In this document: one piece after another, positions 1 to 64,000 of the stretch
How positions within the stretch are numbered: position 1 is the first letter of the stretch
Layout of the letters: the number at the start of each line of letters is the position of its first letter
Origin: Escherichia coli
GTDB taxonomy: Bacteria; Pseudomonadota; Gammaproteobacteria; Enterobacterales; Enterobacteriaceae
Direction: 5' to 3' (one strand)
NCBI RefSeq assembly: GCF_048403405.1
Contig: NZ_CP183129.1
Length of the DNA stretch: 64,000 nucleotides
Program-made: the position numbers and the translations under genes
The notes under the pieces: model-generated
The model's database searches: none
Told to the model about the DNA's origin: nothing
The model's input: only the letters and a program-made list of their open reading frames with translations

Positions 1-370
1 GAATGTAGAAGAAAAATATTTCGATACCGTCCTGGCCGGACTGTGTGTGGGTTATGCCACCGAAAGACATGCGGGCACCAAAAAAGAGGTCTGCACCTGC
101 GTCGGCAATGTCGATTTACAGATGGGACGTGACCTGACAACCGTGCGTAAAGTCGTCGGATCCGGCGGATGGCTCTCGCGTGCCAGTCAGTTCGATATGC
201 ATCACTGGTTGAAATACCGCGAGTTAAACGACGACGGTAAACGCATTCTCTTACCGACCGAATTTGAATATTACCGCGATTCCCGGGGGCTATTACCACT
301 GCTGGCAAACGTCGCCAGAGTCGATCCGCTGGCCGCCGCGCGCACCAGTATTCAATGCTTAACCCTATAA
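1..370 (+). CDS. 5'-truncated CDS, probable glutamate mutase accessory component L (GlmL/MutL-like), C-terminal part
   Basis: Reading frame is open from window position 2 to the stop at 368-370; lies immediately upstream of the glmE-like gene as in known glmS-glmL-glmE operons; identity inferred from gene order, not from a recognised motif. Confidence 0.5.
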   Translation, partial: NVEEKYFDTVLAGLCVGYATERHAGTKKEVCTCVGNVDLQMGRDLTTVRKVVGSGGWLSRASQFDMHHWLKYRELNDDGKRILLPTEFEYYRDSRGLLPLLANVARVDPLAAARTSIQCLTL

Positions 371-388
371 CAATTAAGGCTGCAATCA

Positions 389-1834
389 ATGGAACTTCGA
401 AATAAGAAATTAACCCATGACGAATTCATGACCGAGCGGCAACAGGTACTGAAAACCTGGGAAACCGGCAAGGATGTTGAAAACTTTGAAGATGGCGTTA
501 AATACCAACAAACCATTCCTGAGCATAAACGCTTCTCTCTTGTGCTGTTGAAAGCAGACAAGGAAGGTAAAACCCTTAGCCAACCGCGCGCAGGTGTGGC
601 GCTGATGGACGAACACATCGAACTACTGAAAACACTACAAGAAGAGTGCGATCTGCTGCCGAGCACTATCGATGCATATACCCGTCTGAATCGGTACGAA
701 GAAGCGGCTGTAGGGATTAAAAAATCCATCGAAGCCGGAACCTCTAAACTGAACGGTTTACCGGTCGTTAACCACGGCGTCGCAGCTTGCCGTCGCCTCA
801 CCGAAACTTTGCAAAAACCGCTACAGATCCGCCACGGCACGCCAGATGCGCGTCTGCTGGCTGAAATCTCGATGTCCAGCGGCTTTACCAGTTATGAAGG
901 CGGCGGCATTTCCTACAATATTCCGTATGCCAAGCGCGTAACGCTGGAAAAATCGATCCGCGACTGGCAGTACTGCGACCGTTTAATGGGGATGTATGAA
1001 GAACACGGGATCCGCATCAACCGCGAACCGTTTGGCCCACTAACGGGTACGCTGATCCCGCCGTTTATCTCGCACTCTATCGCGATAATCGAAGGCTTGC
1101 TGGCGCTGGAACAGGGTGTGAAATCTATCACCGTTGGTTATGGACAGGTCGGCAGCCTGACGCAGGATGTTGCGGCGATCCAGTCTCTGCGTGAACTTGC
1201 ACACGAATATTTTCAGAGCTATGGCTATACCGACTATGAATTAAGTACCGTGTTTCACCAGTGGATGGGCGGCTTTCCGGAAGACGAATCGAAAGCGTTC
1301 GCTATTATCTCCTGGGGCGCAGCCGTCGCGGGGATGTCTGGTGCCACCAAAGTCATCACCAAAAGTCCGCACGAAGCCTGGGGTATCCCGACTGCCGCTG
1401 CCAACATTCAGGGGCTGAAAGCCTCCCGCCAGATGCTCAACATGGTCAACGAGCAGAAATTCCCGCCGTGCCCTGCGGTTGAACTGGAAATTGAACTGAT
1501 TAAGAGCGAGGTTCGCGCGGTACTGAATAAAGTGTTCGAACTGGGTAATGGTGATATTGCGCGCGGTACGGTGCTGGCATTTGAAGCGGGCGTACTGGAT
1601 GTGCCGTTTGCGCCAGCCGCCTGCAACGCGGGCAAAATTCTTCCGGTCCGTGACAACACCGGCGCGATACGCGTACTGGAAGCCGGAGCCGTTCCATTGC
1701 CAAAAGATATTCTCGACCTCCACCACGATTACGTTGCGGAACGCGCACGCTTTGAAGGACGCCAACCGACATTCCAGATGGTTGTAGATGACATCAATGC
1801 TGTATCCCACAGTAAATTAATAGGAAGACCATAA
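389..1834 (+). CDS. glmE: glutamate mutase epsilon (E) subunit, coenzyme B12-dependent methylaspartate mutase
   Basis: 481 aa ORF; N-terminus MELRNKKLTHDEF...PRAGVALMDEH resembles GlmE as I recall it; followed by methylaspartase with overlapping stop/start. Confidence 0.8.
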   Translation: MELRNKKLTHDEFMTERQQVLKTWETGKDVENFEDGVKYQQTIPEHKRFSLVLLKADKEGKTLSQPRAGVALMDEHIELLKTLQEECDLLPSTIDAYTRLNRYEEAAVGIKKSIEAGTSKLNGLPVVNHGVAACRRLTETLQKPLQIRHGTPDARLLAEISMSSGFTSYEGGGISYNIPYAKRVTLEKSIRDWQYCDRLMGMYEEHGIRINREPFGPLTGTLIPPFISHSIAIIEGLLALEQGVKSITVGYGQVGSLTQDVAAIQSLRELAHEYFQSYGYTDYELSTVFHQWMGGFPEDESKAFAIISWGAAVAGMSGATKVITKSPHEAWGIPTAAANIQGLKASRQMLNMVNEQKFPPCPAVELEIELIKSEVRAVLNKVFELGNGDIARGTVLAFEAGVLDVPFAPAACNAGKILPVRDNTGAIRVLEAGAVPLPKDILDLHHDYVAERARFEGRQPTFQMVVDDINAVSHSKLIGRP

Positions 1835-3075
1835 TGAAAATAAAACAGGCTCTGTTCACCGCTGGCTACTCCTCATTCTATTTCGATGACCAGCAGGCGA
1901 TAAAAAACGGAGCGGGTCACGACGGTTTTTTTTATACCGGGGAGCCGGTAACACAGGGGTTTAACGCCGTTCGTCAGGCCGGGGAGTGCGTATCGGTACA
2001 GTTGATTCTGGAAAACGGCGCGGTCGCCGTAGGTGACTGTGCTGCCGTACAGTATTCCGGGGCAGGTGGTCGCGATCCACTGTTCCTCGCAGAGCACTTT
2101 ATTCCGTTCCTCAACGACCATATCAAGCCATTACTGGTAGGCCGCGATGTGGATGCTTTCCTGCCGAATGCCCGTTTCTTCGACAAATTGCGTATTGACG
2201 GCAACTTGCTGCATACCGCCGTGCGCTACGGATTATCACAGGCGCTGCTTGATGCTACCGCGCTGGCAACCGGCCGTCTGAAAACTGAAGTGGTCTGTGA
2301 TGAATGGCAGTTGCCACGCGTGGCGGAATCCATTCCATTATTTGGTCAGAGCGGCGACGATCGATATATCGCCGTCGATAAGATGATCCTTAAGGGCATC
2401 GACGTGCTGCCCCATGCGCTGATTAATAACGTCGAAGAGAAGCTGGGCTTTAAAGGTGAAAAACTGCGCGAATATGTCCGCTGGCTGTCGGATCGTATTC
2501 TGAGCAAGCGCACCAGCGCACGCTACCACCCTACCCTGCACATCGATGTATACGGCACTATCGGTCTGATCTTCGATATGGATCCGCTTCGCTGTGCGCA
2601 ATACATCGCCAGCCTGGAAAAAGAAGCGCAAGGCCTGCCGCTCTACATTGAAGGGCCGGTCGATGCTGGTAACAAGCCCGATCAAATTCGCCTGCTGACC
2701 GCGATTACCAAAGAGCTGACACGCCTCGGTTCCGGCGTGAAAATTGTGGCCGATGAATGGTGTAACACCTACCAGGATATTGTTGATTTCACAGATGCCG
2801 CCAGTTGCCACATGGTGCAAATCAAAACCCCGGATCTGGGCAGTATTCACAACATCGTCGATGCGGTTCTTTACTGCAACAGCCACAGCATGGAAGCGTA
2901 CCAGGGCGGCACCTGCAATGAAACTGATGTCAGTGCCCGCACCTGTGTCCACGTCGCCCTTGCCGCTCGCCCTATGCGTATGCTGGTAAAGCCAGGGATG
3001 GGCTTTGACGAAGGCCTCGATATCGTCTTCAACGAAATGAATCGTACTATCGCGCTGTTGCAGGCTAAGGATTAA
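1834..3075 (+). CDS. 3-methylaspartate ammonia-lyase (beta-methylaspartase)
   Basis: 413 aa, the expected size for methylaspartase (enolase superfamily); start ATG overlaps the glmE stop (TAATG at 1832-1836). Confidence 0.8.
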   Translation: MKIKQALFTAGYSSFYFDDQQAIKNGAGHDGFFYTGEPVTQGFNAVRQAGECVSVQLILENGAVAVGDCAAVQYSGAGGRDPLFLAEHFIPFLNDHIKPLLVGRDVDAFLPNARFFDKLRIDGNLLHTAVRYGLSQALLDATALATGRLKTEVVCDEWQLPRVAESIPLFGQSGDDRYIAVDKMILKGIDVLPHALINNVEEKLGFKGEKLREYVRWLSDRILSKRTSARYHPTLHIDVYGTIGLIFDMDPLRCAQYIASLEKEAQGLPLYIEGPVDAGNKPDQIRLLTAITKELTRLGSGVKIVADEWCNTYQDIVDFTDAASCHMVQIKTPDLGSIHNIVDAVLYCNSHSMEAYQGGTCNETDVSARTCVHVALAARPMRMLVKPGMGFDEGLDIVFNEMNRTIALLQAKD

Positions 3076-3078
3076 CAA

Positions 3079-4449
3079 ATGGCTCGTTCTTTTAAAGTCT
3101 TATCGCCAACGGCAATCCTCGGGTATGGATTCCCGGAAGAGAGCTTCCGTAAAGCGATGGCAGAATCGCCCGATCTGATCGCCGTTGATGCAGGCTCTTC
3201 CGATCCTGGCCCCCACTACCTCGGGGCGGGCAAACCGTTTACCGATCGCGCAGGGGTCAAGCGCGATCTGCGCTATATGATCACCGCAGGCGTGCAAAAT
3301 AATATACCGGTGGTGATCGGAACGGCTGGCGGTTCTGGTGCCGCACCACACCTGGAGTGGTGCCGAGAAATAATTCATGAGATTGCCCAGGAAGAGCACC
3401 TCTCGTTCTCAATGGCGCTGATCCCGGCAGACGTTGACAAAGCCATCGTCCACCAGGCGCTGGATAACGGCAAAATCACGGCGCTGGAGTTTGTCCCGCC
3501 GTTAACCCACGACGCGATTGACGAAAGTACGTATATCGTTGCGCAAATGGGCATCGAACCCTTCCAGCGGGCGCTGAAAGAAGGCGCGCAAGTGGTGCTG
3601 GGCGGGCGCGCTTACGACCCGGCCTGCTTTGCTGCGCTTCCGATCATGCAAGGCTTTGATGAAGGTCTGGCGCTGCATTGTGGGAAAATCCTTGAATGCG
3701 CGGCAATCGCCGCAACGCCCGGCTCAGGCTCTGACTGTGCGATGGGCATCATTGATGACAACGGCTTTACGCTGAAGACATTTAATCCGAAGCGTAAATT
3801 TACCGAAACGTCAGCGGCTGCACACACACTGTATGAGAAATCCGATCCCTACTTCCTGCCTGGACCTGGCGGCGTGTTGAACCTGAAAGGCTGCACATTT
3901 AAAGCGGTCAATGACAGCGAAGTGTACGTCAGCGGTTCTAAGCATGAAGAAACGCCGTATGCCCTGAAACTGGAAGGTGCGCGACGAGTGGGCTTCCGCT
4001 GTCTGACCATCGCAGGAACGCGCGACCCGATCATGATCGCCGGGATCGATAAAATCATCGATGAAGTCAAAACCAGCGTTTCGCGTAACCTGTCGCTCGA
4101 CGATGACAGCATTCGCATCAATTTCCACCTGTACGGCAAAAACGGGGTGATGGGAGACCATGAACCGATGCAAACTGCCGGGCATGAGCTGGGGATTGTC
4201 CTTGATGTAGTTGCACCGACCCAGGAAATTGCCAACAGCGTTTGCTCGCTGGTGCGCTCTACCATGCTGCACTACGGCTATGAAAACCGCATCGCTACCG
4301 CAGGTAATCTGGCGTTCCCGTTCTCCCCTTCTGATATCCAGGGCGGGCCGGTATACGAATTTTCCATATATCACCTGATTGAAGCCAACGACGCTCTGCG
4401 TTTTGATTTCCATATTGAACAGGTGACGCCAGAAGGAGTTCAGGCATGA
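3079..4449 (+). CDS. uncharacterised protein, AtuA/DUF1446-like family (function unknown)
   Basis: 456 aa ORF 3 nt after the methylaspartase stop; family assignment from memory of AtuA-like proteins, unverified. Confidence 0.55.
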   Translation: MARSFKVLSPTAILGYGFPEESFRKAMAESPDLIAVDAGSSDPGPHYLGAGKPFTDRAGVKRDLRYMITAGVQNNIPVVIGTAGGSGAAPHLEWCREIIHEIAQEEHLSFSMALIPADVDKAIVHQALDNGKITALEFVPPLTHDAIDESTYIVAQMGIEPFQRALKEGAQVVLGGRAYDPACFAALPIMQGFDEGLALHCGKILECAAIAATPGSGSDCAMGIIDDNGFTLKTFNPKRKFTETSAAAHTLYEKSDPYFLPGPGGVLNLKGCTFKAVNDSEVYVSGSKHEETPYALKLEGARRVGFRCLTIAGTRDPIMIAGIDKIIDEVKTSVSRNLSLDDDSIRINFHLYGKNGVMGDHEPMQTAGHELGIVLDVVAPTQEIANSVCSLVRSTMLHYGYENRIATAGNLAFPFSPSDIQGGPVYEFSIYHLIEANDALRFDFHIEQVTPEGVQA

Positions 4450-4763
4450 AACAGTCAATTGTCTCACTGGCGCAAGTCATTCGTTCGAAAAATGCCGGAC
4501 CTTACGAACTGGTTTTAGATATTTTATTTAAAACCAAAGAAAACTATGAGCGTGTCAAATCATCAGGGCAATTAACCCCAGAACTGATCGCGCGCTTATA
4601 TCATGTTGAACCTGACTTTATTCATCGTATTGTCTGGTTTGATCCTTCTAACGCAGTAAAAATCGTCATGCCACGAGATATTATCTCCGGGAATGTAGGT
4701 GACAATGATGTCTATGGTGCACAGCAACATGCACCTTTATTAAATATGAGTTTCGATTTGTAA
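4446..4763 (+). CDS. small uncharacterised protein, DUF4387-like partner of AtuA-like proteins
   Basis: 105 aa ORF; start ATG overlaps the upstream stop (ATGA at 4446-4449), indicating translational coupling. Confidence 0.5.
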   Translation: MKQSIVSLAQVIRSKNAGPYELVLDILFKTKENYERVKSSGQLTPELIARLYHVEPDFIHRIVWFDPSNAVKIVMPRDIISGNVGDNDVYGAQQHAPLLNMSFDL

Positions 4764-4923
4764 AAATCCGAATACTTTTAGCCAACTGACATCCCGTCAC
4801 TTATTGCAGTTCAACACTTCAGCTATTTGTAAGGTTGTAATAGCAGGTAGATGCCTGAATCTCTATTCGGGCATCTACTTCTCCTGATTCTGATTTATCG
4901 CCGTGCACCTGATGGAGGAAAAA

Positions 4924-6204
4924 ATGAAGAAAATAAGTTTAACCACGATGATTCTTTTGGCGCTGGTACTTGGAATGATTATCGGCGTAGTGCTCAATAA
5001 CACTGCTTCACCGGAAACCGAAAAACTCTATGCGCAAGAAATATCGATATTCACGACGATTTTCTTACGACTGATAAAAATGATTATCGCTCCGTTAGTG
5101 GTCTCTACCCTGGTGGTAGGTATAGCTAAAATGGGCGATGCCAAAGCCCTTGGTCGTATTTTTTCTAAAACACTCTTTTTATTTATTTGCGCCTCATTGC
5201 TGTCAATTGCCTTAGGCTTGATAACAGTAAATTTCTTCATGCCAGGCACAGGAATTAATTTTGTTGCACACGGAGCCGAAACCACCGGAGTGGTCGCGTC
5301 AGAACCCTTTACGCTAAAAGTATTTATTTCGCATGCTTTCCCCACCAGCATTGTCGATGCCATGGCGCACAATGAAATTTTGCAAATCGTGGTGTTCTCA
5401 ATTTTCCTCGGCTGTAGCCTGACGGCGATTGGCGAGAAAGGCAGCGCCATCGTTCACGCCTTAGATTCGCTGGCACATGCCATGTTAAAGCTCACTGGCT
5501 ACGTCATGCTCTTCGCTCCCCTGACCGTATTCGCTGCTATTTCAGCATTGATTGCTGAACGAGGACTGGCAGTTATGGTGAGCGCCGGGATCTTTATGGG
5601 TGAATTTTATTTCACCATGTTATTACTTTGGGTGCTGCTTATCGGTCTGGCCATCGTTTATGTTGGCCCCTGCATCAGACGCCTGACCCGCGCCCTTTCG
5701 GAACCCGCCCTGCTGGCATTTACCACATCCAGTTCTGAAGCGGCTTTTCCGGGAACGCTTGAAAAACTGGAGCAATTTGGCGTTTCCCCCAAAATTGCCA
5801 GCTTTGTCTTACCCATTGGCTACTCATTTAATCTTGTTGGATCAATGGCCTACTGCTCCTTCGCCACAGTTTTCATCGCCCAGGCCTGCAATATCCATTT
5901 ATCCATCGGTGAGCAAATCACCATGCTGTTGATCCTGATGTTGACCTCGAAAGGAATGGCTGGCGTACCACGCGCCTCAATGGTGGTTATCGCCGCCACG
6001 CTCAACCAGTTCAATATTCCGGAAGCGGGGCTGATCTTGCTGATGGGCGTTGATCCGTTCCTTGATATGGGGCGTTCCGCGACAAACGTCATGAGCAACG
6101 CAATGGGCGCTGCGATGGTGAGTCGGTGGGAAGGCGAACATTTCGGCGAGGGTTGTCGGGGTAAAGCATTAAAACCCAATGAATCGAACGTTGCTCTGCC
6201 CTGA
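4924..6204 (+). CDS. sodium:dicarboxylate symporter family transporter (glutamate/aspartate or C4/C5-dicarboxylate:cation symporter-like)
   Basis: About 426 aa, highly hydrophobic multi-helix protein; GGAGG 5 nt upstream of the ATG at 4924 (longest ORF begins at 4903). Confidence 0.75.
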   Translation: MKKISLTTMILLALVLGMIIGVVLNNTASPETEKLYAQEISIFTTIFLRLIKMIIAPLVVSTLVVGIAKMGDAKALGRIFSKTLFLFICASLLSIALGLITVNFFMPGTGINFVAHGAETTGVVASEPFTLKVFISHAFPTSIVDAMAHNEILQIVVFSIFLGCSLTAIGEKGSAIVHALDSLAHAMLKLTGYVMLFAPLTVFAAISALIAERGLAVMVSAGIFMGEFYFTMLLLWVLLIGLAIVYVGPCIRRLTRALSEPALLAFTTSSSEAAFPGTLEKLEQFGVSPKIASFVLPIGYSFNLVGSMAYCSFATVFIAQACNIHLSIGEQITMLLILMLTSKGMAGVPRASMVVIAATLNQFNIPEAGLILLMGVDPFLDMGRSATNVMSNAMGAAMVSRWEGEHFGEGCRGKALKPNESNVALP

Positions 6205-6311
6205 GGGGGATCTTAAGCAATCAGAAGCCAATGACTACGCATTTTTATAAGCCGGATCATGAAGTTAGACGGCAATTAAGTAAAACTAACGTTTAAGGTG
6301 AAAAGTGAAAT

Positions 6312-7964
6312 ATGTCCAAACCATTTATCTGGCAAGAACCGTTTCTACAAAATAAAGACGGTACAGAATATACATTAATTAGCGATCAACATATTACAGT
6401 AACGGAATTAGACGGCGAAGAAGTAATAAAAATCGCTCCTGAAGCATTAACGCTGCTTGCCCGGCAGGCATTTTATGAAGCCTCTTTTTTCTTACGTTCC
6501 GCTCATTTGCAACAGGTCGCCAGCATTCTTAACGATCCGCAGGCCAGTAGTAATGATAAATACGTTGCGTTGCAGTTATTACGTAATGCTGAAGTCTCAG
6601 CAAAAGGGGTATTACCCAACTGTCAGGATACCGGCACCGCAACTATTGTTGCCAGTAAAGGGCAACAGATATGGACGGGAGGTAACGACGCTGAAGCCTT
6701 AAGCAAAGGCATTTACAGTACTTTCCAGGAAAATAACCTGCGCTTTTCACAAAATGCGCCGCTGGATATGTACACCGAAGTCAATACGCAAACCAATCTC
6801 CCGGCGCAGATTGATATCAGCGCTGTCGCTGGTGATGAGTACCATTTTCTCTGTATTAATAAAGGGGGCGGCTCTGCCAATAAAGCCGCGCTTTATCAGG
6901 AAACCAAATCCTTATTGCAACCAGAAAAACTGACCGCATTTTTAATCGAAAAAATGAAATCGCTGGGCACCGCTGCCTGCCCGCCTTACCACATCGCCTT
7001 TGTCGTCGGAGGGCTTTCAGCCGATCAAACCTTAAAAGTTGCCAAGCTGGCCTCAACGAAATATTACGACAATTTGCCCACCAGCGGAAACGAGCAAGGA
7101 CAAGCATTCCGTGATATTGAGCTGGAAAAAGTATTGCTCGAGGCCAGTCAGCAATTTGGTATTGGTGCGCAATTTGGAGGTAAATATTTCGCTCATGATA
7201 TTCGCGTCATTCGTCTGCCGCGTCACGGTGGCTCCTGCCCGATAGCTATGGCGCTCTCCTGTTCTGCCGATCGCAATATCAAAGCAAAAATTAACAAGCA
7301 CGGTATCTGGCTGGAAAAACTCGAACACAATCCGGGGCAATATATTCCAGCCTCACTGCGGGAAGAAAATCACGCGCAACATGTACAACTGGATCTAAAC
7401 CGTCCGTTGCGTGACGTGATGCAGGATCTCGCCAGATTACCGGTAGGCACCCGCGTGTCGTTAAGTGGTCCCATCGTAGTGGCACGCGATATCGCCCACG
7501 CCAAAATAAAAGCGCGGCTGGATAACGCCGAACCGATGCCGGATTACCTGAAGCATCATATTGTCTATTACGCTGGCCCGGCGAAAACACCGGAGAACAT
7601 GGCCTGCGGTTCACTGGGTCCAACCACGGGCGGTCGAATGGACGGTTATGTCGATACCTTCCAGGCGGCTGGCGGCAGTCTGGTGATGTTATCGAAAGGT
7701 AACCGCAGCCAGCAGGTCACCGATGCCTGTCACAAACATGGTGGCTTCAATCTGGGTAGTATTGGCGGTGCAGCTGCGTTACTGGCGCAAGAATATGTCA
7801 AAAGTCTGCGTTGCCTGGAATACCCGGAGCTGGGTATGGAAGCGGTGTGGATGATGGAAGTGGAAAATCTGCCCGCATTCATCCTGGTAGATGATAAAGG
7901 CAATAATTTCTTTAGTCAGTTTGAGCAGCAACACCGCTGCGCCAGTTGCCCTGCGGGACATTAA
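6312..7964 (+). CDS. fumD: class I fumarate hydratase family protein, probable mesaconase/fumarase (FumD-like)
   Basis: 550 aa, FumA/FumB-like length; C-terminal Cys-rich tail; located in the methylaspartate operon. Confidence 0.75.
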
Positions 7965-7973
7965 GGAAAATGA

Positions 7974-8576
7974 ATGGAAGCGCGAATTTCAACTGAACGG
8001 CATGTGCAGCGCCAGCAGAAATTGAAGGAACAGGTCGATACGCGCGTCGCGGCGGCGATAGAGAAAAAAGGGATTTTGATTGTTTTCACCGGCAATGGCA
8101 AAGGGAAATCCACTGCCGCGTTTGGTACTGTGACGCGCGCGGTGGGTCATGGCAAAACGGTGGGGGTTGCGCAGTACATCAAGGGGCAATGGGACAACGG
8201 CGAATACAACCTTCTCCAGCCGCTGGGGGTTGAGTTTCATATTATGGGAACCGGTTTTACCTGGGAGACACAGAACCGGCAAGCGGATATCGACGCGGCG
8301 AAAGAGGTCTGGTCGGAAAGCAAACGGATGCTGGCTGACAAGCGTTACGACTTAGTGGTGCTTGATGAGCTGACCTATATGCTGGCTTACCATTATCTGG
8401 ACACCGAAGAAGTGATCGCTTCTCTGCAAAACCGCCCGGCACAACAAAGTGTCATTGTCACCGGACGCGGTTGCCACAGTCAGATATTAAAAATGGCGGA
8501 TACGGTCAGCGAAATCCGCCCCGTCAAACATGCTTTTGATAACGGCATTCAGGCGCAGCCGGGTATCGACTGGTAA
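7974..8576 (+). CDS. corrinoid (cob(I)alamin) adenosyltransferase, BtuR/CobO-family paralog
   Basis: 200 aa with P-loop-like FTGNGKGKSTAAFG motif; close resemblance to E. coli BtuR (about 196 aa) as recalled. Confidence 0.8.
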   Translation: MEARISTERHVQRQQKLKEQVDTRVAAAIEKKGILIVFTGNGKGKSTAAFGTVTRAVGHGKTVGVAQYIKGQWDNGEYNLLQPLGVEFHIMGTGFTWETQNRQADIDAAKEVWSESKRMLADKRYDLVVLDELTYMLAYHYLDTEEVIASLQNRPAQQSVIVTGRGCHSQILKMADTVSEIRPVKHAFDNGIQAQPGIDW

Positions 8577-8609
8577 TAACTGCGCCTGGCATCCCGCCAG
8601 GCGCAGGTT

Positions 8610-9515
8610 TTACATCTCCTGCGGTACGACCGATTTCGCCAGCAACCATTCACGAAATTGCTGCAAGTGCGGCGAGTCAGACTTCTCTTCCTGCCACGTC
8701 ATAATAAAACGATTACCGGTACGAATAGGCACATCACAGGGAATCACCATATCGCCACTATCCAAATCATGTTGAATAGCGAACCGTGGTAACAGCGCCA
8801 CGCCGAGATTAGAGCGCACGGCGGCAATCAGCATTGAAAGCAAATCGAAACGTGGTCCGTTATTGACCAGCGGACTGCTAACGCCAGATAAAGCAAACCA
8901 CTCTTCCCAGCCAGTAATACGGGTGCTTTGATGCAGAAGTGGTAACTCAGTAAGCAGTTCTGCCACTGACAGTTTTTGATCGGACATTGCAAGCAAACTG
9001 CCGCTGCATACCGGCAAAATCTCCTCATCAAAGAGATATTCTACTTCCGCCCAGGGCGCGCAAAAATTTTCGCGCATAATGACAGCATCGTACTCCCGAT
9101 TAAGAAAATCGCCGTTATTAGCTAAAGAATGAATATTAACAATAATATCGGGATGTAACTTTGTGAATTCATGTAAATTTGGGATTAACCAGTGGGTACT
9201 AAAAGTAGGATTAACGGCAAGTTCAATAACCTGAACCGTAGGCTGCCAGGTCATAATGGTATTGGTATCGCGTTCCAGCTTATTTAATGTTTCTTTTACT
9301 ATCCCCAGGTAATACTTCCCTGCATCATTAAGAAAAATACGTTTTTTAGAGTGTGAAAATAACGGAGTATGTAAAAATTCCTCCAGCGCACTCACTTGTC
9401 TGAATACAGCACTTTGGGTTAACGCTAACTCCTCTGCCGCTCTGGTATAACTTTCATGACGTGCGACGACCTCAAAAGTCACCAGCAGCTCCGTTTTAGG
9501 TATTTTTCCTCGCAT
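8610..9515 (-). CDS. LysR-family transcriptional regulator
   Basis: 301 aa; N-terminal helix-turn-helix (LVTFEVVARHESYTRAAEELALTQSAVFRQVSALE) plus a substrate-binding-domain-sized C-terminus. Confidence 0.85.
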   Translation of the reverse strand: MRGKIPKTELLVTFEVVARHESYTRAAEELALTQSAVFRQVSALEEFLHTPLFSHSKKRIFLNDAGKYYLGIVKETLNKLERDTNTIMTWQPTVQVIELAVNPTFSTHWLIPNLHEFTKLHPDIIVNIHSLANNGDFLNREYDAVIMRENFCAPWAEVEYLFDEEILPVCSGSLLAMSDQKLSVAELLTELPLLHQSTRITGWEEWFALSGVSSPLVNNGPRFDLLSMLIAAVRSNLGVALLPRFAIQHDLDSGDMVIPCDVPIRTGNRFIMTWQEEKSDSPHLQQFREWLLAKSVVPQEM

Positions 9516-10080
9516 AATGCCGTCCCTTAAAAATAGTTTAAACCATCAAAAATACATTACTTATTACGAAGTAATGGTAACCAAAGCAGCAATAAATAAT
9601 TTATAAGAATCATGATTGACATTTATAACCCAGTAAGCCTGGCGTGACAAATATCTTAATCAGATAATAATAATCCGAAAAGCACAGCGCCTTTCGAATT
9701 ATCCGGAATCACATTAAGTGAAAATTATTAAATTGATATCATTTATCATATCTGTGGATATTATGATAAACAATCAACAAAGATTTTATTTTTGATTTAT
9801 AGCATATCCCTCTAAGAATTTTTGCGATGCTGCAATATCCGGGTAAAGACCCGATCCTGGCTGACAAATGGCACGACTTGACGATAAGCGGTGAACATCG
9901 CTTTTGTTGATTTACTTAACGCTACGGTCAAACGCTGGGAAGCCAGTGCATCAGGTAACGATTCGAAATTCGCCGTCGTTCTTATTCGTGGCTTGCGGTC
10001 GGTTGCGGCAATCCACAGTGGCTGTGGTCATGCAGTCAAGCCAGCGGTCAGATTTCGACCGTGGTTAACATTTAAGGCAT

Positions 10081-10179
10081 AAAAAAGGCCATCATACGAT
10101 GGCCAACCATGTCGAAACCGACAGCCCTTCGCCATTCCTGTAGAGGGAAGCGGCGAGGGCTATTTCTTATTACAGATAT
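10081..10179 (-). ncRNA. sdhX: 3'UTR-derived small RNA SdhX (RybD) at the end of the sdh-suc operon, with intrinsic terminator
   Basis: Lies immediately 3' of the sucD stop on the minus strand; ends in hairpin GGCCATCGTATGATGGCC followed by a T-run (plus strand 10081-10104); identity recalled from E. coli K-12. Confidence 0.5.
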
Positions 10180-11049
10180 TTATTTCAGAACAGTTTTCAG
10201 TGCTTCACCGATATCCGCCAGGCTGCGAACGGTTTTCACGCCTGCGGCTTCCAGAGCAGCGAATTTCTCATCCGCAGTCCCTTTTCCACCGGCAATGATC
10301 GCACCCGCGTGGCCCATACGTTTGCCTTTCGGCGCAGTCACACCAGCGATGTAACCCACAACAGGCTTGGTAACGTGCTCTTTGATGTACGCAGCCGCTT
10401 CTTCTTCAGCGCTACCGCCGATCTCACCGATCATCACGATCGCTTCGGTCTGCGGATCTTTTTCGAACATTTCGAGGATGTCGATAAAGTTAGAGCCAGG
10501 GATCGGGTCGCCGCCGATACCAACACAGGTCGACTGACCGAAACCGTAATCCGTGGTCTGTTTCACCGCTTCATAGGTCAGTGTACCGGAACGGGAAACG
10601 ATACCCACTTTACCCGGTTTGTGAATGTGACCAGGCTGGATACCGATTTTGCATTCACCCGGAGTGATAACGCCTGGGCAGTTCGGGCCGATCATGCGAA
10701 CGCCCGCTTCATCCAGTTTCACCTTCACGGTCAGCATATCCAGCGTCGGGATGCCTTCAGTGATGGTGATAATCAGTTTGATGCCTGCATCAATAGCTTC
10801 CAGAATGGAGTCTTTGCAGAACGGTGCTGGTACGTAGATAACAGAAGCGGTAGCGCCAGTAGCAGCAACAGCTTCACGCACGGTGTTGAACACCGGCAGG
10901 CCGAGGTGGGTGGTGCCGCCTTTACCTGGGGTTACGCCGCCAACCATTTTAGTGCCGTATGCAATGGCCTGTTCTGAGTGGAAAGTCCCCTGGCTACCGG
11001 TAAAGCCCTGGCAGATAACCTTGGTGTTTTTATCAATTAAAATGGACAT
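10180..11049 (-). CDS. sucD: succinyl-CoA synthetase alpha subunit
   Basis: 289 aa; [33 protein letters not shown]; canonical operon position. Confidence 0.96.
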
Positions 11050-12215
11050 TATTTCCCCTCCACTGCGGCAACAACCTGCTGAGCTGCATCCGTCAGACCT
11101 TTTGCTGCAATAATATTCAGGCCGCTGTCAGCCAGTTTCTTCGCGCCGAGTTCGGCGTTGTTACCTTCCAGACGTACCACGACCGGTACGTTAACACCCA
11201 CTTCCGCTACCGCGCCGATGATACCGTCAGCGATCAGGTCGCAACGAACGATACCGCCGAAGATGTTAACCAGAACGGCTTTCACTTTGTCGTCAGAGAG
11301 GATGATTTTGAACGCTTCGGTTACACGTTCTTTGGTTGCGCCGCCGCCAACGTCAAGGAAGTTAGCTGGTTCGCCGCCGTGCAGTTTAACGATGTCCATC
11401 GTACCCATCGCCAGACCTGCGCCGTTAACCATACAACCGATGTTACCGTCCAGCGCAACGTAGTTCAGTTCCCACTGTGCAGCCTGTGCTTCACGTGGAT
11501 CTTCCTGCGACTGGTCACGCATTTCGCGCAGATCAGGCTGGCGGAACAGTGCGTTGCCATCAGCGCCCAGTTTGCCGTCGAGGCAAATCAGATCGCCCTG
11601 TTTGGTGATGACCAGCGGGTTGATTTCGATCAGCGCCAGGTCGCGCTCCAGGAAAATGGTCGCCAGGCCCATGAAGATTTTGGTGAACTGCTGAACCAGT
11701 TTACCTTCCAGACCCAGTTTGAACGCCAGCTCGCGTCCCTGATACGGCATCGGGCCAGTCAGCGGATCAAGCGCAACTTTGTGGATCAGGTGCGGAGTTT
11801 CTTCCGCCACTTTTTCGATTTCCACGCCGCCTTCGGTGGAGGCCATAAAGACCACACGACGGGAACTACGGTCAACAACGGCACCGAGATACAGCTCTTT
11901 AGCGATATCGGTCGCTGCTTCAACCAGAATCTGGTTAACCGGTTGGCCATTGGCATCTGTTTGATACGTTACCAGACGCTTGCCCAGCCAGTTTTCTGCA
12001 AAAGCACGGATGTCTTCTTTGCTGTTTACAACTTTCACACCGCCCGCTTTACCGCGGCCACCAGCGTGAACCTGACATTTCACTACCCACGGACCGGCAC
12101 CGATTTTTGAAGCGGCTTCTTCTGCTTCGCGCGGAGTAGTACAGGCATAACCCACCGGTGCTGGTAAGCCATAGCGGGCAAAAAGTTGTTTTGCCTGATA
12201 TTCATGTAAGTTCAT
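11049..12215 (-). CDS. sucC: succinyl-CoA synthetase beta subunit
   Basis: 388 aa; [18 protein letters not shown]; stop overlaps the sucD start. Confidence 0.96.
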
Positions 12216-12254
12216 GTGTTCTGTCCATCCTTCAGTAATCGTTATCTTTTAAAC

Positions 12255-12286
12255 CGTAGACCGACACCCTATCCACGTCGGTCTAC
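12255..12286 (-). other. 10-bp perfect inverted repeat (RNA stem-loop) in the sucB-sucC intergenic region
   Basis: GTAGACCGAC...GTCGGTCTAC with an 11-nt loop, between the sucB stop and the sucC start. Confidence 0.5.
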
Positions 12287-12308
12287 AGTGCAGGTGAAGC
12301 TTAAACTA

Positions 12309-13526
12309 CTACACGTCCAGCAGCAGACGCGTCGGATCTTCCAGCAACTCTTTGATCGTTACCAGGAAGCCCACGGATTCGCGACCATCGATCAGACGGT
12401 GATCGTAGGACAGCGCCAGGTACATCATCGGCAGGATCTCAACCTGACCATTCACCGCCATCGGACGATCTTTGATAGCGTGCATACCCAGAATTGCGCT
12501 CTGCGGCGGGTTGATGATCGGCGTAGACATCAGGGAACCGAACACACCACCGTTGGTGATGGTGAAGTTACCACCGGTCAGATCTTCAACCGTCAGCTTG
12601 CCGTCACGGCCTTTAACTGCCAGCTCTTTGATTTTCTTCTCGATGTCTGCCATGCCTAGGGTATCGACATCACGCAGTACCGGCGTCACCAGGCCGCGCG
12701 GCGTAGAAACCGCCATGCTGACGTCGAAATAGTTGTGGTAAACCACATCATCGCCGTCGATAGACGCGTTCACTTCCGGGTAACGTTTCAGGGCTTCAAC
12801 CACCGCTTTCACGTAGAAGGACATAAAGCCCAGACGAATACCGTGACGTTTTTCAAACGCTTCACCGTACTGCTTACGCAGATCCATAATCGGCTTCATG
12901 TTGACTTCGTTGAACGTGGTCAGCATAGCGGTGGAGTTTTTCGCTTCCAGCAGACGCTCTGCCACACGCTTACGCAGGCGAGTCATCGGGACACGTTTTT
13001 CGCTACGTGCAGCCAGAGCCGGTTGCGCCGCCGGAGCAGCCGCTGCCGGAGCAGACTCTTTCGCCGGGGCTTTCGCCAGATGTTTTTCCACATCTTCACG
13101 AGTCAGACGACCACCCACACCGGTGCCTTTAATGGCGCTGGCGTCGAGGTTGTGTTCAGCCAGCAGGCGACGGATCGCCGGGCTTAACGCATCGTTGTTT
13201 TGCTCTTCCAGAGACGCCTGCTGGCGTTGCGCCGGAGTGGACGCTTTCTCTTCAGATTTGGCGCTGGTTTCTTTACCGGCGCTGTTGCCTTCACGCAGGC
13301 GACCAAGGATCTGACGAGACGTTACCGTTGTACCTTCATCTTCCAGAACCGCATCCAGAATGCCGTCTGCTGATGCCGGTACTTCCAGTACCACTTTGTC
13401 AGTTTCGATTTCTACCAGCACTTCATCACGTACGACTGCGTCGCCGGGTTTTTTATGCCAGGTTGCGACGGTGGCATCGGCTACGGATTCAGGCAGGTCA
13501 GGGACCAGAATATCTACGCTACTCAT
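12309..13526 (-). CDS. sucB: 2-oxoglutarate dehydrogenase E2 (dihydrolipoyl succinyltransferase)
   Basis: 405 aa; lipoyl domain and Ala/Pro-rich linker. Confidence 0.96.
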
Positions 13527-13540
13527 TGTGTATCCTTTAT

Positions 13541-16342
13541 TTATTCGACGTTCAGCGCGTCATTAACCAGATCTTGTTGCTGTTTCTGGTGAACGGACAT
13601 ATACCCTACCGCCGGAGAGGCGGAGGCCGGGCGGCCTGCATAACGCAGAGAAGCCCCAAACGGAATCACTTCACGGAAATGATGCTGGCTGCAGTACCAT
13701 GCGCCCTGGTTGAGCGGCTCTTCCTGGCACCAGACAAAATCCTTGACGTGAGCAAACTGCTGCAACACTTCCTGCATCGCTTTATGCGGGAACGGGTAGA
13801 GTTGCTCGATACGCACAATGGCGACATCGTGTTGATTGTTCTTACGGCGTTGTTCCAACAGGTCGTAATAAACCTTACCAGAACACATCACTACGCGCTT
13901 CACACCCTTCGGATCAAGCTCGTCGATTTCACCAATGGCAGGCAGGAAGGTGCCGTTCGCCAGTTCTTCGAGGCTGGAAACCGCCAGCGGATGACGCAGC
14001 AGGGATTTCGGCGACATCACGACCAGCGGACGACGCATCCCGCGCAGCGCCTGACGACGCAGCATGTGGTAAACCTGTGCCGGGGTAGACGGTACGCACA
14101 CCTGCATGTTTTGCTCAGCACAAAGTTGCAGATAACGTTCCAGACGCGCGGAGGAGTGCTCCGGCCCCTGCCCTTCGTAACCGTGCGGCAGCAACATCAC
14201 CAGACCACACATCCGGCCCCATTTCTGTTCGCCAGAGGAGATGAACTGGTCGATAACCACCTGAGCACCGTTAGCGAAGTCACCGAACTGTGCTTCCCAG
14301 ATAGTCAGAGTGCGTGGTTCTGCGGTGGCATAACCGTATTCAAACGCCAGCACGGCTTCTTCTGACAGTACGGAGTCCCAGACACGAAACGCGCCCTGAC
14401 CGTTATGGATGTGTTGCAGCGGCGTGTAAGTGGAACCGTTAGACTGGTTGTGGATCACCGCGTGGCGGTGGAAGAAGGTACCGCGACCGGAGTCTTCACC
14501 CGACAGGCGAACCGGAATGCCTTCGTCAACCAGCGTGGCGTAAGCGAGGTTTTCCGCGCCGCCCCAGTCGAACAGTTTCTCACCAGCTGCCATCGCCTGG
14601 CGATCGCCATAAATCTTGGCAACGCGAGACTGCATTTCAACTGCTTCCGGCACCGTGCTGATGCGTTTAGCCAGTTCCTGCAGGCGCTTCATCTCAACTT
14701 TGTTCGGGTACTCTTCGTCCCATTCGTGGTTGAGGTACGGCGACCAGGTGAAAGAGTGCATGTTCATCGGACGCCACTCTGCCACTACGCAATCGCCAGC
14801 ATCCAGCGCATCGCGGTACAGGTTAACCATCTCGGTGGCATCTTCGAGCGTCGCCACTTTTTCTTGCTCCAGCTTGTCAGCGTAGATTTTGCGCGGCGTC
14901 GGATGTTTTTTGATTTTCTGATACATCAGCGGCTGGGTTGCGCTCGGCTCGTCGGCTTCGTTGTGGCCATGACGGCGGTAGCACACCAGGTCGATGAAGA
15001 CATCACGTTTAAAGGTGTTACGGAAATCGAGCGCCAGACGGGTCACAAAGGCAACGGCTTCCGGATCATCCGCGTTAACGTGGAAAATCGGTGCCTGAAC
15101 CATCTTACCGATATCAGTACAGTACGGCGTCGAACGGGCATCCAGCGGGTTAGAGGTGGTGAAGCCAACCTGGTTGTTGATAACGATACGTACCGTACCG
15201 CCAACTTCATAGCCACGCGCTTTCGACATGTTCAGGGTTTCCTGAACCACGCCCTGCCCGGTCACTGCGGCGTCACCGTGGATGGTAATTGGCAGCACTT
15301 TGTTGCTGCTCGGCTCATCAAGTCTGTCCAGACGGGCACGAACAGAACCGATAACGACCGGGCTTACAATCTCAAGGTGAGACGGGTTAAACGCCAGCGC
15401 CAGGTGTACCAGGCCGCCATCGGTCTGGAAGTCAGACGAGAAGCCCATGTGGTATTTCACGTCACCCGTGCCGAGGTGTTCTTTATGTTTACCGGCAAAC
15501 TCGTCGAACAAGTCTTGCGGTTTTTTACCCAGCACGTTCACCAGCACGTTCAGACGACCACGGTGCGCCATCCCAAGAACCACTTCGCGGGTGCCGCTGT
15601 TGCCAGCGTGGCGGATCATCTCTTTAAGCATCGGGATTAACGCGTCACCGCCTTCCAGCGAGAAGCGTTTTGCACCAGGGAATTTTGCACCGAGGTAACG
15701 TTCAAGGCCTTCAGCGGCGGTCAGTTCGCTTAAGAAGCGTTTTTTCTCTTCGCTATTGAAAGTCGCGCGACCAGACTCGATACGCTGTTGGATCCAGCGT
15801 TTTTCTTCGGTGCTGGTAATATGCATATACTCGGCGCCAATCGGGCCGCAGTAGGTTTGCTTGAGTGCTTCCAGCAGTTCGCCGAGTTTCATGGTTTCTT
15901 TGCCGCTGGCAAATGAACCGACGTTGAAGGTCTCCTGGAAGTCTGCTTCGGTCAGATCGTGGAAAGACGGATCCAGATCGGCCACTTTATCTTGCTGCCA
16001 CAGTCCCAGCGGATCGAGATTCGCATGCTGGTGACCACGGAAGCGGTATGCGTTAATGAGCTGCAGGACTTTAACCTGCTTCACATTGGTGTCAGGGTCG
16101 GAGATCGTTGAAGAGTAACGTGAAGCGTCTTTCGCCAGGCGGCGGAAATATTCACGCGTTTGAGAGTGGAATTGATCCGGTTTGACTCCCGTACCAGGTA
16201 ACTGCTGGAACGTCGAACGCCAGTTAGCGTCAACCGAGTCAGGATCGGTTAAGAAGTCTTCATAGAGCTGTTCTATCCAGCTCTGGTTTGCGCCAGAGAG
16301 GTAAGAAGAGTCCAACCAGGCTTTCAAAGCGCTGTTCTGCAT
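13541..16342 (-). CDS. sucA: 2-oxoglutarate dehydrogenase E1 component
   Basis: 933 aa; [31 protein letters not shown]. Confidence 0.96.
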
Positions 16343-16506
16343 CGTGATCCCTTAAGCATCTTTTTTATGCTTACTTCGCCGTGGATACTACCACGCACAG
16401 TGATGTGCGTGCCGGGGTTCACTTGCGAGCTCTTGTCTACGTAGTGGCTCGCGAAGGAACCTTTAAAAACTGTCTTAGTGTCAGGGGCAGTTTTTAAAGA
16501 TTTCCT

Positions 16507-16691
16507 GCATTTCTTTTGTAGGCCGGATAAGGCATTCACGCCGCATCCGGCGCTGTTTGCCTGATGCGACGCTTGCGCGTCTTATCAGGCCTACGATTTC
16601 TGCATTTCTTTTGTAGGCCGGATAAGGCGTTCACGCCGCATCCGGCACTGGTTGCCTGATGCGACGCTTGTGCGTCTTATCAGGCCTGGGT
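16507..16691. repeat. two tandem REP/BIME-type palindromic units (about 95 bp each) between sucA and sdhB
   Basis: Near-identical direct copies beginning GCATTTCTTTTGTAGGCCGGATAAGGC...GCCTGATGCGACGCTTG.GCGTCTTATCAGGCCT at 16507 and 16602. Confidence 0.75.
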
Positions 16692-17408
16692 TTACGCATT
16701 ACGCTGCAACAACATCGACTTGATATGGCCGATGGCGCGCGTCGGGTTCAGCCCCTTCGGACATACACTGACGCAGTTCATGATGCTGTGACAGCGGAAT
16801 ACACTGAATGCATCGCTCAAACCGTCGAGGCGGCTGTCAGTCTCGGTATCACGGCTATCGATCAGGAAACGATATGCCGCTAACAAGCCTGCCGGGCCGA
16901 TAAACTTATCGGGATTCCACCAGAAAGACGGACAAGAGGTTGAACAACATGCGCAGAGAATACATTCATACAACCCGTCGAGTTTTTCGCGCTGCTCTGG
17001 CATCTGTAAATGCTCGCGAGCTGGCGGATTTTGTCCATTATTCAACAGGTAAGGCTTAATTTTCTCATATTGCGCATAGAATTGTCCCATGTCTACCACC
17101 AAATCGCGGATCACCGGTAAACCTGGCAGCGGGCGAATCACAATCTTCTTGCCTGGCTGGTTGAGTGCCGAAATCGGGGTAATACAGGCCAGACCATTCT
17201 TGCCGTTCATGTTCAGACCGTCGGAACCGCACACACCTTCACGGCAGGAGCGGCGGAACGACAGGCTGGGATCTTTCTCTTTCAGCTGGATAAGCGCATC
17301 CAGCAGCATCATGTCACGACCTTCTTCCGCTTCCAGGGTGTAATCCTGCATACGCGGAGCATCATCAACATCCGGGTTATAGCGATAAATTGAAAACTCG
17401 AGTCTCAT
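16692..17408 (-). CDS. sdhB: succinate dehydrogenase iron-sulfur subunit
   Basis: 238 aa; Cys clusters. Confidence 0.96.
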   Translation of the reverse strand: MRLEFSIYRYNPDVDDAPRMQDYTLEAEEGRDMMLLDALIQLKEKDPSLSFRRSCREGVCGSDGLNMNGKNGLACITPISALNQPGKKIVIRPLPGLPVIRDLVVDMGQFYAQYEKIKPYLLNNGQNPPAREHLQMPEQREKLDGLYECILCACCSTSCPSFWWNPDKFIGPAGLLAAYRFLIDSRDTETDSRLDGLSDAFSVFRCHSIMNCVSVCPKGLNPTRAIGHIKSMLLQRNA

Positions 17409-17423
17409 TTTCCTGTCTCCGCA

Positions 17424-19190
17424 TTAGTAAGTACGAATCTTCGGCGGGAATGCCGGGCGCAGTTTCGGTTCCATGTTGACGCTTCGGCGCGTCATGGATT
17501 CCGACTCAGGCAGATACAGGGAGTGGCACAGCCAGTTTTCATCATCACGATCCGGGAAGTCGAAGCGGCTATGCGCGCCACGGCTTTCGGTACGGAAGTT
17601 GGCAGAAACAGCCGTTGCATACGCCGTTTCCATCAGGTTATCCAGTTCCAGGCACTCAACACGCTGGGTGTTGAACTCGCTGGAAGTGTCATCCAGACGG
17701 GCATTTTTCAGACGCTCACGGATCACTTTCAACTGCTCAAGCCCTTTCGCCATCGCATCACCTTCACGGAAGACCGAGAAGTTATGCTGCATACATTCTT
17801 GCAGTGCTTTACGGATCGCCACCGGATCTTCACCGTTACGGTTGTTGTTCCAGCGGTTCAGGCGATCCAGAGACGCTTCTACATCAGACTCGCTGGCATC
17901 GCGCAGTGCGCCCTGCTCGGCTATAGACTCTTGCAGATGCAGACCCGCTGCGCGACCAAAGACCACCAGGTCCAGCAGCGAGTTGCCGCCCAGACGGTTA
18001 GCGCCGTGTACCGATACACAAGCGATTTCACCAACGGCAAACAGCCCCGGAACAACCACATCTTCGCCTTTCTCGTTCACCGTCAGCGCCTGACCGGTCA
18101 CTTTGGTCGGAATACCGCCCATCATGTAGTGACAGGTTGGGATAACCGGAATCGGCTCTTTCACCGGATCAACGTGAGCGAAGGTACGGGAAAGCTCCAG
18201 GATACCCGGCAGACGGGATTCAAGAACTTCTTTACCCAGGTGGTCGAGTTTCAGTTTCGCGTGTGGCCCCCACGGACCATCACAGCCGCGACCTTCACGG
18301 ATTTCGATCATGATGGAACGCGCCACCACATCACGGCCCGCCAGGTCTTTGGCGTTCGGCGCATAACGCTCCATAAAGCGTTCGCCATGTTTGTTCAGCA
18401 GATAACCGCCTTCACCACGGCAACCTTCGGTGACCAGTACGCCCGCACCGGCAATACCGGTCGGGTGGAACTGCCACATTTCCATATCCTGCACCGGTAC
18501 GCCTGCACGGATAGCCATGCCGACACCGTCGCCAGTGTTAATGTGGGCGTTGGTAGTGGACTGATAAATACGCCCTGCCCCGCCAGTCGCCAGCACGGTA
18601 GCGCGGGCTTTGAAATAAACCACTTCACCAGTTTCGATGCACAGTGCGGTACAACCGACCACCGCGCCATCCTGGTTTTTCACCAGATCCAGCGCATACC
18701 ACTCGGAGAAAATGGTGGTGTGGTTTTTCAGGTTCTGCTGATAAAGGGTGTGCAACAGTGCGTGACCGGTACGGTCAGCTGCCGCCGCAGTGCGTGCCGC
18801 CTGCTCGCCGCCGAAGTTTTTCGACTGGCCGCCAAACGGACGTTGATAGATACGACCATCATCAAGGCGCGAGAACGGCAGGCCCATGTGTTCGAGCTCC
18901 AGAATCGCTTCCGGCCCGGTTTTACACATATATTCAATCGCGTCCTGGTCACCGATATAGTCCGACCCTTTTACGGTATCGTACATATGCCATTCCCAGT
19001 TATCTTCATGGGTATTACCCAGCGCAACGGTAATGCCGCCTTGCGCAGAAACGGTATGGGAACGGGTCGGGAAGACTTTAGAGAGCAGCGCACAGGTCTG
19101 ACCGCTCTGGGAAATTTGCAGCGCCGCGCGCATACCTGCGCCGCCGGCACCAATCACAACTGCATCAAATTCTCTGACTGGCAATTTCAT
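17424..19190 (-). CDS. sdhA: succinate dehydrogenase flavoprotein subunit
   Basis: 588 aa from [24 protein letters not shown] (the longest ORF adds 4 codons upstream). Confidence 0.96.
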
Positions 19191-19537
19191 CACACACCCC
19201 ACACCACAACGAATCCATAAATCACGTAAACCACCAGTGCAACGACAATCACCAGTTGCAGCATCAGGCGCAAAGCCAGCGGTTTAACGTAGTCGGTCAA
19301 CACCTGCCACATGCCGATCCAGGCATGGATCAAGATAGAAAACAGCGCCAGCAGGGTGAACACTTTGGTGAACGCAGAGGCGAAGAAACCAATCCAGACT
19401 TCATATGTCAGCTCGCCACTGGTAGCGAAAAAACCGACCATATAAATGATGTAGAGCGTCAGGACGATAGCGGTAGCGCGAACGAGGATGAAATCATGTA
19501 CGCCATTGCGTCCTAATGCGGAGGCGTTGCTTACCAT
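19190..19537 (-). CDS. sdhD: succinate dehydrogenase membrane anchor subunit
   Basis: 115 aa hydrophobic protein. Confidence 0.95.
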
Positions 19538-19920
19538 ACGAGGACTCCTGCGAGAAGTGAAAGCACGACAGTAATAACAAAGGAGATTTTGGCGGAGCGT
19601 TTACCCGCTTCGAATGTTTCTTCCAGATAGCCAAAATCCATCATCATGTGGCGAATACCTACGACGACGTGATACGCCAGAGCGGTAAGGATGCCCCACA
19701 TGATAAATTTGACGAAGAAGCTGCCCATAATCGCAGAAGCTTGCTCGAAACCTTCAGGGGAAGAGAGGCTGGTACCCAGAAGCCACAGCAGGATGCCCAC
19801 TGCAACAAAGGTGATCACACCGGAAACGCGATGGAGAATGGACGCTATCGCCGTGACGGGGAACCGGATGGTCTGTAGGTCCAGATTAACAGGTCTTTGT
19901 TTTTTCACATTTCTTATCAT
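19531..19920 (-). CDS. sdhC: succinate dehydrogenase cytochrome b556 subunit
   Basis: 129 aa from [20 protein letters not shown]. Confidence 0.95.
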
Positions 19921-20628
19921 GAATAACGCCCACATGCTGTTCTTATTATTCCCTGGGGACTACGGGCACAGAGGTTAACTTTCTGTTACCTGGAGACGTC
20001 GGGATTTCCTTCCTCCGGTCTGCTTGCGGGTCAGACAGCGTCCTTTCTATAACTGCGCGTCATGCAAAACACTGCTTCCAGATGCGAAAACGACACGTTA
20101 CAACGCTGGGTGGCTCGGGATTGCAGGGTGTTCCGGAGACCTGGCGGCAGTATAGGCTGTTCACAAAATCATTACAATTAACCTACATATAGTTTGTCGG
20201 GTTTTATCCTGAACAGTGATCCAGGTCACGATAACAACATTTATTTAATTTTTAATCATCTAATTTGACAATCATTCAACAAAGTTGTTACAAACATTAC
20301 CAGGAAAAGCATATAATGCGTAAAAGTTATGAAGTCGGTATTTCACCTAAGATTAACTTATGTAACAGTGTGGAAGTATTGACCAATTCATTCGGGACAG
20401 TTATTAGTGGTAGACAAGTTTAATAATTCGGATTGCTAAGTACTTGATTCGCCATTTATTCGTCATCAATGGATCCTTTACCTGCAAGCGCCCAGAGCTC
20501 TGTACCCAGGTTTTCCCCTCTTTCACAGAGCGGCGAGCCAAATAACAAACGGGTAAAGCCAGGTTGATGTGCGAAGGCAAATTTAAGTTCCGGCAGTCTT
20601 ACGCAATAAGGCGCTAAGGAGACCTTAA
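19921..20628. promoter_or_regulatory. divergent sdhC / gltA promoter-regulatory intergenic region
   Basis: About 700-bp AT-rich non-coding spacer between divergently transcribed sdhC and gltA, as in K-12. Confidence 0.6.
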
Positions 20629-21912
20629 ATGGCTGATACAAAAGCAAAACTCACCCTCAACGGGGACACAGCTGTTGAACTGGATGTGCTGAAAGGCACG
20701 CTGGGTCAAGATGTTATTGATATCCGTACTCTCGGTTCAAAAGGTGTGTTCACCTTTGACCCTGGCTTCACTTCAACCGCATCCTGCGAATCTAAAATTA
20801 CTTTTATTGATGGTGATGAAGGTATTTTGCTGCACCGCGGTTTCCCGATCGATCAGCTGGCGACCGATTCTAACTACCTGGAAGTTTGTTACATCCTGCT
20901 GAATGGTGAAAAACCGACTCAGGAACAGTATGACGAATTTAAAACTACGGTGACCCGTCATACCATGATCCACGAGCAGATTACCCGTCTGTTCCATGCT
21001 TTCCGTCGCGACTCGCATCCAATGGCAGTCATGTGTGGTATTACCGGCGCGCTGGCGGCGTTCTATCACGACTCGCTGGATGTTAACAATCCTCGTCATC
21101 GTGAAATTGCCGCGTTCCGCCTGCTGTCGAAAATGCCGACTATGGCCGCGATGTGTTACAAGTATTCCATTGGTCAGCCATTTGTTTACCCGCGCAACGA
21201 TCTCTCCTATGCCGGTAACTTCCTGAATATGATGTTCTCCACGCCGTGCGAACCGTATGAAGTTAATCCGATTCTGGAACGTGCTATGGACCGTATTTTG
21301 ATCCTGCACGCTGACCATGAACAGAACGCCTCCACCTCCACCGTGCGTACCGCTGGCTCTTCGGGGGCGAACCCGTTTGCCTGTATCGCAGCAGGTATTG
21401 CTTCACTGTGGGGACCTGCGCACGGTGGTGCTAACGAAGCGGCGCTGAAAATGCTGGAAGAAATCAGCTCCGTTAAACACATTCCGGAATTTGTTCGTCG
21501 TGCGAAAGACAAAAATGACTCTTTCCGCCTGATGGGCTTCGGGCACCGCGTGTACAAAAATTACGACCCGCGCGCCACCGTAATGCGTGAAACCTGCCAT
21601 GAAGTGCTGAAAGAGCTGGGTACCAAAGATGACCTGCTGGAAGTGGCTATGGAGCTGGAAAACATCGCGCTGAACGACCCGTACTTTATCGAGAAGAAAC
21701 TCTATCCGAACGTCGATTTCTACTCTGGTATCATCCTGAAAGCGATGGGTATTCCGTCTTCTATGTTCACCGTGATCTTCGCTATGGCACGCACCGTTGG
21801 CTGGATCGCCCACTGGAGCGAAATGCACAGTGACGGTATGAAGATTGCCCGTCCGCGTCAACTGTATACAGGATATGAAAAACGCGACTTTAAAAGCGAC
21901 ATCAAGCGTTAA
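20629..21912 (+). CDS. gltA: citrate synthase
   Basis: 427 aa; [36 protein letters not shown]. Confidence 0.96.
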
Positions 21913-21942
21913 TGGTTGATTGCTAAGCCGTTTACTTTCCGG

Positions 21943-21972
21943 ACCCGCCTTTAATAGAGCGGGTTCTTTTTT
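21943..21972 (+). terminator. putative intrinsic terminator downstream of gltA
   Basis: CCCGC...GCGGG stem followed by TTCTTTTTT. Confidence 0.45.
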
Positions 21973-22301
21973 ATATGGCTGAACATAATAAATTGTAAAA
22001 ATTAAACCAGATGCAAATACCCATTAATAAGGTGAAAAAATGTGACAAGTCACATACTGAGCAGAATGATAAGTTTATTTTTATACTTTCATGCCGGTAG
22101 CATTGTTAACCCAATGAAAATTATGCATATCCATCCCACCCCATCTTTCATCTCATTAAACAATAAATTTATGCACTCAATTATTCCATTCTTTATATAA
22201 CAAGCTTTTTAATATTGTTAAATAAAACCAAATACATTCAACTGTCAGTTAATATATTCTTGCCTCGCAACACTCTATCTCATTATTTAAAGGACTCAGC
22301 T

Positions 22302-22868
22302 ATGTTTAAAGGACAAAAAACATTGGCCGCACTGGCCGTATCTCTGCTGTTCACTGCACCTGTTTATGCGGCTGATGAAGGATCCGGTGAAATTCACTTT
22401 AAAGGTGAAGTTATTGAAGCACCGTGTGAAATACATCAGGATGATATTGATAAAGAAGTTGAACTCGGTCAGGTGACCACCAGCCACATTAATCAGTCGC
22501 ATCACAGCGATGCCGTTGCTGTCGACCTGCGCTTAGTCAACTGCGATCTGGAAAACTCCAACAACGGTTCCGGCGGCAAGATTTCTAAAGTTGCAGTCAC
22601 CTTTGACAGCTCAGCGAAAACCACCGGCGCAGATCCGATTCTCAACAACACCAGCACGGGTGAAGCGACCGGTGTCGGCGTGCGTTTAATGAATAAAGAT
22701 CAAAGCAATATCGTTTTAGGCACCGCTACTCCAGATATCGACCTGGCACCAACCTCCAGCGAACAAACGTTAAATTTCTTTGCGTGGATGGAACAAATTG
22801 ATCAGGCTACGCCCGTAACACCAGGCGCAGTTACGGCGAATGCGACCTACGTACTGGATTATAAATAA
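22302..22868 (+). CDS. ybgD: fimbrial major subunit (chaperone-usher fimbriae)
   Basis: 188 aa from MFKGQKTLAALAVSLLFTAPVYA (signal peptide); first gene of a subunit-usher-chaperone-adhesin operon. Confidence 0.85.
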   Translation: MFKGQKTLAALAVSLLFTAPVYAADEGSGEIHFKGEVIEAPCEIHQDDIDKEVELGQVTTSHINQSHHSDAVAVDLRLVNCDLENSNNGSGGKISKVAVTFDSSAKTTGADPILNNTSTGEATGVGVRLMNKDQSNIVLGTATPDIDLAPTSSEQTLNFFAWMEQIDQATPVTPGAVTANATYVLDYK

Positions 22869-22918
22869 GTATCACTTTGGCGGCGTCATCGCCGCCTTTC
22901 TTCAAATATTTATCAGGT

Positions 22919-25378
22919 ATGGACACCGTGAATATTTATCGACTCTCTTTTATATCCTGTCTGGTCATGGCGATGCCTTGCGCATTGGCGGTCGAATTCA
23001 ATCTGAATGTTCTCGATAAATCAATGCGCGACCGCATTGATATTTCATTATTAAAGGAAAAAGGAGTCATTGCTCCCGGTGAATATTTTGTTAGCGTTGC
23101 GGTGAATAACAACCAAATCAGTAATGGGCAAAAAATCAACTGGCAAAAAAAGGGGGACAAAACCATTCCATGCATCAATGATTCACTGGTCGATAAATTT
23201 GGTTTAAAACCAGATATCCGTCAGTCCTTGCCACAGATAGATCGGTGTATTGATTTCAGTTCCCGACCTGAAATGCTCTTCAATTTCGATCAAGCCAATC
23301 AGCAACTGAATATCACTATTCCACAAGCCTGGCTGGCGTGGCACTCAGATAACTGGACTCCCCCCTCAACATGGAAAGAAGGTGTCGCCGGCGTCCTGAT
23401 GGACTACAACCTGTTTGCTAGCAGCTACCGCCCACAGGATGGTAGCAACAGCACTAACCTGAACGCCTATGGAACAGCCGGAATTAACGCGGGAGCATGG
23501 CGTTTACGCAGTGATTACCAATTGAATCAGACCGATAGCGATGATAACCATGAACAGTCAGGCGAAATATCACGCACCTATCTTTTTCGTCCATTACCGC
23601 AATTAGGTTCAAAATTAACCCTTGGTGAAACGGATTTCAGTTCCAATATTTTCGACGGCTTTTCTTATACCGGCGCGGCACTGGCAAGTGACGATCGGAT
23701 GTTACCGTGGGAGCTACGCGGCTACGCCCCACAAATCAGCGGCATTGCACAAACCAACGCCACCGTCACCGTGAGTCACTCAGGGCGAGTTATTTACCAG
23801 AAAAAAGTCCCACCAGGTCCGTTTATCATTGATGACCTTAATCAGTCCGTCCAGGGTACGTTGGATGTCAAAGTGACGGAAGAAGATGGTCGGGTGAACA
23901 ATTTCCAGGTTTCGGCAGCATCGACTCCCTTCCTGACTCGCCAGGGACAGGTTCGCTATAAATTGGCCGCGGGTCAGCCACGGCCCTCCATGTCACATCA
24001 AACTGAAAATGAAACCTTTTTTAGCAATGAAGTTTCCTGGGGGATGCTGTCAAATACCTCGCTGTACGGCGGCCTGCTGATTTCGGGTGACGACTACCAT
24101 TCTGCCGCAATGGGTATCGGGCAAAATATGCTCTGGCTTGGTGCATTGTCGTTTGATGTCACCTGGGCCAGTAGTCAGTTTGATACTCAGCAGGACGAGC
24201 GGGGCTTAAGTTACCGCTTTAATTACAGCAAACAAGTGGATGCCACTAACAGCACGATTTCGCTCGCCGCTTATCGCTTCTCAGATCGTCATTTTCACAG
24301 CTACGCCAACTATCTGGATCACAAATACAACGACAACGATGCGCAGGACGAAAAACAGACGATCAGCTTATCCGTGGGGCAACCGATTACCCCACTGAAC
24401 TTCAATCTGTACGCCAACCTGCTGCATCAAACCTGGTGGAATGCAGACGCCTCCACGACCGCCAACATCACGGCGGGTTTTAATGTTGATATTGGTAACT
24501 GGAGAGATATCTCGATCTCGACGTCATTCAATACAACCCATTACGAAGATAAAGATCGCGACAATCAGATTTACCTGTCGATTTCGCTCCCCTTCGGTAA
24601 CGGGGGGCGGGTCGGTTATGACATGCAAAACAGTAATCACAGCACCACGCACCGCATGTCGTGGAATGATACGTTAGATGAACGTAATAGCTGGGGCATG
24701 TCTACCGGACTGCAATCCGACCGTCCGGATAATGGAGCCCAGGTGAGCGGTAACTATCAGCACCTGAGTTCAGCGGGTGAGTGGGATATTTCTGGTACCT
24801 ATGCCGCCAATGATTACAGTTCCGTCAGCAGCAGCTGGAGCGGTTCTTTCACGGCAACTCAATATGGTGCAGCGTTCCATCGTCGCAGCTCCACCAATGA
24901 ACCACGTCTGATGGTCAGTACCGATGGCGTGGCAGATATTCCGGTTCAGGGCAATCTCGACTACACCAACCATTTTGGCATTGCGGTGGTGCCGTTGATT
25001 TCCAGTTATCAGCCTTCCACCGTGTCGGTGAACATGAATGATTTACCCGACGGCGTAACAGTGGCAGATAACGTTATCAAAGAAACGTGGATTGAAGGCG
25101 CGATAGGTTACAAATCGCTGGCTTCCCGTTCCGGTAAAGACGTTAACGTCATCATTCGCAACGCCAGCGGTCAGTTCCCTCCCCTCGGTGCGGATATCCG
25201 CCAGGATGATAGCGGCATTAGCGTGGGGATGGTTGGCGAGGAAGGACATGCCTGGTTAAGTGGAGTCGCTGAAAATCAACAATTTACCGTGGTCTGGGGT
25301 GATAGCCAGCGTTGCTCGATCCATCTTCCTGAACATATGGAAGACACCGCAAATCGCCTGATTTTACCTTGTCATTAA
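22919..25378 (+). CDS. ybgQ: fimbrial outer-membrane usher protein
   Basis: About 820 aa; start ambiguous (ATG 22877 or 22919, GTG 22928). Confidence 0.85.
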   Translation: MDTVNIYRLSFISCLVMAMPCALAVEFNLNVLDKSMRDRIDISLLKEKGVIAPGEYFVSVAVNNNQISNGQKINWQKKGDKTIPCINDSLVDKFGLKPDIRQSLPQIDRCIDFSSRPEMLFNFDQANQQLNITIPQAWLAWHSDNWTPPSTWKEGVAGVLMDYNLFASSYRPQDGSNSTNLNAYGTAGINAGAWRLRSDYQLNQTDSDDNHEQSGEISRTYLFRPLPQLGSKLTLGETDFSSNIFDGFSYTGAALASDDRMLPWELRGYAPQISGIAQTNATVTVSHSGRVIYQKKVPPGPFIIDDLNQSVQGTLDVKVTEEDGRVNNFQVSAASTPFLTRQGQVRYKLAAGQPRPSMSHQTENETFFSNEVSWGMLSNTSLYGGLLISGDDYHSAAMGIGQNMLWLGALSFDVTWASSQFDTQQDERGLSYRFNYSKQVDATNSTISLAAYRFSDRHFHSYANYLDHKYNDNDAQDEKQTISLSVGQPITPLNFNLYANLLHQTWWNADASTTANITAGFNVDIGNWRDISISTSFNTTHYEDKDRDNQIYLSISLPFGNGGRVGYDMQNSNHSTTHRMSWNDTLDERNSWGMSTGLQSDRPDNGAQVSGNYQHLSSAGEWDISGTYAANDYSSVSSSWSGSFTATQYGAAFHRRSSTNEPRLMVSTDGVADIPVQGNLDYTNHFGIAVVPLISSYQPSTVSVNMNDLPDGVTVADNVIKETWIEGAIGYKSLASRSGKDVNVIIRNASGQFPPLGADIRQDDSGISVGMVGEEGHAWLSGVAENQQFTVVWGDSQRCSIHLPEHMEDTANRLILPCH

Positions 25379-25393
25379 TTAAGGAAATGAAAA

Positions 25394-26125
25394 ATGACAT
25401 TTATGAAAGGACTTCCCCTTTTGTTGTTGATTGCCAGTCTGTGCAGCTACGCTGCGCTACAACCCGATCGCACTCGCATTGTGTTTAACGCTAATGATAA
25501 AGCCACCAGCCTACGAGTGGATAATCGTAGCGATAAACTCCCCTACCTCGCTTATTCCTGGCTCGAAAATGAAAAAGGGGAGAAAAGCGACGATCTTCTG
25601 GTCGCCCTGCCACCGATACAACGTCTGGAACCGAAAGCAACAACGCAGGTGCGGATAGTCAAGCAAGCCTCGACCGCGAAATTACCGGGCGATCGCGAAA
25701 CGCTATTTTTCTACAATATGCGTGAAATTCCTCCCTCCCCAGAAAAAAACAGCGGCCATGCCGTTCTGCAGGTCGCCATCCAGAGTCGTATCAAGGTGTT
25801 CTGGAGACCGTCCGCGTTACGCAAGAAAGCAGGAGAAAAAGTCGAGCTACAGTTACAAGTCAGCCAGCAGGGCAATCAACTTAACTTAAAAAACCCGACC
25901 GGCTATTACCTGACAATCGCCTACTTGGGACGAAATGAGCAAGCTGTTCTCCCGGGCTTCAAAACCGTGATGGTTGCGCCTTTTAGTACAGTAATTACAA
26001 ACACCGGAAGTTATAGCGGCAGTCAGTTTTATCTCGGTTATATGGATGATTACGGCGCGTTACGCATGACGACGCTCAATTGCAACGGACATTGCCGTTT
26101 ACAAGCAGTGGAGGCGAAGAAATGA
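25394..26125 (+). CDS. ybgP: fimbrial periplasmic chaperone
   Basis: 243 aa with signal peptide; PapD-like size. Confidence 0.85.
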
Positions 26126-27183
26126 GTACTGGCAAAGGATTGTTGCTCGTCATCTGTCTGTTATTTCTGCCATTGAAGTCTGCGCTAGCGCTGAACTGCT
26201 ATTTTGGTACTTCCGGCGGAACGGTAGAAAAATCGGAAGCGATTCAACCCTTTGCTGTGCCAGGTAATGCCAAACCCGGCGATAAGATCTGGGAATCTGA
26301 CGATATTAAAATTCCCGTCTATTGTGACAACAATACCAACGGCAACTTTGAAAGCGAACATGTCTACGCATGGGTAAACCCCTACCCGGGGGTACAGGAT
26401 CGTTATTATCAACTCGGCGTGACATACAATGGTGTCGATTACGATGCCAGTCTGGGGAAAAGCCGCATCGACACCAACCAGTGTATCGACAGTAAGAACA
26501 TTAACATTTATACCCCTGAGCAGATTATCGCGATGGGCTGGCAGAACAAAATATGCTCGGGTGACCCCGCTAATATTCACATGTCGCGAACCTTTCTTGC
26601 TCGTATGCGGTTATACGTTAAGATTCGCGAAATACCGCCGCATGATTATCAAAGTACGCTTAGCGACTACATCGTCGTGCAATTTGATGGTGCCGGTAGC
26701 GTTAACGAAGACCCTACCGCCCAAAACCTGAAATACCATATTACTGGTCTGGAAAACATTCGTGTACTGGATTGCAGCGTCAATTTTTCTATTTCACCAG
26801 AAACACAGGTGATTGATTTTGGTAAATTTAACCTGCTGGATATTCGCCGCCACACAATGTCGAAAACATTCAGTATTAAGACGACAAAATCACAAAATGA
26901 CCAGTGCACCGACGGATTTAAGGTCAGCTCTTCGTTTTATACCGAAGAAACATTGATTGAAGAGGATAAAGCACTGCTGATTGGTAATGGACTGAAGCTA
27001 CGTTTGCTGGATGAAAATTCTTCACCCTATACTTTCAACAAATACAGCGAATATGCTGATTTCACCAGCGATATGCTGATCTACGAAAAAACCTATACGG
27101 CTGAACTTTCGTCCATTCCCGGCACCCCCATCGAAGCGGGTCCCTTCGATACAGTGGTGCTTTTTAAGATTAACTATAACTAA
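26122..27183 (+). CDS. ybgO: fimbrial adhesin-like / minor subunit protein
   Basis: 353 aa from [23 protein letters not shown]; start overlaps the ybgP stop. Confidence 0.8.
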
Positions 27184-27335
27184 TTTATCATGATGCCCTT
27201 TGCAGTCAGTAAAGGGCATCTCTTTCAGAAAATTGCTGATTTTCCCCTTTTCCTTGATTGCTGTTATTTTTTCCTGGCCCGGCTTTCTTTATGCTGTATC
27301 GATACACCAAAGAGAAAATAATGAGGGAGCGAAGG

Positions 27336-28382
27336 ATGCCAGTTTTGCAGTGGGGAATGTTATGTGTGCTCTCACTTCTCCTTTCTATTGGTTTCCTCGC
27401 GGTTCATCTCCCGGCGGCGCTATTACTTGGGCCGATGATCGCCGGGATCATCTTTAGTATGCGCGGAATTACTCTGCAACTTCCCCGCTCCGCTTTTCTC
27501 GCCGCCCAGGCCATTCTTGGCTGCATGATTGCGCAAAACCTCACTGGTTCGATTCTCACCACGCTGGCCGTCAACTGGCCGATCGTGCTTACAATTTTAC
27601 TGGTGACGCTGCTTTCCAGCGCCATTGTTGGGTGGCTACTGGTGCGCTATAGCTCATTACCAGGAAATACTGGTGCCTGGGGTTCTTCTCCTGGCGGCGC
27701 GGCGGCAATGGTCGCTATGGCGCAAGATTACGGCGCAGATATTCGCCTGGTGGCGTTTATGCAATATCTGCGAGTGCTGTTCGTCGCAGGGGCCGCTGTT
27801 CTGGTCACCCGCATGATGCTGGGCGATAACGCTGAAGCGGTTAACCAGCAGATCGTCTGGTTTCCGCCAGTGAGCATTAATCTCCTGCTTACGATTTTGC
27901 TCGCGGTCGTTGCCGGTACAGTGGGATGCCTGCTGCGTCTTCCTTCCGGCACGATGCTCATCCCGATGCTGGCGGGCGCAGTGCTCCAGTCTGGTCAGCT
28001 CATCACCATCGAACTACCGGAATGGCTGCTGGCGATGGCGTATATGGCAATTGGTTGGCGGATTGGTCTTGGTTTCGATAAACAAATATTACTGCGGGCA
28101 TTGCGCCCACTGCCACAAATCCTGCTGTCGATTTTTGCTCTGCTGGCTATTTGTGCGGGTATGGCGTGGGGACTGACCCGATTTATGCACATTGATTTTA
28201 TGACTGCCTACCTCGCCACCAGCCCCGGCGGGCTTGATACCGTGGCGGTCATCGCCGCAGGGAGCAATGCCGATATGGCGCTCATTATGGCGATGCAAAC
28301 CCTGCGCCTGTTCAGTATTTTGCTGACGGGACCTGCCATTGCGCGGTTTATTTCAACCTATGCGCCGAAACGTACGGCCTAG
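27336..28382 (+). CDS. abrB: AbrB-family membrane protein (putative regulator/transporter)
   Basis: 348 aa from [15 protein letters not shown]; polytopic membrane protein. Confidence 0.85.
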
Positions 28383-29170
28383 TGCTGACAGCCAGGGCAC
28401 CAGTAAAACGGGCGAGATGACAGCGTGGTTTTCTCAATGATGCTGCCACAGCGTTCACACGGTTCGCCATCACGATGAAAAACCTTAAAGCGAAACAACG
28501 CCCCATGATGTTTATTCTCATCCACCTGCCCCCGCGTAGCGTAAGAAAGTCGAGGAATATCCAGTAACGCGTCTGCGAGTGCATCCAGTTGCGCCGCACT
28601 GAGATCTTTCGCTTTACGATTGCCGGTTAACCCCACCTGCCAGAGGATCTCCACCCGCAAATAATTGCCAAGTCCTGCCAGAAACGCCTGATCGAGCAGT
28701 AATCCAGCAAACTGACGGTTACGAAAGCGCGGCGACAATAATCGTTCCTTTACCACCTCTGGCGTCAGATTCGGATCCAGCACATCTGGACCAACGCGTT
28801 GTAAAAACGGATGCGTGGTCAGTTGTTCCGGGGTCAACATCTCAATATCCGAGGCGCTATAAAGCAGAATGGTTTTGTCAGCCGTTTGCAGTTTTACCCG
28901 CAATACTCGCGTGGTCTGCGGCTCTTCGCCGGTTTCAACCACGCGCCAGACGCCGTAAAGCTGATTATGGCTGTAGAGCGTTAAGTCGTTGGAAAAATGA
29001 GTTAACAACGCCTTACCACGCGTTTCCACATGGGTAACGTGTTGACCGATAAGTCGTGATTGATAAGATTTTAACTGCGGGAAGGCAAACCAGACATCAG
29101 TTAGTGGTTTGCCTTTGATCGCCGCCTCCAGGTTATCCGCTGCACGGCGGATCTCCGGGCCTTCAGGCAT
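28379..29170 (-). CDS. nei: endonuclease VIII (DNA glycosylase/AP lyase)
   Basis: 263 aa; [10 protein letters not shown]-terminus typical of Fpg/Nei; C-terminal Cys4 zinc finger. Confidence 0.95.
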
Positions 29171-29205
29171 GGTGATATCCTTTTTTCATTCTTTATTAAG
29201 CGGGG

Positions 29206-29940
29206 TTATGCTGCGACAACAATCCCCTTTTCGGCAAATGTAGAGCGTAGTCGGCGGGCGAACGCCAGTGCGTGCTCGCCATCGCCATGCAGGCAGACCG
29301 TTTGCGCCGTGACCGTTGCCCATTCGCCGGTGATGCTTTTGACTCTGCCGTGTTGCACCATCTCCAACGTTTGCTCCAGCGCCTGTTCTTCGTTTTCAAT
29401 CAACGCGCCTGGCTGGCTTCGCGGCACCAGCGAACCGTCTGCCTGATAACCGCGATCGGCAAACACTTCCTCGCGCGTTGTCAGGCCATATTGCTTGCCT
29501 GCACGAATCAGCTCGCTTCCTGCCAGCCCGACGAGAATCAATGCCGGATCGCAAGCGTATACCGCTCTGGCGATGGCGTCTGCCAGTTGTGCCTCTTTCG
29601 CCGCCTGGTTGTATAACATGCCGTGCGGTTTGACATGACACATTACGCCGCCTTGCGCACGGGTAATCGCTGCCAGCGCGCCAATTTGATACAGCGTCTG
29701 GGCGTAAACGGTTTCTGGCGGCAGCTGCATGGCGCTGCGACCAAAATTTTCCCTGTCGGGAAAACTCGGATGAGCGCCAATCGCAACACCATTTTTTATT
29801 GCTTCACGCACGCAAGCCTGCATGGTTTGCGCATCGCCTGCATGAAATCCACAGGCAATATTGGCAGAGGAAACCAGCGTTAATAGCTCTGCATCGCTGG
29901 CATAGCCTTCGCCCAGATCGGCGTTCAGGTCAATTTTCAT
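29206..29940 (-). CDS. pxpA: 5-oxoprolinase subunit A (LamB/YcsF family)
   Basis: 244 aa; [12 protein letters not shown]. Confidence 0.9.
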
Positions 29941-30862
29941 TGTGCAGCCGCCACGCTAATTGTTCGAAATAACGTTGCTGATCTTGCCGTGCTTTCAGTG
30001 CTTCTTCCAGTGAACACTGGACAAAATGAATCGGCTGACCGAGCGGAATTTGCGCCAGATGGTACATATCAGCCTCGATGATACAGGCAATACGCGGATA
30101 ACCACCGGTGGTCTGTGCGTCGTTCAGCAACACAATCGGCTGCCCGTTATGCGGCACCTGCACCACGCCCGGTAACAAACCGTGAGATAACAGTTCGCGA
30201 TCGGTGGTACGTTTTAAAATTTGCCCCTGTAAGCGATAGCCCATTCGGTTACTTTGCGAGCTAAGCTGCCAGGGCGAACGCCAGAATGCATCCTGCGAGG
30301 CGCGATCGAACTCATGATATTCCGGCCCCGGCAAGGCGCGAATGCGGTTGCCCCACAGCAGCTGTTTAACGCCCTGCGCTTCCATAAAATCACGCTTCGC
30401 TTTGCCCATCGGGAGTCGGTCACCATCCTTCAGTAAACGGCCTTCCAGCCCGCCAATCCCTACTTTGAGATCGGTGCTGCATGACCCCATTACCGGCGGA
30501 ACATCAATACCACCCGCGACCGCCAGATAACTGCGCATCCCGTGCTGCGGGCGTTTAAGCGTTAAACGCTGGCCTGCTTTCATCGGCAATCGCCAGCCAG
30601 TCCAGACGGCATTATCATCCAGCCGCGCTTCGCAACCTGCCCCCGTCAGGGCAAACCAACCATCAGTTTCGAACTCTACCGTTAACTGACCGAGCGTGAT
30701 CTCCAGCGCGGGGGCATTGGCGTCATTACCCACCAGCAGGTTAGCAATGCGTAACGCAGGCATATCCAGTGCGCCGCAGTGGCTGATACCCGACTGGCGA
30801 AAACCGTGACGACCGCCATCCTGCACAGTGGTATACATGCCCGCACGAATAATCTTCAGCAT
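29930..30862 (-). CDS. pxpC: 5-oxoprolinase subunit C
   Basis: 310 aa; operon position between pxpB and pxpA. Confidence 0.9.
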
Positions 30863-31512
30863 ACTCCCTCCTTCTGCGGTACAAAGCGCACGCTGTCTCC
30901 CGGACGTAATAAGATGGGTTCGTCACGCGCCGGATCAAACAGGCTGAGTGAGGTATGACCAATCAACTGCCAGCCACCCGGCGTTGCCAGCGGATAAACA
31001 CCAGTCTGCGGCCCGCCGATCCCGACAGAACCTGCCGGAACGAGCAAGCGCGGTTCAGCGCGCCGTGGCGTATGTAGTTGTTCCGGCAAACTCCCGAGAT
31101 ACGGGAAGCCCGGTTGAAAACCTAAAAACCAGACCACGTATTCCACGGAGGAGTGCAATTCAACAACCTGTTTCTCACTCAACCCACAATGCGCCGCGAC
31201 CACCGCCAAATCCGGTCCGCCTGCGCCACCGTAAACCACCGGAATTTCAATAAAACGAGACTCCGGCTCCAGCGCCTCACTCTCCTCCCACCAGCGTTGC
31301 AAACGCTCAATGGCATCCAGCGCCAGCGACTCAGGATTACGTAAAATCACCGTGATATTGTTCATGCCGGGAATGGCTTCAACCACATTCGGCATATCCA
31401 CCAGACGCTGTGCCAGTCGCCAGATCCGTTTCTGGCTAGCCAGCGTCACCGGCGGTTCCAGCTCCAGCACTACCGCCGTTTCACCTATCAGATAACAACG
31501 CGCTCGTTGCAC
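30856..31512 (-). CDS. pxpB: 5-oxoprolinase subunit B
   Basis: 218 aa. Confidence 0.9.
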
Positions 31513-31534
31513 TTTCGATCCCTCTGATTATTCG

Positions 31535-32278
31535 TTATGCAGGATTAGGAATATCAATAAAGGTCACATCAAGATCGGTATTTTCATTCAGCCACTCGCT
31601 CAATGCGCGAATACCACCGCGTTCAGTGGCATGGTGACCCGCAGCATAAAAATGCAATCCCTGCTCGCGGGCTGAATGAATGGTCTGTTCAGAAACTTCG
31701 CCAGTAATAAAAGCATCCACGCCAAAACGCGCGGCGCTATCGATAAAACTCTGCCCGCCGCCCGTGCACCAGGCGACGCGCTGAACCACCTCAGGTCCGG
31801 TATCGCCACACCATAACGGCTTACGTCCCAGACGCGCTTCAATCCAGGAAGCCAGCTCCAGTCCCGGCACAGGCATGGTCAGCTCGCCCCACGGCACCAA
31901 CGGCTCAATTTCGCCCATGACCGTGATCCCCAGTAACGCCGCCAGCTGTGCGTTATTGCCCAACTCAGGATGTGCGTCAAGCGGCAAATGCCAGCCATAC
32001 AGGTTGATATCATTCGCCAGCAACGTTTTTAAACGGTTACGCTTCATGCCGCGAATGACCGGGGATTCGCCTTTCCAGAAGTAGCCATGATGCACAATGA
32101 CCGCATCCGCGCCCAGACGCACCGCTTCATCGAGCAAAGCCTGGCTGGCAGTGACACCGGTAACAATTTTTTGCACCGTCTCTTTGCCTTCCACCTGCAA
32201 ACCATTCGGCGCGTAATCACTAATCGCCGCGCTGTTCAGTTTTTCGTTAATCAGTTGTTCCAGTTCGGTGTTTTTCAT
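31535..32278 (-). CDS. ybgI: NIF3-family metal-binding protein (GTP cyclohydrolase 1 type 2 homolog)
   Basis: 247 aa. Confidence 0.9.
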   Translation of the reverse strand: MKNTELEQLINEKLNSAAISDYAPNGLQVEGKETVQKIVTGVTASQALLDEAVRLGADAVIVHHGYFWKGESPVIRGMKRNRLKTLLANDINLYGWHLPLDAHPELGNNAQLAALLGITVMGEIEPLVPWGELTMPVPGLELASWIEARLGRKPLWCGDTGPEVVQRVAWCTGGGQSFIDSAARFGVDAFITGEVSEQTIHSAREQGLHFYAAGHHATERGGIRALSEWLNENTDLDVTFIDIPNPA

Positions 32279-32365
32279 CTTCGCGCCTTCCGTATTCTGA
32301 TAGCTACACCGTTAACATAGCGTTACCTCGCCTGTTCGTCGATAGCCAATCTTTTGACATATTAA

Positions 32366-34030
<1,665 letters not shown>

Positions 34031-34072
34031 CAGGCCAGCACCGATGCCTGATAAAACGCTCGCTGCGTTTTA

Positions 34073-35491
34073 TCAGGCTCCTTTCCTCGCTTCTTCGTAC
34101 GCTGCCAGCGTTCGCAGCCTTGCCTCTTTGTGATCAACTATCGGTTGCGGATAATCCAGCGTCACACCTGCTTTCTGCGCCCACTTCCACGGCTCATGCA
34201 CCACTTTCCCTGGCACATCGCGCAGTTCCGGTAGCCACTGGCGGATAAACTCGCCTTCGCGGTCAAATTTCTCGCCCTGGGTTGTCGGGTTAAAAATACG
34301 AAAATACGGCGCTGCATCGGTTCCGGTTGAAGCGGCCCACTGCCAGCCACCGTTATTAGCTGCCAAATCACCATCAATCAGCTGCGACATGAAATATCGC
34401 TCGCCTTCGCGCCAGTCGATCAACAAATCTTTCACCAGAAAACTGGCTGTAATCATCCGTAGCCTGTTATGCATCCAGCCAGTGCTGTTAAGCTGACGCA
34501 TGGCAGCATCGACAATCGGGTATCCCGTTTTGCCTTCCTGCCAGACCTGTAAATGTGCGGGATTGCTCTGCCACTGCACACGATCCGTCCAGGCAATAAA
34601 CGGACAATGTTTACACAACGAGGGGTAATACGTCATCAGATGACGGTAGAACTCGCGCCAGATCAGCTCACTAAGCCAGACACTACCGGCCCCACCGTCC
34701 AGCGCCTGCGGCTGTTCCGCCAACAAGCGATGCAAACACTGGCGAGGCGATAACCCGCCCGTTGCCAGGCTGGCGGACAAACGACTGGTGCCTTCCACTG
34801 CCGGAAAATCTCGTTGTTGCTCATATTCTCCGGCACCGTTCTGGCAAAACTGGCGTAATTGCGCAATCGCCGCTTTTTCTTCCACCGGGAAATGCGCAGT
34901 ATCGAAAGGCTGACGAGGATAATTCAGCGTAATGGATGGCGCGGGATCTATCGATCCACTACTACGTACTTTTGGCGCAGCGACGCACTCCGGCATCCCT
35001 TCCCGCAGCCGTTTCAGCCAGGCGTTTTTAAATGGCGTAAAGACTTTGTACATCTCATGATTGCCAGTCATCACCGCCCCCGGCGGCAGGATCACGCTGT
35101 CGTCAAATCCTTCACACACCACGTTACGCAGCGTTCTCTCAACCTGCGCATCCCGCGCCCGCTCATTCACCTCATACTGATAGTTATAAAACAGATGGGT
35201 AACACGATTTTCCGCGCACACCTGTTTAACTATTTCGACGCTGGCAGCAAAGTCATCCACTTCATGAAACAGCAAAGGAATGCCTTTTTCCGCCAGCGCG
35301 ATTTGTAGCCTATTCAGTTGAGCATTGATAAGTTCAGCCTGACGCGGCGACACATTATGCGCCGCCCACTGGCGTGGTGTAGCGATATACAACGCCAGCA
35401 CGCGTGCAGACGAATAGCGGCAAGCGGCAGCCAGCGCGAGATTATCGTGCTGACGTAAATCCTGGCGAAACCAGACCAGATGGGTAGTCAT
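34073..35491 (-). CDS. phr: deoxyribodipyrimidine photolyase
   Basis: 472 aa; MTTHLVWFRQDLRQHDNLALAAA. Confidence 0.95.
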   Translation of the reverse strand: MTTHLVWFRQDLRQHDNLALAAACRYSSARVLALYIATPRQWAAHNVSPRQAELINAQLNRLQIALAEKGIPLLFHEVDDFAASVEIVKQVCAENRVTHLFYNYQYEVNERARDAQVERTLRNVVCEGFDDSVILPPGAVMTGNHEMYKVFTPFKNAWLKRLREGMPECVAAPKVRSSGSIDPAPSITLNYPRQPFDTAHFPVEEKAAIAQLRQFCQNGAGEYEQQRDFPAVEGTSRLSASLATGGLSPRQCLHRLLAEQPQALDGGAGSVWLSELIWREFYRHLMTYYPSLCKHCPFIAWTDRVQWQSNPAHLQVWQEGKTGYPIVDAAMRQLNSTGWMHNRLRMITASFLVKDLLIDWREGERYFMSQLIDGDLAANNGGWQWAASTGTDAAPYFRIFNPTTQGEKFDREGEFIRQWLPELRDVPGKVVHEPWKWAQKAGVTLDYPQPIVDHKEARLRTLAAYEEARKGA

Positions 35492-35997
35492 AAAACTCCT
35501 GAATGGCGCAAGTTAATCACATGCGGCCAAAGTTCGAAATAACGCTGCCCTGAAAGCCAGGCGTCAGGATAAAGCGCCATATAGTGTTTGATACGCATCA
35601 GCGGCGCAAGAAGCGGTTGCTCGCCACGGCGATAACTGTCGATAAGCGCCGCCAGCTGCTGGCGTTCTGTGGAATCAATATGCGGGCGAAAATACCCCTG
35701 AACGTGCATCAAAACGTTGGTGTGATCGCGCGGGTTGGCGGGATGAGAAAGCAAAACAATTACGCGTTGACGGTACTGGCTGTAAAAATCATCCAGATTT
35801 TGCCACTGGTGAATATCAGCCACAAACGGGCCAAGTTTGCGGTATTCCGGCTGGGAATGCGCCAGAAAGACGAGTTTATAGCGGCTGTGATAATCGTTGA
35901 GTGCCCCGCGCGTTAAGCCATGTTCTTTCAGTCGATATAGCTCATAAATCGCGAAGATGCGGATTAGGGTGCTTTCATCAAATCGTTGCTGATTCAT
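35488..35997 (-). CDS. ybgA: DUF1722-family protein
   Basis: 169 aa; stop overlaps the phr start (operon). Confidence 0.85.
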   Translation of the reverse strand: MNQQRFDESTLIRIFAIYELYRLKEHGLTRGALNDYHSRYKLVFLAHSQPEYRKLGPFVADIHQWQNLDDFYSQYRQRVIVLLSHPANPRDHTNVLMHVQGYFRPHIDSTERQQLAALIDSYRRGEQPLLAPLMRIKHYMALYPDAWLSGQRYFELWPHVINLRHSGVL

Positions 35998-36057
35998 TAC
36001 TGCTCCTGAGATATTAACAGGAGTAAGTGTAGACGTTGGGAAATGATGTTTGTGAAG

Positions 36058-36906
36058 TTAATCCTGTTGTAGCAGGACAAGATTACGAAAGCGCGCTCCC
36101 CGCAAGGACTGACGCCAGATAGTTTCTGTCCATGGCTGCCCTTTCCATTCAAACGTGAAATCAATAAGTTCATCAGGGACACCGCAAACAATATGAAGAC
36201 GGATTTCTTCTCTGCCGTGACTCTTTTCACTCATTGCGAAACTGTCATGCTCTGGATTATTTAATTCTTTCAGTGGGAATTTTTCCTCAAAGGCTTTATT
36301 AAGCCGTCCCTGATTTCCTTTTACAGCGAATAAATAATCACCGCCCTGTTTTTGTATCTTCTCTGCGATATCTTTCTGGCAACCCATCGCATCAGTTGTG
36401 ATAATTTTTCCTTTAATATCCAACATGTTAAGAAGTTCAGGGATAGCTGTGATCTCATTGGATTTCTCATCCGTCCTGATCTGTCCGATGACCAGACTGT
36501 GCATTGTTGAGAACGCACTAATGACATGAATCGCTCCCCTGCGGCGACTCTTGTCATAAGAATGCCGGAGCGTTTTTCCATCAATTGCAATAACGTCTTT
36601 ATCATCTGAAGAATGGCAGTCACGCATCCAGTTAATAAAGCACTCGTGAAATTTTGCAGGACTGATACAGGATACAACTCTGGCAATGGTATCGTGAACA
36701 GGAATACCATTTTCAAAATCACCATATTGCTTCAAAAAATCGAGATGTGTTTCCCCAAAATCCTCTATATCTTCCCAGCCTTCTGCACCAGAAATAACGG
36801 CACAAATAGTCAACAGTAGAATATCCGACAATTTATGTTCCACTTTCCAGGCTTGTCTGTAATCGGGGATAATAGAAATATGTTCCATCAATTTTTTAAG
36901 TTCCAT
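36058..36906 (-). mobile_element. ybfD: H-repeat-associated (ISAs1-family) transposase gene, 3'-truncated remnant
   Basis: 282 aa ORF with N-terminus [51 protein letters not shown] typical of H-rpt proteins; homology ends after ...FTFEWKG, then an unrelated short tail (full-length proteins are about 378 aa as recalled). Confidence 0.8.
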
Positions 36907-37013
36907 TTTGTTCTCCTTAATTATGTAAAGAGTATTTGATCATGTATACGCAATAAAAAACAGCTTCAGGTAATGAGGAATATCTCAATTTTTAAACATA
37001 AAATGCGAATTAC

Positions 37014-37593
37014 TTAGTACAAAAAGTGTACTTCTGATGATCTTTCCCTGTCCTTGGCACCATCATTTTTTGACGCTTCAAAAATACTACTACAAGTGAG
37101 TTTAGAAAACTCTTTTCCAGATAATTCTCCAGGTTGTAATCCTCCGCCGCCAAAAATCCTACTCCCAGGATTTCCATACCTATTTAGAGCATATGAATAG
37201 CAATTATTTACGGCAAGATAATACGCATCTGAATTTAGTTCTCGATTGAATACTGGAGCAGGTTTATCAATTAAGCCCAGCGGATCAATAGAATAGGTTG
37301 GATGTATGGAAGCATATACATACTGATTCCACCCGCCTTCCAGCCCAATCGGTTCCTGAGTGATATACCGCCCCTGCAGCGGGTCATAATAGCGGTGGCG
37401 GTTGTAATACAGGCCGGACTCCTCATCATACTGCTGCCCCGGCAGACGGATAAGCTGCTGCAGGTGCTGCGGGTTCTCTTCAGTCAGCAGGTTGCCCCAT
37501 TCATCATATTCTGCGCACCATTCTGTTGCCCCGTCAGGGCTGATAAGCGTCAGCGGCAGGCCGCGATAGTCGCAGTGGTAGAGGTGGATTATT
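37014..37593 (-). pseudogene. orphan rhs core-end plus alternative C-terminal toxin (CT) fragment, no start codon
   Basis: Minus-strand translation gives ...[12 protein letters not shown]...[46 protein letters not shown] then a unique tail ending ...SSEVHFLY, stop at 37014-37016; 37340-37600 is a near-identical DNA repeat of 38690-38950 inside the main rhs gene. Confidence 0.75.
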
Positions 37594-37623
37594 CGCAGTG
37601 GTAGAGGTGGATTATTCGCAGTG
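37571..37623. repeat. 23-bp tandem direct repeat (2 copies plus a partial third) at the 5' edge of the orphan rhs fragment
   Basis: CGCAGTGGTAGAGGTGGATTATT at 37571-37593 and 37594-37616, then CGCAGTG. Confidence 0.9.
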
Positions 37624-37706
37624 ATCTATATGCCAACGTCATCTTATTTTTCATCTACTCCAACGAGTAGACAAGTTTTTTATTAAACCATTTATACCTT
37701 TTACGA

Positions 37707-38210
37707 TTAAATTTTCTTATGTAATAGAGGTGAATAATCTTCCCAAAAATCCATACAAGCTTTACTTGCATAAAAGAATCCAGCGTCTGATTCATAAGAC
37801 ATAAACTGTGCAATAATAGATAGTTGTATATCTGAAAAATTAAAAACAAAATTCAAAAAATCATCGTGATCCCGATACTCAGGACATAAATATTGTTGAA
37901 TAAAATCGGATTCAAAAACCCAAAAATCATTCTTATTAAACAACGAGGCATAAATATACAGAGGGATGTAATAGCAGAATACTTTCTCAGGGAGGAATGT
38001 AATTCCTAACTCTAAAGCATAAGAGTCATCCTTTATTTTAAAATTGTTGGCTATTTCATTCCATTGTTTCTTTTGGAAAAAATTATATACAATATCCAGT
38101 TCCTCCAGCCCTGTAATATCATTTGAAATATGAGGTAATGGCTGGCATGGGAAATGAATCATAAGTTCATCATAGACTGCACTCTCGTTAGAGAAAATTA
38201 TTTTTTTCAT
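37707..38210 (-). CDS. candidate Rhs immunity protein (RhsI-like), cognate to the main Rhs toxin tip
   Basis: 167 aa from [16 protein letters not shown]; its ATG overlaps the rhs stop (ATGA at 38207-38210); low-GC, no signal peptide; position directly 3' of the toxin gene. Confidence 0.6.
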
Positions 38211-41200
38211 TTTATTAAGCCACTGCAATCAGCTGCTGTTTTATATGCTTTATTCTCTTCTTCCATATGGGCCTTATCTCCACCACCAAAGCACTGATTA
38301 TTAATCTGCTTTCTGACCGAAGCGCACGCCAAATTTATCTCGTACCGTCTCAATATTTCTTTTCTCAGCATCTGAGGAGCGCAAGCTCTAGACTGGTTAC
38401 ATAATCTGTTTTTTTCATTTTGTAAGTCACTCAGGTTCTGGGGACTACAGTTACCACCAGGATTTACACCTGACTTATGTTCATCTGTTAATTTGTCGGC
38501 TTCTGGATTAACTTTACGGCCATATTGATCTCTGCGTTGTTGCCCACTTTGGATAACACCACCTGATGAAAATAAACCGCAACTCATCAGTGCTACAACA
38601 CTAAGAATTAACGGATTTAACCCTTGTGGGTCTATCTCTGAGATCGGATTTAACGGATACTGATAAAAATTCCATCCCCCCTTAAGCCCAATCGGATCCT
38701 GAGTGATATACCGCCCCTGCAGCGGGTCATAATAGCGGTGGCGGTTGTAATACAGGCCGGACTCCTCATCATACTGCTGACCCGGCAGGCGGATGAGCTG
38801 CTGCAGCTGATGCGGGTTCTCTTCATTCAGCAGGTTGCCCCATTCATCGTATTCTGCGTACCACGCTGTTGTCCCTTCCGTGCTGACAAGCGCCAGCGGC
38901 AGGCCGCGATGGTCGCAGTGGTACAGGTGGATTTTTCGCGCCGGCGTGTACACCGGGTCCATCTGGTTTTGCATCTGCTCCACCGTCAGGCCGCACGATG
39001 CCAGCCAGCGGCGGCTTTCCTCGCTCACCCGGTCAGTAAGGATTTCACTTTCCAGCCGGTCGAGCATCTGCACCAGCACCGGCGGGAACACCACTCTGCC
39101 ACCGTCTTCGCCGCCGGACTGCTGAAGGGCATCCGCCAGGCTGCGGCGCTGCGTTTTCGCCAGCTCACCGGTGGCGGTTTCAACTCTGATGAGTGGCGTG
39201 AAGCTCCCCGGCTGATAAACCGTCTGGATGCGGGTTCTGTCGTTCTGTATTGTGGTCAGCCGGTCGCCGTCCCAGCCGTACCAGGTCACTTCCGGTTTCC
39301 GTGACAGCGACATCCAGCCCGTCAGGTCCCGTTCACGCCGCCATACCCGTTTTGCCACCCTGCGGCCCAGCGGGTCGTAAAGATAGCGACTTTCGACCAG
39401 CGGCTCTGCATATTGTGTCCGCGTGTAGTGCACCAGCCGGTGCCGGCTGTCGTAATGATACCGGTGAGTCCGCTCATCATCCGTGCGGATAACCCCTTCC
39501 GGGATGAGGTCGGTTTTCTCTGTCAGCCTGCCGTGACGGTCATACCGGTAAAGATAGTGCGCGTCACGGGCGATACGGTTATCCGGCCACATGCTGAGGG
39601 TGCTGTCCGGGTGCAGCTCCGGGTCGGGCAGGCGGTTGCCTGCCGGGTCCGTGGCATACGGGATGCGGATATCCAGATTCGCTGCGGTGGTGTGGACGCC
39701 GGTCAGCCTGCCGGTGTCGCTGTAGCTGTAACTCCGGGTCTGGCGCGGGCTGCTGATGCGGATGAGTTCGCCGTTGTCGTTCCAGGTGTAATCGCGGTCA
39801 TACTGCAGGCTGTTCAGGTGCTGGCTCTGTAACTGCCCGGCAGAGGTGTAAGCGGTGGTGAGTTCATAACGGCCGAAGCTGCGCAGCGTTTCCCGGTGCA
39901 GGCGGTCGCGGGTGAAATCCACCAGCGGTGTGTCGCCGAGTTTCATGCCTGACAGCCAGCCGCTGCCGTAGGTCAGCCATTCCACGGCGGGCAGGCTGTC
40001 CGGTATACAGCGGTTCGCCAGTCCCTGCGCGTTGTACGCATGTCTGGTTTCATGCTGCCAGAGCAGTGCTTCCGTCTGCGGGTGATGCACCGTCTGGCGC
40101 TCACCGGTCAGGCGGCCTTTCTCATCATACCCGTAATGCACCGTCACCCGGTGGCCTTCGCTGAGATGGCTGATGCCTGTCAGCCAGCCGCGTTCGTCAT
40201 ACTGCCACTGCTCTGCAGGTTCACCCTTCACGGTGCGGTGAGTGAGGCGGTCTGCTTCGTCATAGTGCCAGTGGGTGACCAGCCCCTCATCCTCGCTGCG
40301 GATAAGTTTACCGGTCAGGTCGTGGTGATAACGCTGTGTGCGGCCGTCAAAGCCGGTTTCCTGTATCAGCCGGTCAAGTACATCGTAACGGAAGGTGGTG
40401 TGGCTGCCGTTTTCACTGGTCAGGCGGATGACCCGCCCGGCAGCATCGTATTCCATACTGCGCGTCAGACCGCCCTGCGTGGTACGAACGGGCTTTCCCC
40501 ACGCATCGTACTGTGTCCCGTTTCTGCTGCCGTCCGGGGCAATGACGGCGGTCAGGTCACCGGCGGCGTTGTATTCATACCGCGTTTCATGGCCCTGCGT
40601 GTCTTTCACCGCAATTAACTGTCCACGGCTGTCGTATGCGCGGTACTGACTCAGCCCTTCCTCGCGGTGCACCGCCGTCACCTGACCAAAACGGTCATGG
40701 TCATAACGGGTTACATAACCGGAACAGTCAGTGACGGTCAGCAACTGACCGTAACGGCTCCATGTCATGGTTTTCCGGCTGCCGGTGGCATCTTCCGTTG
40801 CGCAGGGTAAGTCACTGTGTGGATTATCATAACGGTAGCGGGTGATATCGCCGTTGTGTGCGGTTTCCTGAATCAGACGGCCGGATTCATCATATTTGCG
40901 GCGCAACTCCAGCCCGTCAGTCCCGGTGGCTGACGTTAACTGGTTGTGGTGGTTATAGTAAAATGCCGATGCCCTGCCATCCGGTGTGGTGATGCGCGTG
41001 ATGAGTCCCGTCACCACATCCGGGCTGTACTCAGTCGTCCGGCCTGCGGCATCCGTCTGTGCCTTAAGCCCGCCCACCGCGTCAAACTGACTCTGCGTGA
41101 CGCTGCCGTCCGCGTGTTCCTTTTTCACCACCCGCTTCAGCCCGCCTTCGCCCTGCGTGTGCAGCACTTCACGGCGGTCCAGACTGTCGGTGATGGTGAT

Positions 41201-42358
41201 GCGGTCTTTCTCATACTGATACGTGTAGCTTAAGCCTGCCGGGTTTAGCTGTTCTGTCACCCGCCCGTCGCTGTCGTAACGGTAACGGATATCCGGCCGG
41301 CCCGTGTGACGGTGCGCCACCATCCGGCCCCGGTATTTATCATCGTAAGTAAAGCTGCGCACCTGTGTATTGCTGCGGTCATACACCGCCGCCAGTTCGC
41401 CGCGTGGCGTCCAGCCATAGCGCACCAGCGGCGCGGCAGGTAAATTCTCCGGGTATTCCGGGTCGTGCGTCAGCCACACGGCAGACAGACGGATGCCGTT
41501 GTCCCGGCCATATTCGGTGTAACCCGGCAGGGTATCAGGAAAAACGGACGGTTCCGTCCCGCCGGAAATGGCCTGCTGCCGGGCTTCTTCTGCCCGCTGC
41601 GCCTGCGTGGTCAGTACCAGCCGGAAGTGACGCCCGGCACCATCCGTCACGCCGGTGATTTCGCCGCTGAATTCGCCGCCAGCCTCACGGTGAAACGTCT
41701 GTGTGCGCCCGAAGCGGTCCACCAGCCCGGTCAGTACCCGGTACGGCGGCAGCGGCGCGGGCAGCACCTCATCCGCCTCCGGCACCCGCTCACACCAGCC
41801 GAGTACCCACCACGGCCCCTGCGGACTGTTTGTCGCCAGATAACGATGCGGACTCAGGCGAAGCTCTTCCGGCAGCGCCTGCCAGAGTGCGGCCAGCCGG
41901 TGACCTTCATCCAGTTTCGCCACGCCGCCGCGCACCAGCCAGAGTGACTCGCTGCGGCTGTAACCGTCCTCACCGGGAAACAGGTGCTCAAAATACAGGC
42001 TTCTGCCGCCGTTATCACTGAGTGTCAGTGTGTTATCGCGCAGCTGTAAGCGGATATCCGCAGGCATTTTCCAGCCGGGGCCGAGGCTCCCCACCGGCGC
42101 GGGCGTTTTTGTCCGGTAACTGCTGTAGGTGCGGGAGAGGATGAACGGCAGCGGGCCGGGCAGGGCAAGGTCGGTTTCGCCGGGAAGGACCTTCGCACCG
42201 AGCAGCGGATTGACCGGATGGCCGGACGTCACCCCGCCGGGGCACACCGAACAGGCCACGCCGGTGGGGGCACCAATACGTACCCCGGCTGAACCCTGAA
42301 CAATGCTACCGCCATACTGCGTCATGTCGCCCTGACGCGCCGCCGGTTTTCCGCTCAT
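38207..42358 (-). CDS. rhsC: Rhs-family polymorphic toxin (YD-repeat protein with variable C-terminal toxin domain)
   Basis: 1383 aa; N-terminus [34 protein letters not shown]; many YD repeats; conserved core end ...[17 protein letters not shown]...DPQGL followed by a unique Cys-rich tail; symbol from synteny with ybfA-kdp. Confidence 0.85.
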
Positions 42359-42545
42359 CTGCTCATCCTTGTTTTATCGGGTTATTTGTCTGCTGACAGG
42401 CGAAACCCTACAGATTTATAAGAAAGCCTTAAGTGAGATATCTGTCAGATAAGAACAATTAGGAAAATATTTATATATATTTCATGAATATATGTTTCGA
42501 TTGGTATAACGGTGTCTAAATATTCCTCTGAACATCTTCCTGATA

Positions 42546-42580
42546 CAAAAAAAACCGCCAGCGTTTCCGCTGGCGGTTTT
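42546..42580 (-). terminator. intrinsic terminator downstream of ybfA (bidirectional hairpin)
   Basis: CCGCCAGCG-TTTC-CGCTGGCGG flanked by an A-run and a T-run. Confidence 0.65.
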
Positions 42581-42602
42581 CAATGTATTCAAAACTCAGC
42601 AA

Positions 42603-42809
42603 TCAGTAAAAATCACCAGTTGCCTTTTCGGCCTGATCCATCCACACCGGTTTCTCGCTGGTTTTCGACCAGACGCGGTGCAGGTAGCTGTAAAAGCGGG
42701 CGCGGTCTTTCCAGAAAAGCATGAAAGGCAGCGCCAGAACGCCCGCTGCAACCGCATAAGTACGGCGTAAAAAGATAAGCCATGCAGGATATTCTCTGTA
42801 GAGTTCCAT
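42603..42809 (-). CDS. ybfA: small DUF2517-family protein
   Basis: 68 aa [29 protein letters not shown]; located between rhsC and kdpF as in K-12. Confidence 0.6.
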
Positions 42810-43017
42810 ACTTTTCTCCCCCTTTTGTATCTACCCGGTGAATGGCACCGGAAAAATGAATTTGTTTATCTGATGAAAATAGTACCGCCTTTTGTGTAAT
42901 TTTACTACTCATCCGACCACCTATTTTTGCTTATTGATGGTTTATTTACATTCACACTGTAATTAAGTTACACAAAAGTTAAATTAATACTAACCATCAG
43001 TTAAATCATGGCTTTTG

Positions 43018-43121
43018 CCATTTTTATACTTTTTTTACACCCCGCCCGCAGATTTTTGCGAAATCTTTGCAGCCAGAATTCTACTCTTCCGGTATCACTT
43101 TTAGGCCACTGGAGGTGCACT
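43018..43121 (+). promoter_or_regulatory. kdpFABC promoter region with T-rich putative KdpE-binding segment
   Basis: TTTTTATACTTTTTTTACACCCCGCCCG about 75-100 bp upstream of the kdpF start; assignment by position and recalled K-12 biology. Confidence 0.45.
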
Positions 43122-43211
43122 GTGAGTGCAGGCGTGATAGCCGGCGTGTTGCTGGTGTTTTTATTACTGGGTTATCTGGTTTATGCCCTGATCAATGCGG
43201 AGGCGTTCTGA
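43122..43211 (+). CDS. kdpF: K+-transporting ATPase small subunit F
   Basis: 29-aa hydrophobic peptide [29 protein letters not shown] with GTG start; stop overlaps the kdpA start. Confidence 0.85.
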
Positions 43212-44884
43212 TGGCTGCGCAAGGGTTCTTACTGATTGCCACGTTTTTACTGGTGTTAATGGTGCTGGCGCGTCCTTTAGGCAGCGGGCTGGCGCGGCTG
43301 ATTAACGACATACCTCTTCCCGGTACAGCGGGCGTTGAACGTATACTCTTTCGTTTACCTGGCGTCTCTGACAGTGAGATGAACTGGAAGCAGTATCTCT
43401 CTGCCATTCTCGGCCTGAACATGCTGGGGCTGGCGGTGCTGTTTTTTATGTTGCTCGGTCAGCACTATCTGCCGCTTAATCCACAGCAGTTGCCAGGGCT
43501 GTCGTGGGATCTGGCGCTGAATACCGCCGTCAGCTTTGTCACCAATACCAACTGGCAATCTTATAGCGGTGAAACCACGTTGAGCTATTTCAGCCAGATG
43601 GCGGGCTTAACGGTACAAAACTTTCTTTCTGCCGCCAGCGGGATTGCGGTGATTTTTGCCCTCATTCGTGCGTTTACCCGCCAGAGCATGAGCACACTCG
43701 GGAATGCCTGGGTCGATCTGTTACGTATCACGTTATGGGTGCTAGTCCCTGTGGCGTTGTTGATCGCACTGTTTTTTATTCAACAAGGTGCACTGCAAAA
43801 CTTTCTGCCCTATCAGGCGGTGAATACCGTTGAAGGAGCGAAACAGCTGTTACCCATGGGTCCGGTGGCTTCTCAGGAAGCGATAAAGATGCTCGGCACT
43901 AACGGCGGTGGCTTCTTTAATGCCAACTCGTCGCATCCGTTTGAAAACCCAACCGCACTGACCAACTTCGTGCAGATGCTGGCGATCTTCTTGATCCCAA
44001 CGGCACTGTGCTTTGCCTTTGGCGAAGTGGCGGGCGATCGCCGTCAGGGGCGCATGTTGCTGTGGGCGATGTCAGTGATTTTTGTCATCTGCGTAGGCGT
44101 GGTGATGTGGGCAGAAGTTCAGGGTAATCCTCATCTGCTGGCGCTGGGTGCGGACAGCAGCATCAATATGGAAGGTAAAGAGAGCCGTTTCGGCGTGCTG
44201 GTCAGTAGCCTGTTTGCGGTCGTGACTACGGCGGCTTCCTGCGGCGCGGTGATTGCGATGCATGATTCGTTTACCGCCCCCGGTGGCATGGTGCCGATGT
44301 GGCTGATGCAAATTGGTGAAGTGGTATTCGGCGGTGTCGGTTCTGGTCTTTACGGCATGATGCTGTTTGTCCTGCTGGCGGTGTTTATTGCCGGGCTGAT
44401 GATTGGTCGTACACCGGAATATCTGGGTAAAAAAATCGACGTACGCGAGATGAAACTGACCGCACTGGCGATTCTGGTCACCCCGACGCTGGTGCTGATG
44501 GGCGCGGCGCTGGCAATGATGACCGACGCCGGACGTAGCGCCATGCTCAACCCGGGCCCGCATGGTTTTAGCGAAGTGCTGTACGCCGTGTCGTCCGCCG
44601 CTAACAACAACGGCAGCGCCTTTGCCGGATTAAGCGCCAACTCCCCATTCTGGAACTGTTTGCTGGCGTTCTGCATGTTTGTTGGTCGCTTCGGGGTGAT
44701 TATCCCGGTGATGGCAATTGCCGGTTCGTTGGTGAGTAAAAAGAGCCAACCCGCCAGCTCCGGCACGCTGCCAACGCACGGCCCGCTGTTTGTTGGCCTG
44801 TTAATCGGCACCGTGTTGCTGGTTGGCGCACTGACCTTTATCCCTGCCCTGGCGCTTGGTCCGGTGGCGGAATATCTCTCCTGA
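43211..44884 (+). CDS. kdpA: K+-transporting ATPase subunit A
   Basis: 557 aa from [30 protein letters not shown]. Confidence 0.95.
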
Positions 44885-44906
44885 TGATATTGAGTGAGCA
44901 CTGAAT

Positions 44907-46955
44907 ATGAGTCGTAAACAACTGGCGCTATTCGAACCAACACTTGTCGTTCAGGCGCTGAAAGAAGCGGTGAAAAAATTAAACCCGCAGGCGCAATGGC
45001 GCAATCCGGTGATGTTTATCGTCTGGATCGGCAGTCTGCTGACCACCTGTATTAGCATCGCGATGGCAAGCGGTGCGATGCCTGGCAATGCGCTGTTTAG
45101 CGCGGCCATTAGCGGCTGGCTGTGGATCACCGTACTGTTCGCTAATTTCGCCGAGGCGCTGGCAGAAGGCCGCAGTAAAGCGCAGGCCAACAGCCTGAAA
45201 GGGGTGAAAAAAACTGCCTTTGCCCGCAAGCTGTGTGAGCCGAAATATGGCGCTGCGGCGGACAAAGTTCCCGCCGATCAACTGCGTAAAGGCGATATCG
45301 TACTGGTAGAAGCTGGCGATATTATCCCCTGCGATGGTGAAGTCATTGAAGGGGGCGCATCGGTCGATGAAAGCGCCATCACCGGGGAATCGGCACCGGT
45401 GATCCGTGAATCCGGCGGCGATTTTGCCTCCGTCACTGGCGGCACGCGTATTCTTTCTGACTGGCTGGTGATTGAGTGCAGCGTTAACCCCGGCGAGACA
45501 TTTCTGGATAGGATGATCGCGATGGTGGAAGGCGCACAGCGACGCAAAACGCCGAACGAGATTGCCCTGACCATTCTCCTGATTGCCCTGACTATCGTCT
45601 TTTTACTGGCAACCGCCACGCTGTGGCCGTTTTCCGCGTGGGGCGGTAATGCAGTGAGTGTAACGGTACTGGTGGCGCTGCTGGTCTGTCTGATCCCAAC
45701 CACTATTGGCGGCCTGTTGTCAGCGATCGGCGTCGCCGGGATGAGTCGGATGCTGGGCGCGAATGTGATTGCCACCAGCGGACGTGCAGTTGAAGCGGCA
45801 GGTGACGTTGACGTTCTGCTACTGGATAAAACCGGCACCATCACACTCGGTAACCGTCAGGCGTCGGAGCTTATCCCCGCGCAGGGCGTGGATGAAAAAA
45901 CGCTGGCTGACGCCGCACAACTGGCTTCACTGGCTGATGAAACGCCGGAAGGCCGCAGTATTGTGATCCTCGCCAAGCAGCGTTTTAACCTGCGCGAGCG
46001 CGATGTGCAGTCGCTCCATGCCACCTTTGTACCGTTTACTGCGCAAAGCCGGATGAGCGGGATCAACATCGACAACCGCATGATCCGTAAAGGTTCTGTC
46101 GATGCCATTCGCCGCCATGTTGAGGCTAACGGCGGTCACTTCCCTGCCGATGTCGATCAAAAAGTCGATCAGGTTGCGCGTCAGGGAGCCACGCCGCTGG
46201 TAGTAGTAGAAGGCTCCCATGTGCTTGGCGTTATTGCGCTGAAAGATATCGTCAAAGGCGGTATTAAAGAGCGCTTCGCCCAGCTGCGCAAAATGGGCAT
46301 TAAAACGGTGATGATTACCGGCGATAACCGTCTGACTGCCGCCGCGATAGCTGCGGAAGCGGGTGTCGATGATTTTCTCGCCGAAGCGACACCGGAGGCC
46401 AAGCTGGCATTGATTCGTCAGTATCAGGCGGAAGGCCGTTTGGTGGCGATGACCGGCGACGGCACCAACGATGCTCCGGCGCTGGCGCAGGCAGATGTCG
46501 CGGTGGCGATGAACTCTGGTACTCAGGCGGCGAAAGAAGCGGGCAATATGGTGGATCTCGACTCTAACCCGACCAAGTTGATCGAGGTGGTACATATTGG
46601 CAAACAGATGCTGATGACCCGTGGCTCGCTGACCACCTTCAGCATTGCCAACGATGTGGCGAAATACTTCGCCATTATTCCGGCGGCGTTCGCGGCAACG
46701 TATCCACAGTTAAATGCGCTGAACATCATGCGCCTGCATTCGCCCGACTCCGCCATTCTCAGTGCGGTCATTTTCAACGCCTTGATTATCGTCTTTTTGA
46801 TTCCCCTGGCGTTAAAAGGCGTGAGTTATAAACCGCTTACCGCTTCTGCCATGTTGCGCCGTAACTTATGGATTTACGGTCTGGGTGGGCTGCTGGTGCC
46901 GTTTATTGGTATCAAAGTCATTGATTTACTGCTGACCGTTTGCGGTCTGGTGTGA
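44907..46955 (+). CDS. kdpB: K+-transporting ATPase subunit B (P-type ATPase)
   Basis: 682 aa; DKTGTIT phosphorylation motif. Confidence 0.96.
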
Positions 46956-46963
46956 GGTTTACC

Positions 46964-47536
46964 ATGAGTGGATTACGTCCGGCATTATCAACATTTATCT
47001 TTCTGTTATTGATCACTGGCGGCGTTTACCCGCTGCTGACCACCGTGCTGGGGCAATGGTGGTTTCCCTGGCAGGCCAACGGTTCGTTGATTCGTGAAGG
47101 TGATACGGTGCGCGGTTCGGCATTAATCGGGCAGAATTTTACCGGCAACGGCTATTTTCATGGTCGCCCGTCGGCAACGGCAGAAATACCCTATAATCCA
47201 CAGGCTTCTGGCGGGAGCAATCTGGCGGTCAGTAACCCTGAGCTGGATAAACTAATAGCCGCACGCGTTGCTGCATTACGGGCCGCTAACCCGGATGCCA
47301 GCGCGAGCGTTCCGGTTGAACTGGTGACGGCATCGGCAAGCGGGCTGGACAATAATATCACCCCGCAAGCGGCGGCATGGCAGATCCCACGCGTGGCGAA
47401 AGCGCGTAATCTCAGCGTTGAACAGCTCACGCAACTGATCGCAAAATACAGCCAACAACCGCTGGTGAAATATATCGGCCAGCCGGTCGTCAACATTGTC
47501 GAACTCAATCTGGCGCTGGATAAGCTTGATGAATAA
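46964..47536 (+). CDS. kdpC: K+-transporting ATPase subunit C
   Basis: 190 aa from [27 protein letters not shown]. Confidence 0.93.
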
Positions 47537-50213
47537 CGAACCCTTACGTCCCGACCCCGATCGTCTGCTGGAACAAACTGCCGCGCCGCATCGGGGGAAG
47601 CTGAAAGTTTTCTTCGGTGCCTGCGCAGGCGTCGGGAAGACCTGGGCGATGCTGGCAGAAGCCCAGCGACTGCGGGCGCAAGGGCTGGATATTGTGGTTG
47701 GCGTGGTAGAAACCCACGGGCGGAAAGATACCGCCGCAATGCTGGAAGGGCTGGCTGTTCTGCCGTTAAAACGCCAGGCGTACCGTGGGCGGCACATCAG
47801 CGAGTTTGATCTCGATGCCGCCCTCGCCCGCCGTCCGGCACTGATCTTAATGGACGAACTGGCGCACAGTAATGCGCCAGGTTCTCGTCATCCCAAACGC
47901 TGGCAGGATATTGAAGAGTTGCTGGAAGCTGGCATTGATGTTTTCACTACCGTCAACGTTCAACATCTGGAAAGTCTGAATGATGTGGTCAGCGGCGTCA
48001 CCGGAATTCAGGTACGAGAAACCGTGCCCGATCCTTTTTTCGATGCCGCCGACGACGTGGTGCTGGTGGACTTGCCCCCGGACGATCTGCGCCAGCGGCT
48101 GAAAGAAGGCAAAGTCTATATTGCCGGGCAGGCGGAGCGCGCCATTGAACATTTTTTCCGCAAAGGCAATCTGATCGCCCTGCGCGAACTGGCACTGCGC
48201 CGTACTGCCGATCGCGTAGATGAGCAAATGCGCGCCTGGCGGGGGCATCCTGGCGAAGAGAAAGTCTGGCACACGCGCGACGCGATCCTTTTATGCATCG
48301 GGCATAACACCGGCAGCGAAAAACTGGTCCGCGCGGCGGCGCGGCTGGCGTCACGGCTGGGAAGCGTCTGGCACGCGGTGTATGTTGAAACCCCTGCCCT
48401 GCACCGCTTACCGGAGAAAAAACGTCGGGCAATTCTCAGCGCCTTACGTCTGGCGCAGGAGCTGGGCGCGGAGACGGCAACACTTTCTGATCCAGCGGAA
48501 GAGAAAGCGGTAGTGCGTTATGCCCGTGAACATAATCTCGGCAAGATTATTCTCGGTCGCCCGGCCTCGCGCCGCTGGTGGCGTCGGGAAACGTTTGCTG
48601 ACCGACTGGCGCGAATCGCCCCCGATCTCGATCAGGTGCTGGTCGCGCTTGATGAACCACCCGCCCGCACGATAAACAACGCGCCGGATAGCCGCTCTTT
48701 TAAAGACAAGTGGCGGGTACAGATTCAGGGATGCGTGGTTGCCGCCGCGTTATGCGCCGTTATCACCTTAATTGCCATGCAGTGGCTGATGGCGTTTGAT
48801 GCCGCCAACCTGGTGATGCTGTATCTGCTTGGCGTGGTGGTGGTGGCGCTATTTTATGGACGCTGGCCTTCGGTGGTTGCCACCGTTATTAATGTGGTGA
48901 GTTTCGATCTCTTTTTTATCGCCCCACGCGGCACGCTCGCCGTCTCTGATGTGCAATATCTGCTGACCTTCGCGGTGATGTTAACCGTCGGGCTGGTGAT
49001 CGGGAACCTTACTGCGGGTGTGCGTTATCAGGCGCGGGTAGCCCGTTACCGCGAGCAACGCACACGGCACTTATATGAAATGTCGAAAGCTCTGGCTGTG
49101 GGCCGCAGTCCGCAGGACATCGCCGCCACCAGCGAACAATTTATTGCCTCCACGTTTCATGCCCGCAGTCAGGTGTTGTTGCCCGATGACAACGGTAAAT
49201 TGCAGCCGTTAACACATCCGCAAGGAATGACGCCGTGGGACGATGCCATCGCGCAGTGGAGTTTTGATAAAGGCCTGCCTGCGGGCGCGGGCACCGACAC
49301 GTTACCCGGTGTACCGTACCAGATTCTGCCGTTAAAAAGCGGCGAGAAAACCTACGGACTGGTGGTGGTAGAACCGGGGAATCTGCGTCAGTTGATGATC
49401 CCGGAACAGCAGCGCCTGCTGGAGACATTTACGCTGTTAGTCGCCAATGCGCTTGAGCGGCTGACGCTGACCGCCAGCGAAGAACAGGCGCGGATGGCAA
49501 GCGAACGAGAACAGATCCGCAACGCCCTGCTGGCGGCGCTTTCGCATGATTTACGCACGCCGCTTACGGTGCTGTTCGGTCAGGCAGAAATCTTAACGCT
49601 CGATCTGGCAAGCGAAGGATCGCCTCACGCCCGCCAGGCCAGCGAGATTCGCCAGCATGTGCTGAACACGACCCGACTGGTGAATAATCTACTGGATATG
49701 GCGCGAATTCAGTCCGGCGGCTTTAATTTGAAGAAAGAGTGGTTAACGCTGGAAGAAGTGGTCGGCAGCGCGCTGCAAATGCTGGAACCGGGTTTATCGT
49801 CGCCCATCAATCTTTCTCTGCCAGAACCGCTGACCTTAATCCACGTTGACGGGCCGCTCTTTGAACGGGTGCTGATTAATCTGCTGGAGAACGCGGTGAA
49901 ATACGCGGGGGCGCAGGCCGAAATTGGTATCGATGCCCACGTTGAGGGCGAGAAGCTACAACTGGATGTCTGGGATAACGGCCCCGGTCTTCCGCCAGGC
50001 CAGGAGCAGACGATATTTGATAAGTTTGCTCGCGGGAATAAAGAGTCGGCGGTACCGGGTGTCGGGCTTGGGCTGGCAATTTGTCGGGCGATTGTGGATG
50101 TACACGGCGGCACCATTACCGCGTTCAACCGACCGGAAGGTGGTGCCTGTTTTCGTGTTACACTTCCCCAGCAAACTGCCCCTGAACTTGAAGAATTTCA
50201 TGAGGATATGTGA
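47529..50213 (+). CDS. kdpD: sensor histidine kinase KdpD
   Basis: 894 aa from [14 protein letters not shown]; His-kinase [11 protein letters not shown] motif; overlaps kdpC by 8 nt. Confidence 0.95.
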
Positions 50214-50887
50214 CAAACGTTCTGATTGTTGAAGATGAACAGGCTATTCGTCGCTTTCTGCGCACGGCGCTGGAGGGCGACGGTATGCGCGTCTTTGAGG
50301 CCGAAACGCTGCAACGCGGCTTGCTGGAAGCGGCAACCCGTAAGCCAGATTTGATTATTCTCGATCTCGGCCTGCCCGATGGTGATGGGATTGAGTTTAT
50401 CCGCGACCTGCGCCAGTGGAGCGCGGTGCCGGTGATTGTGCTTTCCGCACGTAGCGAAGAGAGCGATAAAATCGCCGCGCTGGATGCCGGAGCGGATGAT
50501 TACCTGAGTAAGCCATTTGGTATTGGCGAATTGCAGGCCCGTCTGCGCGTCGCTTTACGCCGCCACTCCGCCACCACCGCGCCCGATCCGCTGGTGAAAT
50601 TTTCCGATGTTACCGTCGATTTAGCGGCTCGTGTGATCCATCGCGGTGACGAAGAGGTGCATCTCACCCCGATTGAGTTCCGCCTGCTGGCGGTGCTACT
50701 TAACAATGCCGGAAAAGTACTCACCCAGCGCCAGTTACTCAATCAGGTGTGGGGACCAAACGCGGTCGAACACAGTCATTATTTGCGTATTTATATGGGG
50801 CATCTGCGACAAAAACTGGAACAGGATCCCGCCCGGCCTCGCCATTTCATTACTGAAACCGGTATTGGGTATCGGTTTATGCTTTAG
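50210..50887 (+). CDS. kdpE: response regulator KdpE (OmpR family)
   Basis: 225 aa; GTG start overlapping the kdpD stop (GTGA). Confidence 0.95.
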   Translation: MTNVLIVEDEQAIRRFLRTALEGDGMRVFEAETLQRGLLEAATRKPDLIILDLGLPDGDGIEFIRDLRQWSAVPVIVLSARSEESDKIAALDAGADDYLSKPFGIGELQARLRVALRRHSATTAPDPLVKFSDVTVDLAARVIHRGDEEVHLTPIEFRLLAVLLNNAGKVLTQRQLLNQVWGPNAVEHSHYLRIYMGHLRQKLEQDPARPRHFITETGIGYRFML

Positions 50888-50899
50888 GCGGTTAAATGC

Positions 50900-50990
50900 T
50901 GGATCCGGCATGAACGCCTTATCCGGCCTACAAAATAGCGCAAATTCAATATATTGCACCATCCTCGCAGGCCTGATAAGCGTAGCGCAT
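50900..50990. repeat. REP-type palindromic elements in the kdpE-pgm spacer
   Basis: GCCTTATCCGGCCTAC and AGGCCTGATAAGCGTAGCGCATCAGGC motifs. Confidence 0.6.
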
Positions 50991-51005
50991 CAGGCAGTCA
51001 TAAGT

Positions 51006-51036
51006 AAAAAAGGGCGATCTTCCGACCGCCCTTTTT
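51006..51036. terminator. bidirectional intrinsic terminator between kdpE and pgm
   Basis: AAAAAAGGGCG...CGCCCTTTTT. Confidence 0.65.
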
Positions 51037-51050
51037 CTTATTTAATGTGT

Positions 51051-52691
51051 TTACGCGTTTTTCAGAACTTCGCTAACAATCTCGACCGCTTCTTTCTCGA
51101 TCTGCTTGCGATGCTCTTCACCGAGGAAGCTTTCGCAATAAATCTTGTACGCGTCTTCCGTGCCTGACGGACGCGCGGCGAACCAGCCGTTGTCAGTCAT
51201 CACTTTCAGACCGCCAATAGAAGCACCATTGCCCGGTGCCGCAGTCAGGCGCGCAGTGATCGGGTCACCTGCCAGGGTGCTGGCGCTCACCATTTCCGGA
51301 GACAGCTTAGACAACGCCGCTTTTTGTGCGGAAGTCGCAGCTGCCTGCAAACGGTTGTAGCTCGGCGCACCAAAGCGTTTTGCCAGTTCGTTGTAGTGTT
51401 CCTGCGGGTTCTTACCGGTGACAGCGGTGATTTCCGCCGCCAGCAGACACATAATGATGCCGTCTTTGTCGGTGGACCACGGCGTGCCGTCGAAACGCAG
51501 GAAGGAAGCCCCTGCGCTCTCTTCGCCGCCAAAGCCGAAGCTGCCATCGAACAGACCATCAACAAACCATTTGAAACCTACCGGGACTTCTACCAGCTTA
51601 CGGCCCAAGTCATTGACCACACGGTCGATCATCGCAGATGAAACCAGCGTTTTACCGACAGCAACATCTTTGCCCCACTGCGGACGATGCTGGAACAGGT
51701 AGTTGATCGCCACCGCCAGGTAGTGGTTCGGATTCATCAAACCTGCCGGAGTGACGATACCGTGACGGTCATAATCCGGGTCGTTAGCAAACGCCAGATC
51801 GAACTTATCACGCAGTGCCAGCAGGCCCGCCATCGCACACTCGGAGGAGCAGTCCATACGGATCGCACCGTCTTTATCGAGGTGCATAAAGCGGAAGGTT
51901 TGATCGACCTGATCGTTAACGATGGTCAGGTTGAGGTTGTAATACTCGCCAATGCGCTTCCAGTATTCGATACCGGAACCACCCAGCGGATCAACGCCCA
52001 GCGTCAGGCCCGCTTTCTGAATCGCCGCCATATCAACGATATCGGCCAGCCCTTCCACAAACGGCTGCACCAGATCCTGCTCTTTCACATGACCGGATGC
52101 CATCGCTTCGTCGAGGGAGATACGCTTCACGCCTTTCAGGCCATCGGCCATCAGTGCGTTGGCCCTGTCTTCCACCACTTTGGTGACGTTAGTATCAGCC
52201 GGGCCACCATTTGGCGGATTGTACTTGATACCACCATCTTCCGGCGGGTTATGGGACGGTGTAATCACGATACCGTCTGCCAGAGGGCCACCTTTTTTAT
52301 TGTGAACCAGAATGGCATTGGAAATGGCAGGTGTCGGAGTGAAGCCATTGTTTTCCTGCACAATGACATCAACGCCGTTCGCTGCCAGCACTTCCAGTAC
52401 GGAAATGAACGCAGGCTCGGACAGGGCGTGAGTATCTTTACCCACATAGCAAGGGCCAGTGATGCCGTTTTTCGCACGTTCTTCAGCAATTGCCTGAGCG
52501 ATCGCCAGAATGTGCGGCTCGTTAAAGCTGTGGCGCGCTGCACTGCCACGGTGACCGGAAGTACCGAATTTCACCGCGTGCTCCGCATTCCCTGCTTCTG
52601 GTTTCAGTACATAATATTGCGCCGTCAGTTGGGCGACGTTAATCAAATCACTCTGTTGTGCAGGTTGGCCTGCACGATTGTGGATTGCCAT
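51051..52691 (-). CDS. pgm: phosphoglucomutase
   Basis: 546 aa from [19 protein letters not shown]; active-site TASHNP-like region ([12 protein letters not shown]). Confidence 0.95.
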
Positions 52692-52716
52692 TGCTTTGTC
52701 CTTTGTCTGCAACGTT

Positions 52717-53262
52717 TTAGATAGTTCCGCAAACCTTCTCAATCAATTCCGCCGGGAATTGCATCGACTGCATGATGTGTTCGATCATGCTGCATTTACG
52801 GCCGGTGTTGGTGTTGGTGATCACCCAATACGGCGTGCCAGGCACATGTTTCGGCTTGGTCTGATTACCATTTTTCAGCAGCGTTTGTTCATCTGCCGCA
52901 AAGTAAACGCGTGTACGACCGTGCAACGATTCCGTTGCCTCGGCAAACGCCTGGGCGTCAAGAGAATATAGTGTAGACAACAGCAGCATGAAGCGATTGA
53001 CCGCTCGCTTTTGCTCTGCGTATTCGTCCGAAAGCAGAAGTTCACGCATTGCGCGAACCTTGTCTTTAATCGTTTTGACCGGCTTCGCTTCGACGATAGC
53101 AGGTGACGCAACGCGAACCTCTTTCGTCACCGGAGCAGCAGGCTGTGATGCGGCGGAAAATTTCAACATACGCCGTAAAATGTCGGATGCGCTCTCGCCG
53201 ATATGCTTAGTGTGGCTGGCAATATAGCTGTAGAGTTCATCATCAACTTCAATCGTTTTCAT
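52717..53262 (-). CDS. seqA: replication initiation negative regulator SeqA
   Basis: 181 aa from [35 protein letters not shown]. Confidence 0.95.
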
Positions 53263-53446
53263 CTTAATCCAGTGCAGTGTCTTAGCTGAATACAAGTCGC
53301 CAGGAGTATATGAATAAATCCCGGCAGCGGATAGCGTCAAGCCTGGCTTGCAGAAAAACTCGGAATAAACCTTATTTGTTGCAGCCCTGTGGCACAATGG
53401 TCAACATAATACCCTAACCCGACAACGCGAAAAAAAGAACTTTGCC

Positions 53447-54211
53447 ATGAAATTGAATATCCGCGCGCAAACTGCACAAAACCAGCACAATAATTCTCCC
53501 ATCGTTCTTGTCCACGGTCTGTTTGGCAGCCTCGACAACCTTGGCGTACTGGCTCGCGATCTGGTAAACGATCACAATATCATCCAGGTTGATATGCGTA
53601 ACCACGGTCTTTCACCGAGAGATCCGGTGATGAATTACCCGTCGATGGCGCAGGATCTTGTTGATACCCTGGATGCACTGCAGATCGATAAAGCAACATT
53701 TATCGGTCACTCCATGGGCGGTAAAGCGGTAATGGCACTTACTGCACTGGCCCCCGATCGCATCGATAAACTGGTGGCGATTGACATCGCGCCGGTCGAC
53801 TATCACGTACGCCGTCATGATGAGATTTTCGCGGCCATCAACGCAGTCAGTGAATCGGACGCACAAACTCGCCAGCAAGCAGCAGCAATAATGCGCCAGC
53901 ATCTTAATGAAGAAGGGGTGATTCAGTTTCTGTTGAAATCTCTTGTTGACGGGGAGTGGCGCTTTAACGTGCCGGTATTGTGGGATCAGTATCCGCATAT
54001 TGTGGGTTGGGAGAAAATCCCGGCATGGGATCACCCTGCCCTGTTTATCCCTGGCGGCAATTCTCCGTATGTTAGCGAGCAGTACCGTGATGATTTACTG
54101 GCACAATTTCCACAGGCACGGGCGCATGTGATTGCAGGCGCGGGTCACTGGGTCCATGCTGAAAAACCGGATGCGGTATTACGCGCTATCCGTCGCTATC
54201 TCAATGATTAA
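53447..54211 (+). CDS. ybfF: alpha/beta-hydrolase esterase (acyl-CoA esterase)
   Basis: 254 aa; GHSMGG nucleophile elbow. Confidence 0.9.
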   Translation: MKLNIRAQTAQNQHNNSPIVLVHGLFGSLDNLGVLARDLVNDHNIIQVDMRNHGLSPRDPVMNYPSMAQDLVDTLDALQIDKATFIGHSMGGKAVMALTALAPDRIDKLVAIDIAPVDYHVRRHDEIFAAINAVSESDAQTRQQAAAIMRQHLNEEGVIQFLLKSLVDGEWRFNVPVLWDQYPHIVGWEKIPAWDHPALFIPGGNSPYVSEQYRDDLLAQFPQARAHVIAGAGHWVHAEKPDAVLRAIRRYLND

Positions 54212-54350
54212 CGCAACTGATTAAAAACCCAGCGTCCGCGTCGCTTTCCGCGCGTGGGCGTTGGCGTGACTCATCGCGCTGATGTATTATGGCGCGCTAT
54301 CCATCCGGGCAGAGGCCTGGCTGATTGTTTCCCCCGAAGTCACCAAAATC

Positions 54351-54644
54351 ATGGCCAAAGAACAAACGGACCGTACGACATTAGATCTGTTCGCGCACGA
54401 GCGTCGACCGGGACGACCGAAAACTAATCCGCTTTCGCGCGATGAACAGCTGCGTATTAATAAACGCAACCAGCTAAAACGCGACAAAGTACGTGGCCTT
54501 AAGCGTGTCGAACTGAAGCTGAACGCGGAAGCTGTCGAGGCGCTGAACGAGCTGGCGGAATCGCGCAATATGAGCCGTAGCGAACTGATCGAAGAGATGT
54601 TAATGCAGCAACTGGCGGCGCTGCGTAGTCAGGGCATCGTTTAA
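54351..54644 (+). CDS. ybfE: small CopG/ribbon-helix-helix-like protein
   Basis: 97 aa from [14 protein letters not shown]. Confidence 0.75.
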
Positions 54645-54783
54645 ATTTCCACTTTCATGTAGCACAGTGTGCAGTCCTGCTCGTTTGCTGATTCCGCAAG
54701 ACTGCCTGTTCTGCTATGATTGCCTTTATCCGTGGGCAATTTTCCACCCCCATTTCAATAAGTTTCAAGAGGTTATTTCACTC

Positions 54784-55314
54784 ATGGCTATCACTGGCAT
54801 CTTTTTCGGCAGCGACACCGGTAATACCGAAAATATCGCAAAAATGATTCAAAAACAGCTTGGTAAAGACGTTGCCGATGTCCATGACATTGCAAAAAGC
54901 AGCAAAGAAGATCTGGAAGCATATGACATTCTGCTGCTGGGCATCCCAACCTGGTATTACGGCGAAGCGCAGTGTGACTGGGATGACTTCTTTCCGACTC
55001 TCGAAGAGATTGATTTCAATGGCAAACTGGTTGCGCTGTTTGGTTGTGGTGACCAGGAAGATTACGCTGAATACTTCTGTGACGCATTGGGCACCATCCG
55101 CGACATCATTGAACCGCGCGGTGCAACCATTGTTGGTCACTGGCCAACTGCGGGCTATCATTTCGAAGCATCAAAAGGTCTGGCTGATGACGACCACTTT
55201 GTCGGTCTGGCTATCGACGAAGACCGTCAGCCGGAACTGACCGCTGAACGTGTAGAAAAATGGGTTAAACAGATTTCTGAAGAGTTGCATCTCGACGAAA
55301 TTCTCAATGCCTGA
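54784..55314 (+). CDS. fldA: flavodoxin 1
   Basis: 176 aa from [23 protein letters not shown]. Confidence 0.96.
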
Positions 55315-55332
55315 TGTGATGCGGCGTAGACT

Positions 55333-55354
55333 CATGTCTACGCCGTATTAATAG
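55333..55354 (+). other. stem-loop immediately downstream of fldA
   Basis: GGCGTAGAC-TCAT-GTCTACGCC; no clear T-run, so terminator function is uncertain. Confidence 0.4.
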
Positions 55355-55516
55355 ATAATGCCAATCAAAATAATTGCTACAAATTTGTAACTTTTGCTGT
55401 TGTACCTGTACAATGTCCCGGTGTTCAAGTGGCCTTGCCGTTGTAAATGTAAGCAGTGCCACGTTTTTATTAACAATATTTGCCAGGGACTTGTGGTTTT
55501 CATTTAGGCGTGGCAA

Positions 55517-55535
55517 TTCTATAATGATACGCATT
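55517..55535 (+). promoter_or_regulatory. Fur box (autoregulatory operator) in the fur promoter
   Basis: TATAATGATACGCATTATC, a close match to the GATAATGATAATCATTATC consensus; overlaps the uof start codon. Confidence 0.75.
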
Positions 55536-55610
55536 ATCTCAAGAGCAAATTCTGTCACTTCTCCTAATGAAGTGAACCGCTTAGTAACAGGACAGATTCC
55601 GCATGACTGA
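55524..55610 (+). CDS. uof: fur leader peptide (upstream ORF of fur)
   Basis: 28-aa ORF MIRIISRANSVTSPNEVNRLVTGQIPHD whose stop overlaps the fur start. Confidence 0.75.
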   Translation: MIRIISRANSVTSPNEVNRLVTGQIPHD

Positions 55611-56049
55611 TAACAATACCGCCCTAAAGAAAGCTGGCCTGAAAGTAACGCTTCCTCGCTTGAAAATCCTGGAAGTTCTTCAGGAGCCGGACAACCATCA
55701 CGTCAGTGCGGAAGATTTATACAAACGTCTGATCGATATGGGTGAAGAAATTGGTCTGGCTACGGTATATCGCGTACTGAACCAGTTTGACGACGCTGGT
55801 ATCGTCACCCGCCACAATTTTGAAGGCGGTAAATCCGTATTTGAACTGACACAGCAACATCACCACGATCACCTGATCTGCCTCGACTGCGGCAAGGTAA
55901 TCGAATTTAGTGATGATTCCATCGAAGCGCGTCAGCGTGAAATTGCCGCAAAACATGGCATTCGCCTGACTAACCACAGTCTCTATCTTTACGGTCACTG
56001 TGCCGAAGGCGATTGCCGCGAAGATGAGCACGCGCACGAAGGCAAATAA
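55603..56049 (+). CDS. fur: ferric uptake regulator
   Basis: 148 aa; MTDNNTALKKAGLKVTLPRLKILEVLQ. Confidence 0.97.
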   Translation: MTDNNTALKKAGLKVTLPRLKILEVLQEPDNHHVSAEDLYKRLIDMGEEIGLATVYRVLNQFDDAGIVTRHNFEGGKSVFELTQQHHHDHLICLDCGKVIEFSDDSIEARQREIAAKHGIRLTNHSLYLYGHCAEGDCREDEHAHEGK

Positions 56050-56066
56050 GCCAGCCGGAACGAGAA

Positions 56067-56093
56067 AAGCCAACCTGCGGGTTGGCTTTTTTA
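56067..56093 (+). terminator. intrinsic terminator downstream of fur
   Basis: AAGCCAACC-TGCG-GGTTGGCTT followed by a T-run. Confidence 0.65.
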
Positions 56094-56132
56094 TACACGG
56101 GAAATAAGAAAAGCGAGAGTTACAGCTCTCAC

Positions 56133-56459
56133 TTATTTGTTATTACTGCGAATTTCCTGCCAGACCTTATCACAATCGGCTTTTACCGCCTGGTCATTAC
56201 CGGTTTGCGTTGCGCGCAGACACTGCTGATAATCCAGTACGCGTACACTTTCCTGGTCGGCAAAATGCTGATGTTGTCTCTCTTTCTTCAGCACGTTTAA
56301 CACGCTCTGGCAGGCTTCAATTTTTTCCGGCGAACCTTGCGCGGTGTTAATACAGGCGCTGTATGCCTCTTTCAGACGACTGTCTTCCTGTGGCGCGGTT
56401 GATTGCGCACAAGCTACCAGCCCCGATGCCATTATGGCGATGAGAATCAGTTTTTTCAT
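56133..56459 (-). CDS. chiQ: chitooligosaccharide-associated lipoprotein ChiQ
   Basis: 108 aa with lipoprotein signal MKKLILIAIMASGLVAC; downstream of chiP. Confidence 0.85.
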   Translation of the reverse strand: MKKLILIAIMASGLVACAQSTAPQEDSRLKEAYSACINTAQGSPEKIEACQSVLNVLKKERQHQHFADQESVRVLDYQQCLRATQTGNDQAVKADCDKVWQEIRSNNK

Positions 56460-56508
56460 AGCAAATTCCTCAAACGTGCGGCAGGCACAAAACCTGCCGT
56501 GTCGGACA

Positions 56509-57915
56509 TCAGAAGATGGTGAATGGTGCGATTACCATAAATTTCACGTCACGCTCATCCTGGAAGATGTTGCCGTAACCACCGCCCCAGCTTGGGATGT
56601 CGGAGTGGTTGTCGTATTCGGTGAAGTGCAGTTTGAACATCGTGCCTTTGGCGCGACCGTCCTGAATGGTGTACACCGCATCCAGGCTGTAGGCAGACTC
56701 TTCAATAGTCCGGTTTTTGTCGTAGTACGCATCCGGATTGCTCTGCCAGGTAGCGGGCTTAGCATCCCATGCGTAAACGTAGGAAGCGCCGATGGCGAAG
56801 CCTGGAAGATTCCAGTTTTTCAGGTCATACATCGCACCGAAGAAGACCGCTTTTTCGCCGTTAGCGTTGAAGTCGGAACGGTTATCCCACCAGATATCCA
56901 GGCGGCCGTTGGAGGAAGCGTAGGTTGGAGTCATACGTTGCAGGAAGTATCCCTGCTGACCGTCGGCTTTAACCCAGGTGCCTTCCAGACGCAAATCCAC
57001 TACATCAGCCGCCCGGTAACCAAAGGTCAACGCTTGCAGCCAGGCAGTGCCGTCGTAAAGGTCGTTGACGCTGCGATCGTCAACTTTATCGCGCGTACCG
57101 TAGAACTGGTAGCTGGTGGTTAACGGGCTACCGGCGATATCAAATTTGTAGCTGGCTTTGGCAAAGTATTGATCGATATACCCTTCCGCCTGACCAAATG
57201 CTGCTTCCAGTACAAAGTTATTTTTGAAGTCGTACTTCGCACCGATGGAGTGCAGATAATCAACTTTGGTAGTTTTATCGTTCTGATAAAACTCATCCAT
57301 TTCGAGATGCCACGGTGCTTTGTATTCGTTGGTCCACATGTAGGAGAAACTCAACGCACCAGCATCGCCGTAATCAAAATTCGCCCCGGCTTCCGCCCCC
57401 TGATAAGTACCCGGCATAAAGCTCCAGTGCGGCGCTAACAGCGTTTGACCAGTTGGCTGAATGTAACCTGCCCTCGCCCAAACCGGACCGTATTTAAATT
57501 TGGCCGCTGCTTTATACAGGCTTATACCGCTTTTGTCGCCGGACCAGTCTTCGTCATAGGCTTTATTACTTTTTGAAAACGCGATTTCGTTCGGGTGAGA
57601 GCTGTCACCGTTTTCCGCCATTTCAATCGCCGTAAACGCAGCAATATCAAGGCCGAACATATCAGCAGCATAACCAGACTGAAAATCGAGGTTGGCGTTC
57701 CAGGTGGAGTGAGAAAGGTTGGTTTTGTATTTGTCGCCGTCGGTAACATCTTTACGGTCGCGTTCACGCTGCCAGTAATAGATACCGCCGGTTAAGGTTG
57801 AATCGTCGATGAATCCTTCGGCGCGAGCCTCCGGCATTGCCATAAAGCCCGACATTGCTGTAACACCGGCGATAGCCAGCGCCAGCGTACTACGTTTGCC
57901 ACTAAACGTACGCAT
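56509..57915 (-). CDS. chiP: chitoporin (OprD-family outer-membrane porin)
   Basis: 468 aa; signal peptide; C-terminal Phe (beta-barrel signature). Confidence 0.9.
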
Positions 57916-58265
57916 GGGTTAATCCTCTTTGACGTATAAATTGCTGCACCAAAGGTGAACAGCGAAAAAAATAAAAATTAAAAAAGTAGCGTTGAGAAAA
58001 GTCTCGCTGACTACAGGAACAGACTATTTTTCGCGACGCGAATTATCAATCTCTTTCTGTAACCAGAATGTAAGAACATGAGCAACCGCACATATTTTGA
58101 TGATTTTTGTTACAAGGCTTAAGTTGTAGTTGAAAGGTGTGTTGAAGAAAAAATGCGTGAATTTCCAGCAAGATGAAAGCGGTTACATTTTATTTAATTA
58201 TGATTTGTAATTTTAAATTTGCTTTATGAATAAATTACGAAGCAGAATTAATTCGCGAAGAAAAG

Positions 58266-58295
58266 CAGAAAAAAACGCCGCGGAGCGCGGCGTTT
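58266..58295 (-). terminator. intrinsic terminator downstream of glnS
   Basis: Minus strand CGCCGCG-CTC-CGCGGCG followed by a T-run. Confidence 0.6.
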
Positions 58296-58362
58296 GGGAT
58301 TGTTTGCATATTTCTTGCCGGATGCGGCGTAAACGCCTCACCCGGCCTGGTAGAACTTAAAA

Positions 58363-60027
58363 TTACTCGCCTACTTTCGCCCAGGTATCACGCAGCCCAA
58401 CGGTGCGATTAAATACCGGTTTTTCCGCCGTAGAATGGCGGCTGTCGAGGCAGAAATAACCTTCACGCTCAAACTGGAATGCTTTACCCGCTACCGCGTC
58501 TTTCAGAGACGGTTCAGCAAAGCCCTGTTTGATCACCAGCGATTCCGGGTTAATCACCGACAGGAAATCATCCGCAGCACCTGGGTTCGGCACGCTGAAC
58601 AGACGATCGTACAGGCGGATTTCAACCGGCAGCGCATGTGCCGAGCTCACCCAGTGAATAACGCCTTTCACTTTACGACCATCTGCCGGATCTTTGCTTA
58701 AGGTGTCGGCGTCATAAGTACAGAAGATGGTGGTGATATTGCCTTCGGCATCTTTCTCCACGCGTTCTGCCTTAATGACGTAAGCATTACGCAGACGCAC
58801 TTCTTTACCCAGCACCAGACGCTTGTACTGCTTGTTAGCTTCTTCGCGGAAATCGGCGCGGTCGATCCAAATCTCACCGCTAAACGGCACCTGACGGCTC
58901 CCCATTTCCGGTTTGTTCGGATGGTTCGGCATGGTAACCATTTCGCCTTCGCCCTGGTAGTTTTCGATAACCAGTTTCACCGGATCGATAACCGCCATTG
59001 CGCGCGGGGCGTTTTCGTTGAGATCTTCACGGATGCAGGATTCCAGCGACGCCATTTCAATGGTGTTGTCCTGCTTGGTCACGCCGATGCGTTTGCAGAA
59101 CTCACGAATAGAAGCCGCAGTGTAACCACGACGACGCAGACCGGAAATGGTCGGCATACGCGGGTCATCCCAGCCTTCAACGTGCTTGTCGGTCACCAGC
59201 AGGTTCAGCTTACGCTTGGACATCACAGTGTATTCCAGATTCAGGCGCGAGAATTCGTACTGGCGCGGGTGAACAGGAATGGTGATGTTGTCCAACACCC
59301 AGTCGTACAGGCGACGGTTGTCCTGGAACTCAAGCGTACACAGAGAGTGCGTAATACCTTCCAGCGCATCGCTGATGCAATGGGTGAAGTCGTACATCGG
59401 GTAGATGCACCACTTGTTGCCAGTCTGGTGGTGTTCAGCAAATTTAATGCGGTACAGCACCGGATCGCGCATTACGATAAATGGCGACGCCATGTCGATT
59501 TTCGCACGCAGGCAGGCTTTACCTTCTTCAAAACCGCCGGCACGCATTTTTTCGAACAGCGCCAGGTTCTCTTCAACGCTGCGGTCGCGGTACGGGCTGT
59601 TTTTACCCGGCTGCGTCAGGGTGCCACGGTATTCGCGGATCTGTTCCGGCGTCAATTCATCAACGTACGCCAGGCCTTTATTGATCAGTTCGATCGCATA
59701 GGCGTGGAGCTGATCAAAATAATCGGAGGAGTAACGGACGTTACCAGACCAGTGAAAACCTAACCACTCAACGTCGTTTTTGATCGACTCGACATACTCG
59801 ATATCTTCTTTTACCGGGTTAGTGTCGTCGAAACGCAGGTTGCACTGGCCTTTATAGTCCTGGGCGATCCCGAAGTTCAGGCAGATAGATTTCGCATGGC
59901 CAATATGCAGATAGCCATTCGGCTCCGGCGGGAAACGGGTGTGTACTGTGGTGTGCTTACCACTGGCCAGATCTTCATCGATGATCTGACGGATAAAGTT
60001 AGTCGGGCGGGCTTCTGCCTCACTCAT
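58363..60027 (-). CDS. glnS: glutaminyl-tRNA synthetase
   Basis: 554 aa; HIGH motif ([14 protein letters not shown]) and VMSKR (KMSKS-type) motif. Confidence 0.97.
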
Positions 60028-60246
60028 CGTGGATTCCTCAAAGCGTAAACAACGTATAACGGCGTATGATCTTATAAGCGGGACAGGCTGACAACTGTTA
60101 GTTAGTGAAAAAGTGGTTTTGCGTAAGATATTGGGGCGTTTTCTGCGCTACAGCCAGCAGATCCTCGCGCTGGAGACGTAAGGCCAAACGTCGCCAGCCT
60201 GACGCGTCTATTAAATTTCCGGATGAGCTGGCCGCAGAGTCGTAGA

Positions 60247-61008
60247 TTAATCGGCTATGATTAAACGCGTCGATAAGGACGCAAGCGTTCTACGCGTCTG
60301 CCCATCAAGCTGATTATCCGTAATAATCTCTGTCAGTTCATTAAGATGCGCGATATTAAACAGCGACCATGAACCGTATTTTGAGCTGTCAGCCAGGAGA
60401 ATTTTGCGCGAAGCATGCGCGATAAGATCGCGTTTTAGTGCGGCTTTCTCTTCCGTGGGTGCTGTAATACCCTTTTCAAGATCCCAGCTGTTACAGCTTA
60501 AAAATGCCACGTCCGGCCAGGTATTTTGCAGCAATTTACGACCATGTTCGCCAATGCAGGACTGGCTGGAGTCGTCGATACGTCCACCGATAATCGTCAC
60601 TTCAATCTGCTTGAATTCAGCCAAAAAAAGCGCGATATGCAGGTCGCTGGTGATCACGCGAAGCGGTAAATGTGTAATCTGCCGCGCAAGTTCAATCATT
60701 GTCGTACCGGCATCAAGGACGACGGAATCCCCCGCTTTGACCATTGACGCCGCTGCGCTGGCGATGGCATGTTTTTCCGCCAGGCTGCGCTGCATTTTCT
60801 CATGGGTAGTCGGTTGGGTAGGAATAAACCGGTTGAGGGTCACACCGCCGTGTGTACGGCTGATAACACCCTGCTCATCGAGTTTTATCAGGTCTCGACG
60901 AATCGTGGCCGGCGACGCATTGGTTACCGCCACCAGCTCATCAACGGTGACCAGATTATGGCTTTTCAGGTAATCCATGATCTGCTCTAACCGGTTATAT
61001 CCCTTCAT
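60247..61008 (-). CDS. DeoR-family transcriptional regulator
   Basis: 253 aa; N-terminal HTH plus C-terminal sugar-phosphate-binding domain. Confidence 0.85.
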
Positions 61009-61009
61009 T

Positions 61010-61996
61010 TTATTCTCGCGAAATCTGCATTGCTAACTGGATGGAAACTGCCATGCTCTCAGACTTGGCTTTTCCTGTCCAGGCAATATCAAACGCGGTG
61101 CCGTGGTCGGCAGAAGTGCGAATAAATGGCAACCCGGCGGTGATATTCACCCCATCATAAAATCCAAGCAGTTTTAAAGGGATATGCCCCTGATCGTGGT
61201 ACATAGCCACTACCATATCGAATAGCCCTTCATGGCATTGCATAAACACGGTATCTGGCGGGCACGGGCCAGTAACATCAATATCTTCGGCCTGCATTGC
61301 TTCAATCGCAGGCGCGATAATCTCGATTTCTTCAGTGCCGAATAAACCGTGTTCCCCTGCATGTGGATTTACACCCGCCACGGCAATACGCGGACGCTCA
61401 ATACCAACACGTTTCAGGAAGTGGTTCGCAACTCGAATAACCGTTTTGACCCTTTCACCATTCAAAGTATCCAGGAATTTACGCAGTGAGATATGCGTCG
61501 AAATATGGATAACCTTGAGCTTATCGGTATAGAGCACCATCGCGTACTCTTTGCTGCCGGTAAGATGGGCCAGCAATTCCGTATGCCCCGGATAGTTATG
61601 CCCGCCAAGATGCAACGCTTCTTTATTCAGCGGCGCAGTGGCTATGGCTTTCACCTCGCCTGATAAGGCCAGGGCCGTTGCACGTTTGATACAGCGATAC
61701 GCTAAATCGCCTGCCGCAGCCTGTACCACTCCGGGTGTCAGCGCATCGGGGTTAGCCAGCGGCTCATCCATCACGTTAATCACGCCGGGAGCAAAATGGG
61801 CGTCGCACACCTTTTCAATGACGCGTAACTCTGCCTTCGGCGTGATATTCATCGCCATAATACGTCTCAGCGTGCGCACACAGCCCACCACCACCACCGG
61901 GGCACCAGCAAGCCCGGCTTCGCTCAGGGATTTAATAATGATCTCCGGGCCAATACCCGCCGGGTCGCCCATCGTTACCGCAATAATATTATTCAC
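61010..61996 (-). CDS. PdxA-family NAD-dependent dehydrogenase (PdxA2-like; 4-hydroxythreonine-4-phosphate dehydrogenase family)
   Basis: 328 aa with [19 protein letters not shown] and [12 protein letters not shown] motifs typical of PdxA. Confidence 0.85.
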
Positions 61997-63224
61997 TACG
62001 CTTCTCCTCGATAAAATTCAGAACCTGATGCAACGTGGTCTCATCGCCAAACCCACCGGCTTTCGTCATCACCGAACGGGACCAGACGCCGCCCAGAAAG
62101 TGACCGTATGGAACGCATTGCGCCACCTTCGCCGTAATACGAAATCCGGTCGCGCCTAACGCACTGGCTGTTGCCATTGCGACATCACCACCAGAGAGAT
62201 AAAGCGCATCGGGCATTGCGCGAAGCAGAACTTGCCGGGTAAGTTCGCCAAGAAACCGGCAAATTTTTTCCCCAAGCGCAGCGCGACTCATCTGCCAACG
62301 CTGGCAAAGGGTGTCGATCTGGTGCCTTGCTACAGAATCGTTACAGGTGTGGACAATGCAGTGGTCGCCTTTCTGCAAGGCCTGCACAATACGCGCGTCA
62401 TAGTCACTGGCATTGCCTGCCAGAATGTGTTCAACATCGACGTATATCTGTGTGATACGTGGGTGTGAATGAAGTGTGGCGATCTGCCGTTGAGCGATTT
62501 CGCTCATTGAACCAATAATGGCCAGCACGGTGGGTGGCGGCATAATCGTGGAGCGCCGGGCAACGGCATCACAAATACCAGCGGAGCCGACCAGCAGCAG
62601 CGGTTGTTTAGCCTGCATCACAGCGGCAGCGATGCGATCCAGGTCGCTGTCCGTCTGCGCATCTATCACGCCAATCCACGGTTGCTCATAAGACAAATGG
62701 CTGAGCTGAGAAACCGTAACGGGCTGGCATGGAATGGCCGTCTGCAACCGGATGATGTCCGCAATTCGGGCGCTCAATACCGGGGTTTTCGGATCGCTGG
62801 CAAACTCGGTTTCCGTTATCCGCACACCGTTTACCCAACACTCACCGGCCACTGTGGTCCTTCCCGCCTGAGGAAATGCGGGGGCAACCACTGCGCCCGT
62901 TATACCGCATGCCTTCATCAGGGCTTCAATTTCTGCGCCAATATTGCCTCGCAGCGTGGAATCTATCTTTTTAATCACGAGCGGAGGGTTATTCGCCAGA
63001 GGGAGATGACTCATCAGCGAGGTTATTTTCATCGCCGCCAGCTTAGGATCCATCGCCCGGCTGTCGCTGTTAATCACCCATACGCTGGCATCACCGCGAT
63101 AAGGCATTTCAAAGGCCACATCAACTGTATGCCCCACCTGCGCCAGGCTTACCCCCGCGTCATTGGCTCCCGTGAAATCATCGGCAACGACGAGAATGCT
63201 CGGCTTAGTGATTCCCTTTTCCAT
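61989..63224 (-). CDS. DUF1537-family four-carbon acid-sugar kinase (OtnK/DtnK-like)
   Basis: About 411 aa from MEKGITKPSILVVADDFTGANDAGV (GGAG 5 nt upstream; the longest ORF extends to 63266); stop overlaps the PdxA-like start. Confidence 0.8.
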   Translation of the reverse strand: MEKGITKPSILVVADDFTGANDAGVSLAQVGHTVDVAFEMPYRGDASVWVINSDSRAMDPKLAAMKITSLMSHLPLANNPPLVIKKIDSTLRGNIGAEIEALMKACGITGAVVAPAFPQAGRTTVAGECWVNGVRITETEFASDPKTPVLSARIADIIRLQTAIPCQPVTVSQLSHLSYEQPWIGVIDAQTDSDLDRIAAAVMQAKQPLLLVGSAGICDAVARRSTIMPPPTVLAIIGSMSEIAQRQIATLHSHPRITQIYVDVEHILAGNASDYDARIVQALQKGDHCIVHTCNDSVARHQIDTLCQRWQMSRAALGEKICRFLGELTRQVLLRAMPDALYLSGGDVAMATASALGATGFRITAKVAQCVPYGHFLGGVWSRSVMTKAGGFGDETTLHQVLNFIEEKRSE

Positions 63225-63393
63225 CATCACTCCAGGTTGTTTTATGATAACAATGATTATATTCAATCACGATTGATTAAATGTGAGCAAGCTCAAGTTA
63301 TTAATCACTCGAATAAATTATAAAATTAGACCATGTTACGTAGGCTACGGCATTTTGAATGATTGAATTCAATCACCAGAAGAGAGGTTATTT

Positions 63394-64000
63394 GTGGTAA
63401 TTATCAATAGCACGATACTGAGCGGCGCAGGCGCTATCCCTTCCCTGACGTCGCTCTTACCCGACATCAGAAAAATGCTGCTGGTCACTGACCGTAATAT
63501 TGCGCAGCTCGACGGTGTGCAGCAGATTCGCGCCTTACTGGAAAAGCACTGCCCGCAGGTTAACGTTATCGATAATGTGCCCGCAGAGCCCACGCATCAT
63601 GATGTGCGCCAGCTAATGGACGCCCCTGGCGATGCCTCTTTTGATGTGGTGGTCGGGATCGGCGGTGGCAGCGTGTTGGATGTGGCGAAGCTGCTATCGG
63701 TGCTTTGCCATCCACAATCACCAGGGCTGGATGCGCTGCTTGCGGGTGAAAAACCGACTCAGAGGGTGCAATCATGGTTGATTCCTACAACCGCCGGAAC
63801 CGGCTCAGAAGCCACGCCGAATGCGATTCTGGCAATCCCTGAGCAAAGCACGAAGGTGGGTATTATTTCCCCGGTGCTGTTACCAGACTATGTGGCGCTT
63901 TTCCCGGAACTGACCACCAGCATGCCCGCGCATATTGCGGCGTCCACGGGCATTGATGCTCTTTGCCACTTACTGGAGTGTTTTACCGCGACCGTGGCAA
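63394..64000 (+). CDS. iron-containing (group III) alcohol dehydrogenase family protein, 3'-truncated by the window end
   Basis: GTG start preceded by GAGAGG; translation VVIINSTILSGAGAIPSL...MLLVTDRNI...FDVVVGIGGGSVLDVAKLL... with GGGS motif; absent from the ORF track because no stop codon lies inside the window. Confidence 0.7.
   Translation, partial: MVIINSTILSGAGAIPSLTSLLPDIRKMLLVTDRNIAQLDGVQQIRALLEKHCPQVNVIDNVPAEPTHHDVRQLMDAPGDASFDVVVGIGGGSVLDVAKLLSVLCHPQSPGLDALLAGEKPTQRVQSWLIPTTAGTGSEATPNAILAIPEQSTKVGIISPVLLPDYVALFPELTTSMPAHIAASTGIDALCHLLECFTATVA

Follow-up and report, generated by a model that had tools for sequence, protein, structure and literature searches.

A B12-dependent glutamate breakdown cluster next to sucD in Escherichia coli, with CmlAB as its predicted citramalate lyase

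A gene cluster for B12-dependent glutamate breakdown was reported in Escherichia coli O157:H7 and other Enterobacteriaceae by Kronen & Berg in 2015 (PMC4682846). It encodes, in order, GlmS, MutL/GlmL, GlmE, Mal, a DUF1446 protein, a GltP-like carrier, FumD, CobA and an LTTR. FumD from O157:H7 ATCC 700728 was characterized as a mesaconase/fumarase, and neither the role of the DUF1446 gene nor what becomes of citramalate was explained (PMC4682846). The same chemistry, running from glutamate through methylaspartate, mesaconate and (S)-citramalate to pyruvate and acetate, is known from Clostridium tetanomorphum and C. tetani. A citramalate lyase, CmlAB, has been solved (PDB 9ERQ and 9EVF; Raoultella planticola enzyme, Berg laboratory); its subunits of 456 and 105 aa belong to the AtuA and DUF4387 families, and its position after mal is shared with the locus described here. 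No primary paper on this enzyme was found in a literature search, and it appears only in a 2026 preprint in which R. planticola cmlAB, in living E. coli, turned mesaconate-derived citramalate into pyruvate and acetate/acetyl-CoA, the products being given as pyruvate plus acetate (bioRxiv 10.64898/2026.01.16.699985).

The window analysed here is a stretch of 64,000 nt of an E. coli contig. The cluster that it contains is the one already described for O157:H7-type strains, with the same gene order; it is real, was correctly read in the first-pass annotation and has been in print since 2015. Positions 1–10077 form the right-hand 10 kb of an accessory cluster of roughly 14 kb in total, which would encode a complete adenosylcobalamin-dependent methylaspartate pathway. 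RefSeq, in its annotation of a genome with 100 % identity (locus L001), agrees with the gene list and puts glmS and the missing 5' portion of glmL before position 1, where they had been expected. The ORF listing has the ORFs from 389–1834 to 8610–9515 at the coordinates annotated before, and each of the eight that lie completely inside the window is intact. The end of the block, formerly put at 9515, moves outwards, accessory DNA reaching to about 10077. The features are as follows.

2–370, + strand: 3' end of glmL/mutL, 122 codons, for the accessory protein that reactivates glutamate mutase; TIGR01319
389–1834, + strand: glmE, glutamate/methylaspartate mutase E subunit; TIGR01503 equivalog
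1834–3075, + strand: mal, 3-methylaspartate ammonia-lyase; TIGR01502 equivalog
3079–4449, + strand: predicted cmlA, citramalate lyase large subunit of the non-citrate-lyase type, AtuA/DUF1446 family; 92 % identity to PDB CmlA
4446–4763, + strand: predicted cmlB, citramalate lyase small subunit, DUF4387; match to 9ERQ chain B and Pfam DUF4387
4924–6204, + strand: DAACS/SDF-family dicarboxylate/amino acid:cation symporter, presumed glutamate importer; RefSeq start ATG 4924
6312–7964, + strand: fumD, class I Fe-S fumarase paralogue, predicted mesaconase/fumarase; NF011921 equivalog
7974–8576, + strand: cobO/btuR-type cob(I)alamin adenosyltransferase, which would make adenosylcobalamin for glutamate mutase; TIGR00708
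8580–8606, no strand: GC-rich, terminator-like hairpin (stem of 11 bp) separating cobO from the convergent lysR (inverted repeat I8)
8610–9515, − strand: LysR-type regulator, convergent with the operon; best NCBIfam model of the GcvA subfamily
9516–9917, no strand: AT-rich region upstream of lysR, GC 0.36–0.41
9918–9978, no strand: deletion scar, remnant of a hut-cluster lyase gene of the HAL/PAL family; blastn
9982–10038 and 10039–10077, no strand: deletion scars, rtcB scraps including the rtcB 3' end; blastn
10079–10179, − strand: sdhX small RNA (sucD 3' UTR); alignment to K-12 b4764
10180–11049, − strand: sucD; NCBIfam SucD model, 492 bits

Scores of NCBIfam HMMs were judged against the curated cut-offs, and every family assignment made in the first-pass annotation was confirmed in this way; the methylaspartate route that it had proposed from glutamate mutase, methylaspartase and mesaconase is upheld by these scores and by the published cluster (PMC4682846). 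The glmL fragment is in frame from base 2 through 370, and its 122 aa reached 221 bits with TIGR01319 (cut-off 204) over profile positions 336–456 of 456, whilst the full-length gene of locus L001 scored 507 bits with NF040745 (cut-off 475). Directly upstream of it in the same locus lies glmS, encoding the B12-binding S subunit (NF002612, 253 bits against a cut-off of 110). GlmE matched TIGR01503 with 863.5 bits (cut-off 390.1), residues 3–481 aligning to profile positions 1–480, and is 99.4 % identical to the protein of O157:H7 SS17, with a dN/dS of 0.045. Mal matched TIGR01502 over its full length (543.9 bits, cut-off 286.15). The TAATG stop/start overlap between glmE and mal can be read in the sequence at 1832–1836, as noted earlier.

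The two genes that follow mal had been left unassigned. In RefSeq the first is an 'acyclic terpene utilization AtuA family protein' and the second a 'DUF4387 domain-containing protein'; neither product is covered by an NCBIfam model. The first product is 92 % identical to the 'citramalate lyase' subunit A of PDB 9ERQ/9EVF, with a weak match to Pfam AtuA (PF07287, 69 bits); the second, whose gene overlaps the first by 4 nt, shares 88 of 104 aligned residues (about 85 % identity) with chain B of 9ERQ, named there as 'Citramalate lyase, subunit B (cmlB)', and matches Pfam DUF4387 with E=3e-39. The pair thus consists of an AtuA-family subunit of ~456 aa and a DUF4387 subunit of ~105 aa, both closely similar to the solved CmlAB and encoded immediately 3' of mal, as in every cluster examined. 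A syntenic cluster of a Klebsiella-type locus, likewise lying between cydA and sucD, encodes exactly the CmlA sequence of the PDB entries. On these similarities the two genes are predicted to encode CmlA/CmlB citramalate lyase orthologues, which would supply the citramalate cleavage step that the 2015 paper could not find. Since these previously unassigned genes match a solved citramalate lyase, the cluster is likely to encode the entire pathway by which glutamate becomes pyruvate plus an acetyl unit; the explanation as a whole is given a probability of roughly 0.85. An initial idea that the AtuA/DUF4387 pair might supply the absent lyase, drawn from the chemical parallel with hydroxy-acid cleavage in the atu pathway, became superfluous once the PDB entries matched.

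The titles of the two PDB entries, 'AMPPNP-citramalate complex' and 'ADP-pyruvate complex', suggest that citramalate cleavage by CmlAB uses ATP, because the solved complexes pair AMPPNP with citramalate and ADP with pyruvate. Going by these same titles, acetyl phosphate is one possibility for the second product, and with acetate kinase there would then be no net ATP cost at the cleavage step. Tentatively, and with rather less than even confidence, CmlAB might be a lyase that consumes ATP, has its own distinct fold and phosphorylates citramalate to yield pyruvate and acetyl phosphate, and the cydA–sucD interval might be an ancestral histidine/glutamate catabolic block, trimmed in lineages such as the present one; the latter idea arose because a hut cassette adjoins the cluster in some E. 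coli. Those who deposited 9ERQ/9EVF are probably aware already of an ATP-consuming, acetyl phosphate-releasing CmlAB, if this is how it works.

Downstream of cmlB, the symporter gene starts at ATG 4924 in RefSeq, with an alternative GTG at 4903. The product had been called a Na+:dicarboxylate symporter; membership of the DAACS/SDF family stands, whereas Na+ coupling and a dicarboxylate substrate gain no support from its best NCBIfam scores, which lie below the cut-offs (DctA, 314 bits against 513; GltP, 305 bits against 638). As DctA scores slightly above GltP and both fall short, glutamate is presumed, rather than read from the models, to be the substrate; the carrier is labelled GltP in the legend of Fig. 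5 of Kronen & Berg (PMC4682846). As an observation on this gene, the stop codon of the symporter has been lost in O157:H7 SS17.

FumD exceeded the cut-off of its own model (NF011921, 1284 bits against 1060) and stayed below those of the FumA (928 against 1105 bits) and FumB-type (922 against 1094 bits) models. It is 98.7 % identical to FumD of O157:H7 SS17, and the allele in the window is predicted to be a mesaconase/fumarase; the first-pass annotation was correct in linking a FumD mesaconase to such a cluster in O157:H7 (PMC4682846). CobO scored 246.6 bits with TIGR00708 (cut-off 167.75) and 296 bits with NF004637 (cut-off 185). The hairpin at 8580–8606 is likely to act as a two-way terminator. 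The LysR-type protein, a presumed pathway regulator, reached 222 bits with the GcvA subfamily model, below the cut-off of 288, and its gene is kept at the same place in Klebsiella-type loci.

Neither a cobalamin riboswitch nor any other RNA family was matched by Rfam at the gathering score in window positions 1–12500, and the glmS leader (L001 3700–7000) gave no Rfam match at E≤0.1. A promoter scan found seven sites compared with 12.6 in shuffled sequence, and no promoter is claimed because the sites were fewer than in the shuffled sequence. No Rfam model matched sdhX either, so this RNA was placed by alignment to K-12; it equals b4764 except for one mismatch at the 3' end, just past the T-run of the terminator (hairpin at 10087–10104), where similarity to K-12 stops. 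It is the first conserved core DNA at the right-hand border and lies outside the cluster. The block had been described as abutting the sucD 3' end, which is right as to neighbourhood but not as to direct contact, sdhX standing in between.

The earlier description of an island absent from K-12 holds for the absence: K-12 lacks the block, and mngRAB stands in its place. 'Inserted' is too simple, as the cydA–sucD interval is a mosaic of interchangeable cassettes, where the cluster is accompanied in other E. coli by hut, rtcB or mngRAB, and the cluster occupies the same position in a Klebsiella-type genome. A simple swap between the cluster and mngRAB was rejected, as both are present in some genomes. 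The region upstream of lysR is common to other cluster-bearing E. coli, with 87 % identity to locus L003 up to 9922, and the scar region at 9918–10077 matched loci L003, L004, L005 and L006 with 87–97 % identity by blastn; the gene identities of the scars were obtained by combining these matches with the annotation of the same loci.

Hallmarks of a classical genomic island were not seen. No tRNA gene and no flanking or boundary repeats were found at the cluster and no integrase in the RefSeq annotation of the identical genome; GC from glmS to cobO is 0.511, near that of the flanks (0.52–0.54); and the same site is filled in the Klebsiella-type genome. The sole deviant part lies outside the window, where two AT-rich hypothetical genes (GC 0.35) upstream of glmS gave no NCBIfam or PADLOC match. 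The first of these genes and the sdhX terminator share 18 nt in inverted orientation, probably by chance. The cluster would be an old resident of the cydA–sucD site in enterobacteria rather than a recent insertion by a mobile element.

Among 5426 complete E. coli genomes, 1134 contained the cluster and about 79 % were without it. Identity to O157:H7 genomes was 98.7 % at the DNA level, and protein identity to O157:H7 SS17 ranged from 98.7 to 100 %. Values of dN/dS were 0–0.11 relative to O157:H7, and pN/pS was 0.07–0.15 relative to the Klebsiella-type locus; the cluster is under strong purifying selection. The core glmS–mutL–glmE–mal–cmlA–cmlB was found in three of the four distant taxa sampled.

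In the pathway proposed, glutamate would be brought in by the DAACS symporter and rearranged by GlmS/GlmE to (2S,3S)-3-methylaspartate, GlmL maintaining the activity of the mutase and CobO providing its cofactor from salvaged cobalamin. Methylaspartase would then remove ammonia to leave mesaconate, which FumD would hydrate to (S)-citramalate, an activity known from the O157:H7 enzyme. The two-subunit CmlAB would finally split citramalate into pyruvate and an acetyl unit, as known for the 92 %-identical orthologue. The convergent LysR presumably regulates the operon.

Counting against this explanation, O157:H7 ATCC 700728 showed no anoxic growth on glutamate, and no methylaspartase activity was detected in O157:H7 under any condition tried (PMC4682846). 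The cluster might instead serve mainly for external C5-dicarboxylates (mesaconate, methylaspartate and citramalate), imported by the symporter and passed to FumD and CmlAB. Such a role would suit the top model of the symporter, the C4-dicarboxylate carrier DctA (314 against 305 bits for GltP), and FumA plus Cml alone enable mesaconate-dependent growth of engineered E. coli (bioRxiv 10.64898/2026.01.16.699985); in Burkholderia, the mesaconase activity of a class I fumarase is reported to support growth on or use of mesaconate. Against this role, four genes (glmS, glmL, glmE and cobO) are dedicated to the B12-dependent conversion of glutamate to methylaspartate and, where examined, are under strong purifying selection. 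The glmSLE–mal–cmlAB core is moreover conserved across phyla, and some relatives add a glutaminase or a hut cluster, both feeding glutamate, and we regard this role as unlikely.

More doubtful still is a pathway that runs no further than (S)-citramalate or mesaconate and excretes that product, for instance as a metabolite aimed at the host, with CmlAB doing something else. Excretion was raised by Kronen & Berg, who found no citramalate lyase activity in O157:H7 extracts, but those extracts came from cells without expression of the cluster (PMC4682846). The orthologues of CmlAB (92 % and about 85 %) bear the name citramalate lyase in PDB entries that contain citramalate and pyruvate as ligands, a CmlAB orthologue acts as citramalate lyase in vivo (bioRxiv 10.64898/2026.01.16.699985), and cmlAB comes immediately after mal in each cluster examined. 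Least credible is a silent, decaying remnant without present function in E. coli, even though laboratory-grown O157:H7 gave no sign of expression (PMC4682846), scars of neighbouring cassettes adjoin the cluster, the O157:H7 SS17 symporter has no stop codon and the cluster is missing from about 79 % of the complete genomes of E. coli. Decay is at odds with eight intact ORFs out of eight complete ones in the window, with the low dN/dS (within E. coli) and pN/pS values given above, and with the retention of at least 80 % of the cluster in 1118 of the 5426 complete genomes. The complete methylaspartate pathway is the explanation that we prefer.

About one-fifth of complete E. coli genomes, O157:H7 included, bear the cluster, and with CmlAB recognized it would suffice to convert glutamate, a plentiful compound in the gut, all the way to pyruvate and acetate by means of salvaged vitamin B12. 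The practical value lies in annotation, as RefSeq still gives AtuA and DUF4387 names to the lyase subunits and NCBIfam offers no model for them.

Comparison with other systems shows how far the resemblance extends. The AtuA protein of acyclic terpene utilization in Pseudomonas shares a Pfam family with CmlA, but no atu genes surround cmlA, and the name 'AtuA' is a family label only. To our knowledge, the function of Pseudomonas AtuA itself has not been established. The haloarchaeal methylaspartate cycle shares glutamate mutase and methylaspartase, leading to mesaconate; there mesaconate becomes mesaconyl-CoA for acetate assimilation, whereas in E. coli it would be hydrated by FumD and cleaved through CmlAB, and no CoA-transferase is encoded in the E. 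coli cluster. Clostridial GlmS/GlmL/GlmE and Mal are homologous to the E. coli proteins, but mesaconase is the two-subunit MesAB in clostridia and the single-chain FumD in E. coli. The clostridial citramalate lyase is of the citrate-lyase type with an acyl-carrier subunit (CitDEF with CitCXG), to which CmlAB is unrelated; the ORFs of the E. coli cluster are all accounted for, with no CitD/E/F-like subunits among them. E. coli adds CobO, the symporter and LysR, the clostridial regulator being of the GntR type. From the O157:H7 cluster the window shows no essential difference (PMC4682846): the cluster is the same one, in a different lineage of E. coli.

The following genes were found in the left part of the window, up to and including sucD.

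Genes of the cluster and its right flank (window coordinates, strand, product and supporting match)
2–370, +, in-frame 3′ fragment of glmL (GlmL family, NCBIfam, 221 bits on 122 aa)
389–1834, +, glmE, methylaspartate mutase E (NCBIfam, 863 bits vs cut-off 390)
1834–3075, +, mal, methylaspartate ammonia-lyase (NCBIfam, 544 bits vs cut-off 286)
3079–4449, +, cmlA (PDB match; weak Pfam AtuA match)
4446–4763, +, cmlB (4-nt overlap with cmlA; DUF4387)
4903/4924–6204, +, symporter of the DAACS family (NCBIfam)
6312–7964, +, fumD (class I fumarase model distinct from FumA/FumB, 1284 bits vs cut-off 1060)
7974–8576, +, cobO, cob(I)alamin adenosyltransferase (NCBIfam, 247 bits vs cut-off 168)
8610–9515, −, convergent LysR-type regulator (NCBIfam, family level only)
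10180–11049, −, sucD (SucD, NCBIfam)

The first-pass annotation had described a co-directional, tightly packed block with a convergent LysR gene and sucD beyond it. The ORF list bore out this layout, with the block on the plus strand and with the glmE stop and methylaspartase start overlapping in TAATG at 1832–1836, and the product families it had named were recovered in NCBIfam above the curated cut-offs for GlmL, GlmE, Mal, class I fumarase and CobO. The genome of E. coli MS 69-1, which is 100 % identical, has the same annotation for these genes and carries cydA, two hypothetical genes, glmS and full-length glmL, in that order, just upstream, where glmS and the 5′ part of glmL had been expected. 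The ORFs, the NCBIfam placements and the annotation of the identical genome therefore confirm the original observation; the feature is real and was read correctly. The symporter scored below the cut-offs of both the GltP and DctA models in the NCBIfam profile search. In O157:H7 SS17 its gene has lost the stop codon through a 1-nt deletion (locus L010 12195–12300, approximately window 6196–6204), which adds 31 codons, and is flagged as a pseudogene by PGAP.

The two genes initially left unassigned are predicted to encode the subunits of a citramalate lyase. The 3079–4449 product gave a weak Pfam match to AtuA (E=5e-19) and the 4446–4763 product matched DUF4387 (E=3e-39); the NCBIfam profile search offered no model for CmlA or CmlB. 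A PDB sequence search retrieved near-identical chains for both products, named by the depositors ‘Citramalate lyase, subunit A (cmlA)’ and ‘subunit B (cmlB)’, with identities of 420/456 (92.1 %) for A and about 85 % (88/104 aligned residues) for B. These chains belong to entries 9ERQ (‘Citramalate lyase - AMPPNP - citramalate complex’, released 2025-10-22) and 9EVF (‘Citramalate lyase - ADP - pyruvate complex’, released 2025-10-08). A protein identical to PDB chain A is encoded by several enterobacterial chromosomes, for example CP003218.1, which we take to be a Klebsiella oxytoca/michiganensis strain; its gene lies there in a cluster between cydA and sucD that has the gene order found here plus a glutaminase gene. 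In the Klebsiella-type loci L007–L009 that gene (13431–14432) lies between the symporter gene and fumD, and is lacking in the E. coli cluster; it is drawn as GlsA in a figure by Kronen & Berg (PMC4682846). The GC content of cmlB, 0.39 (0.34 at third codon positions), is far below that of the overlapping cmlA, 0.55 (0.61), yet each of the three further E. coli genomes used for comparison (SS17, FDAARGOS_497 and the O169:H41 strain) encodes a CmlB protein 100 % identical to that of the window.

Homology above curated thresholds shows the predicted identities of GlmSE with GlmL, of Mal and of CobO. In the proposed pathway, the symporter would import glutamate and CobO would adenosylate salvaged cobalamin, E. 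coli having no de novo B12 synthesis. FumD is expected to hydrate mesaconate to (S)-citramalate, given the biochemistry of the O157:H7 protein, whose SS17 copy is near-identical to that of the window. CmlAB would then cleave citramalate to yield pyruvate, an activity transferred from the 92 %-identical orthologue, and may use ATP, judging only from the PDB titles. The second product could be acetyl phosphate, which is chemically sensible since an acetate carbanion would be hard to form directly; a recent preprint (bioRxiv 10.64898/2026.01.16.699985), by contrast, names acetate, and reports from growth and isotope labelling that FumA and Cml convert mesaconate to acetyl-CoA precursors in E. coli. 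The LysR protein may regulate the operon, and a GC-rich hairpin at 8580–8606, between cobO and the LysR gene, is plausibly a two-way terminator. Rfam detected no cobalamin riboswitch in window 1–12500 or in the glmS leader region of the MS 69-1 locus.

Similarity to K-12 extends from sucD through the sdhX small RNA (window 10079–10179, minus strand) and ends right past the sdhX terminator, at ~10077; at the left border, outside the window, it returns ~370 bp upstream of cydA. The cydA–sucD interval of K-12 contains mngR-mngA-mngB. Among 5426 complete E. coli genomes the cluster was present in 1134 (20.9 %), at least 80 % of it in 1118 of these, and mngRAB in 3884. Four arrangements were distinguished.

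Arrangements of the cydA–sucD interval
A, mngRAB only: K-12
B, cluster only: this window, MS 69-1, O157:H7
C, cluster, rtcB and mngBAR: O169:H41, MEI003
D, cluster, hut (histidine utilisation) cassette and rtcB: FDAARGOS_497

Since arrangement C carries both, the cluster and mngRAB are not strict alternatives. The hut cassette of FDAARGOS_497 (NZ_CP033850.1; L003 18786–26527) lies between the LysR gene of the cluster and rtcB and comprises genes for a HAL-family lyase, hutG, hutI, hutD, a permease and hutU. Histidine breakdown yields glutamate, so in arrangement-D strains a glutamate-producing module adjoins a glutamate-degrading one. In the cydA–glmS gap (L001, the MS 69-1 locus, 4538–5985) lies a pair of AT-rich hypothetical genes (35 % GC; products of 314 and 140 aa). 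They form part of the cluster as it occurs in E. coli, are missing from the Klebsiella-type locus and matched nothing in NCBIfam or PADLOC. An 18-nt inverted match (16/18) between the start of the first of these genes (L001 4580–4597) and the sdhX terminator hairpin (window 10091–10108) is probably due to chance.

The first-pass annotation had proposed an insertion absent from K-12. The absence was upheld, mngRAB being there instead, whilst recent insertion was not. In the stretch that separates the region upstream of lysR from the sdhX terminator, blastn revealed scraps of the missing cassettes: 9918–9978 (61 nt) matches, at 87 % identity, an internal part of the HAL-family lyase gene found in arrangement D, and 9982–10038 (57 nt) and 10039–10077 (39 nt) match segments of rtcB at 88–97 % identity, among them the 3′ end of that gene beside sdhX. 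The same scars occur in O157:H7. Arrangement B therefore looks, from these remnants, as though it arose by deletion from a D-like arrangement. Annotation and sequence scans found no tRNA gene, integrase or boundary repeat at the site, and the operon GC content (0.511) is near the flank values. Moreover, pS against the Klebsiella-type locus (0.58–0.78) is at least as high as in the flanking cyd/suc genes (0.41–0.46), which argues against recent transfer between the E. coli and Klebsiella-type lineages. The cluster fits the description of an old cassette, retained in some strains and not in others, better than that of a recent insertion.

All ORFs are intact, and dN/dS of 0–0.11 against O157:H7 and pN/pS of 0.07–0.15 against the Klebsiella-type locus indicate that the genes are under purifying selection, which argues against a decaying remnant despite the lack of laboratory expression (PMC4682846). 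Far from the cluster, at about 36100–42400, the window carries the gene for an RHS element core protein, accompanied by an RHS fragment and a truncated transposase of the ISAs1 type (ybfD). The ybg fimbrial operon and genes for the utilisation of D-threonate lie in other parts of the window. All of this belongs to the usual variable gene content of E. coli and has no connection with the cluster.

The system has been described before: the cluster in 2015, the lyase through the October 2025 PDB releases and the 2026 preprint. As the first-pass annotation had noted, a FumD mesaconase linked to such a cluster has been described in O157:H7: this very cluster was reported there and in other Enterobacteriaceae by Kronen & Berg (PLoS One 2015; PMC4682846), who list GlmS, MutL/GlmL, GlmE, Mal, a DUF1446 protein, GltP, FumD, CobA and LTTR. 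The window proteins are 98.7–100 % identical to those of O157:H7 SS17 (FumD, 98.7 %). These authors detected no citramalate lyase activity, growth on glutamate or cluster expression, and left ‘the further fate of citramalate’ unsettled. The present analysis contributes two things: the previously unassigned gene pair is attributed to CmlAB, so that on paper the pathway is complete, and the cydA–sucD interval is recognised as having a mosaic history. CmlA homologues at 60–70 % identity are widespread, and the glmS-mutL-glmE-mal-cmlA-cmlB core was kept in three of the four distant genomes sampled, including Candidatus Rifleibacterium; two of these three encode a class I fumarase in the fetched flank. 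Outside the enterobacteria, the gene after cmlB in these clusters encodes a conserved ~315-aa protein (L012 9712–10665, L013 9677–10618, L014 9698–10654) with no Pfam family and only weak Walker-A/ABC-ATPase-like matches, which is missing from the E. coli cluster. Conservation of the core supports the view that, clostridia apart, CmlAB is the lyase that normally accompanies the methylaspartate pathway, whereas clostridia use a citramalate lyase of the citrate-lyase type.

Follow-up and report, generated by a model that had tools for sequence, protein, structure and literature searches.

A probable CmlAB-type citramalate lyase encoded in the methylaspartate operon of Escherichia coli

The fate of the citramalate formed in the methylaspartate pathway was called unclear in 2015, and none of citrate lyase, isocitrate lyase and methylisocitrate lyase has activity on this compound (PMC4682846). 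Which protein could dispose of it in Escherichia coli is the question raised by a locus in which two ORFs of 456 and 105 aa lie directly behind the gene for methylaspartate ammonia-lyase and ahead of genes for a transporter and a mesaconase. The locus belongs to a stretch of 64,000 nucleotides, the whole of which we refer to as the window. A first-pass annotation of this DNA had treated the pair as uncharacterised and had guessed at roles as different as processing citramalate, acting on mesaconate or methylaspartate, and maturing the glutamate mutase. Here, we call the two ORFs cmlA and cmlB, names that are justified below.

The gene pair and its operon

The larger ORF starts with ATG 3 nt past the TAA (3073-3075) that ends the gene for methylaspartate ammonia-lyase, and the ATG of the smaller one lies in an ATGA at 4446-4449 that it shares with the stop of its neighbor. 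Coordinates and flanking genes are thus as the first-pass annotation had described them (Table 1). The overlap of the cmlB start with the cmlA stop suggests translational coupling of the two genes. The order of genes is glmS-glmL-glmE-mal-cmlA-cmlB-transporter-fumD-cobO, followed by a convergent LysR gene, at a site that adjoins sucABCD in the E. coli chromosome, and our locus survey found this operon architecture to be identical across Enterobacteriaceae.

Table 1. Features of the methylaspartate operon around the cmlAB pair (window coordinates; the names cmlA and cmlB are assigned by homology).
Feature	Position	Strand	Remarks
glmE, methylaspartate (glutamate) mutase subunit E	389..1834	+	NCBIfam TIGR01503 E 3e-260
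mal, methylaspartate ammonia-lyase	1834..3075	+	directly upstream of cmlA; NCBIfam TIGR01502 E 2e-163; PDB 1KKO E 4e-270
Shine-Dalgarno-like AAGGA for cmlA	3067..3071	+	7 nt before ATG, within last mal codons; read from sequence
cmlA, putative citramalate lyase large subunit	3079..4449	+	Pfam AtuA/DUF1446 family, 456 aa
Shine-Dalgarno-like GAAGGAG for cmlB	4432..4438	+	7 nt before start codon, in cmlA 3' end; read from sequence
cmlB, putative citramalate lyase small subunit	4446..4763	+	Pfam DUF4387, 105 aa
Hairpin, 15-bp stem / 4-nt loop	4846..4879	+	cmlB-transporter intergenic; no clean U-run after it
Dicarboxylate/amino acid:cation symporter (DctA/GltP type)	4903..6204	+	RefSeq start corresponds to 4924
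fumD, class I fumarase/mesaconase	6312..7964	+	NCBIfam NF011921 score 1284
cobO, cob(I)yrinic acid a,c-diamide adenosyltransferase	7974..8576	+	last operon gene
Terminator-like hairpin, 11 pairs	8580..8606	+	strongest of region
LysR-family regulator	8610..9515	-	convergent; kept with enterobacterial cluster

The terminator-like hairpin behind cobO marks the probable end of the operon, and no hairpin comparable to it was found between mal, cmlAB and the downstream genes. Co-expression of the pair with the pathway, as the first-pass annotation had proposed, is likely given the 3-nt gap, the ATGA overlap and the lack of a strong terminator before 8580-8606. The hairpin between cmlB and the transporter gene, which is spanned by an RNA fold of positions 4764-4925 (-41.3 kcal/mol, z -2.45), is possibly an element of RNA stability or attenuation.

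Both ORFs are real genes and not chance ORFs. Homologs at E<=1e-5 number 6593, and the 1685-bp stretch 3079-4763 recurs in 100% identical copies in many RefSeq E. coli genomes, with the pair present at 95-100% identity in 1125 of the 5426 complete E. coli genomes (~21%). Furthermore, comparison with other Enterobacteriaceae gives dN/dS values of 0.03-0.05 (cmlA) and 0.05-0.07 (cmlB), which indicates strong purifying selection on both E. coli genes.

HMM searches bore out the family membership proposed earlier: the 456-aa protein matches Pfam AtuA (PF07287; i-E 5e-19, score 68.8) with residues 63-393 on model positions 61-396 of 437, and the 105-aa protein matches Pfam DUF4387 (PF14330; i-E 2.9e-39) on model positions 2-97 of 98. 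No NCBIfam model matches either of them, and RefSeq names them 'acyclic terpene utilization AtuA family protein' and 'DUF4387 domain-containing protein'. Kronen and Berg had already noted in 2015 a DUF1446 gene downstream of mal that is often mislabelled as methylaspartase (PMC4682846). We considered and rejected CmlA as a methylaspartase paralog: it matches Pfam AtuA only and neither MAAL_N nor MAAL_C, BLASTP against Mal returns an E of 1.4, and the label is a misannotation (PMC4682846).

Relation to a crystallised citramalate lyase

Over their full lengths the two proteins match the two chains of PDB entries 9ERQ and 9EVF, CmlA matching chain A with E 8.8e-292 and 420 of 456 residues identical (92%), and CmlB matching chain B with E 5.2e-57 and 88 of 104 residues identical (85%). 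The depositors gave chain A the name 'Citramalate lyase, subunit A (cmlA)' and chain B the name 'subunit B (cmlB)'. Entry 9ERQ, released on 2025-10-22, bears the title 'Citramalate lyase - AMPPNP - citramalate complex', and 9EVF, released on 2025-10-08, the title 'Citramalate lyase - ADP - pyruvate complex'. Chain A is identical at 456 of 456 positions to the product of a Klebsiella michiganensis DSM 25444 gene (locus L012); CmlAB comes from the I. Berg laboratory, with Raoultella planticola given as its source (bioRxiv 10.64898/2026.01.16.699985). The crystallised protein is thus an ortholog from another genus, which differs from the E. coli pair by 36 substitutions in CmlA and 16 in CmlB. 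The pair nevertheless resembles it in every feature compared, namely homology along the whole of CmlA, a DUF4387 CmlB homolog immediately downstream, and a place in a methylaspartate-pathway cluster that adjoins mal, has a mesaconase and contains no lyase of the CitDEF type.

The function of such a pair has been exploited in vivo. According to a 2026 preprint, cmlAB enables E. coli to split citramalate, itself derived from mesaconate, into pyruvate and acetate; an acetyl-CoA-auxotrophic strain grows on mesaconate through FumA and Cml, and loses this growth once the cmlAB plasmid is cured (bioRxiv 10.64898/2026.01.16.699985). Isotope tracing with unlabelled mesaconate and a 13C-labelled co-substrate placed mesaconate carbon in leucine derived from acetyl-CoA, and up-regulation of Acs was beneficial (bioRxiv 10.64898/2026.01.16.699985). 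Our literature search on CmlAB and citramalate lyase returned this preprint, which uses cmlAB, and the 2015 paper, and no primary CmlAB paper.

With an ortholog that is deposited as citramalate lyase and used as one in vivo, the description 'uncharacterised' no longer fits the pair, and the earlier guess that it processes citramalate coincides with the function of that ortholog. By criteria of sequence and context, the E. coli pair belongs to the CmlAB family, and we transfer the names cmlA (3079-4449) and cmlB (4446-4763) with high confidence on the strength of homology. From the same comparison, E. coli CmlAB is predicted to share the (S)-citramalate to pyruvate plus acetate activity of its ortholog. 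The function and the structure are already known, having been established by others and public since October 2025, and what we describe is an annotation gap, not a discovery.

One could still argue that the E. coli copy is cryptic or a diverged remnant, inactive or directed at another substrate, in spite of its Klebsiella/Raoultella citramalate lyase ortholog. Indeed, extracts of E. coli ATCC 700728 had no citramalate lyase activity, with the cluster not expressed under the conditions tried (PMC4682846), and just ~21% of complete E. coli genomes have the pair. Yet the negative extracts came from cells not expressing the cluster, and decay is at odds with the full-length identities of 92% and 85%, with dN/dS values of 0.03-0.07 and with an operon architecture that is the same throughout Enterobacteriaceae. 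All residues invariant in 25 aligned CmlA orthologs are also kept, the window protein being the reference of this alignment and hence retaining all of them. We therefore regard a remnant as very improbable.

Conserved linkage and the lyase slot of the pathway

To what extent the pair is tied to the pathway was assessed in 80 species-level loci with CmlA relatives of 60-99% identity, in which pathway genes were placed by tblastn. The loci come from Enterobacterales, Betaproteobacteria, Riflebacteria/Ozemobacteria, Spirochaetes, Lentisphaerae, Myxococcota, Acidobacteria and others. In 75 of the 77 evaluable loci mal immediately precedes cmlA, and in 76 cmlB immediately follows it; 60 of 64 loci contain all of glmS, glmL, glmE and mal, and the 4-nt ATGA overlap of cmlA and cmlB recurs in 57 of 76. 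Outside Enterobacteriaceae, a P-loop protein of ~315 aa is conserved after cmlB, in which a Walker A motif was the sole feature recognised by Pfam, NCBIfam and PDB sequence searches.

Two exceptions stand out, an Accumulibacter locus with the cmlAB pair alone, and a Holophagaceae locus that reads cmlA-cmlB-(P-loop)-mesA-mesB and has neither glm nor mal genes within its flanks. The latter links cmlAB with the mesaconase step instead of the mutase. This bears on the reading that CmlA and CmlB are no lyase but assist or mature glutamate mutase or methylaspartase, or act on methylaspartate or mesaconate. The position immediately after mal would suit such a role, as would the many database entries that call CmlA homologs '3-methylaspartate ammonia-lyase'. 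Neither protein has sequence similarity to Mal, GlmE or GlmL, however, and AtuA is the sole domain found; the ligands in the crystals are citramalate and pyruvate, going by the entry titles, and the pair works in E. coli engineered with FumA and Cml only (bioRxiv 10.64898/2026.01.16.699985). With the Holophagaceae cluster keeping cmlAB next to mesAB, this reading is exceedingly unlikely, and the earlier guesses of mutase maturation or of action on mesaconate or methylaspartate found no support.

No homologs of citC, citD, citE, citF, citX or citG were detected by tblastn in the 80 loci or in the window, and BLASTP of CmlA and CmlB against E. coli CitC/D/E/F/X/G gave nothing below E 1. The picture is reversed in the four clostridial mal clusters inspected. 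All of them (C. tetani, C. scatologenes, Oceanirhabdus and Hathewaya) read GntR-glmS-glmL-glmE-mal-mesA-mesB-citD-citE-citF, in most of them followed by citC, citX and citG, and AtuA and DUF4387 are absent from all four. These clusters and the non-enterobacterial CmlAB clusters have the GntR-glmSLE-mal front end in common. The lyase slot is thus held by either of two systems, cit genes in the clostridial clusters and cmlAB in the loci surveyed above, which indicates a non-orthologous displacement. The earlier remark that no citramalate lyase is visible in the window accordingly holds for the CitDEF type, while it overlooks that the cmlAB pair would itself be the lyase.

That CmlA and CmlB are partners in a heteromer is supported by their co-crystallisation, by the recurrent ATGA overlap (57/76) and by the existence of single-chain fusions. 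The latter are proteins of 530-735 aa with DUF4387 at the C-terminus and an AtuA part that is 37-40% identical to CmlA; the two examined are fungal.

Altogether, it is highly probable that the two ORFs encode CmlA and CmlB of a heteromeric citramalate lyase that serves as the last step of the methylaspartate route here and replaces CitDEF along with three maturation enzymes. The route would then lead from glutamate to 3-methylaspartate (GlmSE, with GlmL), to mesaconate (Mal), to (S)-citramalate (FumD) and finally to pyruvate and acetate (CmlAB); FumD, whose enzymology was described by Kronen and Berg in 2015, makes the (S)-isomer (PMC4682846). CmlAB closes the gap left in 2015 as to how enterobacteria dispose of citramalate from the methylaspartate pathway, a pathway found in about one in five complete E. 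coli genomes and in many opportunistic pathogens. It also provides the first biochemical anchor for the large AtuA and DUF4387 families, at a time when the labels in RefSeq, Pfam and NCBIfam are still 'AtuA family protein' and 'DUF4387', and CmlA is entered as a methylaspartase in some records. Finally, CmlAB is a compact lyase independent of both CoA and ACP that is already in use in synthetic pathways.

A possible mechanism and comparison with known lyases

To cleave free citramalate, an enzyme has to form a carbanion alpha to a carboxylate, which the classical lyase avoids by means of an acyl-carrier-protein thioester. In CmlAB, we infer that the nucleotide sits in the active site and is chemically involved. 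The crystals pair AMPPNP with the substrate and ADP with the product, which suggests that CmlAB transfers a phosphoryl group. A candidate domain for binding ATP and phosphorylating a carboxylate would be an N-terminal alpha/beta domain of the amino-acid-kinase fold, as in NAGK, aspartokinase or UMP kinase. In the mechanism that we prefer, ATP would phosphorylate the carboxylate of the carboxymethyl arm of citramalate (C4), and the resulting acyl phosphate would make cleavage of the C2-C3 bond feasible, giving pyruvate and the enolate of acetyl phosphate. The phosphoryl group could then either go back to ADP, which would release free acetate and leave ATP catalytic, or depart as acetyl phosphate. 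A return to ADP would fit the net conversion of citramalate to pyruvate and acetate described in the preprint and the benefit of Acs up-regulation. If acetyl phosphate were the product, it would pass from the enterobacterial methylaspartate route straight to acetate kinase; a search for ack linkage in the 80 loci returned one unrelated match ~9 kb away in 1/80, which is uninformative on acetyl phosphate as product. The nucleotide would, in either case, take the role that the acetyl-thioester prosthetic group has in CitDEF.

The nucleotide might instead be purely structural or allosteric, with the bond broken by a metal-assisted retro-aldol reaction through an aci-carboxylate, as in isocitrate lyase, and with a conserved Cys or His as the general acid. 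Isocitrate lyase demonstrates that carbanion chemistry alpha to a carboxylate is possible without activation, and no kinase or ATP-grasp homology is recognised in CmlAB, the fold of which appears to have no other solved relative. The preprint, moreover, describes a cleavage that leads directly to pyruvate and acetate, without mention of an ATP requirement (bioRxiv 10.64898/2026.01.16.699985). On the other hand, AMPPNP with substrate and ADP with product are the typical outcome of trapping a phosphoryl transfer, and loops that are invariant throughout the family (DxGSxDxGP, GGxG..H and GGRxYDP) are consistent with the handling of phosphate. We consider this retro-aldol course rather unlikely. 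Candidates for its general acid are, for example, H200, K203, E206 and C207.

Conserved residues were derived from an alignment of 25 CmlA orthologs with the window protein as reference. From CmlA to the fungal fusions, the invariant loops are D37-x-G-S-x-D42-x-G-P, G84-G-x-G87...H91, G176-R-x-Y-D-P181, H200-x-G-K-I-x-E-C207 and K297-x-E299. The core residues shared throughout the family are D37, D42, H91, R177, D180, H200, K203, E206, C207, K254, K297 and E299. K52, R239, R404, D219 and C220, by comparison, are invariant in CmlA and absent from the fused relatives, and on this pattern K52, R239, R404 and the D219-C220 loop may read the substrate. CmlB has the invariant motifs RSKN, at R13-N16, and GDxDxYGAQQHxP, which includes Y90-H95; such motifs are unusual for a purely structural subunit, and CmlB probably completes the active site. 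The invariant Gly/Asp-rich loops, the basic residues specific to CmlA and the CmlB motifs are weakly in line with the phosphoryl mechanism.

Extending the phosphoryl mechanism to the families as a whole, we tentatively speculate that AtuA and DUF4387 together constitute a general ATP-using hydroxy-acid:acetate lyase, in which the carboxymethyl arm is activated as acyl phosphate and to which the P-loop protein might contribute as a third component. If this is true, thousands of proteins annotated as AtuA family or DUF4387 would gain an assigned chemistry, among them the fungal fusions and the AtuA that serves in terpene catabolism.

Among known systems, CitDEF (EC 4.1.3.22 / 4.1.3.6; Clostridium tetanomorphum type) catalyses the same net reaction as CmlAB and takes the same slot in methylaspartate clusters, but the two have no relationship in sequence or fold. 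CitDEF relies on an acyl carrier protein with a phosphoribosyl-dephospho-CoA prosthetic group, on a cycle of acetyl-thioester exchange and on maturation by CitC, CitX and CitG, whereas CmlAB consists of two proteins and, per the PDB entry titles, a bound adenine nucleotide. ATP-citrate lyase couples ATP to C-C cleavage of a hydroxy-polycarboxylate through an acyl-phosphate intermediate, and thereby sets a precedent for the mechanism that we propose for CmlAB, as a mechanistic analogy only. Unlike CmlAB, it uses CoA, citryl-CoA and stoichiometric ATP, and it is built from ATP-grasp/succinyl-CoA-synthetase-like domains, none of which is detectable in CmlAB.

The AtuA of terpene catabolism shares the Pfam family PF07287 with CmlA, whose match to the family model is only moderate and which represents a divergent branch. 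AtuA splits acetate off the carboxymethyl arm of its substrate, a tertiary hydroxy acid (PMC4847356), formally the same chemistry as that of CmlA, and this common cleavage of a tertiary hydroxy acid to ketone and acetate renders the chemistry of the family coherent. The AtuA of Thauera measures 615 aa (PMC4847356), a length consistent with an AtuA-DUF4387 fusion. CmlAB differs from AtuA in that its substrate is a free dicarboxylate and not a CoA ester, and in that DUF4387 forms a separate subunit.

A conserved ORF downstream of cmlB

In most loci outside Enterobacteriaceae, a conserved ORF of ~313-323 aa lies downstream of cmlB, separated from it by ~0-120 nt in nearly all loci having that order; besides the three examples in the table, ~30 more loci carry it. 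A Walker A motif (P-loop) at residues ~40-65 is its sole recognisable feature, and searches of Pfam, NCBIfam and PDB gave no significant family. The ORF is missing from enterobacterial cmlAB clusters and from the window, and is retained beside cmlAB-mesAB in a Holophagaceae locus without glutamate mutase or methylaspartase (glm and mal). The lyase system may thus far have been seen without a third member, as this ORF possibly encodes one with an accessory role.

Coordinates of features in the window and in fetched loci with CmlA relatives or related fusion genes (L numbers; locus-internal positions)
Feature	Position	Remark
P-loop ORF	L004:11677-12618	3' of cmlB
P-loop ORF	L006:11712-12665	3' of cmlB
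P-loop ORF	L002:11698-12654	3' of cmlB
cmlA-cmlB-P-loop-mesA-mesB	L086:9633-13764	Holophagaceae
cmlAB alone	L057:10001-11679	Accumulibacter MAG; between malQ and rpoC
Variant cluster, fumD directly after cmlB	L036:11368-14700	Escherichia whittamii
AtuA + DUF4387 fusion	L088:8001-10630	
Hairpin, 15-bp stem, 4-nt loop	window 4846-4879	140-nt cmlB-transporter gap
naRNA4 (RF02564; REP-type elements)	window 16521-16591	Rfam match
naRNA4 (RF02564; REP-type elements)	window 16616-16686	Rfam match, tandem with the preceding

Unusual contexts and fused forms

The Holophagaceae cluster looks like a stand-alone mesaconate/citramalate module. In the E. whittamii locus the E. coli-type transporter and cobO (adenosyltransferase) genes were not detected. 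The cluster also occurs, at 99-100% protein identity to that of E. coli, on a 7294-bp contig (L008, JAIJJM010000101.1) assigned to 'MAG: Collinsella sp.'; this contig most likely represents wrongly binned Escherichia DNA, not an actinobacterial copy.

AtuA and DUF4387 are also joined in single chains of 530-735 aa (protein records P0227, P0258, P0226, P0230, P0257 and P0269); the two whose genomic context was looked up, P0227 and P0258, are fungal. The fusion gene at L088 is preceded, ~7 kb upstream, by an acetate kinase gene, a neighbour that is curious because acetyl phosphate is a possible product, albeit in one case only.

RNA elements in the window

The tail following the stem of the predicted hairpin between cmlB and the transporter gene is U-rich but interrupted, and the region 4764-4925 folds with -41.3 kcal/mol (z -2.45). 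The hairpin could act as a partial terminator or stabilising element, and could set unequal levels of the enzyme genes versus the transporter, fumD and cobO genes. Across the whole 64-kb window, Rfam at gathering threshold gave no matches besides the two tandem naRNA4 elements.

Naming of CmlA homologs

Several NCBI records of CmlA homologs (P0002, P0059, P0073) are labelled '3-methylaspartate ammonia-lyase'. Sequence comparison of CmlA with Mal revealed no similarity; the label is a propagated misannotation, and the same mislabelling was already pointed out by Kronen & Berg (PMC4682846).

Follow-up and report, generated by a model that had tools for sequence, protein, structure and literature searches.

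A glutamate-transporter family carrier co-inherited with the glutamate mutase-methylaspartase island of Escherichia coli: a probable proton-coupled importer of acidic amino acids

The gene at positions 4924 to 6204 of the window, by which is meant the whole 64,000-nucleotide stretch of Escherichia coli DNA analysed here, encodes a real and well conserved membrane carrier of the glutamate-transporter family. Its fold and substrate-binding residues are those of the family, and it is strictly co-inherited with the glutamate mutase and methylaspartase genes (glm-mal). From its binding-site residues and its neighbours, we infer the identity of the substrate, the coupling to H+ and the direction of uptake. 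With a probability of roughly 60%, the carrier takes up glutamate or a glutamate-like compound with H+ and feeds the glutamate mutase/methylaspartase/FumD route, perhaps accepting aspartate and 3-methylaspartate as well. In the proposed mechanism, the carrier would be a homotrimeric elevator in which the transport domain of each protomer binds an acidic amino acid between HP1, TM7, HP2 and TM8, with D381, R384, N388, S307 and S385 as candidate ligands, and brings it into the cell along with at least one proton; the candidate site of protonation is E272. L-glutamate would be the probable physiological substrate and, once imported, would enter the B12-dependent glutamate mutase/methylaspartase/FumD route encoded on both sides of the gene. 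The carrier is already present in annotation and in the literature, and the residue-level reading is the sole addition made here.

The gene and its neighbours are laid out in the window as follows.

389 to 3075, plus strand: glmE (389-1834; TIGR01503, 863 bits) and the methylaspartate ammonia-lyase gene mal (1834-3075; TIGR01502, 544 bits).
3079 to 4763, plus strand: an AtuA-family gene (3079-4449; PF07287) and an overlapping DUF4387 gene (4446-4763; PF14330).
4914 to 4918, plus strand: Shine-Dalgarno-like GGAGG with a 5-nt gap to the carrier ATG, from reading of the sequence.
4924 to 6204, plus strand: coding sequence of the 426-residue SDF/DAACS-family carrier, stop included (ORF list, sequence, PF00375, WP_000724208.1).
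6312 to 7964, plus strand: fumD, a class I mesaconase/fumarase (NF011921, 1284 bits; biochemistry in PMC4682846).
7974 to 8576, plus strand: cobO, a corrinoid adenosyltransferase (NF004637, 296 bits).
8610 to 9515, minus strand: a LysR-family regulator, convergent with cobO (PF00126 and PF03466).

The plus-strand ORF spans 4903 to 6204, and within it the carrier starts at the in-frame ATG at 4924 and ends with TGA at 6202-6204. In the Shine-Dalgarno region, the letters GATGGAG are invariant or nearly so across 18 aligned spacers. RefSeq annotates exactly the same coding sequence in an identical genome as WP_000724208.1, a 'dicarboxylate/amino acid:cation symporter', and several complete E. coli chromosomes match the 6.6-kb stretch around the gene at 100% identity. 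Among orthologues at 74-89% identity, dN/dS is 0.03-0.07 by the Nei-Gojobori method, with dS saturated. Two antisense ORFs within the gene (5028-5450 and 5850-6179) were set aside as purely mechanical and without support. A consensus scan found no plus-strand sigma-70 promoter of the carrier's own. Terminator-like sites at the gene are weak and no more numerous than expected from shuffles, with no canonical terminator among them.

An earlier note made from the letters alone had described a polytopic membrane protein of about 426 residues, lying between an unassigned gene pair and a mesaconase, and had assigned it to the dicarboxylate/amino-acid:cation symporters. Both the placement and the family hold: the flanking genes are the AtuA-family/DUF4387 pair and FumD, and the Pfam SDF profile (PF00375) matches the carrier from end to end at 343.1 bits (E = 2.8e-102; cut-off 27.9), with profile positions 1-387 of 387 aligned to residues 6-402. 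All 45 of the sequence matches in the PDB are glutamate-transporter homologues. The carrier is thus a member of the DAACS/SDF family (TC 2.A.23). An AlphaFold2 model built from a 49-sequence alignment (pLDDT 86.7, pTM 0.84) is predicted to adopt the GltPh-type fold of eight helices and two re-entrant hairpins. Compared by Foldseek, the model matches inward-facing GltPh with TM-scores of 0.81-0.86 and an rmsd of about 2.5-3.5 A; its TM-score to outward-facing structures is only about 0.5 because of the elevator movement.

Within this family, the carrier scores below the NCBIfam cut-offs for GltP (NF008440, 303.4 bits against 638), for the two DctA subfamily models (NF002461 and NF009587, 312.7 and 275.2 bits against 513 and 570) and for the serine/threonine transporter SstT (NF010151, 67.9 bits against 308), so it cannot be equated with any named E. 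coli paralogue. In a neighbour-joining tree, its Enterobacterales clade is monophyletic on a long branch and is joined first by a sister group and then by GltP, with the DctA-type proteins outside. Judged from these sequence comparisons, the carrier belongs to the proton-type bacterial branch, where it is an orthologous group of its own with GltP as a closer relative than DctA.

The island that carries the gene lies between cydAB and sucABCD in the reference genome, in the order glmSLE-mal-AtuA-DUF4387-SDF-fumD-cobO/lysR, and the GlmL C-terminus precedes glmE in the window. A literature search found no functional study of DUF4387/DUF1446. The carrier gene occurs in 1123 of 5426 complete E. coli genomes and glmE-mal in 1131; the O157:H7 carrier is 99.2% identical. 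The earlier description of the carrier as dedicated to the island is borne out by the near-complete copies, found in 1121 E. coli genomes for the carrier and in 1121 for glmE-mal, and by its position in other species. In a scan of one genome per species, with orthologues defined by at least 73% identity, 54 orthologous loci were found, all in Enterobacterales, and the island proteins were run against them by tblastn. At 48 of these loci, glmE and/or mal stand directly upstream on the same strand, accompanied by the AtuA and DUF4387 genes in 47 of the 48. Five others are a second copy in Morganella, a Morganella-specific paralogue in the tree, which stands first in an SDF-fumD-cobO...lysR block some 36 kb away from the other copy. 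The last, in Trabulsiella, is isolated beside IS66 fragments and a truncated aminotransferase gene. Within the 10 kb examined, fumD was not found near the carrier in Yersinia, Hafnia, Budvicia or Morganella copy A, so that fumD is the looser partner of the carrier and the glm-mal-AtuA-DUF4387 module the closer one. Citrobacter, Enterobacter and several other genera have one more gene, about 1.1 kb long, between the carrier and fumD. At the one locus scanned, that of Citrobacter amalonaticus, it encodes a glutaminase (PF04960, 354 bits), which matches the 'GlsA' in the figure of Kronen & Berg (PMC4682846). A glutaminase beside the carrier points to glutamate as the entry metabolite. Around relatives of 46-57% identity, no island genes were found.

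To read the binding site, residue numbers were fixed by a gapless HMMER alignment of the carrier with GltPh, in which carrier residues 86-110 correspond to GltPh 88-112, residues 262-366 to 269-373 and residues 367-404 to 380-417. The segments concerned are listed below.

5191 to 5196, plus strand: TM3 residues A90-S91, corresponding to GltPh T92-S93 (HMMER alignment, column statistics).
5725 to 5739, plus strand: HP1 tip TSSSE, residues 268-272 (alignments; PMC12668577).
5827 to 5844, plus strand: TM7 motif FNLVGS, residues 302-307, equivalent to GltPh N310-M311-D312-G313-T314 (alignments).
5947 to 5979, plus strand: HP2 tip SKGMAGVPRAS, residues 342-352, with R350 at the position of GltPh G357 (alignments, cluster representatives).
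6052 to 6099, plus strand: TM8 motif DPFLDMGRSATNVMSN, residues 377-392 (alignments; PMC12668577, PMC2151622).

Four motifs were looked for as marks of the family, namely the Ser-rich tip of HP1, N-x-x-G in TM7, AGVP in HP2 and D...D..R...N in TM8. The carrier has them as TSSSE, NLVGS, AGVPRAS and DPFLDMGRSATN, respectively, and its single departure from the family is a Val at the position of Asp312. In TM8, D381 and R384 correspond to D394 and R397 of GltPh, the ligands of the amino group and of the side-chain carboxylate; further equivalences are N388 with N401, S307 with T314 and S385 with T398. Reddy et al. 2025 (PMC12668577) assign the same two contacts to D394 and R397 and state that D394 sets specificity against dicarboxylates and R397 against neutral amino acids. 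D381 and R384 are invariant at 54 of 54 orthologous loci, the pattern of an acidic-amino-acid type. In DctA proteins, the equivalents of 394, 395 and 398 are Ser, Glu and Ala (Teichman & Kanner, PMC2151622). The carrier reads LDMGRS in this stretch and GltP reads LDMART, while E. coli DctA and all DctA-like loci examined read MSEARA. Since the carrier has Asp, Met and Ser at the three positions that distinguish DctA, together with Arg397, an acidic alpha-amino acid is favoured as substrate, with glutamate, aspartate and 3-methylaspartate fitting the sequence alike, and mesaconate and citramalate are disfavoured. Of the substrates that the earlier note had offered, uptake of glutamate or 3-methylaspartate thus stands as the favoured option on the strength of Asp394, Arg397 and Ser398, and export of mesaconate or citramalate loses ground with the DctA residues missing.

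That the protein might nevertheless serve as a C4/C5-dicarboxylate carrier for the export or import of mesaconate or citramalate is very improbable. Such a role would suit the unresolved fate of citramalate in E. coli, in which no citramalate lyase activity was found (PMC4682846), the second Morganella copy that adjoins fumD-cobO, and the top NCBIfam score, which belongs to a DctA subfamily model (313 bits against 303 for GltP). That score is far under its cut-off, however, and the carrier is 40% identical to GltP against 34% to DctA and branches with GltP. All 54 orthologous loci keep Asp394 and none has the Ser/Glu/Ala of DctA, the fumD-linked Morganella copy included.

Among the acidic amino acids, glutamate is the probable substrate because the genes co-inherited with the carrier encode glutamate mutase, its reactivase GlmL, methylaspartase and a corrinoid adenosyltransferase. 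Since E. coli takes up glutamate by other systems as well, the need for a dedicated carrier is not obvious. It is conceivable, though unlikely, that the carrier is specific for L-threo-3-methylaspartate or aspartate instead of glutamate, with entry at methylaspartase or through the fumarase activity of FumD. The binding-site residues suit any acidic alpha-amino acid, archaeal homologues that share these ligands transport aspartate but not glutamate, and FumD is also a good fumarase (PMC4682846). The closer tie of the carrier to glm-mal than to fumD likewise agrees with entry at methylaspartase. On the other hand, only glutamate as the point of entry would call for the glutamate mutase, GlmL and corrinoid adenosyltransferase that travel with the carrier, and in many genera the carrier probably adjoins a glutaminase gene. 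Nor is 3-methylaspartate known as an abundant nutrient.

Kronen & Berg 2015 (PMC4682846) characterised FumD and drew the carrier gene in their Fig. 5 as 'GltP, glutamate transporter'; for O157:H7, they found no conditions for expression of the cluster or for anaerobic growth on glutamate, a result that speaks against the main reading. A transport assay of the carrier or of any close relative was not found in the literature, and a search by the Sakai locus tags ECs0752-0763 returned nothing on the carrier.

Turning to the coupling ion, the proton-type clade (Ext-H) of Reddy et al. 2025 is marked by A, L, I, V, M or F at position 92, L311 and N405, and has its putative protonation site at E279 (PMC12668577). 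The carrier has this signature in full: A90 at the former Na3 site, L304, N392 in place of D405, and E272, which aligns with S279 of GltPh. Na+-coupled members (GltPh, GltTk and the EAATs) have S or T at 92-93, N310, M or S at 311, and D or E at both 312 and 405, positions at which the carrier reads A, S, N, L, V and N. With the full proton-type signature and without the set of Na+-site residues, H+ coupling is the best inference, and the 'cation' of the carrier is most likely H+ and not Na+.

The remaining feature is V305, the Val in place of the conserved Asp of the NMD motif, which could change the coupling. The motif is NLVGS at 54 of 54 orthologous loci (73-100% identity), compared with NLDGS in GltP, NLDGT in DctA and NMDGT in GltPh. 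Different genera use different codons for V305 (GTT, GTC, GTG and GTA), so the residue is held by selection. The sister clade, at 46-57% identity, keeps Asp at 312. Between the island clade and the sister clade, 19 positions are fixed differently, among them GltPh positions 82, 88, 312, 391, 404 and 408, and several of the 19 lie near the former Na1 and Na3 sites; position 391 is Pro in the island clade, His in the sister clade and Arg in GltP and DctA. The HP2 motif GVPRAS, with Arg at the position of GltPh G357, is common to the sister clade and to 61 of 100 related cluster representatives at 50% identity.

From these substitutions, one could argue that the loss of Asp312, combined with the changes near the former Na1 and Na3 sites, has turned the protein into a weakly coupled facilitator or a substrate/product exchanger in place of a concentrative symporter. 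The invariance of V305 throughout the island clade beside an Asp in the sister clade would fit, as would the inclusion of positions 88, 312, 391, 404 and 408 among the clade-fixed differences. Ancestral reconstruction has yielded a family member shown to be uncoupled (PMC12668577), and that ancestral protein is the carrier's best sequence match in the PDB. We consider this quite improbable: the putative protonation site E279 and the remaining proton-type residues are intact, and 27 of 97 well-aligned related cluster representatives have no acidic residue at 312, so that the loss is common, and a Na3 site that is already defunct probably makes it tolerable. The same 27 representatives, which carry V, T, I, A, C, S and others, led us to drop V305 as a unique hallmark of the island carrier. 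A link between loss of Asp312 and either HP2 Arg357 or a basic residue at 391 was weak (Fisher p = 0.066 each, uncorrected for phylogeny) and was dropped. We accordingly regard V305 as a natural variant that recurs among proton-type carriers.

Upstream of the carrier, the gap that follows the DUF4387 gene contains two further features.

4764 to 4923, plus strand: a 160-nt spacer between the DUF4387 gene and the carrier, a probable structured leader or intercistronic region (fold, alignment).
4846 to 4879, plus strand: a predicted 15-bp stem-loop, GGUAGAUGCCUGAAU-CUCU-AUUCGGGCAUCUACU, followed by a U-rich stretch (fold, covariation).

The 167-nt stretch 4764-4930 has a predicted folding energy of -41.9 kcal/mol (z = -2.2). 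Other genera have a comparably strong hairpin of different sequence, with z between -3 and -10 against shuffles in 10 of 11 genera tested. In the alignment of 18 sequences, both partners vary in 14 of 16 stem pairs, and pairing is kept in 94% of cells; the observed covariation was reached in 0 of 500 shuffles, and slid controls pair at 29-43%. Plus-strand G-U pairs are frequent in the stem and A-C cells are very few, which points to an RNA structure on the sense transcript. A T-run after the stem, resembling an intrinsic terminator, is present in Yersinia, Hafnia and Budvicia and absent in Citrobacter. The hairpin is unannotated, and an Rfam scan of positions 1-10200 at E <= 1 returned no riboswitch or known RNA. 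A dispersed REP-like repeat was considered and rejected, the hairpin being single-copy per genome and confined to island-bearing genomes.

Base composition also shifts along the island. GC content is 52.5-55% in glmE, mal and the AtuA gene and lower in the DUF4387 gene (39%), the carrier (48.6%), fumD (49%) and lysR (44.6%), with cobO (53%) an exception among the downstream genes. The Morganella island is likewise split at the spacer ahead of the carrier. Together, the hairpin, the GC shift and the Morganella split hint that a second expression unit may begin at the carrier, or that the carrier may be turned down in comparison with the enzymes encoded upstream. That the carrier is a natural coupling variant, through Val312 and the changes at 88, 391, 404 and 408, and is also expressed separately by means of the spacer RNA is a small chance. 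If true, the H+:substrate ratio would be lower, or the carrier would work by exchange, and either would suit the anaerobic gut, where energy is scarce. Both the effect of the invariant Val on ion coupling and the question of whether the conserved hairpin splits the island into two expression units would be worth a bench test.

Taken on their own, the residues of the carrier suggest an acidic amino acid as the compound that the island imports. The idea that these pathogens and commensals can pass glutamate from the gut along a B12-dependent route agrees with this. The gain is modest since the gene had already been annotated and pictured as a glutamate transporter.

Among known systems, the 'GltP' in Fig. 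5 of Kronen & Berg 2015 is the same gene in the same cluster, its name there coming from annotation alone. The nearest relatives outside the island are the HP2-Arg sister clade (Chitinophaga, Zymomonas and proteobacterial MAGs; 46-57% identity), of which no characterised member was found. They share GVPRAS and DMGRSATN with the carrier, but have Asp312 (NLDGS) where the island carrier has Val, and occur in mixed contexts without island genes nearby. As a clue to substrate, these contexts were too heterogeneous to use, with an Asp/Glu racemase-family gene directly upstream in one MAG only. The archaeal Na+:aspartate symporters GltPh and GltTk, at about 30% identity, share the fold and the substrate ligands, whereas their T92, M311, D312 and D405 are A, L, V and N in the carrier, which makes Na+ coupling unlikely. 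E. coli DctA, the C4-dicarboxylate/orotate:H+ symporter (b3528; 34% identity), has the same proton-type signature and the same TSSSE in HP1, yet it differs in the substrate site, with Ser394/Glu395/Ala398 and GVTGSG in HP2 against Asp/Met/Ser and GVPRAS in the carrier (PMC2151622). The closest characterised paralogue is E. coli GltP, the glutamate/aspartate:H+ symporter (b4077; 40% identity), which resembles the carrier in fold, in the proton-type signature (a hydrophobic residue at 92, L311, N405 and E279) and in the substrate ligands D394, R397, N401 and Ser at 314 and 359. The two differ at 312 (Val in the carrier, Asp in GltP), 357 (Arg, Gly), 391 (Pro, Arg) and 398 (Ser, Thr), and in their place in the genome: GltP is encoded in the core genome, whereas the carrier belongs to a catabolic island that about 21% of E. 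coli genomes have.

GC content differs from gene to gene along the island (window 4446-9515). The DUF4387 gene (39% GC), lysR (44.6%), the SDF-family carrier gene (48.6%) and fumD (49%) form its lower end, while glmE, mal and the AtuA-family gene reach 52.5-55%; the suc genes next to the island are at 53-56%. Among the complete E. coli genomes, the carrier is at least 99% identical to the window in 931 of 1124 records, whereas glmE-mal attains that level in only 160 of 1132. This difference suggests allelic mosaicism or recombination inside the island. In the same collection, one of roughly 1120 island occurrences lies on a record classed as plasmid, and one genome holds two island copies.

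Two features lie upstream of the carrier gene:

3079-4763, overlapping AtuA-family (PF07287) and DUF4387 genes
4846-4879, a conserved, covariation-supported RNA stem-loop in the DUF4387-to-carrier spacer (4764-4923)

Of the 48 glm/mal-linked loci, 47 contain the AtuA-family and DUF4387 genes together with glm-mal and the carrier, and these two genes may encode the pathway's missing step. Neither gene of the window pair matched an NCBIfam model, and a functional study of such genes was not found in the literature. The stem-loop occurs once per genome, carries no annotation, and is found across Enterobacterales genera with differing primary sequence; Citrobacter-type sequences add a further helix upstream of it. 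A scan of window 1-10200 against Rfam (E <= 1) matched no family to it. Its candidate roles are leaky termination, mRNA stabilisation, or serving as the carrier gene's leader.

Downstream of the carrier, many genera have a glutaminase gene before fumD. It was identified (PF04960) at 11455-12588 of one scanned locus, L009, and an equivalent 1.1-kb gap separates carrier and fumD in most Citrobacter, Enterobacter and Buttiauxella loci. E. coli has no glutaminase gene here, and its carrier-fumD spacer measures 107 nt.

A 7.3-kb contig of a MAG labelled Collinsella sp. (JAIJJM010000101.1) holds mal-AtuA-DUF4387-SDF-fumD-cobO, with proteins 98-100% identical to those of E. coli; it is almost certainly binning contamination. 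Across the 54 Enterobacterales loci scanned, the sole orthologue found without a nearby island gene is that of Trabulsiella odontotermitis. Since it adjoins IS66 transposase fragments and a truncated aminotransferase, it is probably the remnant of a rearranged island. In Morganella, the island is divided into halves some 36 kb apart (L035-L041 versus L042-L047; for example, on contig NZ_NRQY01000001.1), one comprising glmE-mal-AtuA-DUF4387-SDF and the other a second carrier (SDF') with fumD-cobO...lysR. Each half has its own carrier paralogue, at 78% and 74% identity to the E. coli protein and with identical motif residues, and the neighbour-joining tree places this duplication specifically in Morganella.

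Follow-up and report, generated by a model that had tools for sequence, protein, structure and literature searches.

The fumD locus and its neighbors

The window (the whole stretch of Escherichia coli DNA analyzed, 64 kb) was read from its ORF list and translation. A single uninterrupted frame of 550 codons and a stop, opening with ATG, was found at 6312..7964 (+ strand), and stops were present throughout the strand opposite. AAGGTG, a plausible Shine-Dalgarno-like motif, lies about 11 nt 5' of the ATG. The product (550 aa) is comparable in length to FumA and FumB (548 aa each). The frame, named fumD below, follows a transporter gene after 107 bp and is separated from cobO by 9 bp, all on one strand. 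Both the ORF and its position in the operon are real. The features of the locus were as follows:

1..370, + strand: glmL, 3' portion (reactivase/accessory protein of glutamate mutase); its start lies left of the window (coordinate transfer from TUM14771 glmL, record 4789797-4791185; ORF fragment 47..370)
389..1834, + strand: glmE, glutamate (methylaspartate) mutase subunit E (NCBIfam TIGR01503, 863 bits vs. cut-off 390; RefSeq agrees)
1834..3075, + strand: mal, methylaspartate ammonia-lyase, predicted to make mesaconate, the FumD substrate (TIGR01502, 544 bits vs. cut-off 286)
3079..4449, + strand: AtuA-family (DUF1446) protein, putative CmlA equivalent, large subunit of a CoA-independent citramalate lyase (match to PDB 9erq_A/9evf)
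4446..4763, + strand: DUF4387 protein, putative CmlB equivalent, small subunit of citramalate lyase (match to PDB 9erq_B)
4924..6204, + strand: SDF-family dicarboxylate/amino acid:cation symporter (sub-threshold with the NCBIfam models DctA, 313 bits, and GltP, 303 bits; RefSeq start)
6312..7964, + strand: fumD, class I [4Fe-4S] mesaconase/fumarase (identity, family models, clade and active-site residues)
7974..8576, + strand: cobO/cobA, corrinoid adenosyltransferase, predicted to supply adenosylcobalamin for glutamate mutase (TIGR00708, 247 bits vs. cut-off 168)
8580..8606, no strand: GC-rich hairpin (stem of 11 bp, 9 of them GC) in the gap where cobO and LysR converge (hairpin scan)
8610..9515, - strand: LysR-family regulator, convergent with the operon and also a neighbor of fumD/cobO in other genera

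An alternative GTG start for the symporter was present at 4903. As glmL, glmE and mal all lie 5' of fumD on the same strand, the gene stands in a glm-mal context. No strong terminator-like hairpin was detected by the hairpin scan between the transporter and fumD, and no sigma-70-like site was found in this gap; total hits of the promoter scan were below the shuffle expectation, hence the scan is uninformative on an internal promoter. An Rfam scan of the window returned no RNA element in or near fumD. Judged by spacing alone, fumD is probably co-transcribed with the rest of the operon, the promoter of which lies outside the window. The hairpin at 8580..8606 is probably a bidirectional terminator marking the operon 3' end.

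The syntenic order in O157:H7 RIMD 0509939 was glmS-glmL-glmE-mal-AtuA-DUF4387-symporter-class I fumarate hydratase-cobO; LysR and sucDCBA come next, on the opposite strand. An order of glmS-glmL-glmE-mal-AtuA-DUF4387-SDF-(glutaminase)-fumD-(cobO)-LysR was kept in Pseudescherichia vulneris, Buttiauxella and E. fergusonii, and in Buttiauxella the whole cluster, fumD included, was located away from the suc operon. The Buttiauxella glutaminase gene (L009 8936-9937) lies between the transporter and fumD, which fits glutamine or glutamate as the starting material.

In the window, the island fills the sucD-cydA interval (1-10180), the slot occupied by sdhX-mngR-mngA-mngB in K-12. The same interval in TUM14771 and O157:H7 comprised the island and two hypothetical genes, without mngRAB, and both the island and mngR/mngA-like genes were present in E. 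fergusonii. A housekeeping gltP was found elsewhere in TUM14771, the genome near-identical to the window. Further along the window, two tandem Rfam naRNA4 (REP-derived) matches were recorded in the sdhB-sucA intergenic region (16521-16686). By coordinate transfer from the TUM14771 annotation, a ybgQ fimbrial usher pseudogene with an internal stop was placed at about 22919-25378, and the gene for an RHS core protein, with RHS and ISAs1 fragments behind it, at about 38207-42358.

Identity of the gene as fumD

An earlier, sequence-only reading of this DNA had taken the gene for an extra class I fumarase paralog acting as the mesaconase step of the island, and had proposed an alignment against FumA, FumB and O157:H7 FumD as a check. 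In that alignment the window protein was 69% identical to K-12 FumA, 67% to FumB and 98.7% to the protein of the syntenic O157:H7 locus (543/550 residues; 98.5% at the nucleotide level). The 7 differences from O157:H7 FumD (P76Q, I182V, V243I, N405S, A406G, D411E and V447I) were conservative, and none was catalytic or clade-diagnostic. For the window fumD vs. the O157 allele, dN/dS was 0.11. A dedicated FumD mesaconase in E. coli O157:H7, which the same reading had named as background, is confirmed by the literature: the gene is named fumD (ECs0757 / ECATCC700728_0849), and the enzyme was characterized by Kronen & Berg (PLoS One 2015; PMC4682846).

The published FumD cloning primers (PMC4682846) matched the window at 6312-6333 (+) and 7947-7964 (-) with zero mismatches, at both ends of the ORF. 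Sakai locus tags gave the same gene; SucD is ECs0754 in two independent papers, and counting on through LysR, cobO and fumD leads to ECs0757, as published. A literature search for expression of the island by its Sakai tags returned suc/sdh genes only, which bore out the tag numbering. The window protein was far closer to ECs0757 than to FumA or FumB and was assigned as its orthologue. The gene is the already known, published FumD itself and not a new paralogue.

Family models agreed with this assignment. The NCBIfam equivalog for the 550-aa type (NF011921) was passed at 1284 bits (cut-off 1060), while scores fell below the cut-off for the FumA model (928 vs. 1105 bits) and for NF011920, the other class I model, taken as that of FumB (922 vs. 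1094 bits). The gene context was glm-mal-cml-cobO and not fumC-fumA-manA or dcuB-fumB, so neither model score nor context identified a housekeeping FumA or FumB. TIGR00722 matched residues 79-324 at 99.7 bits, narrowly missing its cut-off of 100.65, and TIGR00723 matched residues 372-535 at 179 bits, above cut-off. The N-terminal PF05681 (Fumerase) and the C-terminal PF05683 (Fumerase_C) are both recorded for a 98%-identical cluster representative and for orthologues. The product is thus a single-chain class I fumarase of the FumA/FumB type, with two fused domains in about 550 aa.

Among 5426 complete E. coli genomes searched by megablast, fumD was found in 1121 (about 21%), and was full-length in 1121/1121 at a nucleotide identity of at least 95%. 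O157:H7 strains matched the window fumD at 98.5%. One of 1122 fumD matches was located on a plasmid, and the chromosomal fumD allele of strain XJ5.2 was interrupted by IS1A. A fumA-type match (fumA and/or fumB) was present in 5425 of the 5426 genomes (median, 2 copies).

The other fumarase genes were read in E. coli TUM14771, which was 99.94% identical to the window across all 64 kb (38 ungapped mismatches). In this genome, fumC and fumA were found at the tus-fumC-fumA-manA locus and fumB beside dcuB. With fumA, fumB and fumC present, fumD is the fourth fumarase gene there. The sequence-only reading had named a closer identity to FumA/FumB, together with a missing fumA or fumB, as evidence that would speak against it; both halves fail, as the protein is far closer to FumD and the near-identical TUM14771 has all three of the other genes.

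Active-site residues and the FumD clade

Residues 18-536 of the window protein were aligned to Leishmania major FH-2 (LmFH-2; PDB 5l2r) with E = 4e-211 and about 59% identity, close enough for this crystal structure to settle the fold. In a preprint built on the LmFH structure, the cluster ligands are given as Cys133, Cys252 and Cys346, the catalytic residues as Asp135, His334, Thr467, Thr468 and Arg471, and the substrate-binding residues as Gln134, Arg173, Gly216, Arg421 and Lys491. All of these were conserved in the window protein (13/13). C104, C223 and C317 of the N-terminal domain aligned with the three [4Fe-4S] ligands, and D106, H305, T438, T439, R442, Q105, R144, G187, R392 and K462 with the remaining residues.

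The sequence-only reading had described a 550-aa protein of FumA/FumB length inside the operon, with a C-terminal Cys cluster. Length, ORF and operon position held, but the cysteines in question are a CxxC pair (C543 and C546; window 7936-7949) and not the catalytic cluster site. The pair lies beyond the region alignable with LmFH, which ends at residue 536, and FumA and FumB carry it too, at identical positions, so it neither marks the Fe-S site nor tells FumD apart. As a candidate Fe-S site it was ruled out, the ligands being C104, C223 and C317. The CxxC was conserved without exception in FumA, FumB and the FumD clade, and was present in 38-39 of 40 other enterobacterial class I fumarases sampled, the gaps including LmFH-2.

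In a database search, FumD-like proteins were graded from 98% down to about 75% identity. They came from E. coli, Citrobacter, Enterobacter, Buttiauxella, the Klebsiella oxytoca group, Salmonella enterica subspecies salamae and diarizonae, E. fergusonii and Pseudescherichia, and the next tier, at about 70% identity, consisted of Hafnia and Providencia proteins. An alignment including FumA, FumB and Leishmania FH was used to delimit the clade. The group comprised 77 sequences, whose identity was 75% or more with FumD and did not exceed 68.6% with FumA. In a neighbor-joining tree, the FumD clade was monophyletic in 100/100 bootstraps, and the FumA+FumB pair was recovered in 100/100. Five metagenome proteins (P0075, P0076, P0082, P0084 and P0085) were mosaic and were left out of the clade definition. 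In these ENA-source, metagenome-derived sequences, FumA/B and FumD signatures were mixed along the length; they are probably assembly chimeras between paralogues, with real recombinants as the alternative.

Nine positions were diagnostic, given here as the residue in the FumD clade, then the residue in FumA/B, Hafnia and Providencia:

Residue 7: W in the FumD clade, Y in the others
Residue 39: I in the FumD clade, L in the others
Residue 312: A in the FumD clade, G in the others
Residue 366: L in the FumD clade, M in the others
Residue 379: G in the FumD clade, S in the others
Residue 389: V in the FumD clade, I in the others
Residue 461: S in the FumD clade, A in the others
Residue 480: N in the FumD clade, Y in the others
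Residue 514: M in the FumD clade, K in the others

The window protein carried the FumD-clade residue at 9/9 positions of this signature, which was derived in the present analysis. LmFH-2 had the FumA/B-type residue at 6/9; position 7 was unaligned, and positions 366 and 379 differed from the FumA/B consensus. A440G, beside the catalytic Thr pair, was considered as a specificity determinant and rejected as not diagnostic, since Gly is also found there in FumA-like proteins of Hafnia and Providencia.

An extra Cys, C432 (window 7605-7607), was observed six residues before the catalytic Thr438. Cys was found at this position in 67 of the 77 clade members, and Ser in the FumA/B type. It is a tentative suggestion from residue comparison, and one that we hold with more doubt than confidence, that the nine clade-fixed substitutions may tilt the preference of a class I fumarase to the substrate bearing the methyl group and that Cys432 may add to oxygen sensitivity, which is reported to be stronger, indeed extreme, in FumD. 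The strongest candidates for specificity may be A->S461, which adjoins the substrate-binding Lys462, I->V389, 3 residues from Arg392, and G->A312, 5 residues from the ligand Cys317. In the literature searched, no published work was found on the nine clade substitutions or Cys432 as determinants of specificity or oxygen sensitivity.

Predicted mesaconase function and the proposed methylaspartate route

Gene identity, catalytic residues, clade, gene order and the presence of fumA, fumB and fumC were determined in this analysis, and the kinetics were taken from the literature on the orthologue, which differs by 7 residues. For O157:H7 FumD, kcat/Km is 2e6 M-1 s-1 with mesaconate and 7.5e5 M-1 s-1 with fumarate (PMC4682846). 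Mesaconate is preferred by no more than 2- to 3-fold, and it is fumarate that gives the higher Vmax (671 vs. 292 U/mg; PMC4682846). The Km for fumarate is 0.9 mM, about 4- to 10-fold worse than that of FumA or FumB, and the relative efficiencies of FumA and FumB with mesaconate are 4% and 19%, respectively (PMC4682846). Since mesaconate is hydrated by FumA and FumB as well, FumD may not be indispensable. The O157:H7 enzyme is strictly oxygen-sensitive, and reactivation by Fe2+ and thiol was shown (PMC4682846). By analogy with this assayed protein, 7 residues apart, the window allele would also prefer mesaconate.

The reading of the ORF as fumD, a fourth fumarase gene in about one fifth of E. 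coli strains, encoding a single-chain, oxygen-labile class I [4Fe-4S] hydro-lyase that would convert mesaconate to (S)-citramalate and retain fumarase activity, is given a probability of roughly 0.9. The proposal of an extra class I fumarase paralog as the mesaconase step of the island was supported, with 98.7% identity to FumD, exact primer matches and an orthologue that prefers mesaconate.

In the proposed pathway, glutamate mutase (glmS, glmL and glmE) would convert glutamate to methylaspartate, from which mal would form mesaconate. FumD would catalyze the third step, from mesaconate to (S)-citramalate, and CmlAB would split (S)-citramalate to pyruvate and acetate, the transporter and the corrinoid adenosyltransferase completing the operon. 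By phmmer, the AtuA-family protein (3079..4449) aligned over its whole length with PDB 9erq_A/9evf, deposited as 'Citramalate lyase, subunit A (cmlA)' (about 92% identity, E = 8.8e-292), and the DUF4387 protein matched 9erq_B, 'Citramalate lyase, subunit B (cmlB)' (E = 5e-57). Raoultella CmlAB splits citramalate to pyruvate and acetate and has been used as a citramalate lyase (bioRxiv 10.64898/2026.01.16.699985). A full-text literature search for a primary paper on CmlAB or on the function of DUF1446/DUF4387 returned none, only this preprint, in which the enzyme is used. If the CmlAB assignment holds, all steps of the methylaspartate route, from glutamate through to pyruvate and acetate, would appear to be encoded in the operon, the last link drawing on PDB entry names and the preprint. 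We infer flux through the pathway in vivo, and use of the FumD product by CmlAB, for E. coli.

What becomes of (S)-citramalate was given as unknown in 2015 (PMC4682846), and CmlAB would supply this missing step. RefSeq labels the three genes 'class I fumarate hydratase', 'AtuA family' and 'DUF4387', and NCBIfam gives no function for the latter two; the evidence supports annotation as mesaconase FumD and citramalate lyase CmlAB. On the CmlAB reading, about 21% of complete E. coli genomes would have every step of a B12-dependent conversion of glutamate to pyruvate, acetate and ammonia, which bears on gut colonization and on C5-dicarboxylate pathway engineering.

Three other explanations were weighed against the mesaconase reading. 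FumD could be mainly a redundant third class I fumarase for the TCA cycle or fumarate respiration, a role reflected in the sdhCDAB-sucABCD adjacency. The strong fumarase activity kept by the enzyme (Vmax 671 U/mg, kcat/Km 7.5e5), the conservation of all fumarate-binding residues and the island directly adjoining sucD agree with such a role, but fumD is on the strand opposite sucD, 9 bp from cobO and oriented with glm-mal-cml, and the Buttiauxella cluster retains fumD away from the suc operon. The operon context, the 4- to 10-fold poorer fumarate Km (0.9 mM) and the three other fumarase genes already present (fumA, fumB and fumC) make a purely fumarase role unlikely, and the explanation as a whole is considered very improbable. 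It is about as improbable that fumD survives in E. coli as a cryptic remnant, silent in effect and without a physiological role today. A dN/dS of 0.11 (purifying selection), full-length genes at 95% nucleotide identity or above in 1121/1121 matching genomes, intact catalytic residues and conservation of the whole cluster across genera all argue against decay. In favor of a silent remnant are the single genome with an IS1-disrupted allele and the O157:H7 strain ATCC 700728, in which neither expression nor pathway activity was detected under any condition tried.

An alternative that leaves FumD as a mesaconase is that the operon serves uptake and degradation of external C5-dicarboxylates (mesaconate, citramalate or methylaspartate) and not glutamate fermentation. 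This was judged improbable, since the glutamate mutase, its reactivase and a dedicated adenosyltransferase are conserved in the cluster and are hard to explain unless glutamate is the substrate; the glutaminase added in Buttiauxella points the same way. In its favor, the transporter scored about equally with DctA (313 bits) and GltP (303 bits), below both cut-offs, a housekeeping gltP exists elsewhere, and O157:H7 ATCC 700728 showed no growth on glutamate under the conditions tried by Kronen & Berg (PMC4682846). Methylaspartase activity was also absent in that strain, which, like the lack of growth, counts against the main reading. The mesaconase reading within a glutamate-degrading operon was retained as the preferred one.

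Compared with known systems, the window gene shares its chromosomal locus, neighbors, length and primer sites with O157:H7 fumD; the difference lies in the host, a non-O157 background whose nearest complete genome is the human fecal isolate TUM14771. FumA and FumB have the same fold, two-domain single chain, three Fe-S Cys, catalytic residues and CxxC, and both have some mesaconase activity, but they differ in their opposite substrate preference, the nine diagnostic substitutions and their contexts (fumC-fumA-manA and dcuB-fumB). All cluster ligands and active-site residues are held in common with LmFH-2 (PDB 5l2r), a eukaryotic enzyme without the C-terminal CxxC tail. Clostridial MesAB catalyzes the same reaction, has the same role in the methylaspartate pathway and clusters with glutamate mutase and methylaspartase, but it is a heterodimer and belongs to another branch of the class I family. 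In clostridia, the clusters carry a citramalate lyase of the citrate-lyase type (CitDEF homologues), whereas the window operon carries the AtuA/DUF4387-type CmlAB.

Follow-up and report, generated by a model that had tools for sequence, protein, structure and literature searches.

Salmonella CobA (PDB 1G5R, 1G5T, 1G64 and 4HUT) and Escherichia coli BtuR (b1270) are the housekeeping CobA-type ATP:co(I)rrinoid adenosyltransferases. E. coli also has EutT, whose gene adjoins the reactivase gene eutA in the eut operon of K-12. Kronen & Berg 2015 (PMC4682846; Fig 5) include a further CobA in the gene cluster that they draw for enterobacterial glutamate fermentation; their study biochemically characterised the product of the adjacent gene, FumD/ECs0757, as a mesaconase/fumarase. 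According to the same authors, O157:H7 ATCC 700728 did not grow on glutamate and had no methylaspartase activity, and they found no condition that induced the cluster (PMC4682846).

The gene analysed here belongs to this cluster. It lies in a stretch of 64,000 nucleotides of E. coli DNA, called the window below, the first 25 kb of which are 100% identical to E. coli MS 69-1 and to several other human isolates. Its open reading frame (7974-8576, + strand) runs from an ATG to a TAA codon and encodes 200 aa, and the 603-nt coding sequence called by PGAP in the identical genomes coincides with it exactly. The counterpart in strain Sakai, ECs_0756, has the same position and neighbours, specifies an identical protein (200/200 residues) and is annotated as a cob(I)alamin adenosyltransferase; the two genes differ by 6 synonymous nucleotides, the window coming from a different, MS 69-1-like lineage. 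A search of the literature on ECs0755-0764, and on FumD and methylaspartate after 2015, returned nothing on the island cobA beyond Kronen & Berg. The gene is already annotated and published, hence already known, and in that sense ordinary. The additions of the present analysis are its prevalence, its linkage, its position in a separate clade, its dN/dS and a residue signature.

Organization of the island and its surroundings

The gene order is glmS-glmL-glmE-mal-atuA-DUF4387-symporter-fumD-cobA, followed by a convergent LysR gene. The window opens within glmL and therefore leaves out glmS and the remainder of glmL; in the identical genome of MS 69-1, both are full-length and intact by annotation. 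The features within the window are as follows.

1..370, + strand: 3' end of glmL, mutase accessory/reactivase-like (TIGR01319 match to the C-terminal part)
389..1834, + strand: glmE, AdoCbl-dependent glutamate (methylaspartate) mutase subunit E (TIGR01503, 863.5 bits against a cut-off of 390)
1834..3075, + strand: mal, methylaspartate ammonia-lyase (TIGR01502, 543.9 bits against a cut-off of 286)
3079-4449, + strand: AtuA/DUF1446 protein, 456 aa (PGAP name, Pfam PF07287)
4446-4763, + strand: DUF4387 protein, 105 aa, overlapping the AtuA gene (PGAP name, Pfam PF14330)
4924..6204, + strand: dicarboxylate/amino acid:cation symporter, GltP/DctA-like (profile match and PGAP annotation)
6312..7964, + strand: fumD, class I fumarase/mesaconase, 550 aa (NF011921, 1284 bits against a cut-off of 1060)
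7963..7967, + strand: Shine-Dalgarno-like AAGGA overlapping the fumD stop, 6 nt 5' of the ATG (read from the sequence)
7974..8576, + strand: island-type cobA/cobO, 200-aa ATP:co(I)rrinoid adenosyltransferase of the CobA/CobO/BtuR family (reading frame, family profiles, BtuR and CobA alignments)
8580..8606, + strand: terminator-like hairpin with an 11-bp G+C-rich stem followed by GUUUUA, between the convergent cobA and LysR genes
8610..9515, - strand: LysR-family regulator, convergent and conserved beside the island (profile match, synteny, annotation)

In MS 69-1, the cluster sits between cydA and sucD, and none of its genes is flagged as a pseudogene. K-12 carries mngR-mngA-mngB at the same chromosomal site, so the cluster is a true accessory island. 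The original prediction placed cobA directly downstream of the mesaconase gene, and this description is accurate: only 9 nt separate the fumD stop from the cobA ATG, and the upstream fumarase is 99% identical to the characterised FumD/ECs0757. No promoter-like site was found on the + strand between 6312 and 7974, that is, inside fumD. The hairpin between cobA and the LysR gene begins 4 nt after the cobA stop, folds at -25 kcal/mol (z -6.3) and was equalled by none of 200 shuffled sequences (0/200). Judged from these sequence features, cobA is probably co-translated and co-transcribed with fumD, and would be the last gene of a fumD-cobO transcription unit.

A scan of the whole island with Rfam, in a genome with the identical genes (L001, 7700-22300, E <= 0.1), yielded no cobalamin riboswitch and no other element, and the annotation of the island contains no microcompartment genes. 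The pair formed by AtuA/DUF1446 and DUF4387, neither of which has an NCBIfam match, is present at 84-92% identity in all 13 syntenic loci of other species described below and in Salmonella. These two genes are annotated in Sakai as '3-methylaspartate ammonia-lyase' and 'acyl-CoA synthetase'; according to Kronen & Berg, the ammonia-lyase label was given to the DUF1446 gene 'for unknown reason' (PMC4682846). Both proteins may account for the fate of mesaconate or citramalate.

Several features of the surrounding sequence can be recorded alongside the island. The intergenic stretch between the LysR gene and sucD (9516-10180) is A+T-rich, with about 38% GC; K-12 has the sRNA SdhX annotated immediately after sucD, and the Rfam scan over the L001 counterpart of this intergenic region reported nothing. 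An RHS element core protein gene of about 4.1 kb occupies, with its neighbours, about 36100-42400 (-) between ybfA and ybgA; beside it are a small downstream ORF, a partial RHS fragment and a truncated ISAs1-family transposase (ybfD). After glnS, at about 59000-64000, there follow a DeoR regulator, D-threonate 4-phosphate dehydrogenase, dtnK (D-threonate kinase) and an iron-containing alcohol dehydrogenase, which looks like another accessory sugar-acid cluster.

Flavodoxin FldA is the electron donor for Salmonella CobA. Its gene is found in the same 64-kb window as the island, at about 54784-55314 (+), within ybfE-fldA-fur; as fldA is a core gene and lies 46 kb away, this proximity is a coincidence.

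Family membership, active site and clade-specific residues

Membership of the CobA/CobO/BtuR family, as originally proposed, was fully borne out. The island protein scores 246.6 bits with NCBIfam TIGR00708 (cobA; curated cut-off 167.75) and 295.6 bits with NF004637 (curated cut-off 185), and it covers the whole of Pfam PF02572 CobA_CobO_BtuR (1-172/172, 6e-64), with a weak match to the N-terminal helix family PF12557. PF02572 and PF12557 were the only Pfam matches, and homology to EutT or PduO was not found. A P-loop NTPase other than CobA was considered and rejected, PRK07414 giving 76.9 bits against a cut-off of 248. In pairwise alignments, which the original prediction had proposed, the protein shares 67% identity and 83% similarity with K-12 BtuR across all 196 residues, and matches Salmonella CobA over its full length (PDB 1g5r_A, E 2.5e-88, query 6-200 on chain residues 2-196, gapless); PDB 4hut was also matched. 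Salmonella CobA numbering, used from here on unless the query is named, equals query numbering minus 4.

Three segments of the gene carry the central motifs of the active site.

8085..8126, + strand: P-loop segment FTGNGKGKSTAAFG, residues 38-51 of the island protein, with Salmonella T42 replaced by Ser
8256..8264, + strand: F95-T96-W97 codons, containing Salmonella F91 and W93, invariant in all 81 island and core sequences
8364..8369, + strand: D131-E132 codons, Salmonella D127/E128, a Walker-B-like acidic pair, invariant in island and core proteins

The 200-aa protein does contain the predicted P-loop, whose core GNGKGKST corresponds to residues 40-47, and disruption of the ATP-binding residues was not seen, P-loop and D127/E128 both being intact. 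Retained are G36-N-G-K-G-K41, T43, F91, W93, D127/E128, R161, K181/H182 and D195. The sole P-loop difference, T42S, is conservative; all island-type proteins compared have Ser here (14/14 and 121/121), as do 59/143 representatives of the wider family. We take the P-loop GNGKGK(T/S)T and the acidic pair D127/E128 to bind MgATP. Phe91 and Trp93, which are reportedly important in Salmonella CobA, to go by the title of work by Moore et al. from 2012, are presumably aromatic residues of the corrinoid site, and R161 and H182 are grouped here with that site.

In an alignment of 14 island and 67 core proteins, 80 of 201 columns are invariant, including GNGKGK, F91, W93, D127/E128, R161, K181/H182 and D195, and the residues invariant in island and core proteins are the same as those conserved across 150 family representatives. 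K39, K41, D127 and E128 are found in 136-137 of 139-143 representatives (D127/E128 in 137/139), while query F95, W97, R165 and H186 (Salmonella F91, W93, R161 and H182) are invariant in the 81 sequences and dominant family-wide. Family membership together with the catalytic residues confirms that this is a real, intact and well-conserved CobA-type adenosyltransferase gene.

The island proteins also differ consistently from the core proteins. This was followed in the 14 island and 67 core proteins, in a set of 121 island-type proteins (the window protein plus 120 cluster representatives) and in the 150 family representatives. Besides four extra N-terminal residues relative to the core, S42, D70, Y74, I102 and Y121 are fixed in 14/14 and 121/121 island proteins; four of these correspond to P70D, R74Y, T102I and L121Y when compared with the core. 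K28, H85, I86 and G88 are fixed in the 14, and among the 121, position 28 is K in 92 and R in 29, and position 85 is H in 119 and Y in one.

Position 165 also separates the two groups, with Arg in 67/67 core proteins and Ala (8), Ser (5) or Thr (1) in the 14 island proteins; A, S or T is found in 117/121 of the larger set, and Arg in none. R9 and R165 of Salmonella CobA are reportedly flavodoxin-docking residues (Buan & Escalante-Semerena 2005). Nevertheless, loss of Arg165 as a functional change was downgraded to a clade marker, position 165 being highly variable across the 150 representatives (P35, R21, E19, A16 and others among the 141 counted). S42, H85, I102 and Y121 are common states in the wider family, R9 is retained in the island proteins, and no difference in net charge or pI, which could have hinted at altered docking to the acidic flavodoxin, was found between the two groups (Mann-Whitney p 0.75). 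The signature is for these reasons best read as the history of an old, separate lineage, and as a sign of a changed partner it is weak.

Distribution, relatives and selection

Among 5426 complete E. coli genomes, island cobA was present in 1121 and core btuR in 5422; PGAP uses the name cobO for both genes alike. As btuR is in place in 5422/5426 genomes, the possibility that the island gene is a relocated btuR was rejected. For glmE the count is 1131 (1121 when >=80% coverage is required), and the 8.2 kb from glmE to cobO are contiguous in 1118. From these counts it follows that in E. coli the island cobA travels only with the island. The original prediction of a second adenosyltransferase holds insofar as this is a second CobA-type enzyme; with eutT counted, it is the third adenosyltransferase gene of E. 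coli. One of the 1122 records with the island bears a plasmid label and one genome contains two copies, which may reflect a mislabelled replicon or a duplication.

In a scan of relatives limited to one genome per species, identity to the window protein was bimodal: 13 loci encode proteins of 200 aa at 80-86%, and all others fall at or below 71%. The 13 island-type loci come from Citrobacter (eight), Buttiauxella (two), Lelliottia, Klebsiella michiganensis and a Raoultella MAG, and all 13 have glmL-glmE-mal-atuA-DUF4387-symporter-fumD upstream and a convergent LysR gene downstream. The 66 lower-identity loci all show the core context yciK-btuR-rluB/sohB, whereas yciK, rluB and sohB are absent from all 14 island-type loci, where glm, mal and fumD are found instead. 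Both copies, island cobA and yciK-linked btuR, coexist in 9 of the 13 genomes. A wider protein search added 120 island-type clusters at 83-100% identity from Citrobacter, Enterobacter, Salmonella and relatives. The island proteins are monophyletic in 200/200 bootstraps of a neighbour-joining tree, and they share 65-71% identity with all core enterobacterial BtuR proteins. The sequence relationships indicate that island cobA is an old, separate lineage and no recent duplicate of btuR.

Salmonella enterica keeps the gene order of the island at the same sucD-side site, in a layout that agrees with Fig 5 of Kronen & Berg (PMC4682846). Its island contains genes additional to those of E. coli (L090/L091, 7244-8245 and 11993-14845): a glutaminase between symporter and fumD and, after the LysR gene, a SumT-like TP_methylase, a PocR-domain AraC regulator, a small SBD_N fragment and an Asp/Glu racemase. 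With only 665 bp between the LysR gene and sucD, the E. coli window suggests a trimmed island.

A more distant relative was found in Morganella morganii (L062). Its cobA product (196 aa, 69% identity) joins the island clade in 190/200 bootstraps and keeps R165, and the gene is preceded by symporter and fumD. The region 6573-17112 comprises symporter, fumD, cobA, a LoiP-like fragment and a LysR gene beside cobT-cobC-cobS-...-cbiP, and no glm or mal genes lie within 10 kb of the fumD-linked cobA. The fumD-cobA pair may originally have stood in a context like this one. Because Morganella cobA stands without nearby glm genes, the tightest conserved partners of the gene are fumD and the symporter, not the mutase.

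The gene is under strong purifying selection. Pairwise comparisons within the island clade gave a median dN/dS of 0.05, where the core copies of these genomes gave 0.03; synonymous sites were near saturation. Within E. coli, four divergent alleles lie 4, 6, 8 and 17 nt from the window gene and carry 0, 0, 0 and 1 amino-acid changes, respectively, so that 35 nucleotide differences in total amount to one replacement; the three alleles with 4-8 synonymous changes share accession WP_000388207.1. The reading frame is full length, at 200 aa, in 14/14 island loci. As a side observation, strain CFSAN018748 carries a frameshift in its LysR gene, and the fumD frame of strain 15.TR.026_OXA is interrupted by a stop codon, cobO being intact in both; LysR gene and fumD are both intact in the window itself.

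Proposed role, alternatives and comparison with known systems

Considered together with its neighbours, the gene is rather more probably than otherwise an active CobA-type adenosyltransferase that serves the island glutamate mutase, as the last gene of a methylaspartate-pathway island. That the protein is an active CobA-type enzyme at all is, judging by its sequence, very probable. What the analysis establishes is that the protein belongs to the family and keeps its catalytic residues, and that the gene is linked to the island and under purifying selection; we infer its enzymatic activity, its co-expression and its dedication to the mutase. Island CobA would be made together with FumD and the mutase; it would take MgATP into the P-loop, bind a reduced corrinoid and move the 5'-deoxyadenosyl group to the cobalt, yielding adenosylcobalamin. 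This activity would supply AdoCbl to the AdoCbl-dependent glutamate mutase (GlmS/GlmE) of the island and sustain re-adenosylation, with GlmL as a reactivase that would release damaged cofactor for renewed adenosylation by island CobA. Both would take place when the pathway served, which leads from glutamate through methylaspartate and mesaconate to citramalate, is induced.

The original prediction had the island carry its own adenosyltransferase to guarantee cofactor supply, and took this to support a functional mutase upstream. The idea of an own adenosyltransferase agrees with the linkage to glmE, with the synteny in 13 species and Salmonella, and with purifying selection despite a core copy, and a dedicated cofactor supply is plausible by analogy with eutA/eutT. 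As for the mutase, island cobA is no proof that it functions, since Kronen & Berg found no condition under which O157:H7 expresses the cluster. Against a dedicated role count this failure to detect expression in O157:H7, the presence of btuR in nearly every carrier, and of eutT in E. coli too, the Morganella cobA tied to fumD and a cob operon rather than to glm, and the lack of a B12 riboswitch in the island by Rfam scan. The sporadic decay of other island genes (LysR, fumD) also weighs against the favoured explanation.

Alternatively, the gene could be a functional but redundant passenger, the general-purpose CobA of a donor, which arrived with the island, adds to BtuR and has no special relationship to the mutase. 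The age and separateness of the island clade, with its 65-71% identity to core BtuR and 200/200 bootstrap support, would fit such an origin, as would the family-wide frequency of S42, H85, I102 and Y121, the near-universal btuR of E. coli, and the place of the Morganella relative beside a cobalamin biosynthesis operon, as expected of a housekeeping cobA. A redundant gene should decay, however, and dN/dS is instead about 0.05 in genomes that have the core copy; changes within E. coli are almost all synonymous, and the E. coli gene is never found apart from its island. Purifying selection in genomes already equipped with BtuR argues against a neutral passenger and equally against a relic, and we regard the redundant donor gene as possible but doubtful. 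An inactive relic or mis-called ORF, decaying in a silent island, might be suspected because expression of the island has never been seen in O157:H7 and because some strains have the LysR frameshift or the internal stop in fumD. Yet the 200-aa frame persists in 14/14 loci with all catalytic residues intact, selection is strong and WP_000388207.1 recurs in alleles that differ only synonymously; the conservation data effectively refute this explanation already, and we give it hardly any credence.

Two further readings assign the island lineage a specialised function. A sub-functionalised adenosyltransferase might use a reductant other than FldA, hand AdoCbl to GlmS/GlmL, or prefer another cobamide. 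The split at position 165 (Arg throughout the core, A/S/T in 14/14 island proteins, never Arg in the 121), the four core-to-island replacements fixed in 121/121 and the reported flavodoxin-docking role of R9 and R165 point in this direction. Against these stand the high variability of position 165 in the family, where the island state may be lineage history, the retention of R9 and the equal charge and pI of island and core proteins, and we judge this sub-functionalisation to be quite improbable. Slightly less so, but still unlikely, is a distinct pathway-dedicated subfamily, a CobA-type counterpart of EutT/PduO that recycles the mutase cofactor with GlmL and is not interchangeable with BtuR. 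If that were the case, S42, D70, Y74, I102, Y121 and the missing Arg165 may mark a changed partner interface, for a non-FldA reductant or for AdoCbl hand-off to GlmS.

On the favoured reading, an adenosyltransferase serving the island mutase, island cobA would complete a self-contained AdoCbl module of mutase, GlmL and adenosyltransferase. Its carriers include about a fifth of E. coli, O157:H7 among them, and many Citrobacter, Enterobacter and Salmonella strains. Strong purifying selection despite BtuR and EutT speaks for a use of the island somewhere in nature, and this selection signal makes it worth an experimental revisit. The significance of the gene is otherwise modest, with nothing new for B12 biology unless the clade-specific surface changes are functional; a non-redundant, partner-specific role, if true, would be the route to greater interest.

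Compared with Salmonella CobA and BtuR, the alignment implies the same fold and length for the island protein, with the P-loop GNGKGK(S/T)T, the catalytic residues and the R9 helix in common, whereas its separate clade, 4 additional N-terminal residues and own signature set it apart. Unlike the core yciK-btuR-rluB locus, the gene resides in an accessory catabolic island beside fumD. The fumD-linked cobA of Morganella morganii has the symporter-fumD-cobA order and a nearby LysR gene in common with the island, but differs in its 69% identity, 196 aa, R165 and position beside cobT/cobC/cobS/cbiP. EutT and PduO belong to unrelated protein families, the island is without microcompartment genes, and a dedicated role of island CobA is something that we infer. 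The likeness to these systems is one of gene arrangement: glmS, glmL, glmE and cobO are co-oriented in one cluster, kept in 13 species and Salmonella, in which an adenosyltransferase gene is placed inside an AdoCbl-enzyme cluster with a reactivase (eutA/eutT in K-12, glmL/cobA here). The island follows the logic of pduGH and pduO, but with a CobA-type enzyme.

Follow-up and report, generated by a model that had tools for sequence, protein, structure and literature searches.

The interval 8610–11049 of the window, the 64,000-nucleotide stretch of Escherichia coli DNA analysed here, is very probably the sucD-proximal end of a strain-variable methylaspartate cluster, made up of a LysR gene, its upstream region, a hutH-like/rtcB scar, and an unchanged SdhX region. 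We base this reading on the anatomy of the interval, homologies, junction positions, population counts, and cross-genus synteny, all of which were read directly. In the fuller form of the locus, the spacer upstream of the LysR gene separates it from a co-oriented hut operon. One large and two small deletions would have removed this operon and most of rtcB, leaving a short scar that brings the cluster up to the SdhX terminator. The sucD 3'UTR, which in K-12 yields SdhX, would have stayed unchanged throughout. The adjacency of cluster and terminator would then be due to gene loss in a multi-module locus and not to the insertion of an island.

The regulator gene and its upstream region

The methylaspartate cluster fills the gap between cydA and sucD in ~21% of E. 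coli. In the window, glmS/glmE, mal, and fumD are co-localized, with cobA/cobO and a LysR-type transcriptional regulator (LTTR) at the end, and the fumD product is a FumD-type class I fumarase (1284 bits vs. a cutoff of 1060). Genes and order are the same as those reported for O157:H7 and other Enterobacteriaceae by Kronen & Berg 2015 (PMC4682846), namely glmS-glmL-glmE-mal-DUF1446/AtuA-DUF4387-gltP-fumD-cobA/cobO, followed by a convergent regulator, which is labelled LTTR in Figure 5 of that paper. The cluster and its LTTR, like SdhX (PMC6393394), are already published, while the portions of PMC4682846 considered here do not mention the sucD junction or the hut and rtcB modules and their remnants. 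The same source gives a prevalence of 26.5% of E. coli strains in 2015, compared to 20.8% of complete genomes in our analysis (1,127/5,426 carrying the LysR gene at ≥95% identity).

The LysR-type regulator gene occupies 8610–9515 on the minus strand and encodes 301 residues, a putative regulator of the methylaspartate (glutamate-fermentation) cluster. The product, named a LysR substrate-binding-domain protein in RefSeq, has the size (~300 residues), N-terminal winged-HTH, and C-terminal substrate-binding domain of LTTRs. It aligns over its full length (residues 3–295) with LTTR family models, the top match being the GcvA subfamily (E 1e-65). With 221.8 bits against a cutoff of 288 for the GcvA orthologue model (NCBIfam NF008352), it is GcvA-like, not GcvA. 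As the first-pass annotation had observed, the gene is convergent with the catabolic operon rather than divergent from it: cobO runs from 7974 to 8576 on the plus strand, and a GC-rich, terminator-like hairpin (8580–8606; 11-bp stem with 9 GC pairs, then GTTTT on the plus strand) lies between the cobO stop at 8576 and the LysR stop at 8610. LTTRs are typically, though not obligatorily, divergent from their target promoter and carry a T-N11-A autoregulatory box. This layout is not found here; in each of the 32 loci for which both ends could be read, drawn from nine genera (Escherichia, Citrobacter, Salmonella, Klebsiella, Raoultella, Enterobacter, Pluralibacter, Buttiauxella, and Lelliottia), the gene faces cobO or fumD and the cluster convergently, and in 19 of these loci it is preceded by sucC-sucD on the same strand. 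The gene is intact, belongs to the cluster, and most likely controls it, a target that we infer from synteny.

The region upstream of the LysR gene (9516–9785, minus strand, 270 bp) is AT-rich, with 28.9% GC compared to 51.9% for the window as a whole. Only 0.3% of 270-bp windows are equally low, and the lowest value in the whole window falls at 9527, inside the spacer; the AT-rich part stops at ~9785–9840, with 47% GC beyond. The spacer contains a Shine–Dalgarno-like AAGGGA, a block at 9529–9541 (TTAAACTATTTTT) conserved across genera in a comparison of upstream regions, a candidate dyad at 9556–9575 (ATTACTT-N6-AAGTAAT), the only one found and not a T-N11-A box, and a weak candidate promoter at 9628–9600 (TTATAA-N17-TATAAA). 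The dyad is lost in MOD1-EC7003 in the same comparison, and no second copy above chance was found across the whole cydA–sucD locus. A sigma-70 scan returned three matches, compared to 3.7 expected, none of them on the LysR strand within the spacer. It is plausible that the gene is transcribed from its own AT-rich upstream region, at a promoter position that we infer.

The spacer had been proposed as a recombination junction, a proposal refuted by its collinearity with the intergenic region between LysR and HAL in strains EC488 and RM14723 (86.7% identical). By this comparison, it is what normally separates LysR from hutH in strains whose hut operon is intact. The order in EC488 is cluster-LysR-HAL-hutG-hutI-hutD-permease-hutU-rtcB-sucD, and RM14723 has in addition mngB-mngA-mngR before sucD, so that cluster, hut, rtcB, and mngBAR stand in tandem. 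In both strains, the LysR gene follows the hut genes on the same strand at a distance of 270 bp, the hut cluster has no gene for a HutC-type repressor, and Hut products supply glutamate to the methylaspartate pathway. Each of these points would suit a regulator that belongs to the lost hut operon, not to the methylaspartate cluster, and that is now an orphan in this strain. We consider this unlikely, given that orthologues from eight other genera (80–88% identity) are always neighbors of the cluster and of cobO or fumD, that their fetched flanks contain no hut genes, and that the gene is retained at ≥95% identity in ~830 genomes devoid of hut. Roles in hut and in the cluster are not mutually exclusive.

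Gene remnants beside an unchanged SdhX region

The segment 9786–10082 (~300 bp) is a mosaic of four gene fragments, two each from rtcB and from a HAL/HutH-like ammonia-lyase gene. The pieces of both genes combine DNA and protein similarity with the expected order and orientation, and they are truncated or frameshifted, as pseudogene remnants are. (i) Remnant A (9786–9922, minus strand) comprises lyase codons 511–556 and the stop, with a 1-nt frameshift near 9840–9842; it aligns by blastn to positions 15387–15524 of sequence L003, and by tblastn in two pieces, residues 511–538 and 539–556 (E 1e-16). (ii) Remnant B (9917–9978, minus strand; codons 378–397, tblastn E 3e-8) comes from the same gene and is joined to A by a 343-bp internal lyase deletion at an imperfect 9-bp microhomology, CYAAYGCCA. 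(iii) Remnant C (9982–10038, plus strand) holds rtcB codons ~376–394 (tblastn E 1e-13). Its join to B corresponds to a ~9.1-kb deletion, which took hutG, hutI, hutD, hutU, a permease gene, the greater part of rtcB, and two-thirds of the lyase gene from its 5' end. (iv) Remnant D (10039–10082, plus strand), separated from C by a 175-bp rtcB deletion, is the 3' end of rtcB, with the last ~15–16 codons (tblastn E 4e-7) and a TAA stop at 10080–10082 that overlaps the A-tract of the sdh-suc terminator.

Together, the three deletions account for ~9.6 kb. Projected onto fuller loci, 9400–9922 corresponds to the 5' end of LysR, the spacer, and the 3' end of HAL; 9918–9978 to internal HAL; 9982–10038 to internal rtcB; and 10039–10260 to the 3' end of rtcB, sdhX, and sucD. 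What is left of the coding sequences amounts to 66 of 556 codons for HAL and about 34 of 465 for RtcB; these pieces contain one frameshift and one out-of-frame join, and the Hut half of the locus is reduced to ~190 bp of remnants. The scar is presumably non-functional.

Among ~830 genomes, the scar is 94.7–100% conserved, with 98.6% identity in O157:H7 genomes. Scar and spacer are ~87% identical to intact alleles, compared to 99.3% for the adjoining LysR gene; relative to RM14723, there is one mismatch in 8610–9338, five in 9339–9515, and 36 in 9516–9785. This drop in identity indicates that the scar was not recently derived from the sampled intact alleles, and one has to assume either that recombination had a breakpoint close to where LysR starts or that the parental allele was a divergent one outside the sample.

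The sucD 3'UTR (10081–10179, minus strand), the region of the SdhX (RybD) sRNA, is identical to that of K-12 and directly follows sucD (10180–11049, minus strand; supported by ORF and annotation), the last gene of the sdhCDAB-sucABCD operon. In K-12, SdhX is an Hfq-dependent sRNA processed by RNase E from the operon mRNA, and its seed, terminator, and biogenesis were defined by Miyakoshi et al. 2019 (PMC6393394). In the window, the seed UUCGACAUGGU (core CGACAU) lies at 10106–10116 on the minus strand, ahead of a terminator hairpin at 10087–10104 that is followed by six U residues (U-tract 10081–10086). The 3'UTR starts from the sucD stop codon (10180–10182) and ends at the operon's Rho-independent terminator, and the predicted fold of the region has −42.1 kcal/mol (z = −5.0). 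Across 10077–10260, identity to K-12 strain DH1 is 99.5%, the sole mismatch (10079) falling outside the sRNA. An Rfam scan of 8000–11000 at E ≤ 1 gave no matches, SdhX included, so the identity of SdhX rests on the K-12 alignment and the literature. The first-pass annotation had named this 3'UTR as the source of SdhX and considered it undisturbed, and both points hold: from the sucD stop through the terminator, the sequence is that of K-12, with seed and E. coli-specific upstream part included. Given 100% identity across the 3'UTR, expression, RNase E processing, and Hfq binding of SdhX would be expected in this strain as well. Of 5,426 genomes, only one lacks an intact terminator/SdhX region. 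The neighbor of this region differs: in K-12, it is the convergent mngR, with a stop codon 5 nt away from the A-tract of the terminator, whereas in the window an rtcB remnant abuts the terminator, and the next intact gene, 565 bp downstream, is the LysR gene, co-oriented with sucD.

Locus variants and the origin of the junction

A census of the sucD-side junction in 5,426 complete genomes found four types that make up 5,401 of them: mngR adjoining sucD (3,867), the lyase/rtcB scar (~830), a TPR gene (547), and intact rtcB (157). Both halves of the fuller locus, Hut and methylaspartate, are intact in ~144 genomes. Strains AST85 and LHM10-1 have the order cluster-LysR-rtcB, with or without mngBAR, and the cluster and mngBAR occur in tandem in LHM10-1 and MOD1-EC7003 as well. 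The scar of Escherichia sp. E1V33 is a larger, nested version whose breakpoint on the rtcB side is the one seen in the window, and E. whittamii, MOD1-EC7003, and AST85-type strains carry hut deletions other than that of the window. The scars compared across these genomes, independent as well as nested, show that hut was lost more than once.

K-12 (sucD-mngR-mngA-mngB-cydA) shares with the window the flanking core genes sucD and cydA, the terminator, and a hexamer, GCA(C/T)AA, that follows the mngR stop and equals the last codon and stop of rtcB. It is without methylaspartate cluster, hut, or rtcB sequence; the window, in turn, is without mng genes. We considered the possibility that all variants derive from the full-length form. 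This was not upheld for K-12, where no cluster remnants are detectable between cydA and mngB.

The junction between rtcB and the terminator (…TTTAAGG followed by CATAAAAAAGG) was also examined as a possible chimera, left by a deletion of mngBAR that joined the last rtcB codon (in the KG* form) to the mngR stop. This candidate was rejected: among RtcB homologues from other taxa, …TFKA is the usual ending (113 of 120), as in remnant D, so the GCA-TAA abutting the terminator is probably the native end of rtcB. An insertion of mngBAR between the rtcB codons AAG and GCA may then be more likely than a deletion. In a relative at ~80% identity, rtcB ends in …FKG* (GGA TGA) and is followed by a TPR gene; a terminal glycine can therefore also come from point mutation.

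These comparisons bear on the first-pass annotation's main proposal, a one-event insertion of an island distal to the sdh-suc terminator that displaced the K-12 mng locus and left 9516–10080 as a junction with its remnants. Several of its elements stand. Collinearity with K-12 sets in only at 10073 (megablast) or 10077 (blastn), which places the break immediately distal to the terminator, as proposed; an alignment in which 9516–10080 is collinear with K-12, named by the proposal itself as counter-evidence, was not obtained; mngRAB is absent from the window; and the segment does contain junctions and gene remnants. These remnants, however, are hutH-like and rtcB fragments, and no mngR remnant is present, so the part of the claim that derives them from a displaced K-12 locus fails. 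A single insertion at the terminator is further contradicted by the tandem arrangement of the cluster and mngBAR in RM14723, LHM10-1, and MOD1-EC7003, by the rtcB end at 10039–10082, a terminator-proximal junction common to strains with intact rtcB, and by the cluster adjoining sucD in Salmonella arizonae and diarizonae, Citrobacter, and Klebsiella. Nor does the locus have the features of a mobile island: annotation lists no integrase or transposase gene between cydA and sucD, a tRNA search at the locus found none, and the suggested search for direct repeats at the junction (extended to inverted repeats) gave only short chance matches and no target-site duplication. The locus resembles classical integrative islands in its strain-variable accessory genes, fixed chromosomal position, and AT-rich edge, but it differs from them in lacking integrase, tRNA, and direct repeats, and in a position conserved across genera. 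At 51%, the GC content of the cluster is no different from the window as a whole. We regard a one-event insertion as highly improbable. Because cluster, hut, rtcB, and mngBAR occur in tandem in some E. coli, the K-12 genes and the cluster are not alternatives at one insertion site. The variation fits best with a hotspot at which modules are differentially lost and exchanged.

It is just as improbable that the scar has been co-opted, either as a real small protein (ORF 9891–10082, 63 residues) or as a 5' leader or regulatory element for LysR: the ORF is open in the window and is listed as a 'hypothetical protein' in a few RefSeq genomes, and the conserved segment is flanked by the sdh-suc terminator on one side and by LysR, in the same orientation, on the other, but the ORF is a patchwork in which lyase antisense sequence is combined with a piece of rtcB read out of frame and with the last 16 codons of rtcB, most annotations call no gene there, Rfam gives no match, E1V33, E. 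whittamii, and AST85-type strains differ in sequence here with LysR still intact, and recent common descent would give the same conservation.

Possible histidine and glutamate catabolism at the cydA–sucD locus

The Hut module is predicted to convert histidine to glutamate, and the methylaspartate module glutamate to mesaconate and citramalate. In fuller E. coli variants, the two modules lie side by side, reminiscent of an 'oxidative histidine pathway' of gut anaerobes (bioRxiv 10.64898/2026.06.22.733842), in which study an E. coli strain served as the non-histidine-metabolising control. Unlike that pathway, the Hut half is present in the window only as remnants. By analogy, the ancestral Escherichia cydA–sucD locus may have been one histidine-to-glutamate-to-mesaconate/citramalate supercluster, in which the Hut and B12-dependent methylaspartate modules shared the central LysR and from which the Hut half was lost independently at least four times, the scar in the window being one relic. 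We put this forward tentatively, as a possibility with the odds against it. In scar-type strains, the 565 bp from the SdhX terminator to the LysR gene contain no predicted terminator; given the shared strand, read-through of the SdhX terminator could tie LysR expression to transcription of the TCA operon.

In summary, a locus that resembles an island insertion site is in fact a hotspot of several modules, with gene loss behind most of the differences between its variants, and the 63-residue 'hypothetical protein' of some annotations is pieced together from fragments of genes. The scar is usable as a lineage marker, with O157:H7 among its carriers. Kronen & Berg found no conditions for expression of the cluster, and fermentation of glutamate or histidine could not be demonstrated in the published O157:H7 work (PMC4682846). 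The rare strains with intact Hut and methylaspartate modules are the ones suited to asking whether E. coli can ferment histidine or glutamate.

Layout of the cydA-sucD interval

The gap between cydA and sucD is taken up by a methylaspartate (glutamate-fermentation) cluster in the complete genome and by mngR-mngA-mngB in K-12. Left of a LysR-family gene, the plus strand carries glmE, mal, an AtuA-family gene, DUF4387, a dicarboxylate/amino-acid symporter, a class I fumarase, and cobO. The LysR gene (8610-9515), identified by ORF, annotation, and profile match, is convergent with this cluster, and sucD (10180-11049), with sucC, sucB, and sucA to its right, lies on the minus strand (ORF and annotation). 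The E. coli strain TUM14771 is 100% identical to the window across 8400-10400.

The first-pass annotation placed the boundary of a catabolic island here, just distal to the sdh-suc terminator, and its components are real. The LysR ORF aligns end-to-end with LTTR models (best match GcvA-like, E 1e-65, below the GcvA cutoff); the AT-rich spacer (9516-9785, 28.9% GC) is the lowest 270-bp window of the full 64 kb; and K-12 shows no differences from 10080 on, including the seed of SdhX, the sRNA from the sucD 3'UTR (10081-10179; PMC6393394), the terminator hairpin (10087-10104), and the U-tract. Collinearity with K-12 begins at 10073-10077, so the boundary was correctly positioned, but the history proposed behind it is partly wrong. 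Further into the suc operon, the sucB(odhB)-sucC gap spans 93 bp in the window (12216-12308), EC488, and RM14723, and 274 bp in AST85 and K-12 DH1 (L002 11143-11416), a ~180-bp insertion/deletion polymorphism.

A profile scan of the AtuA-family (DUF1446) and DUF4387 gene pair (3079-4763) gave no NCBIfam match; since the fate of citramalate in the pathway is unknown (Kronen & Berg, PMC4682846), the two genes are candidates for the missing step.

The LysR gene across genera

We recovered 32 loci in which the LysR gene and its downstream side were both readable, from Escherichia clades, Citrobacter, Salmonella enterica subsp. arizonae and diarizonae, Klebsiella, Raoultella, Enterobacter, Pluralibacter, Buttiauxella, and Lelliottia. 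Orthologues (80-93% identity) are convergent with cobO and the cluster in 32/32, with fumD replacing cobO in two cobO-less Escherichia loci, making this gene, labeled LTTR by Kronen & Berg (PMC4682846), a stable cluster member; the convergent layout is ancestral. The sucC-sucD pair lies upstream on the same strand in 19 of the 32 loci, and siting of the cluster beside sucD is no novelty of E. coli. The sucD-LysR gap holds hut and rtcB in E. coli, whereas in Salmonella arizonae (L039 8739-9641) and Citrobacter it holds a 300-aa ORF, by eye a candidate AraC-family regulator; the Citrobacter gap (ORFs at L018 7923-8828 and 8807-9595) also holds an apparent uroporphyrinogen-III methyltransferase gene, again by eye.

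The promoter scan for the LysR gene returned no minus-strand site above threshold. Comparison of LysR upstream regions found a TTAAACTATTTTT block (9529-9541) kept across genera, and a weak candidate promoter, TTATAA-N17-TATAAA (9628-9600), kept within Escherichia.

The lyase-rtcB scar and repeated hut loss

Fuller versions of the locus exist in other E. coli. Beyond the LysR gene, EC488 carries a same-strand hut operon (HAL/PAL/TAL-family lyase, hutG, hutI, hutD, permease, hutU) and a convergent rtcB abutting sucD; RM14723 has this gene set plus mngB-mngA-mngR between rtcB and sucD; AST85 and LHM10-1 keep rtcB and lack hut. The RM14723 lyase (L006 16271-17941) has a hydrophobic, signal-peptide-like N-terminus (MKGLIRRVTVTVVLWSVCSIAMAKST), and the hut cluster of E. 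coli includes a cytosine/purine-type permease and HutD but lacks the HutC repressor; such a lyase start and the absence of HutC are atypical relative to Klebsiella and Salmonella hut operons. K-12 and RM14723 are only 84% identical upstream of cydA and 76% at the mngB 3' end (L002 2600-3700 versus L006), and their mng modules are highly divergent alleles. A 40-bp element of the K-12 cydA-mngB spacer occurs in three copies, ~95 bp apart, in the RM14723 sdhB-sucA spacer (L006 38221-38450).

Matched to these fuller loci, the window is a mosaic: the LysR 5' end, 270-bp spacer, and last 46 lyase codons (9400-9922), an internal lyase fragment (9917-9978), an internal rtcB fragment (9982-10038), and the final rtcB codons with the stop (10039-10082). 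Likewise, tblastn recovered, for the lyase, residues 511-556 (1-nt frameshift near 9842) and residues 378-397, and for RtcB, residues ~376-398 and 451-464 (all four fragments E 1e-16 to 4e-7). Remnants within 9516-10080 had been raised as a possibility, but these derive from hut lyase and rtcB rather than from a displaced K-12 locus. The mosaic is accounted for by three deletions, one of 343 bp within the lyase gene, one of about 9.1 kb that runs from there into rtcB, and one of 175 bp within rtcB. The 343-bp junction falls in an imperfect 9-bp microhomology; the other two have at most 3 nt. A 63-aa ORF (9891-10082), which a few genome annotations list as "hypothetical", is a patchwork of these fragments.

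Identity to RM14723 falls sharply at the LysR 5' end, from 99.9% in 8610-9338 (one mismatch) to 97% in 9339-9515 (five), 86.7% in the spacer (36 in 9516-9785; 9339-9785 aligned to L006 15824-16270), and 87.5% in the lyase remnant. This drop, and the rough equidistance of the scar haplotype (about 87% identity) from every intact allele sampled, imply either recombination with a breakpoint close to the LysR start or an unsampled parental allele.

Other lineages lost hut differently. Escherichia sp. E1V33 has a bigger scar with the same rtcB-side breakpoint and longer lyase fragments, compatible with stepwise erosion; E. whittamii has part of hutU fused with a 315-bp stretch from the lyase 3' end; and MOD1-EC7003 and AST85/LHM10-1 have further hut deletions, separate from one another. 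Homology of AST85/LHM10-1 with the window stops at 9533, and their LysR-rtcB spacer is an unlike, 456-bp AT-rich segment (L004 ~9330-9450; L007 5538-5993), containing, by eye, a candidate ERIC (enterobacterial repetitive intergenic consensus) element. The B2/Nissle-type locus (cydA-TPR gene-sucD) retains small glmS, hutU, and hutU-rtcB spacer fragments at 69-82% identity (L005 7297-7671, strain 20Y000092, whose junction type is that of Nissle 1917), implying that TPR-only lineages formerly had the cluster and hut as well.

The terminator-side junction

We surveyed sucD neighbors in 5,426 complete genomes using 411-bp junction probes (places with at least 80% coverage), the scar being counted with a different, 2,001-bp query (8400-10400). 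The neighbor is mngR in 3,867 genomes, the scar in ~830 (O157:H7 and O145 among them), the TPR gene in 547, and an intact rtcB 3' end in 157, together 5,401/5,426. The LysR gene occurs in 1,127/5,426; by subtraction, about 140 genomes combine the cluster with mngBAR.

All variants meet no farther than about 6 nt from the A-tract of the terminator, reading …TTTAAGGCATAAAAAAGGCC in the rtcB type and the window, …GCGATAAGCA(C/T)AAAAAAGGCC in the mngR type, and …CCCGAATAAAAAAGGCC in the TPR type. The GCA-TAA abutting the terminator is probably how rtcB natively ends, because 113 of 120 RtcB homologues end …FKA, like the rtcB type; on that reading, mngBAR would have inserted between the two final codons of rtcB, and K-12 GCACAA might be a relic. 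A relative at about 80% identity, however, reads …FKG* followed by a TPR gene, which counts against settling this polarity. The same homologues disfavor the rtcB-type junction as a deletion chimera. Whichever polarity holds, the junction at 10076-10082 is common to strains with intact rtcB rather than particular to the methylaspartate cluster.

IS1 lies within sdhX in a single case among the 5,426 genomes, FDAARGOS_944, between mngR and sucD (L045 4248-4945); similarity there begins only inside the sRNA (equivalent to window ~10107), indicating a displaced terminator.

Publications already cover the cluster, its regulator, and SdhX, and the hutH/rtcB scar and junction census add useful detail of a familiar kind. 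The conserved edge coinciding with the terminator would fit selection against deletions reaching into sdhX.
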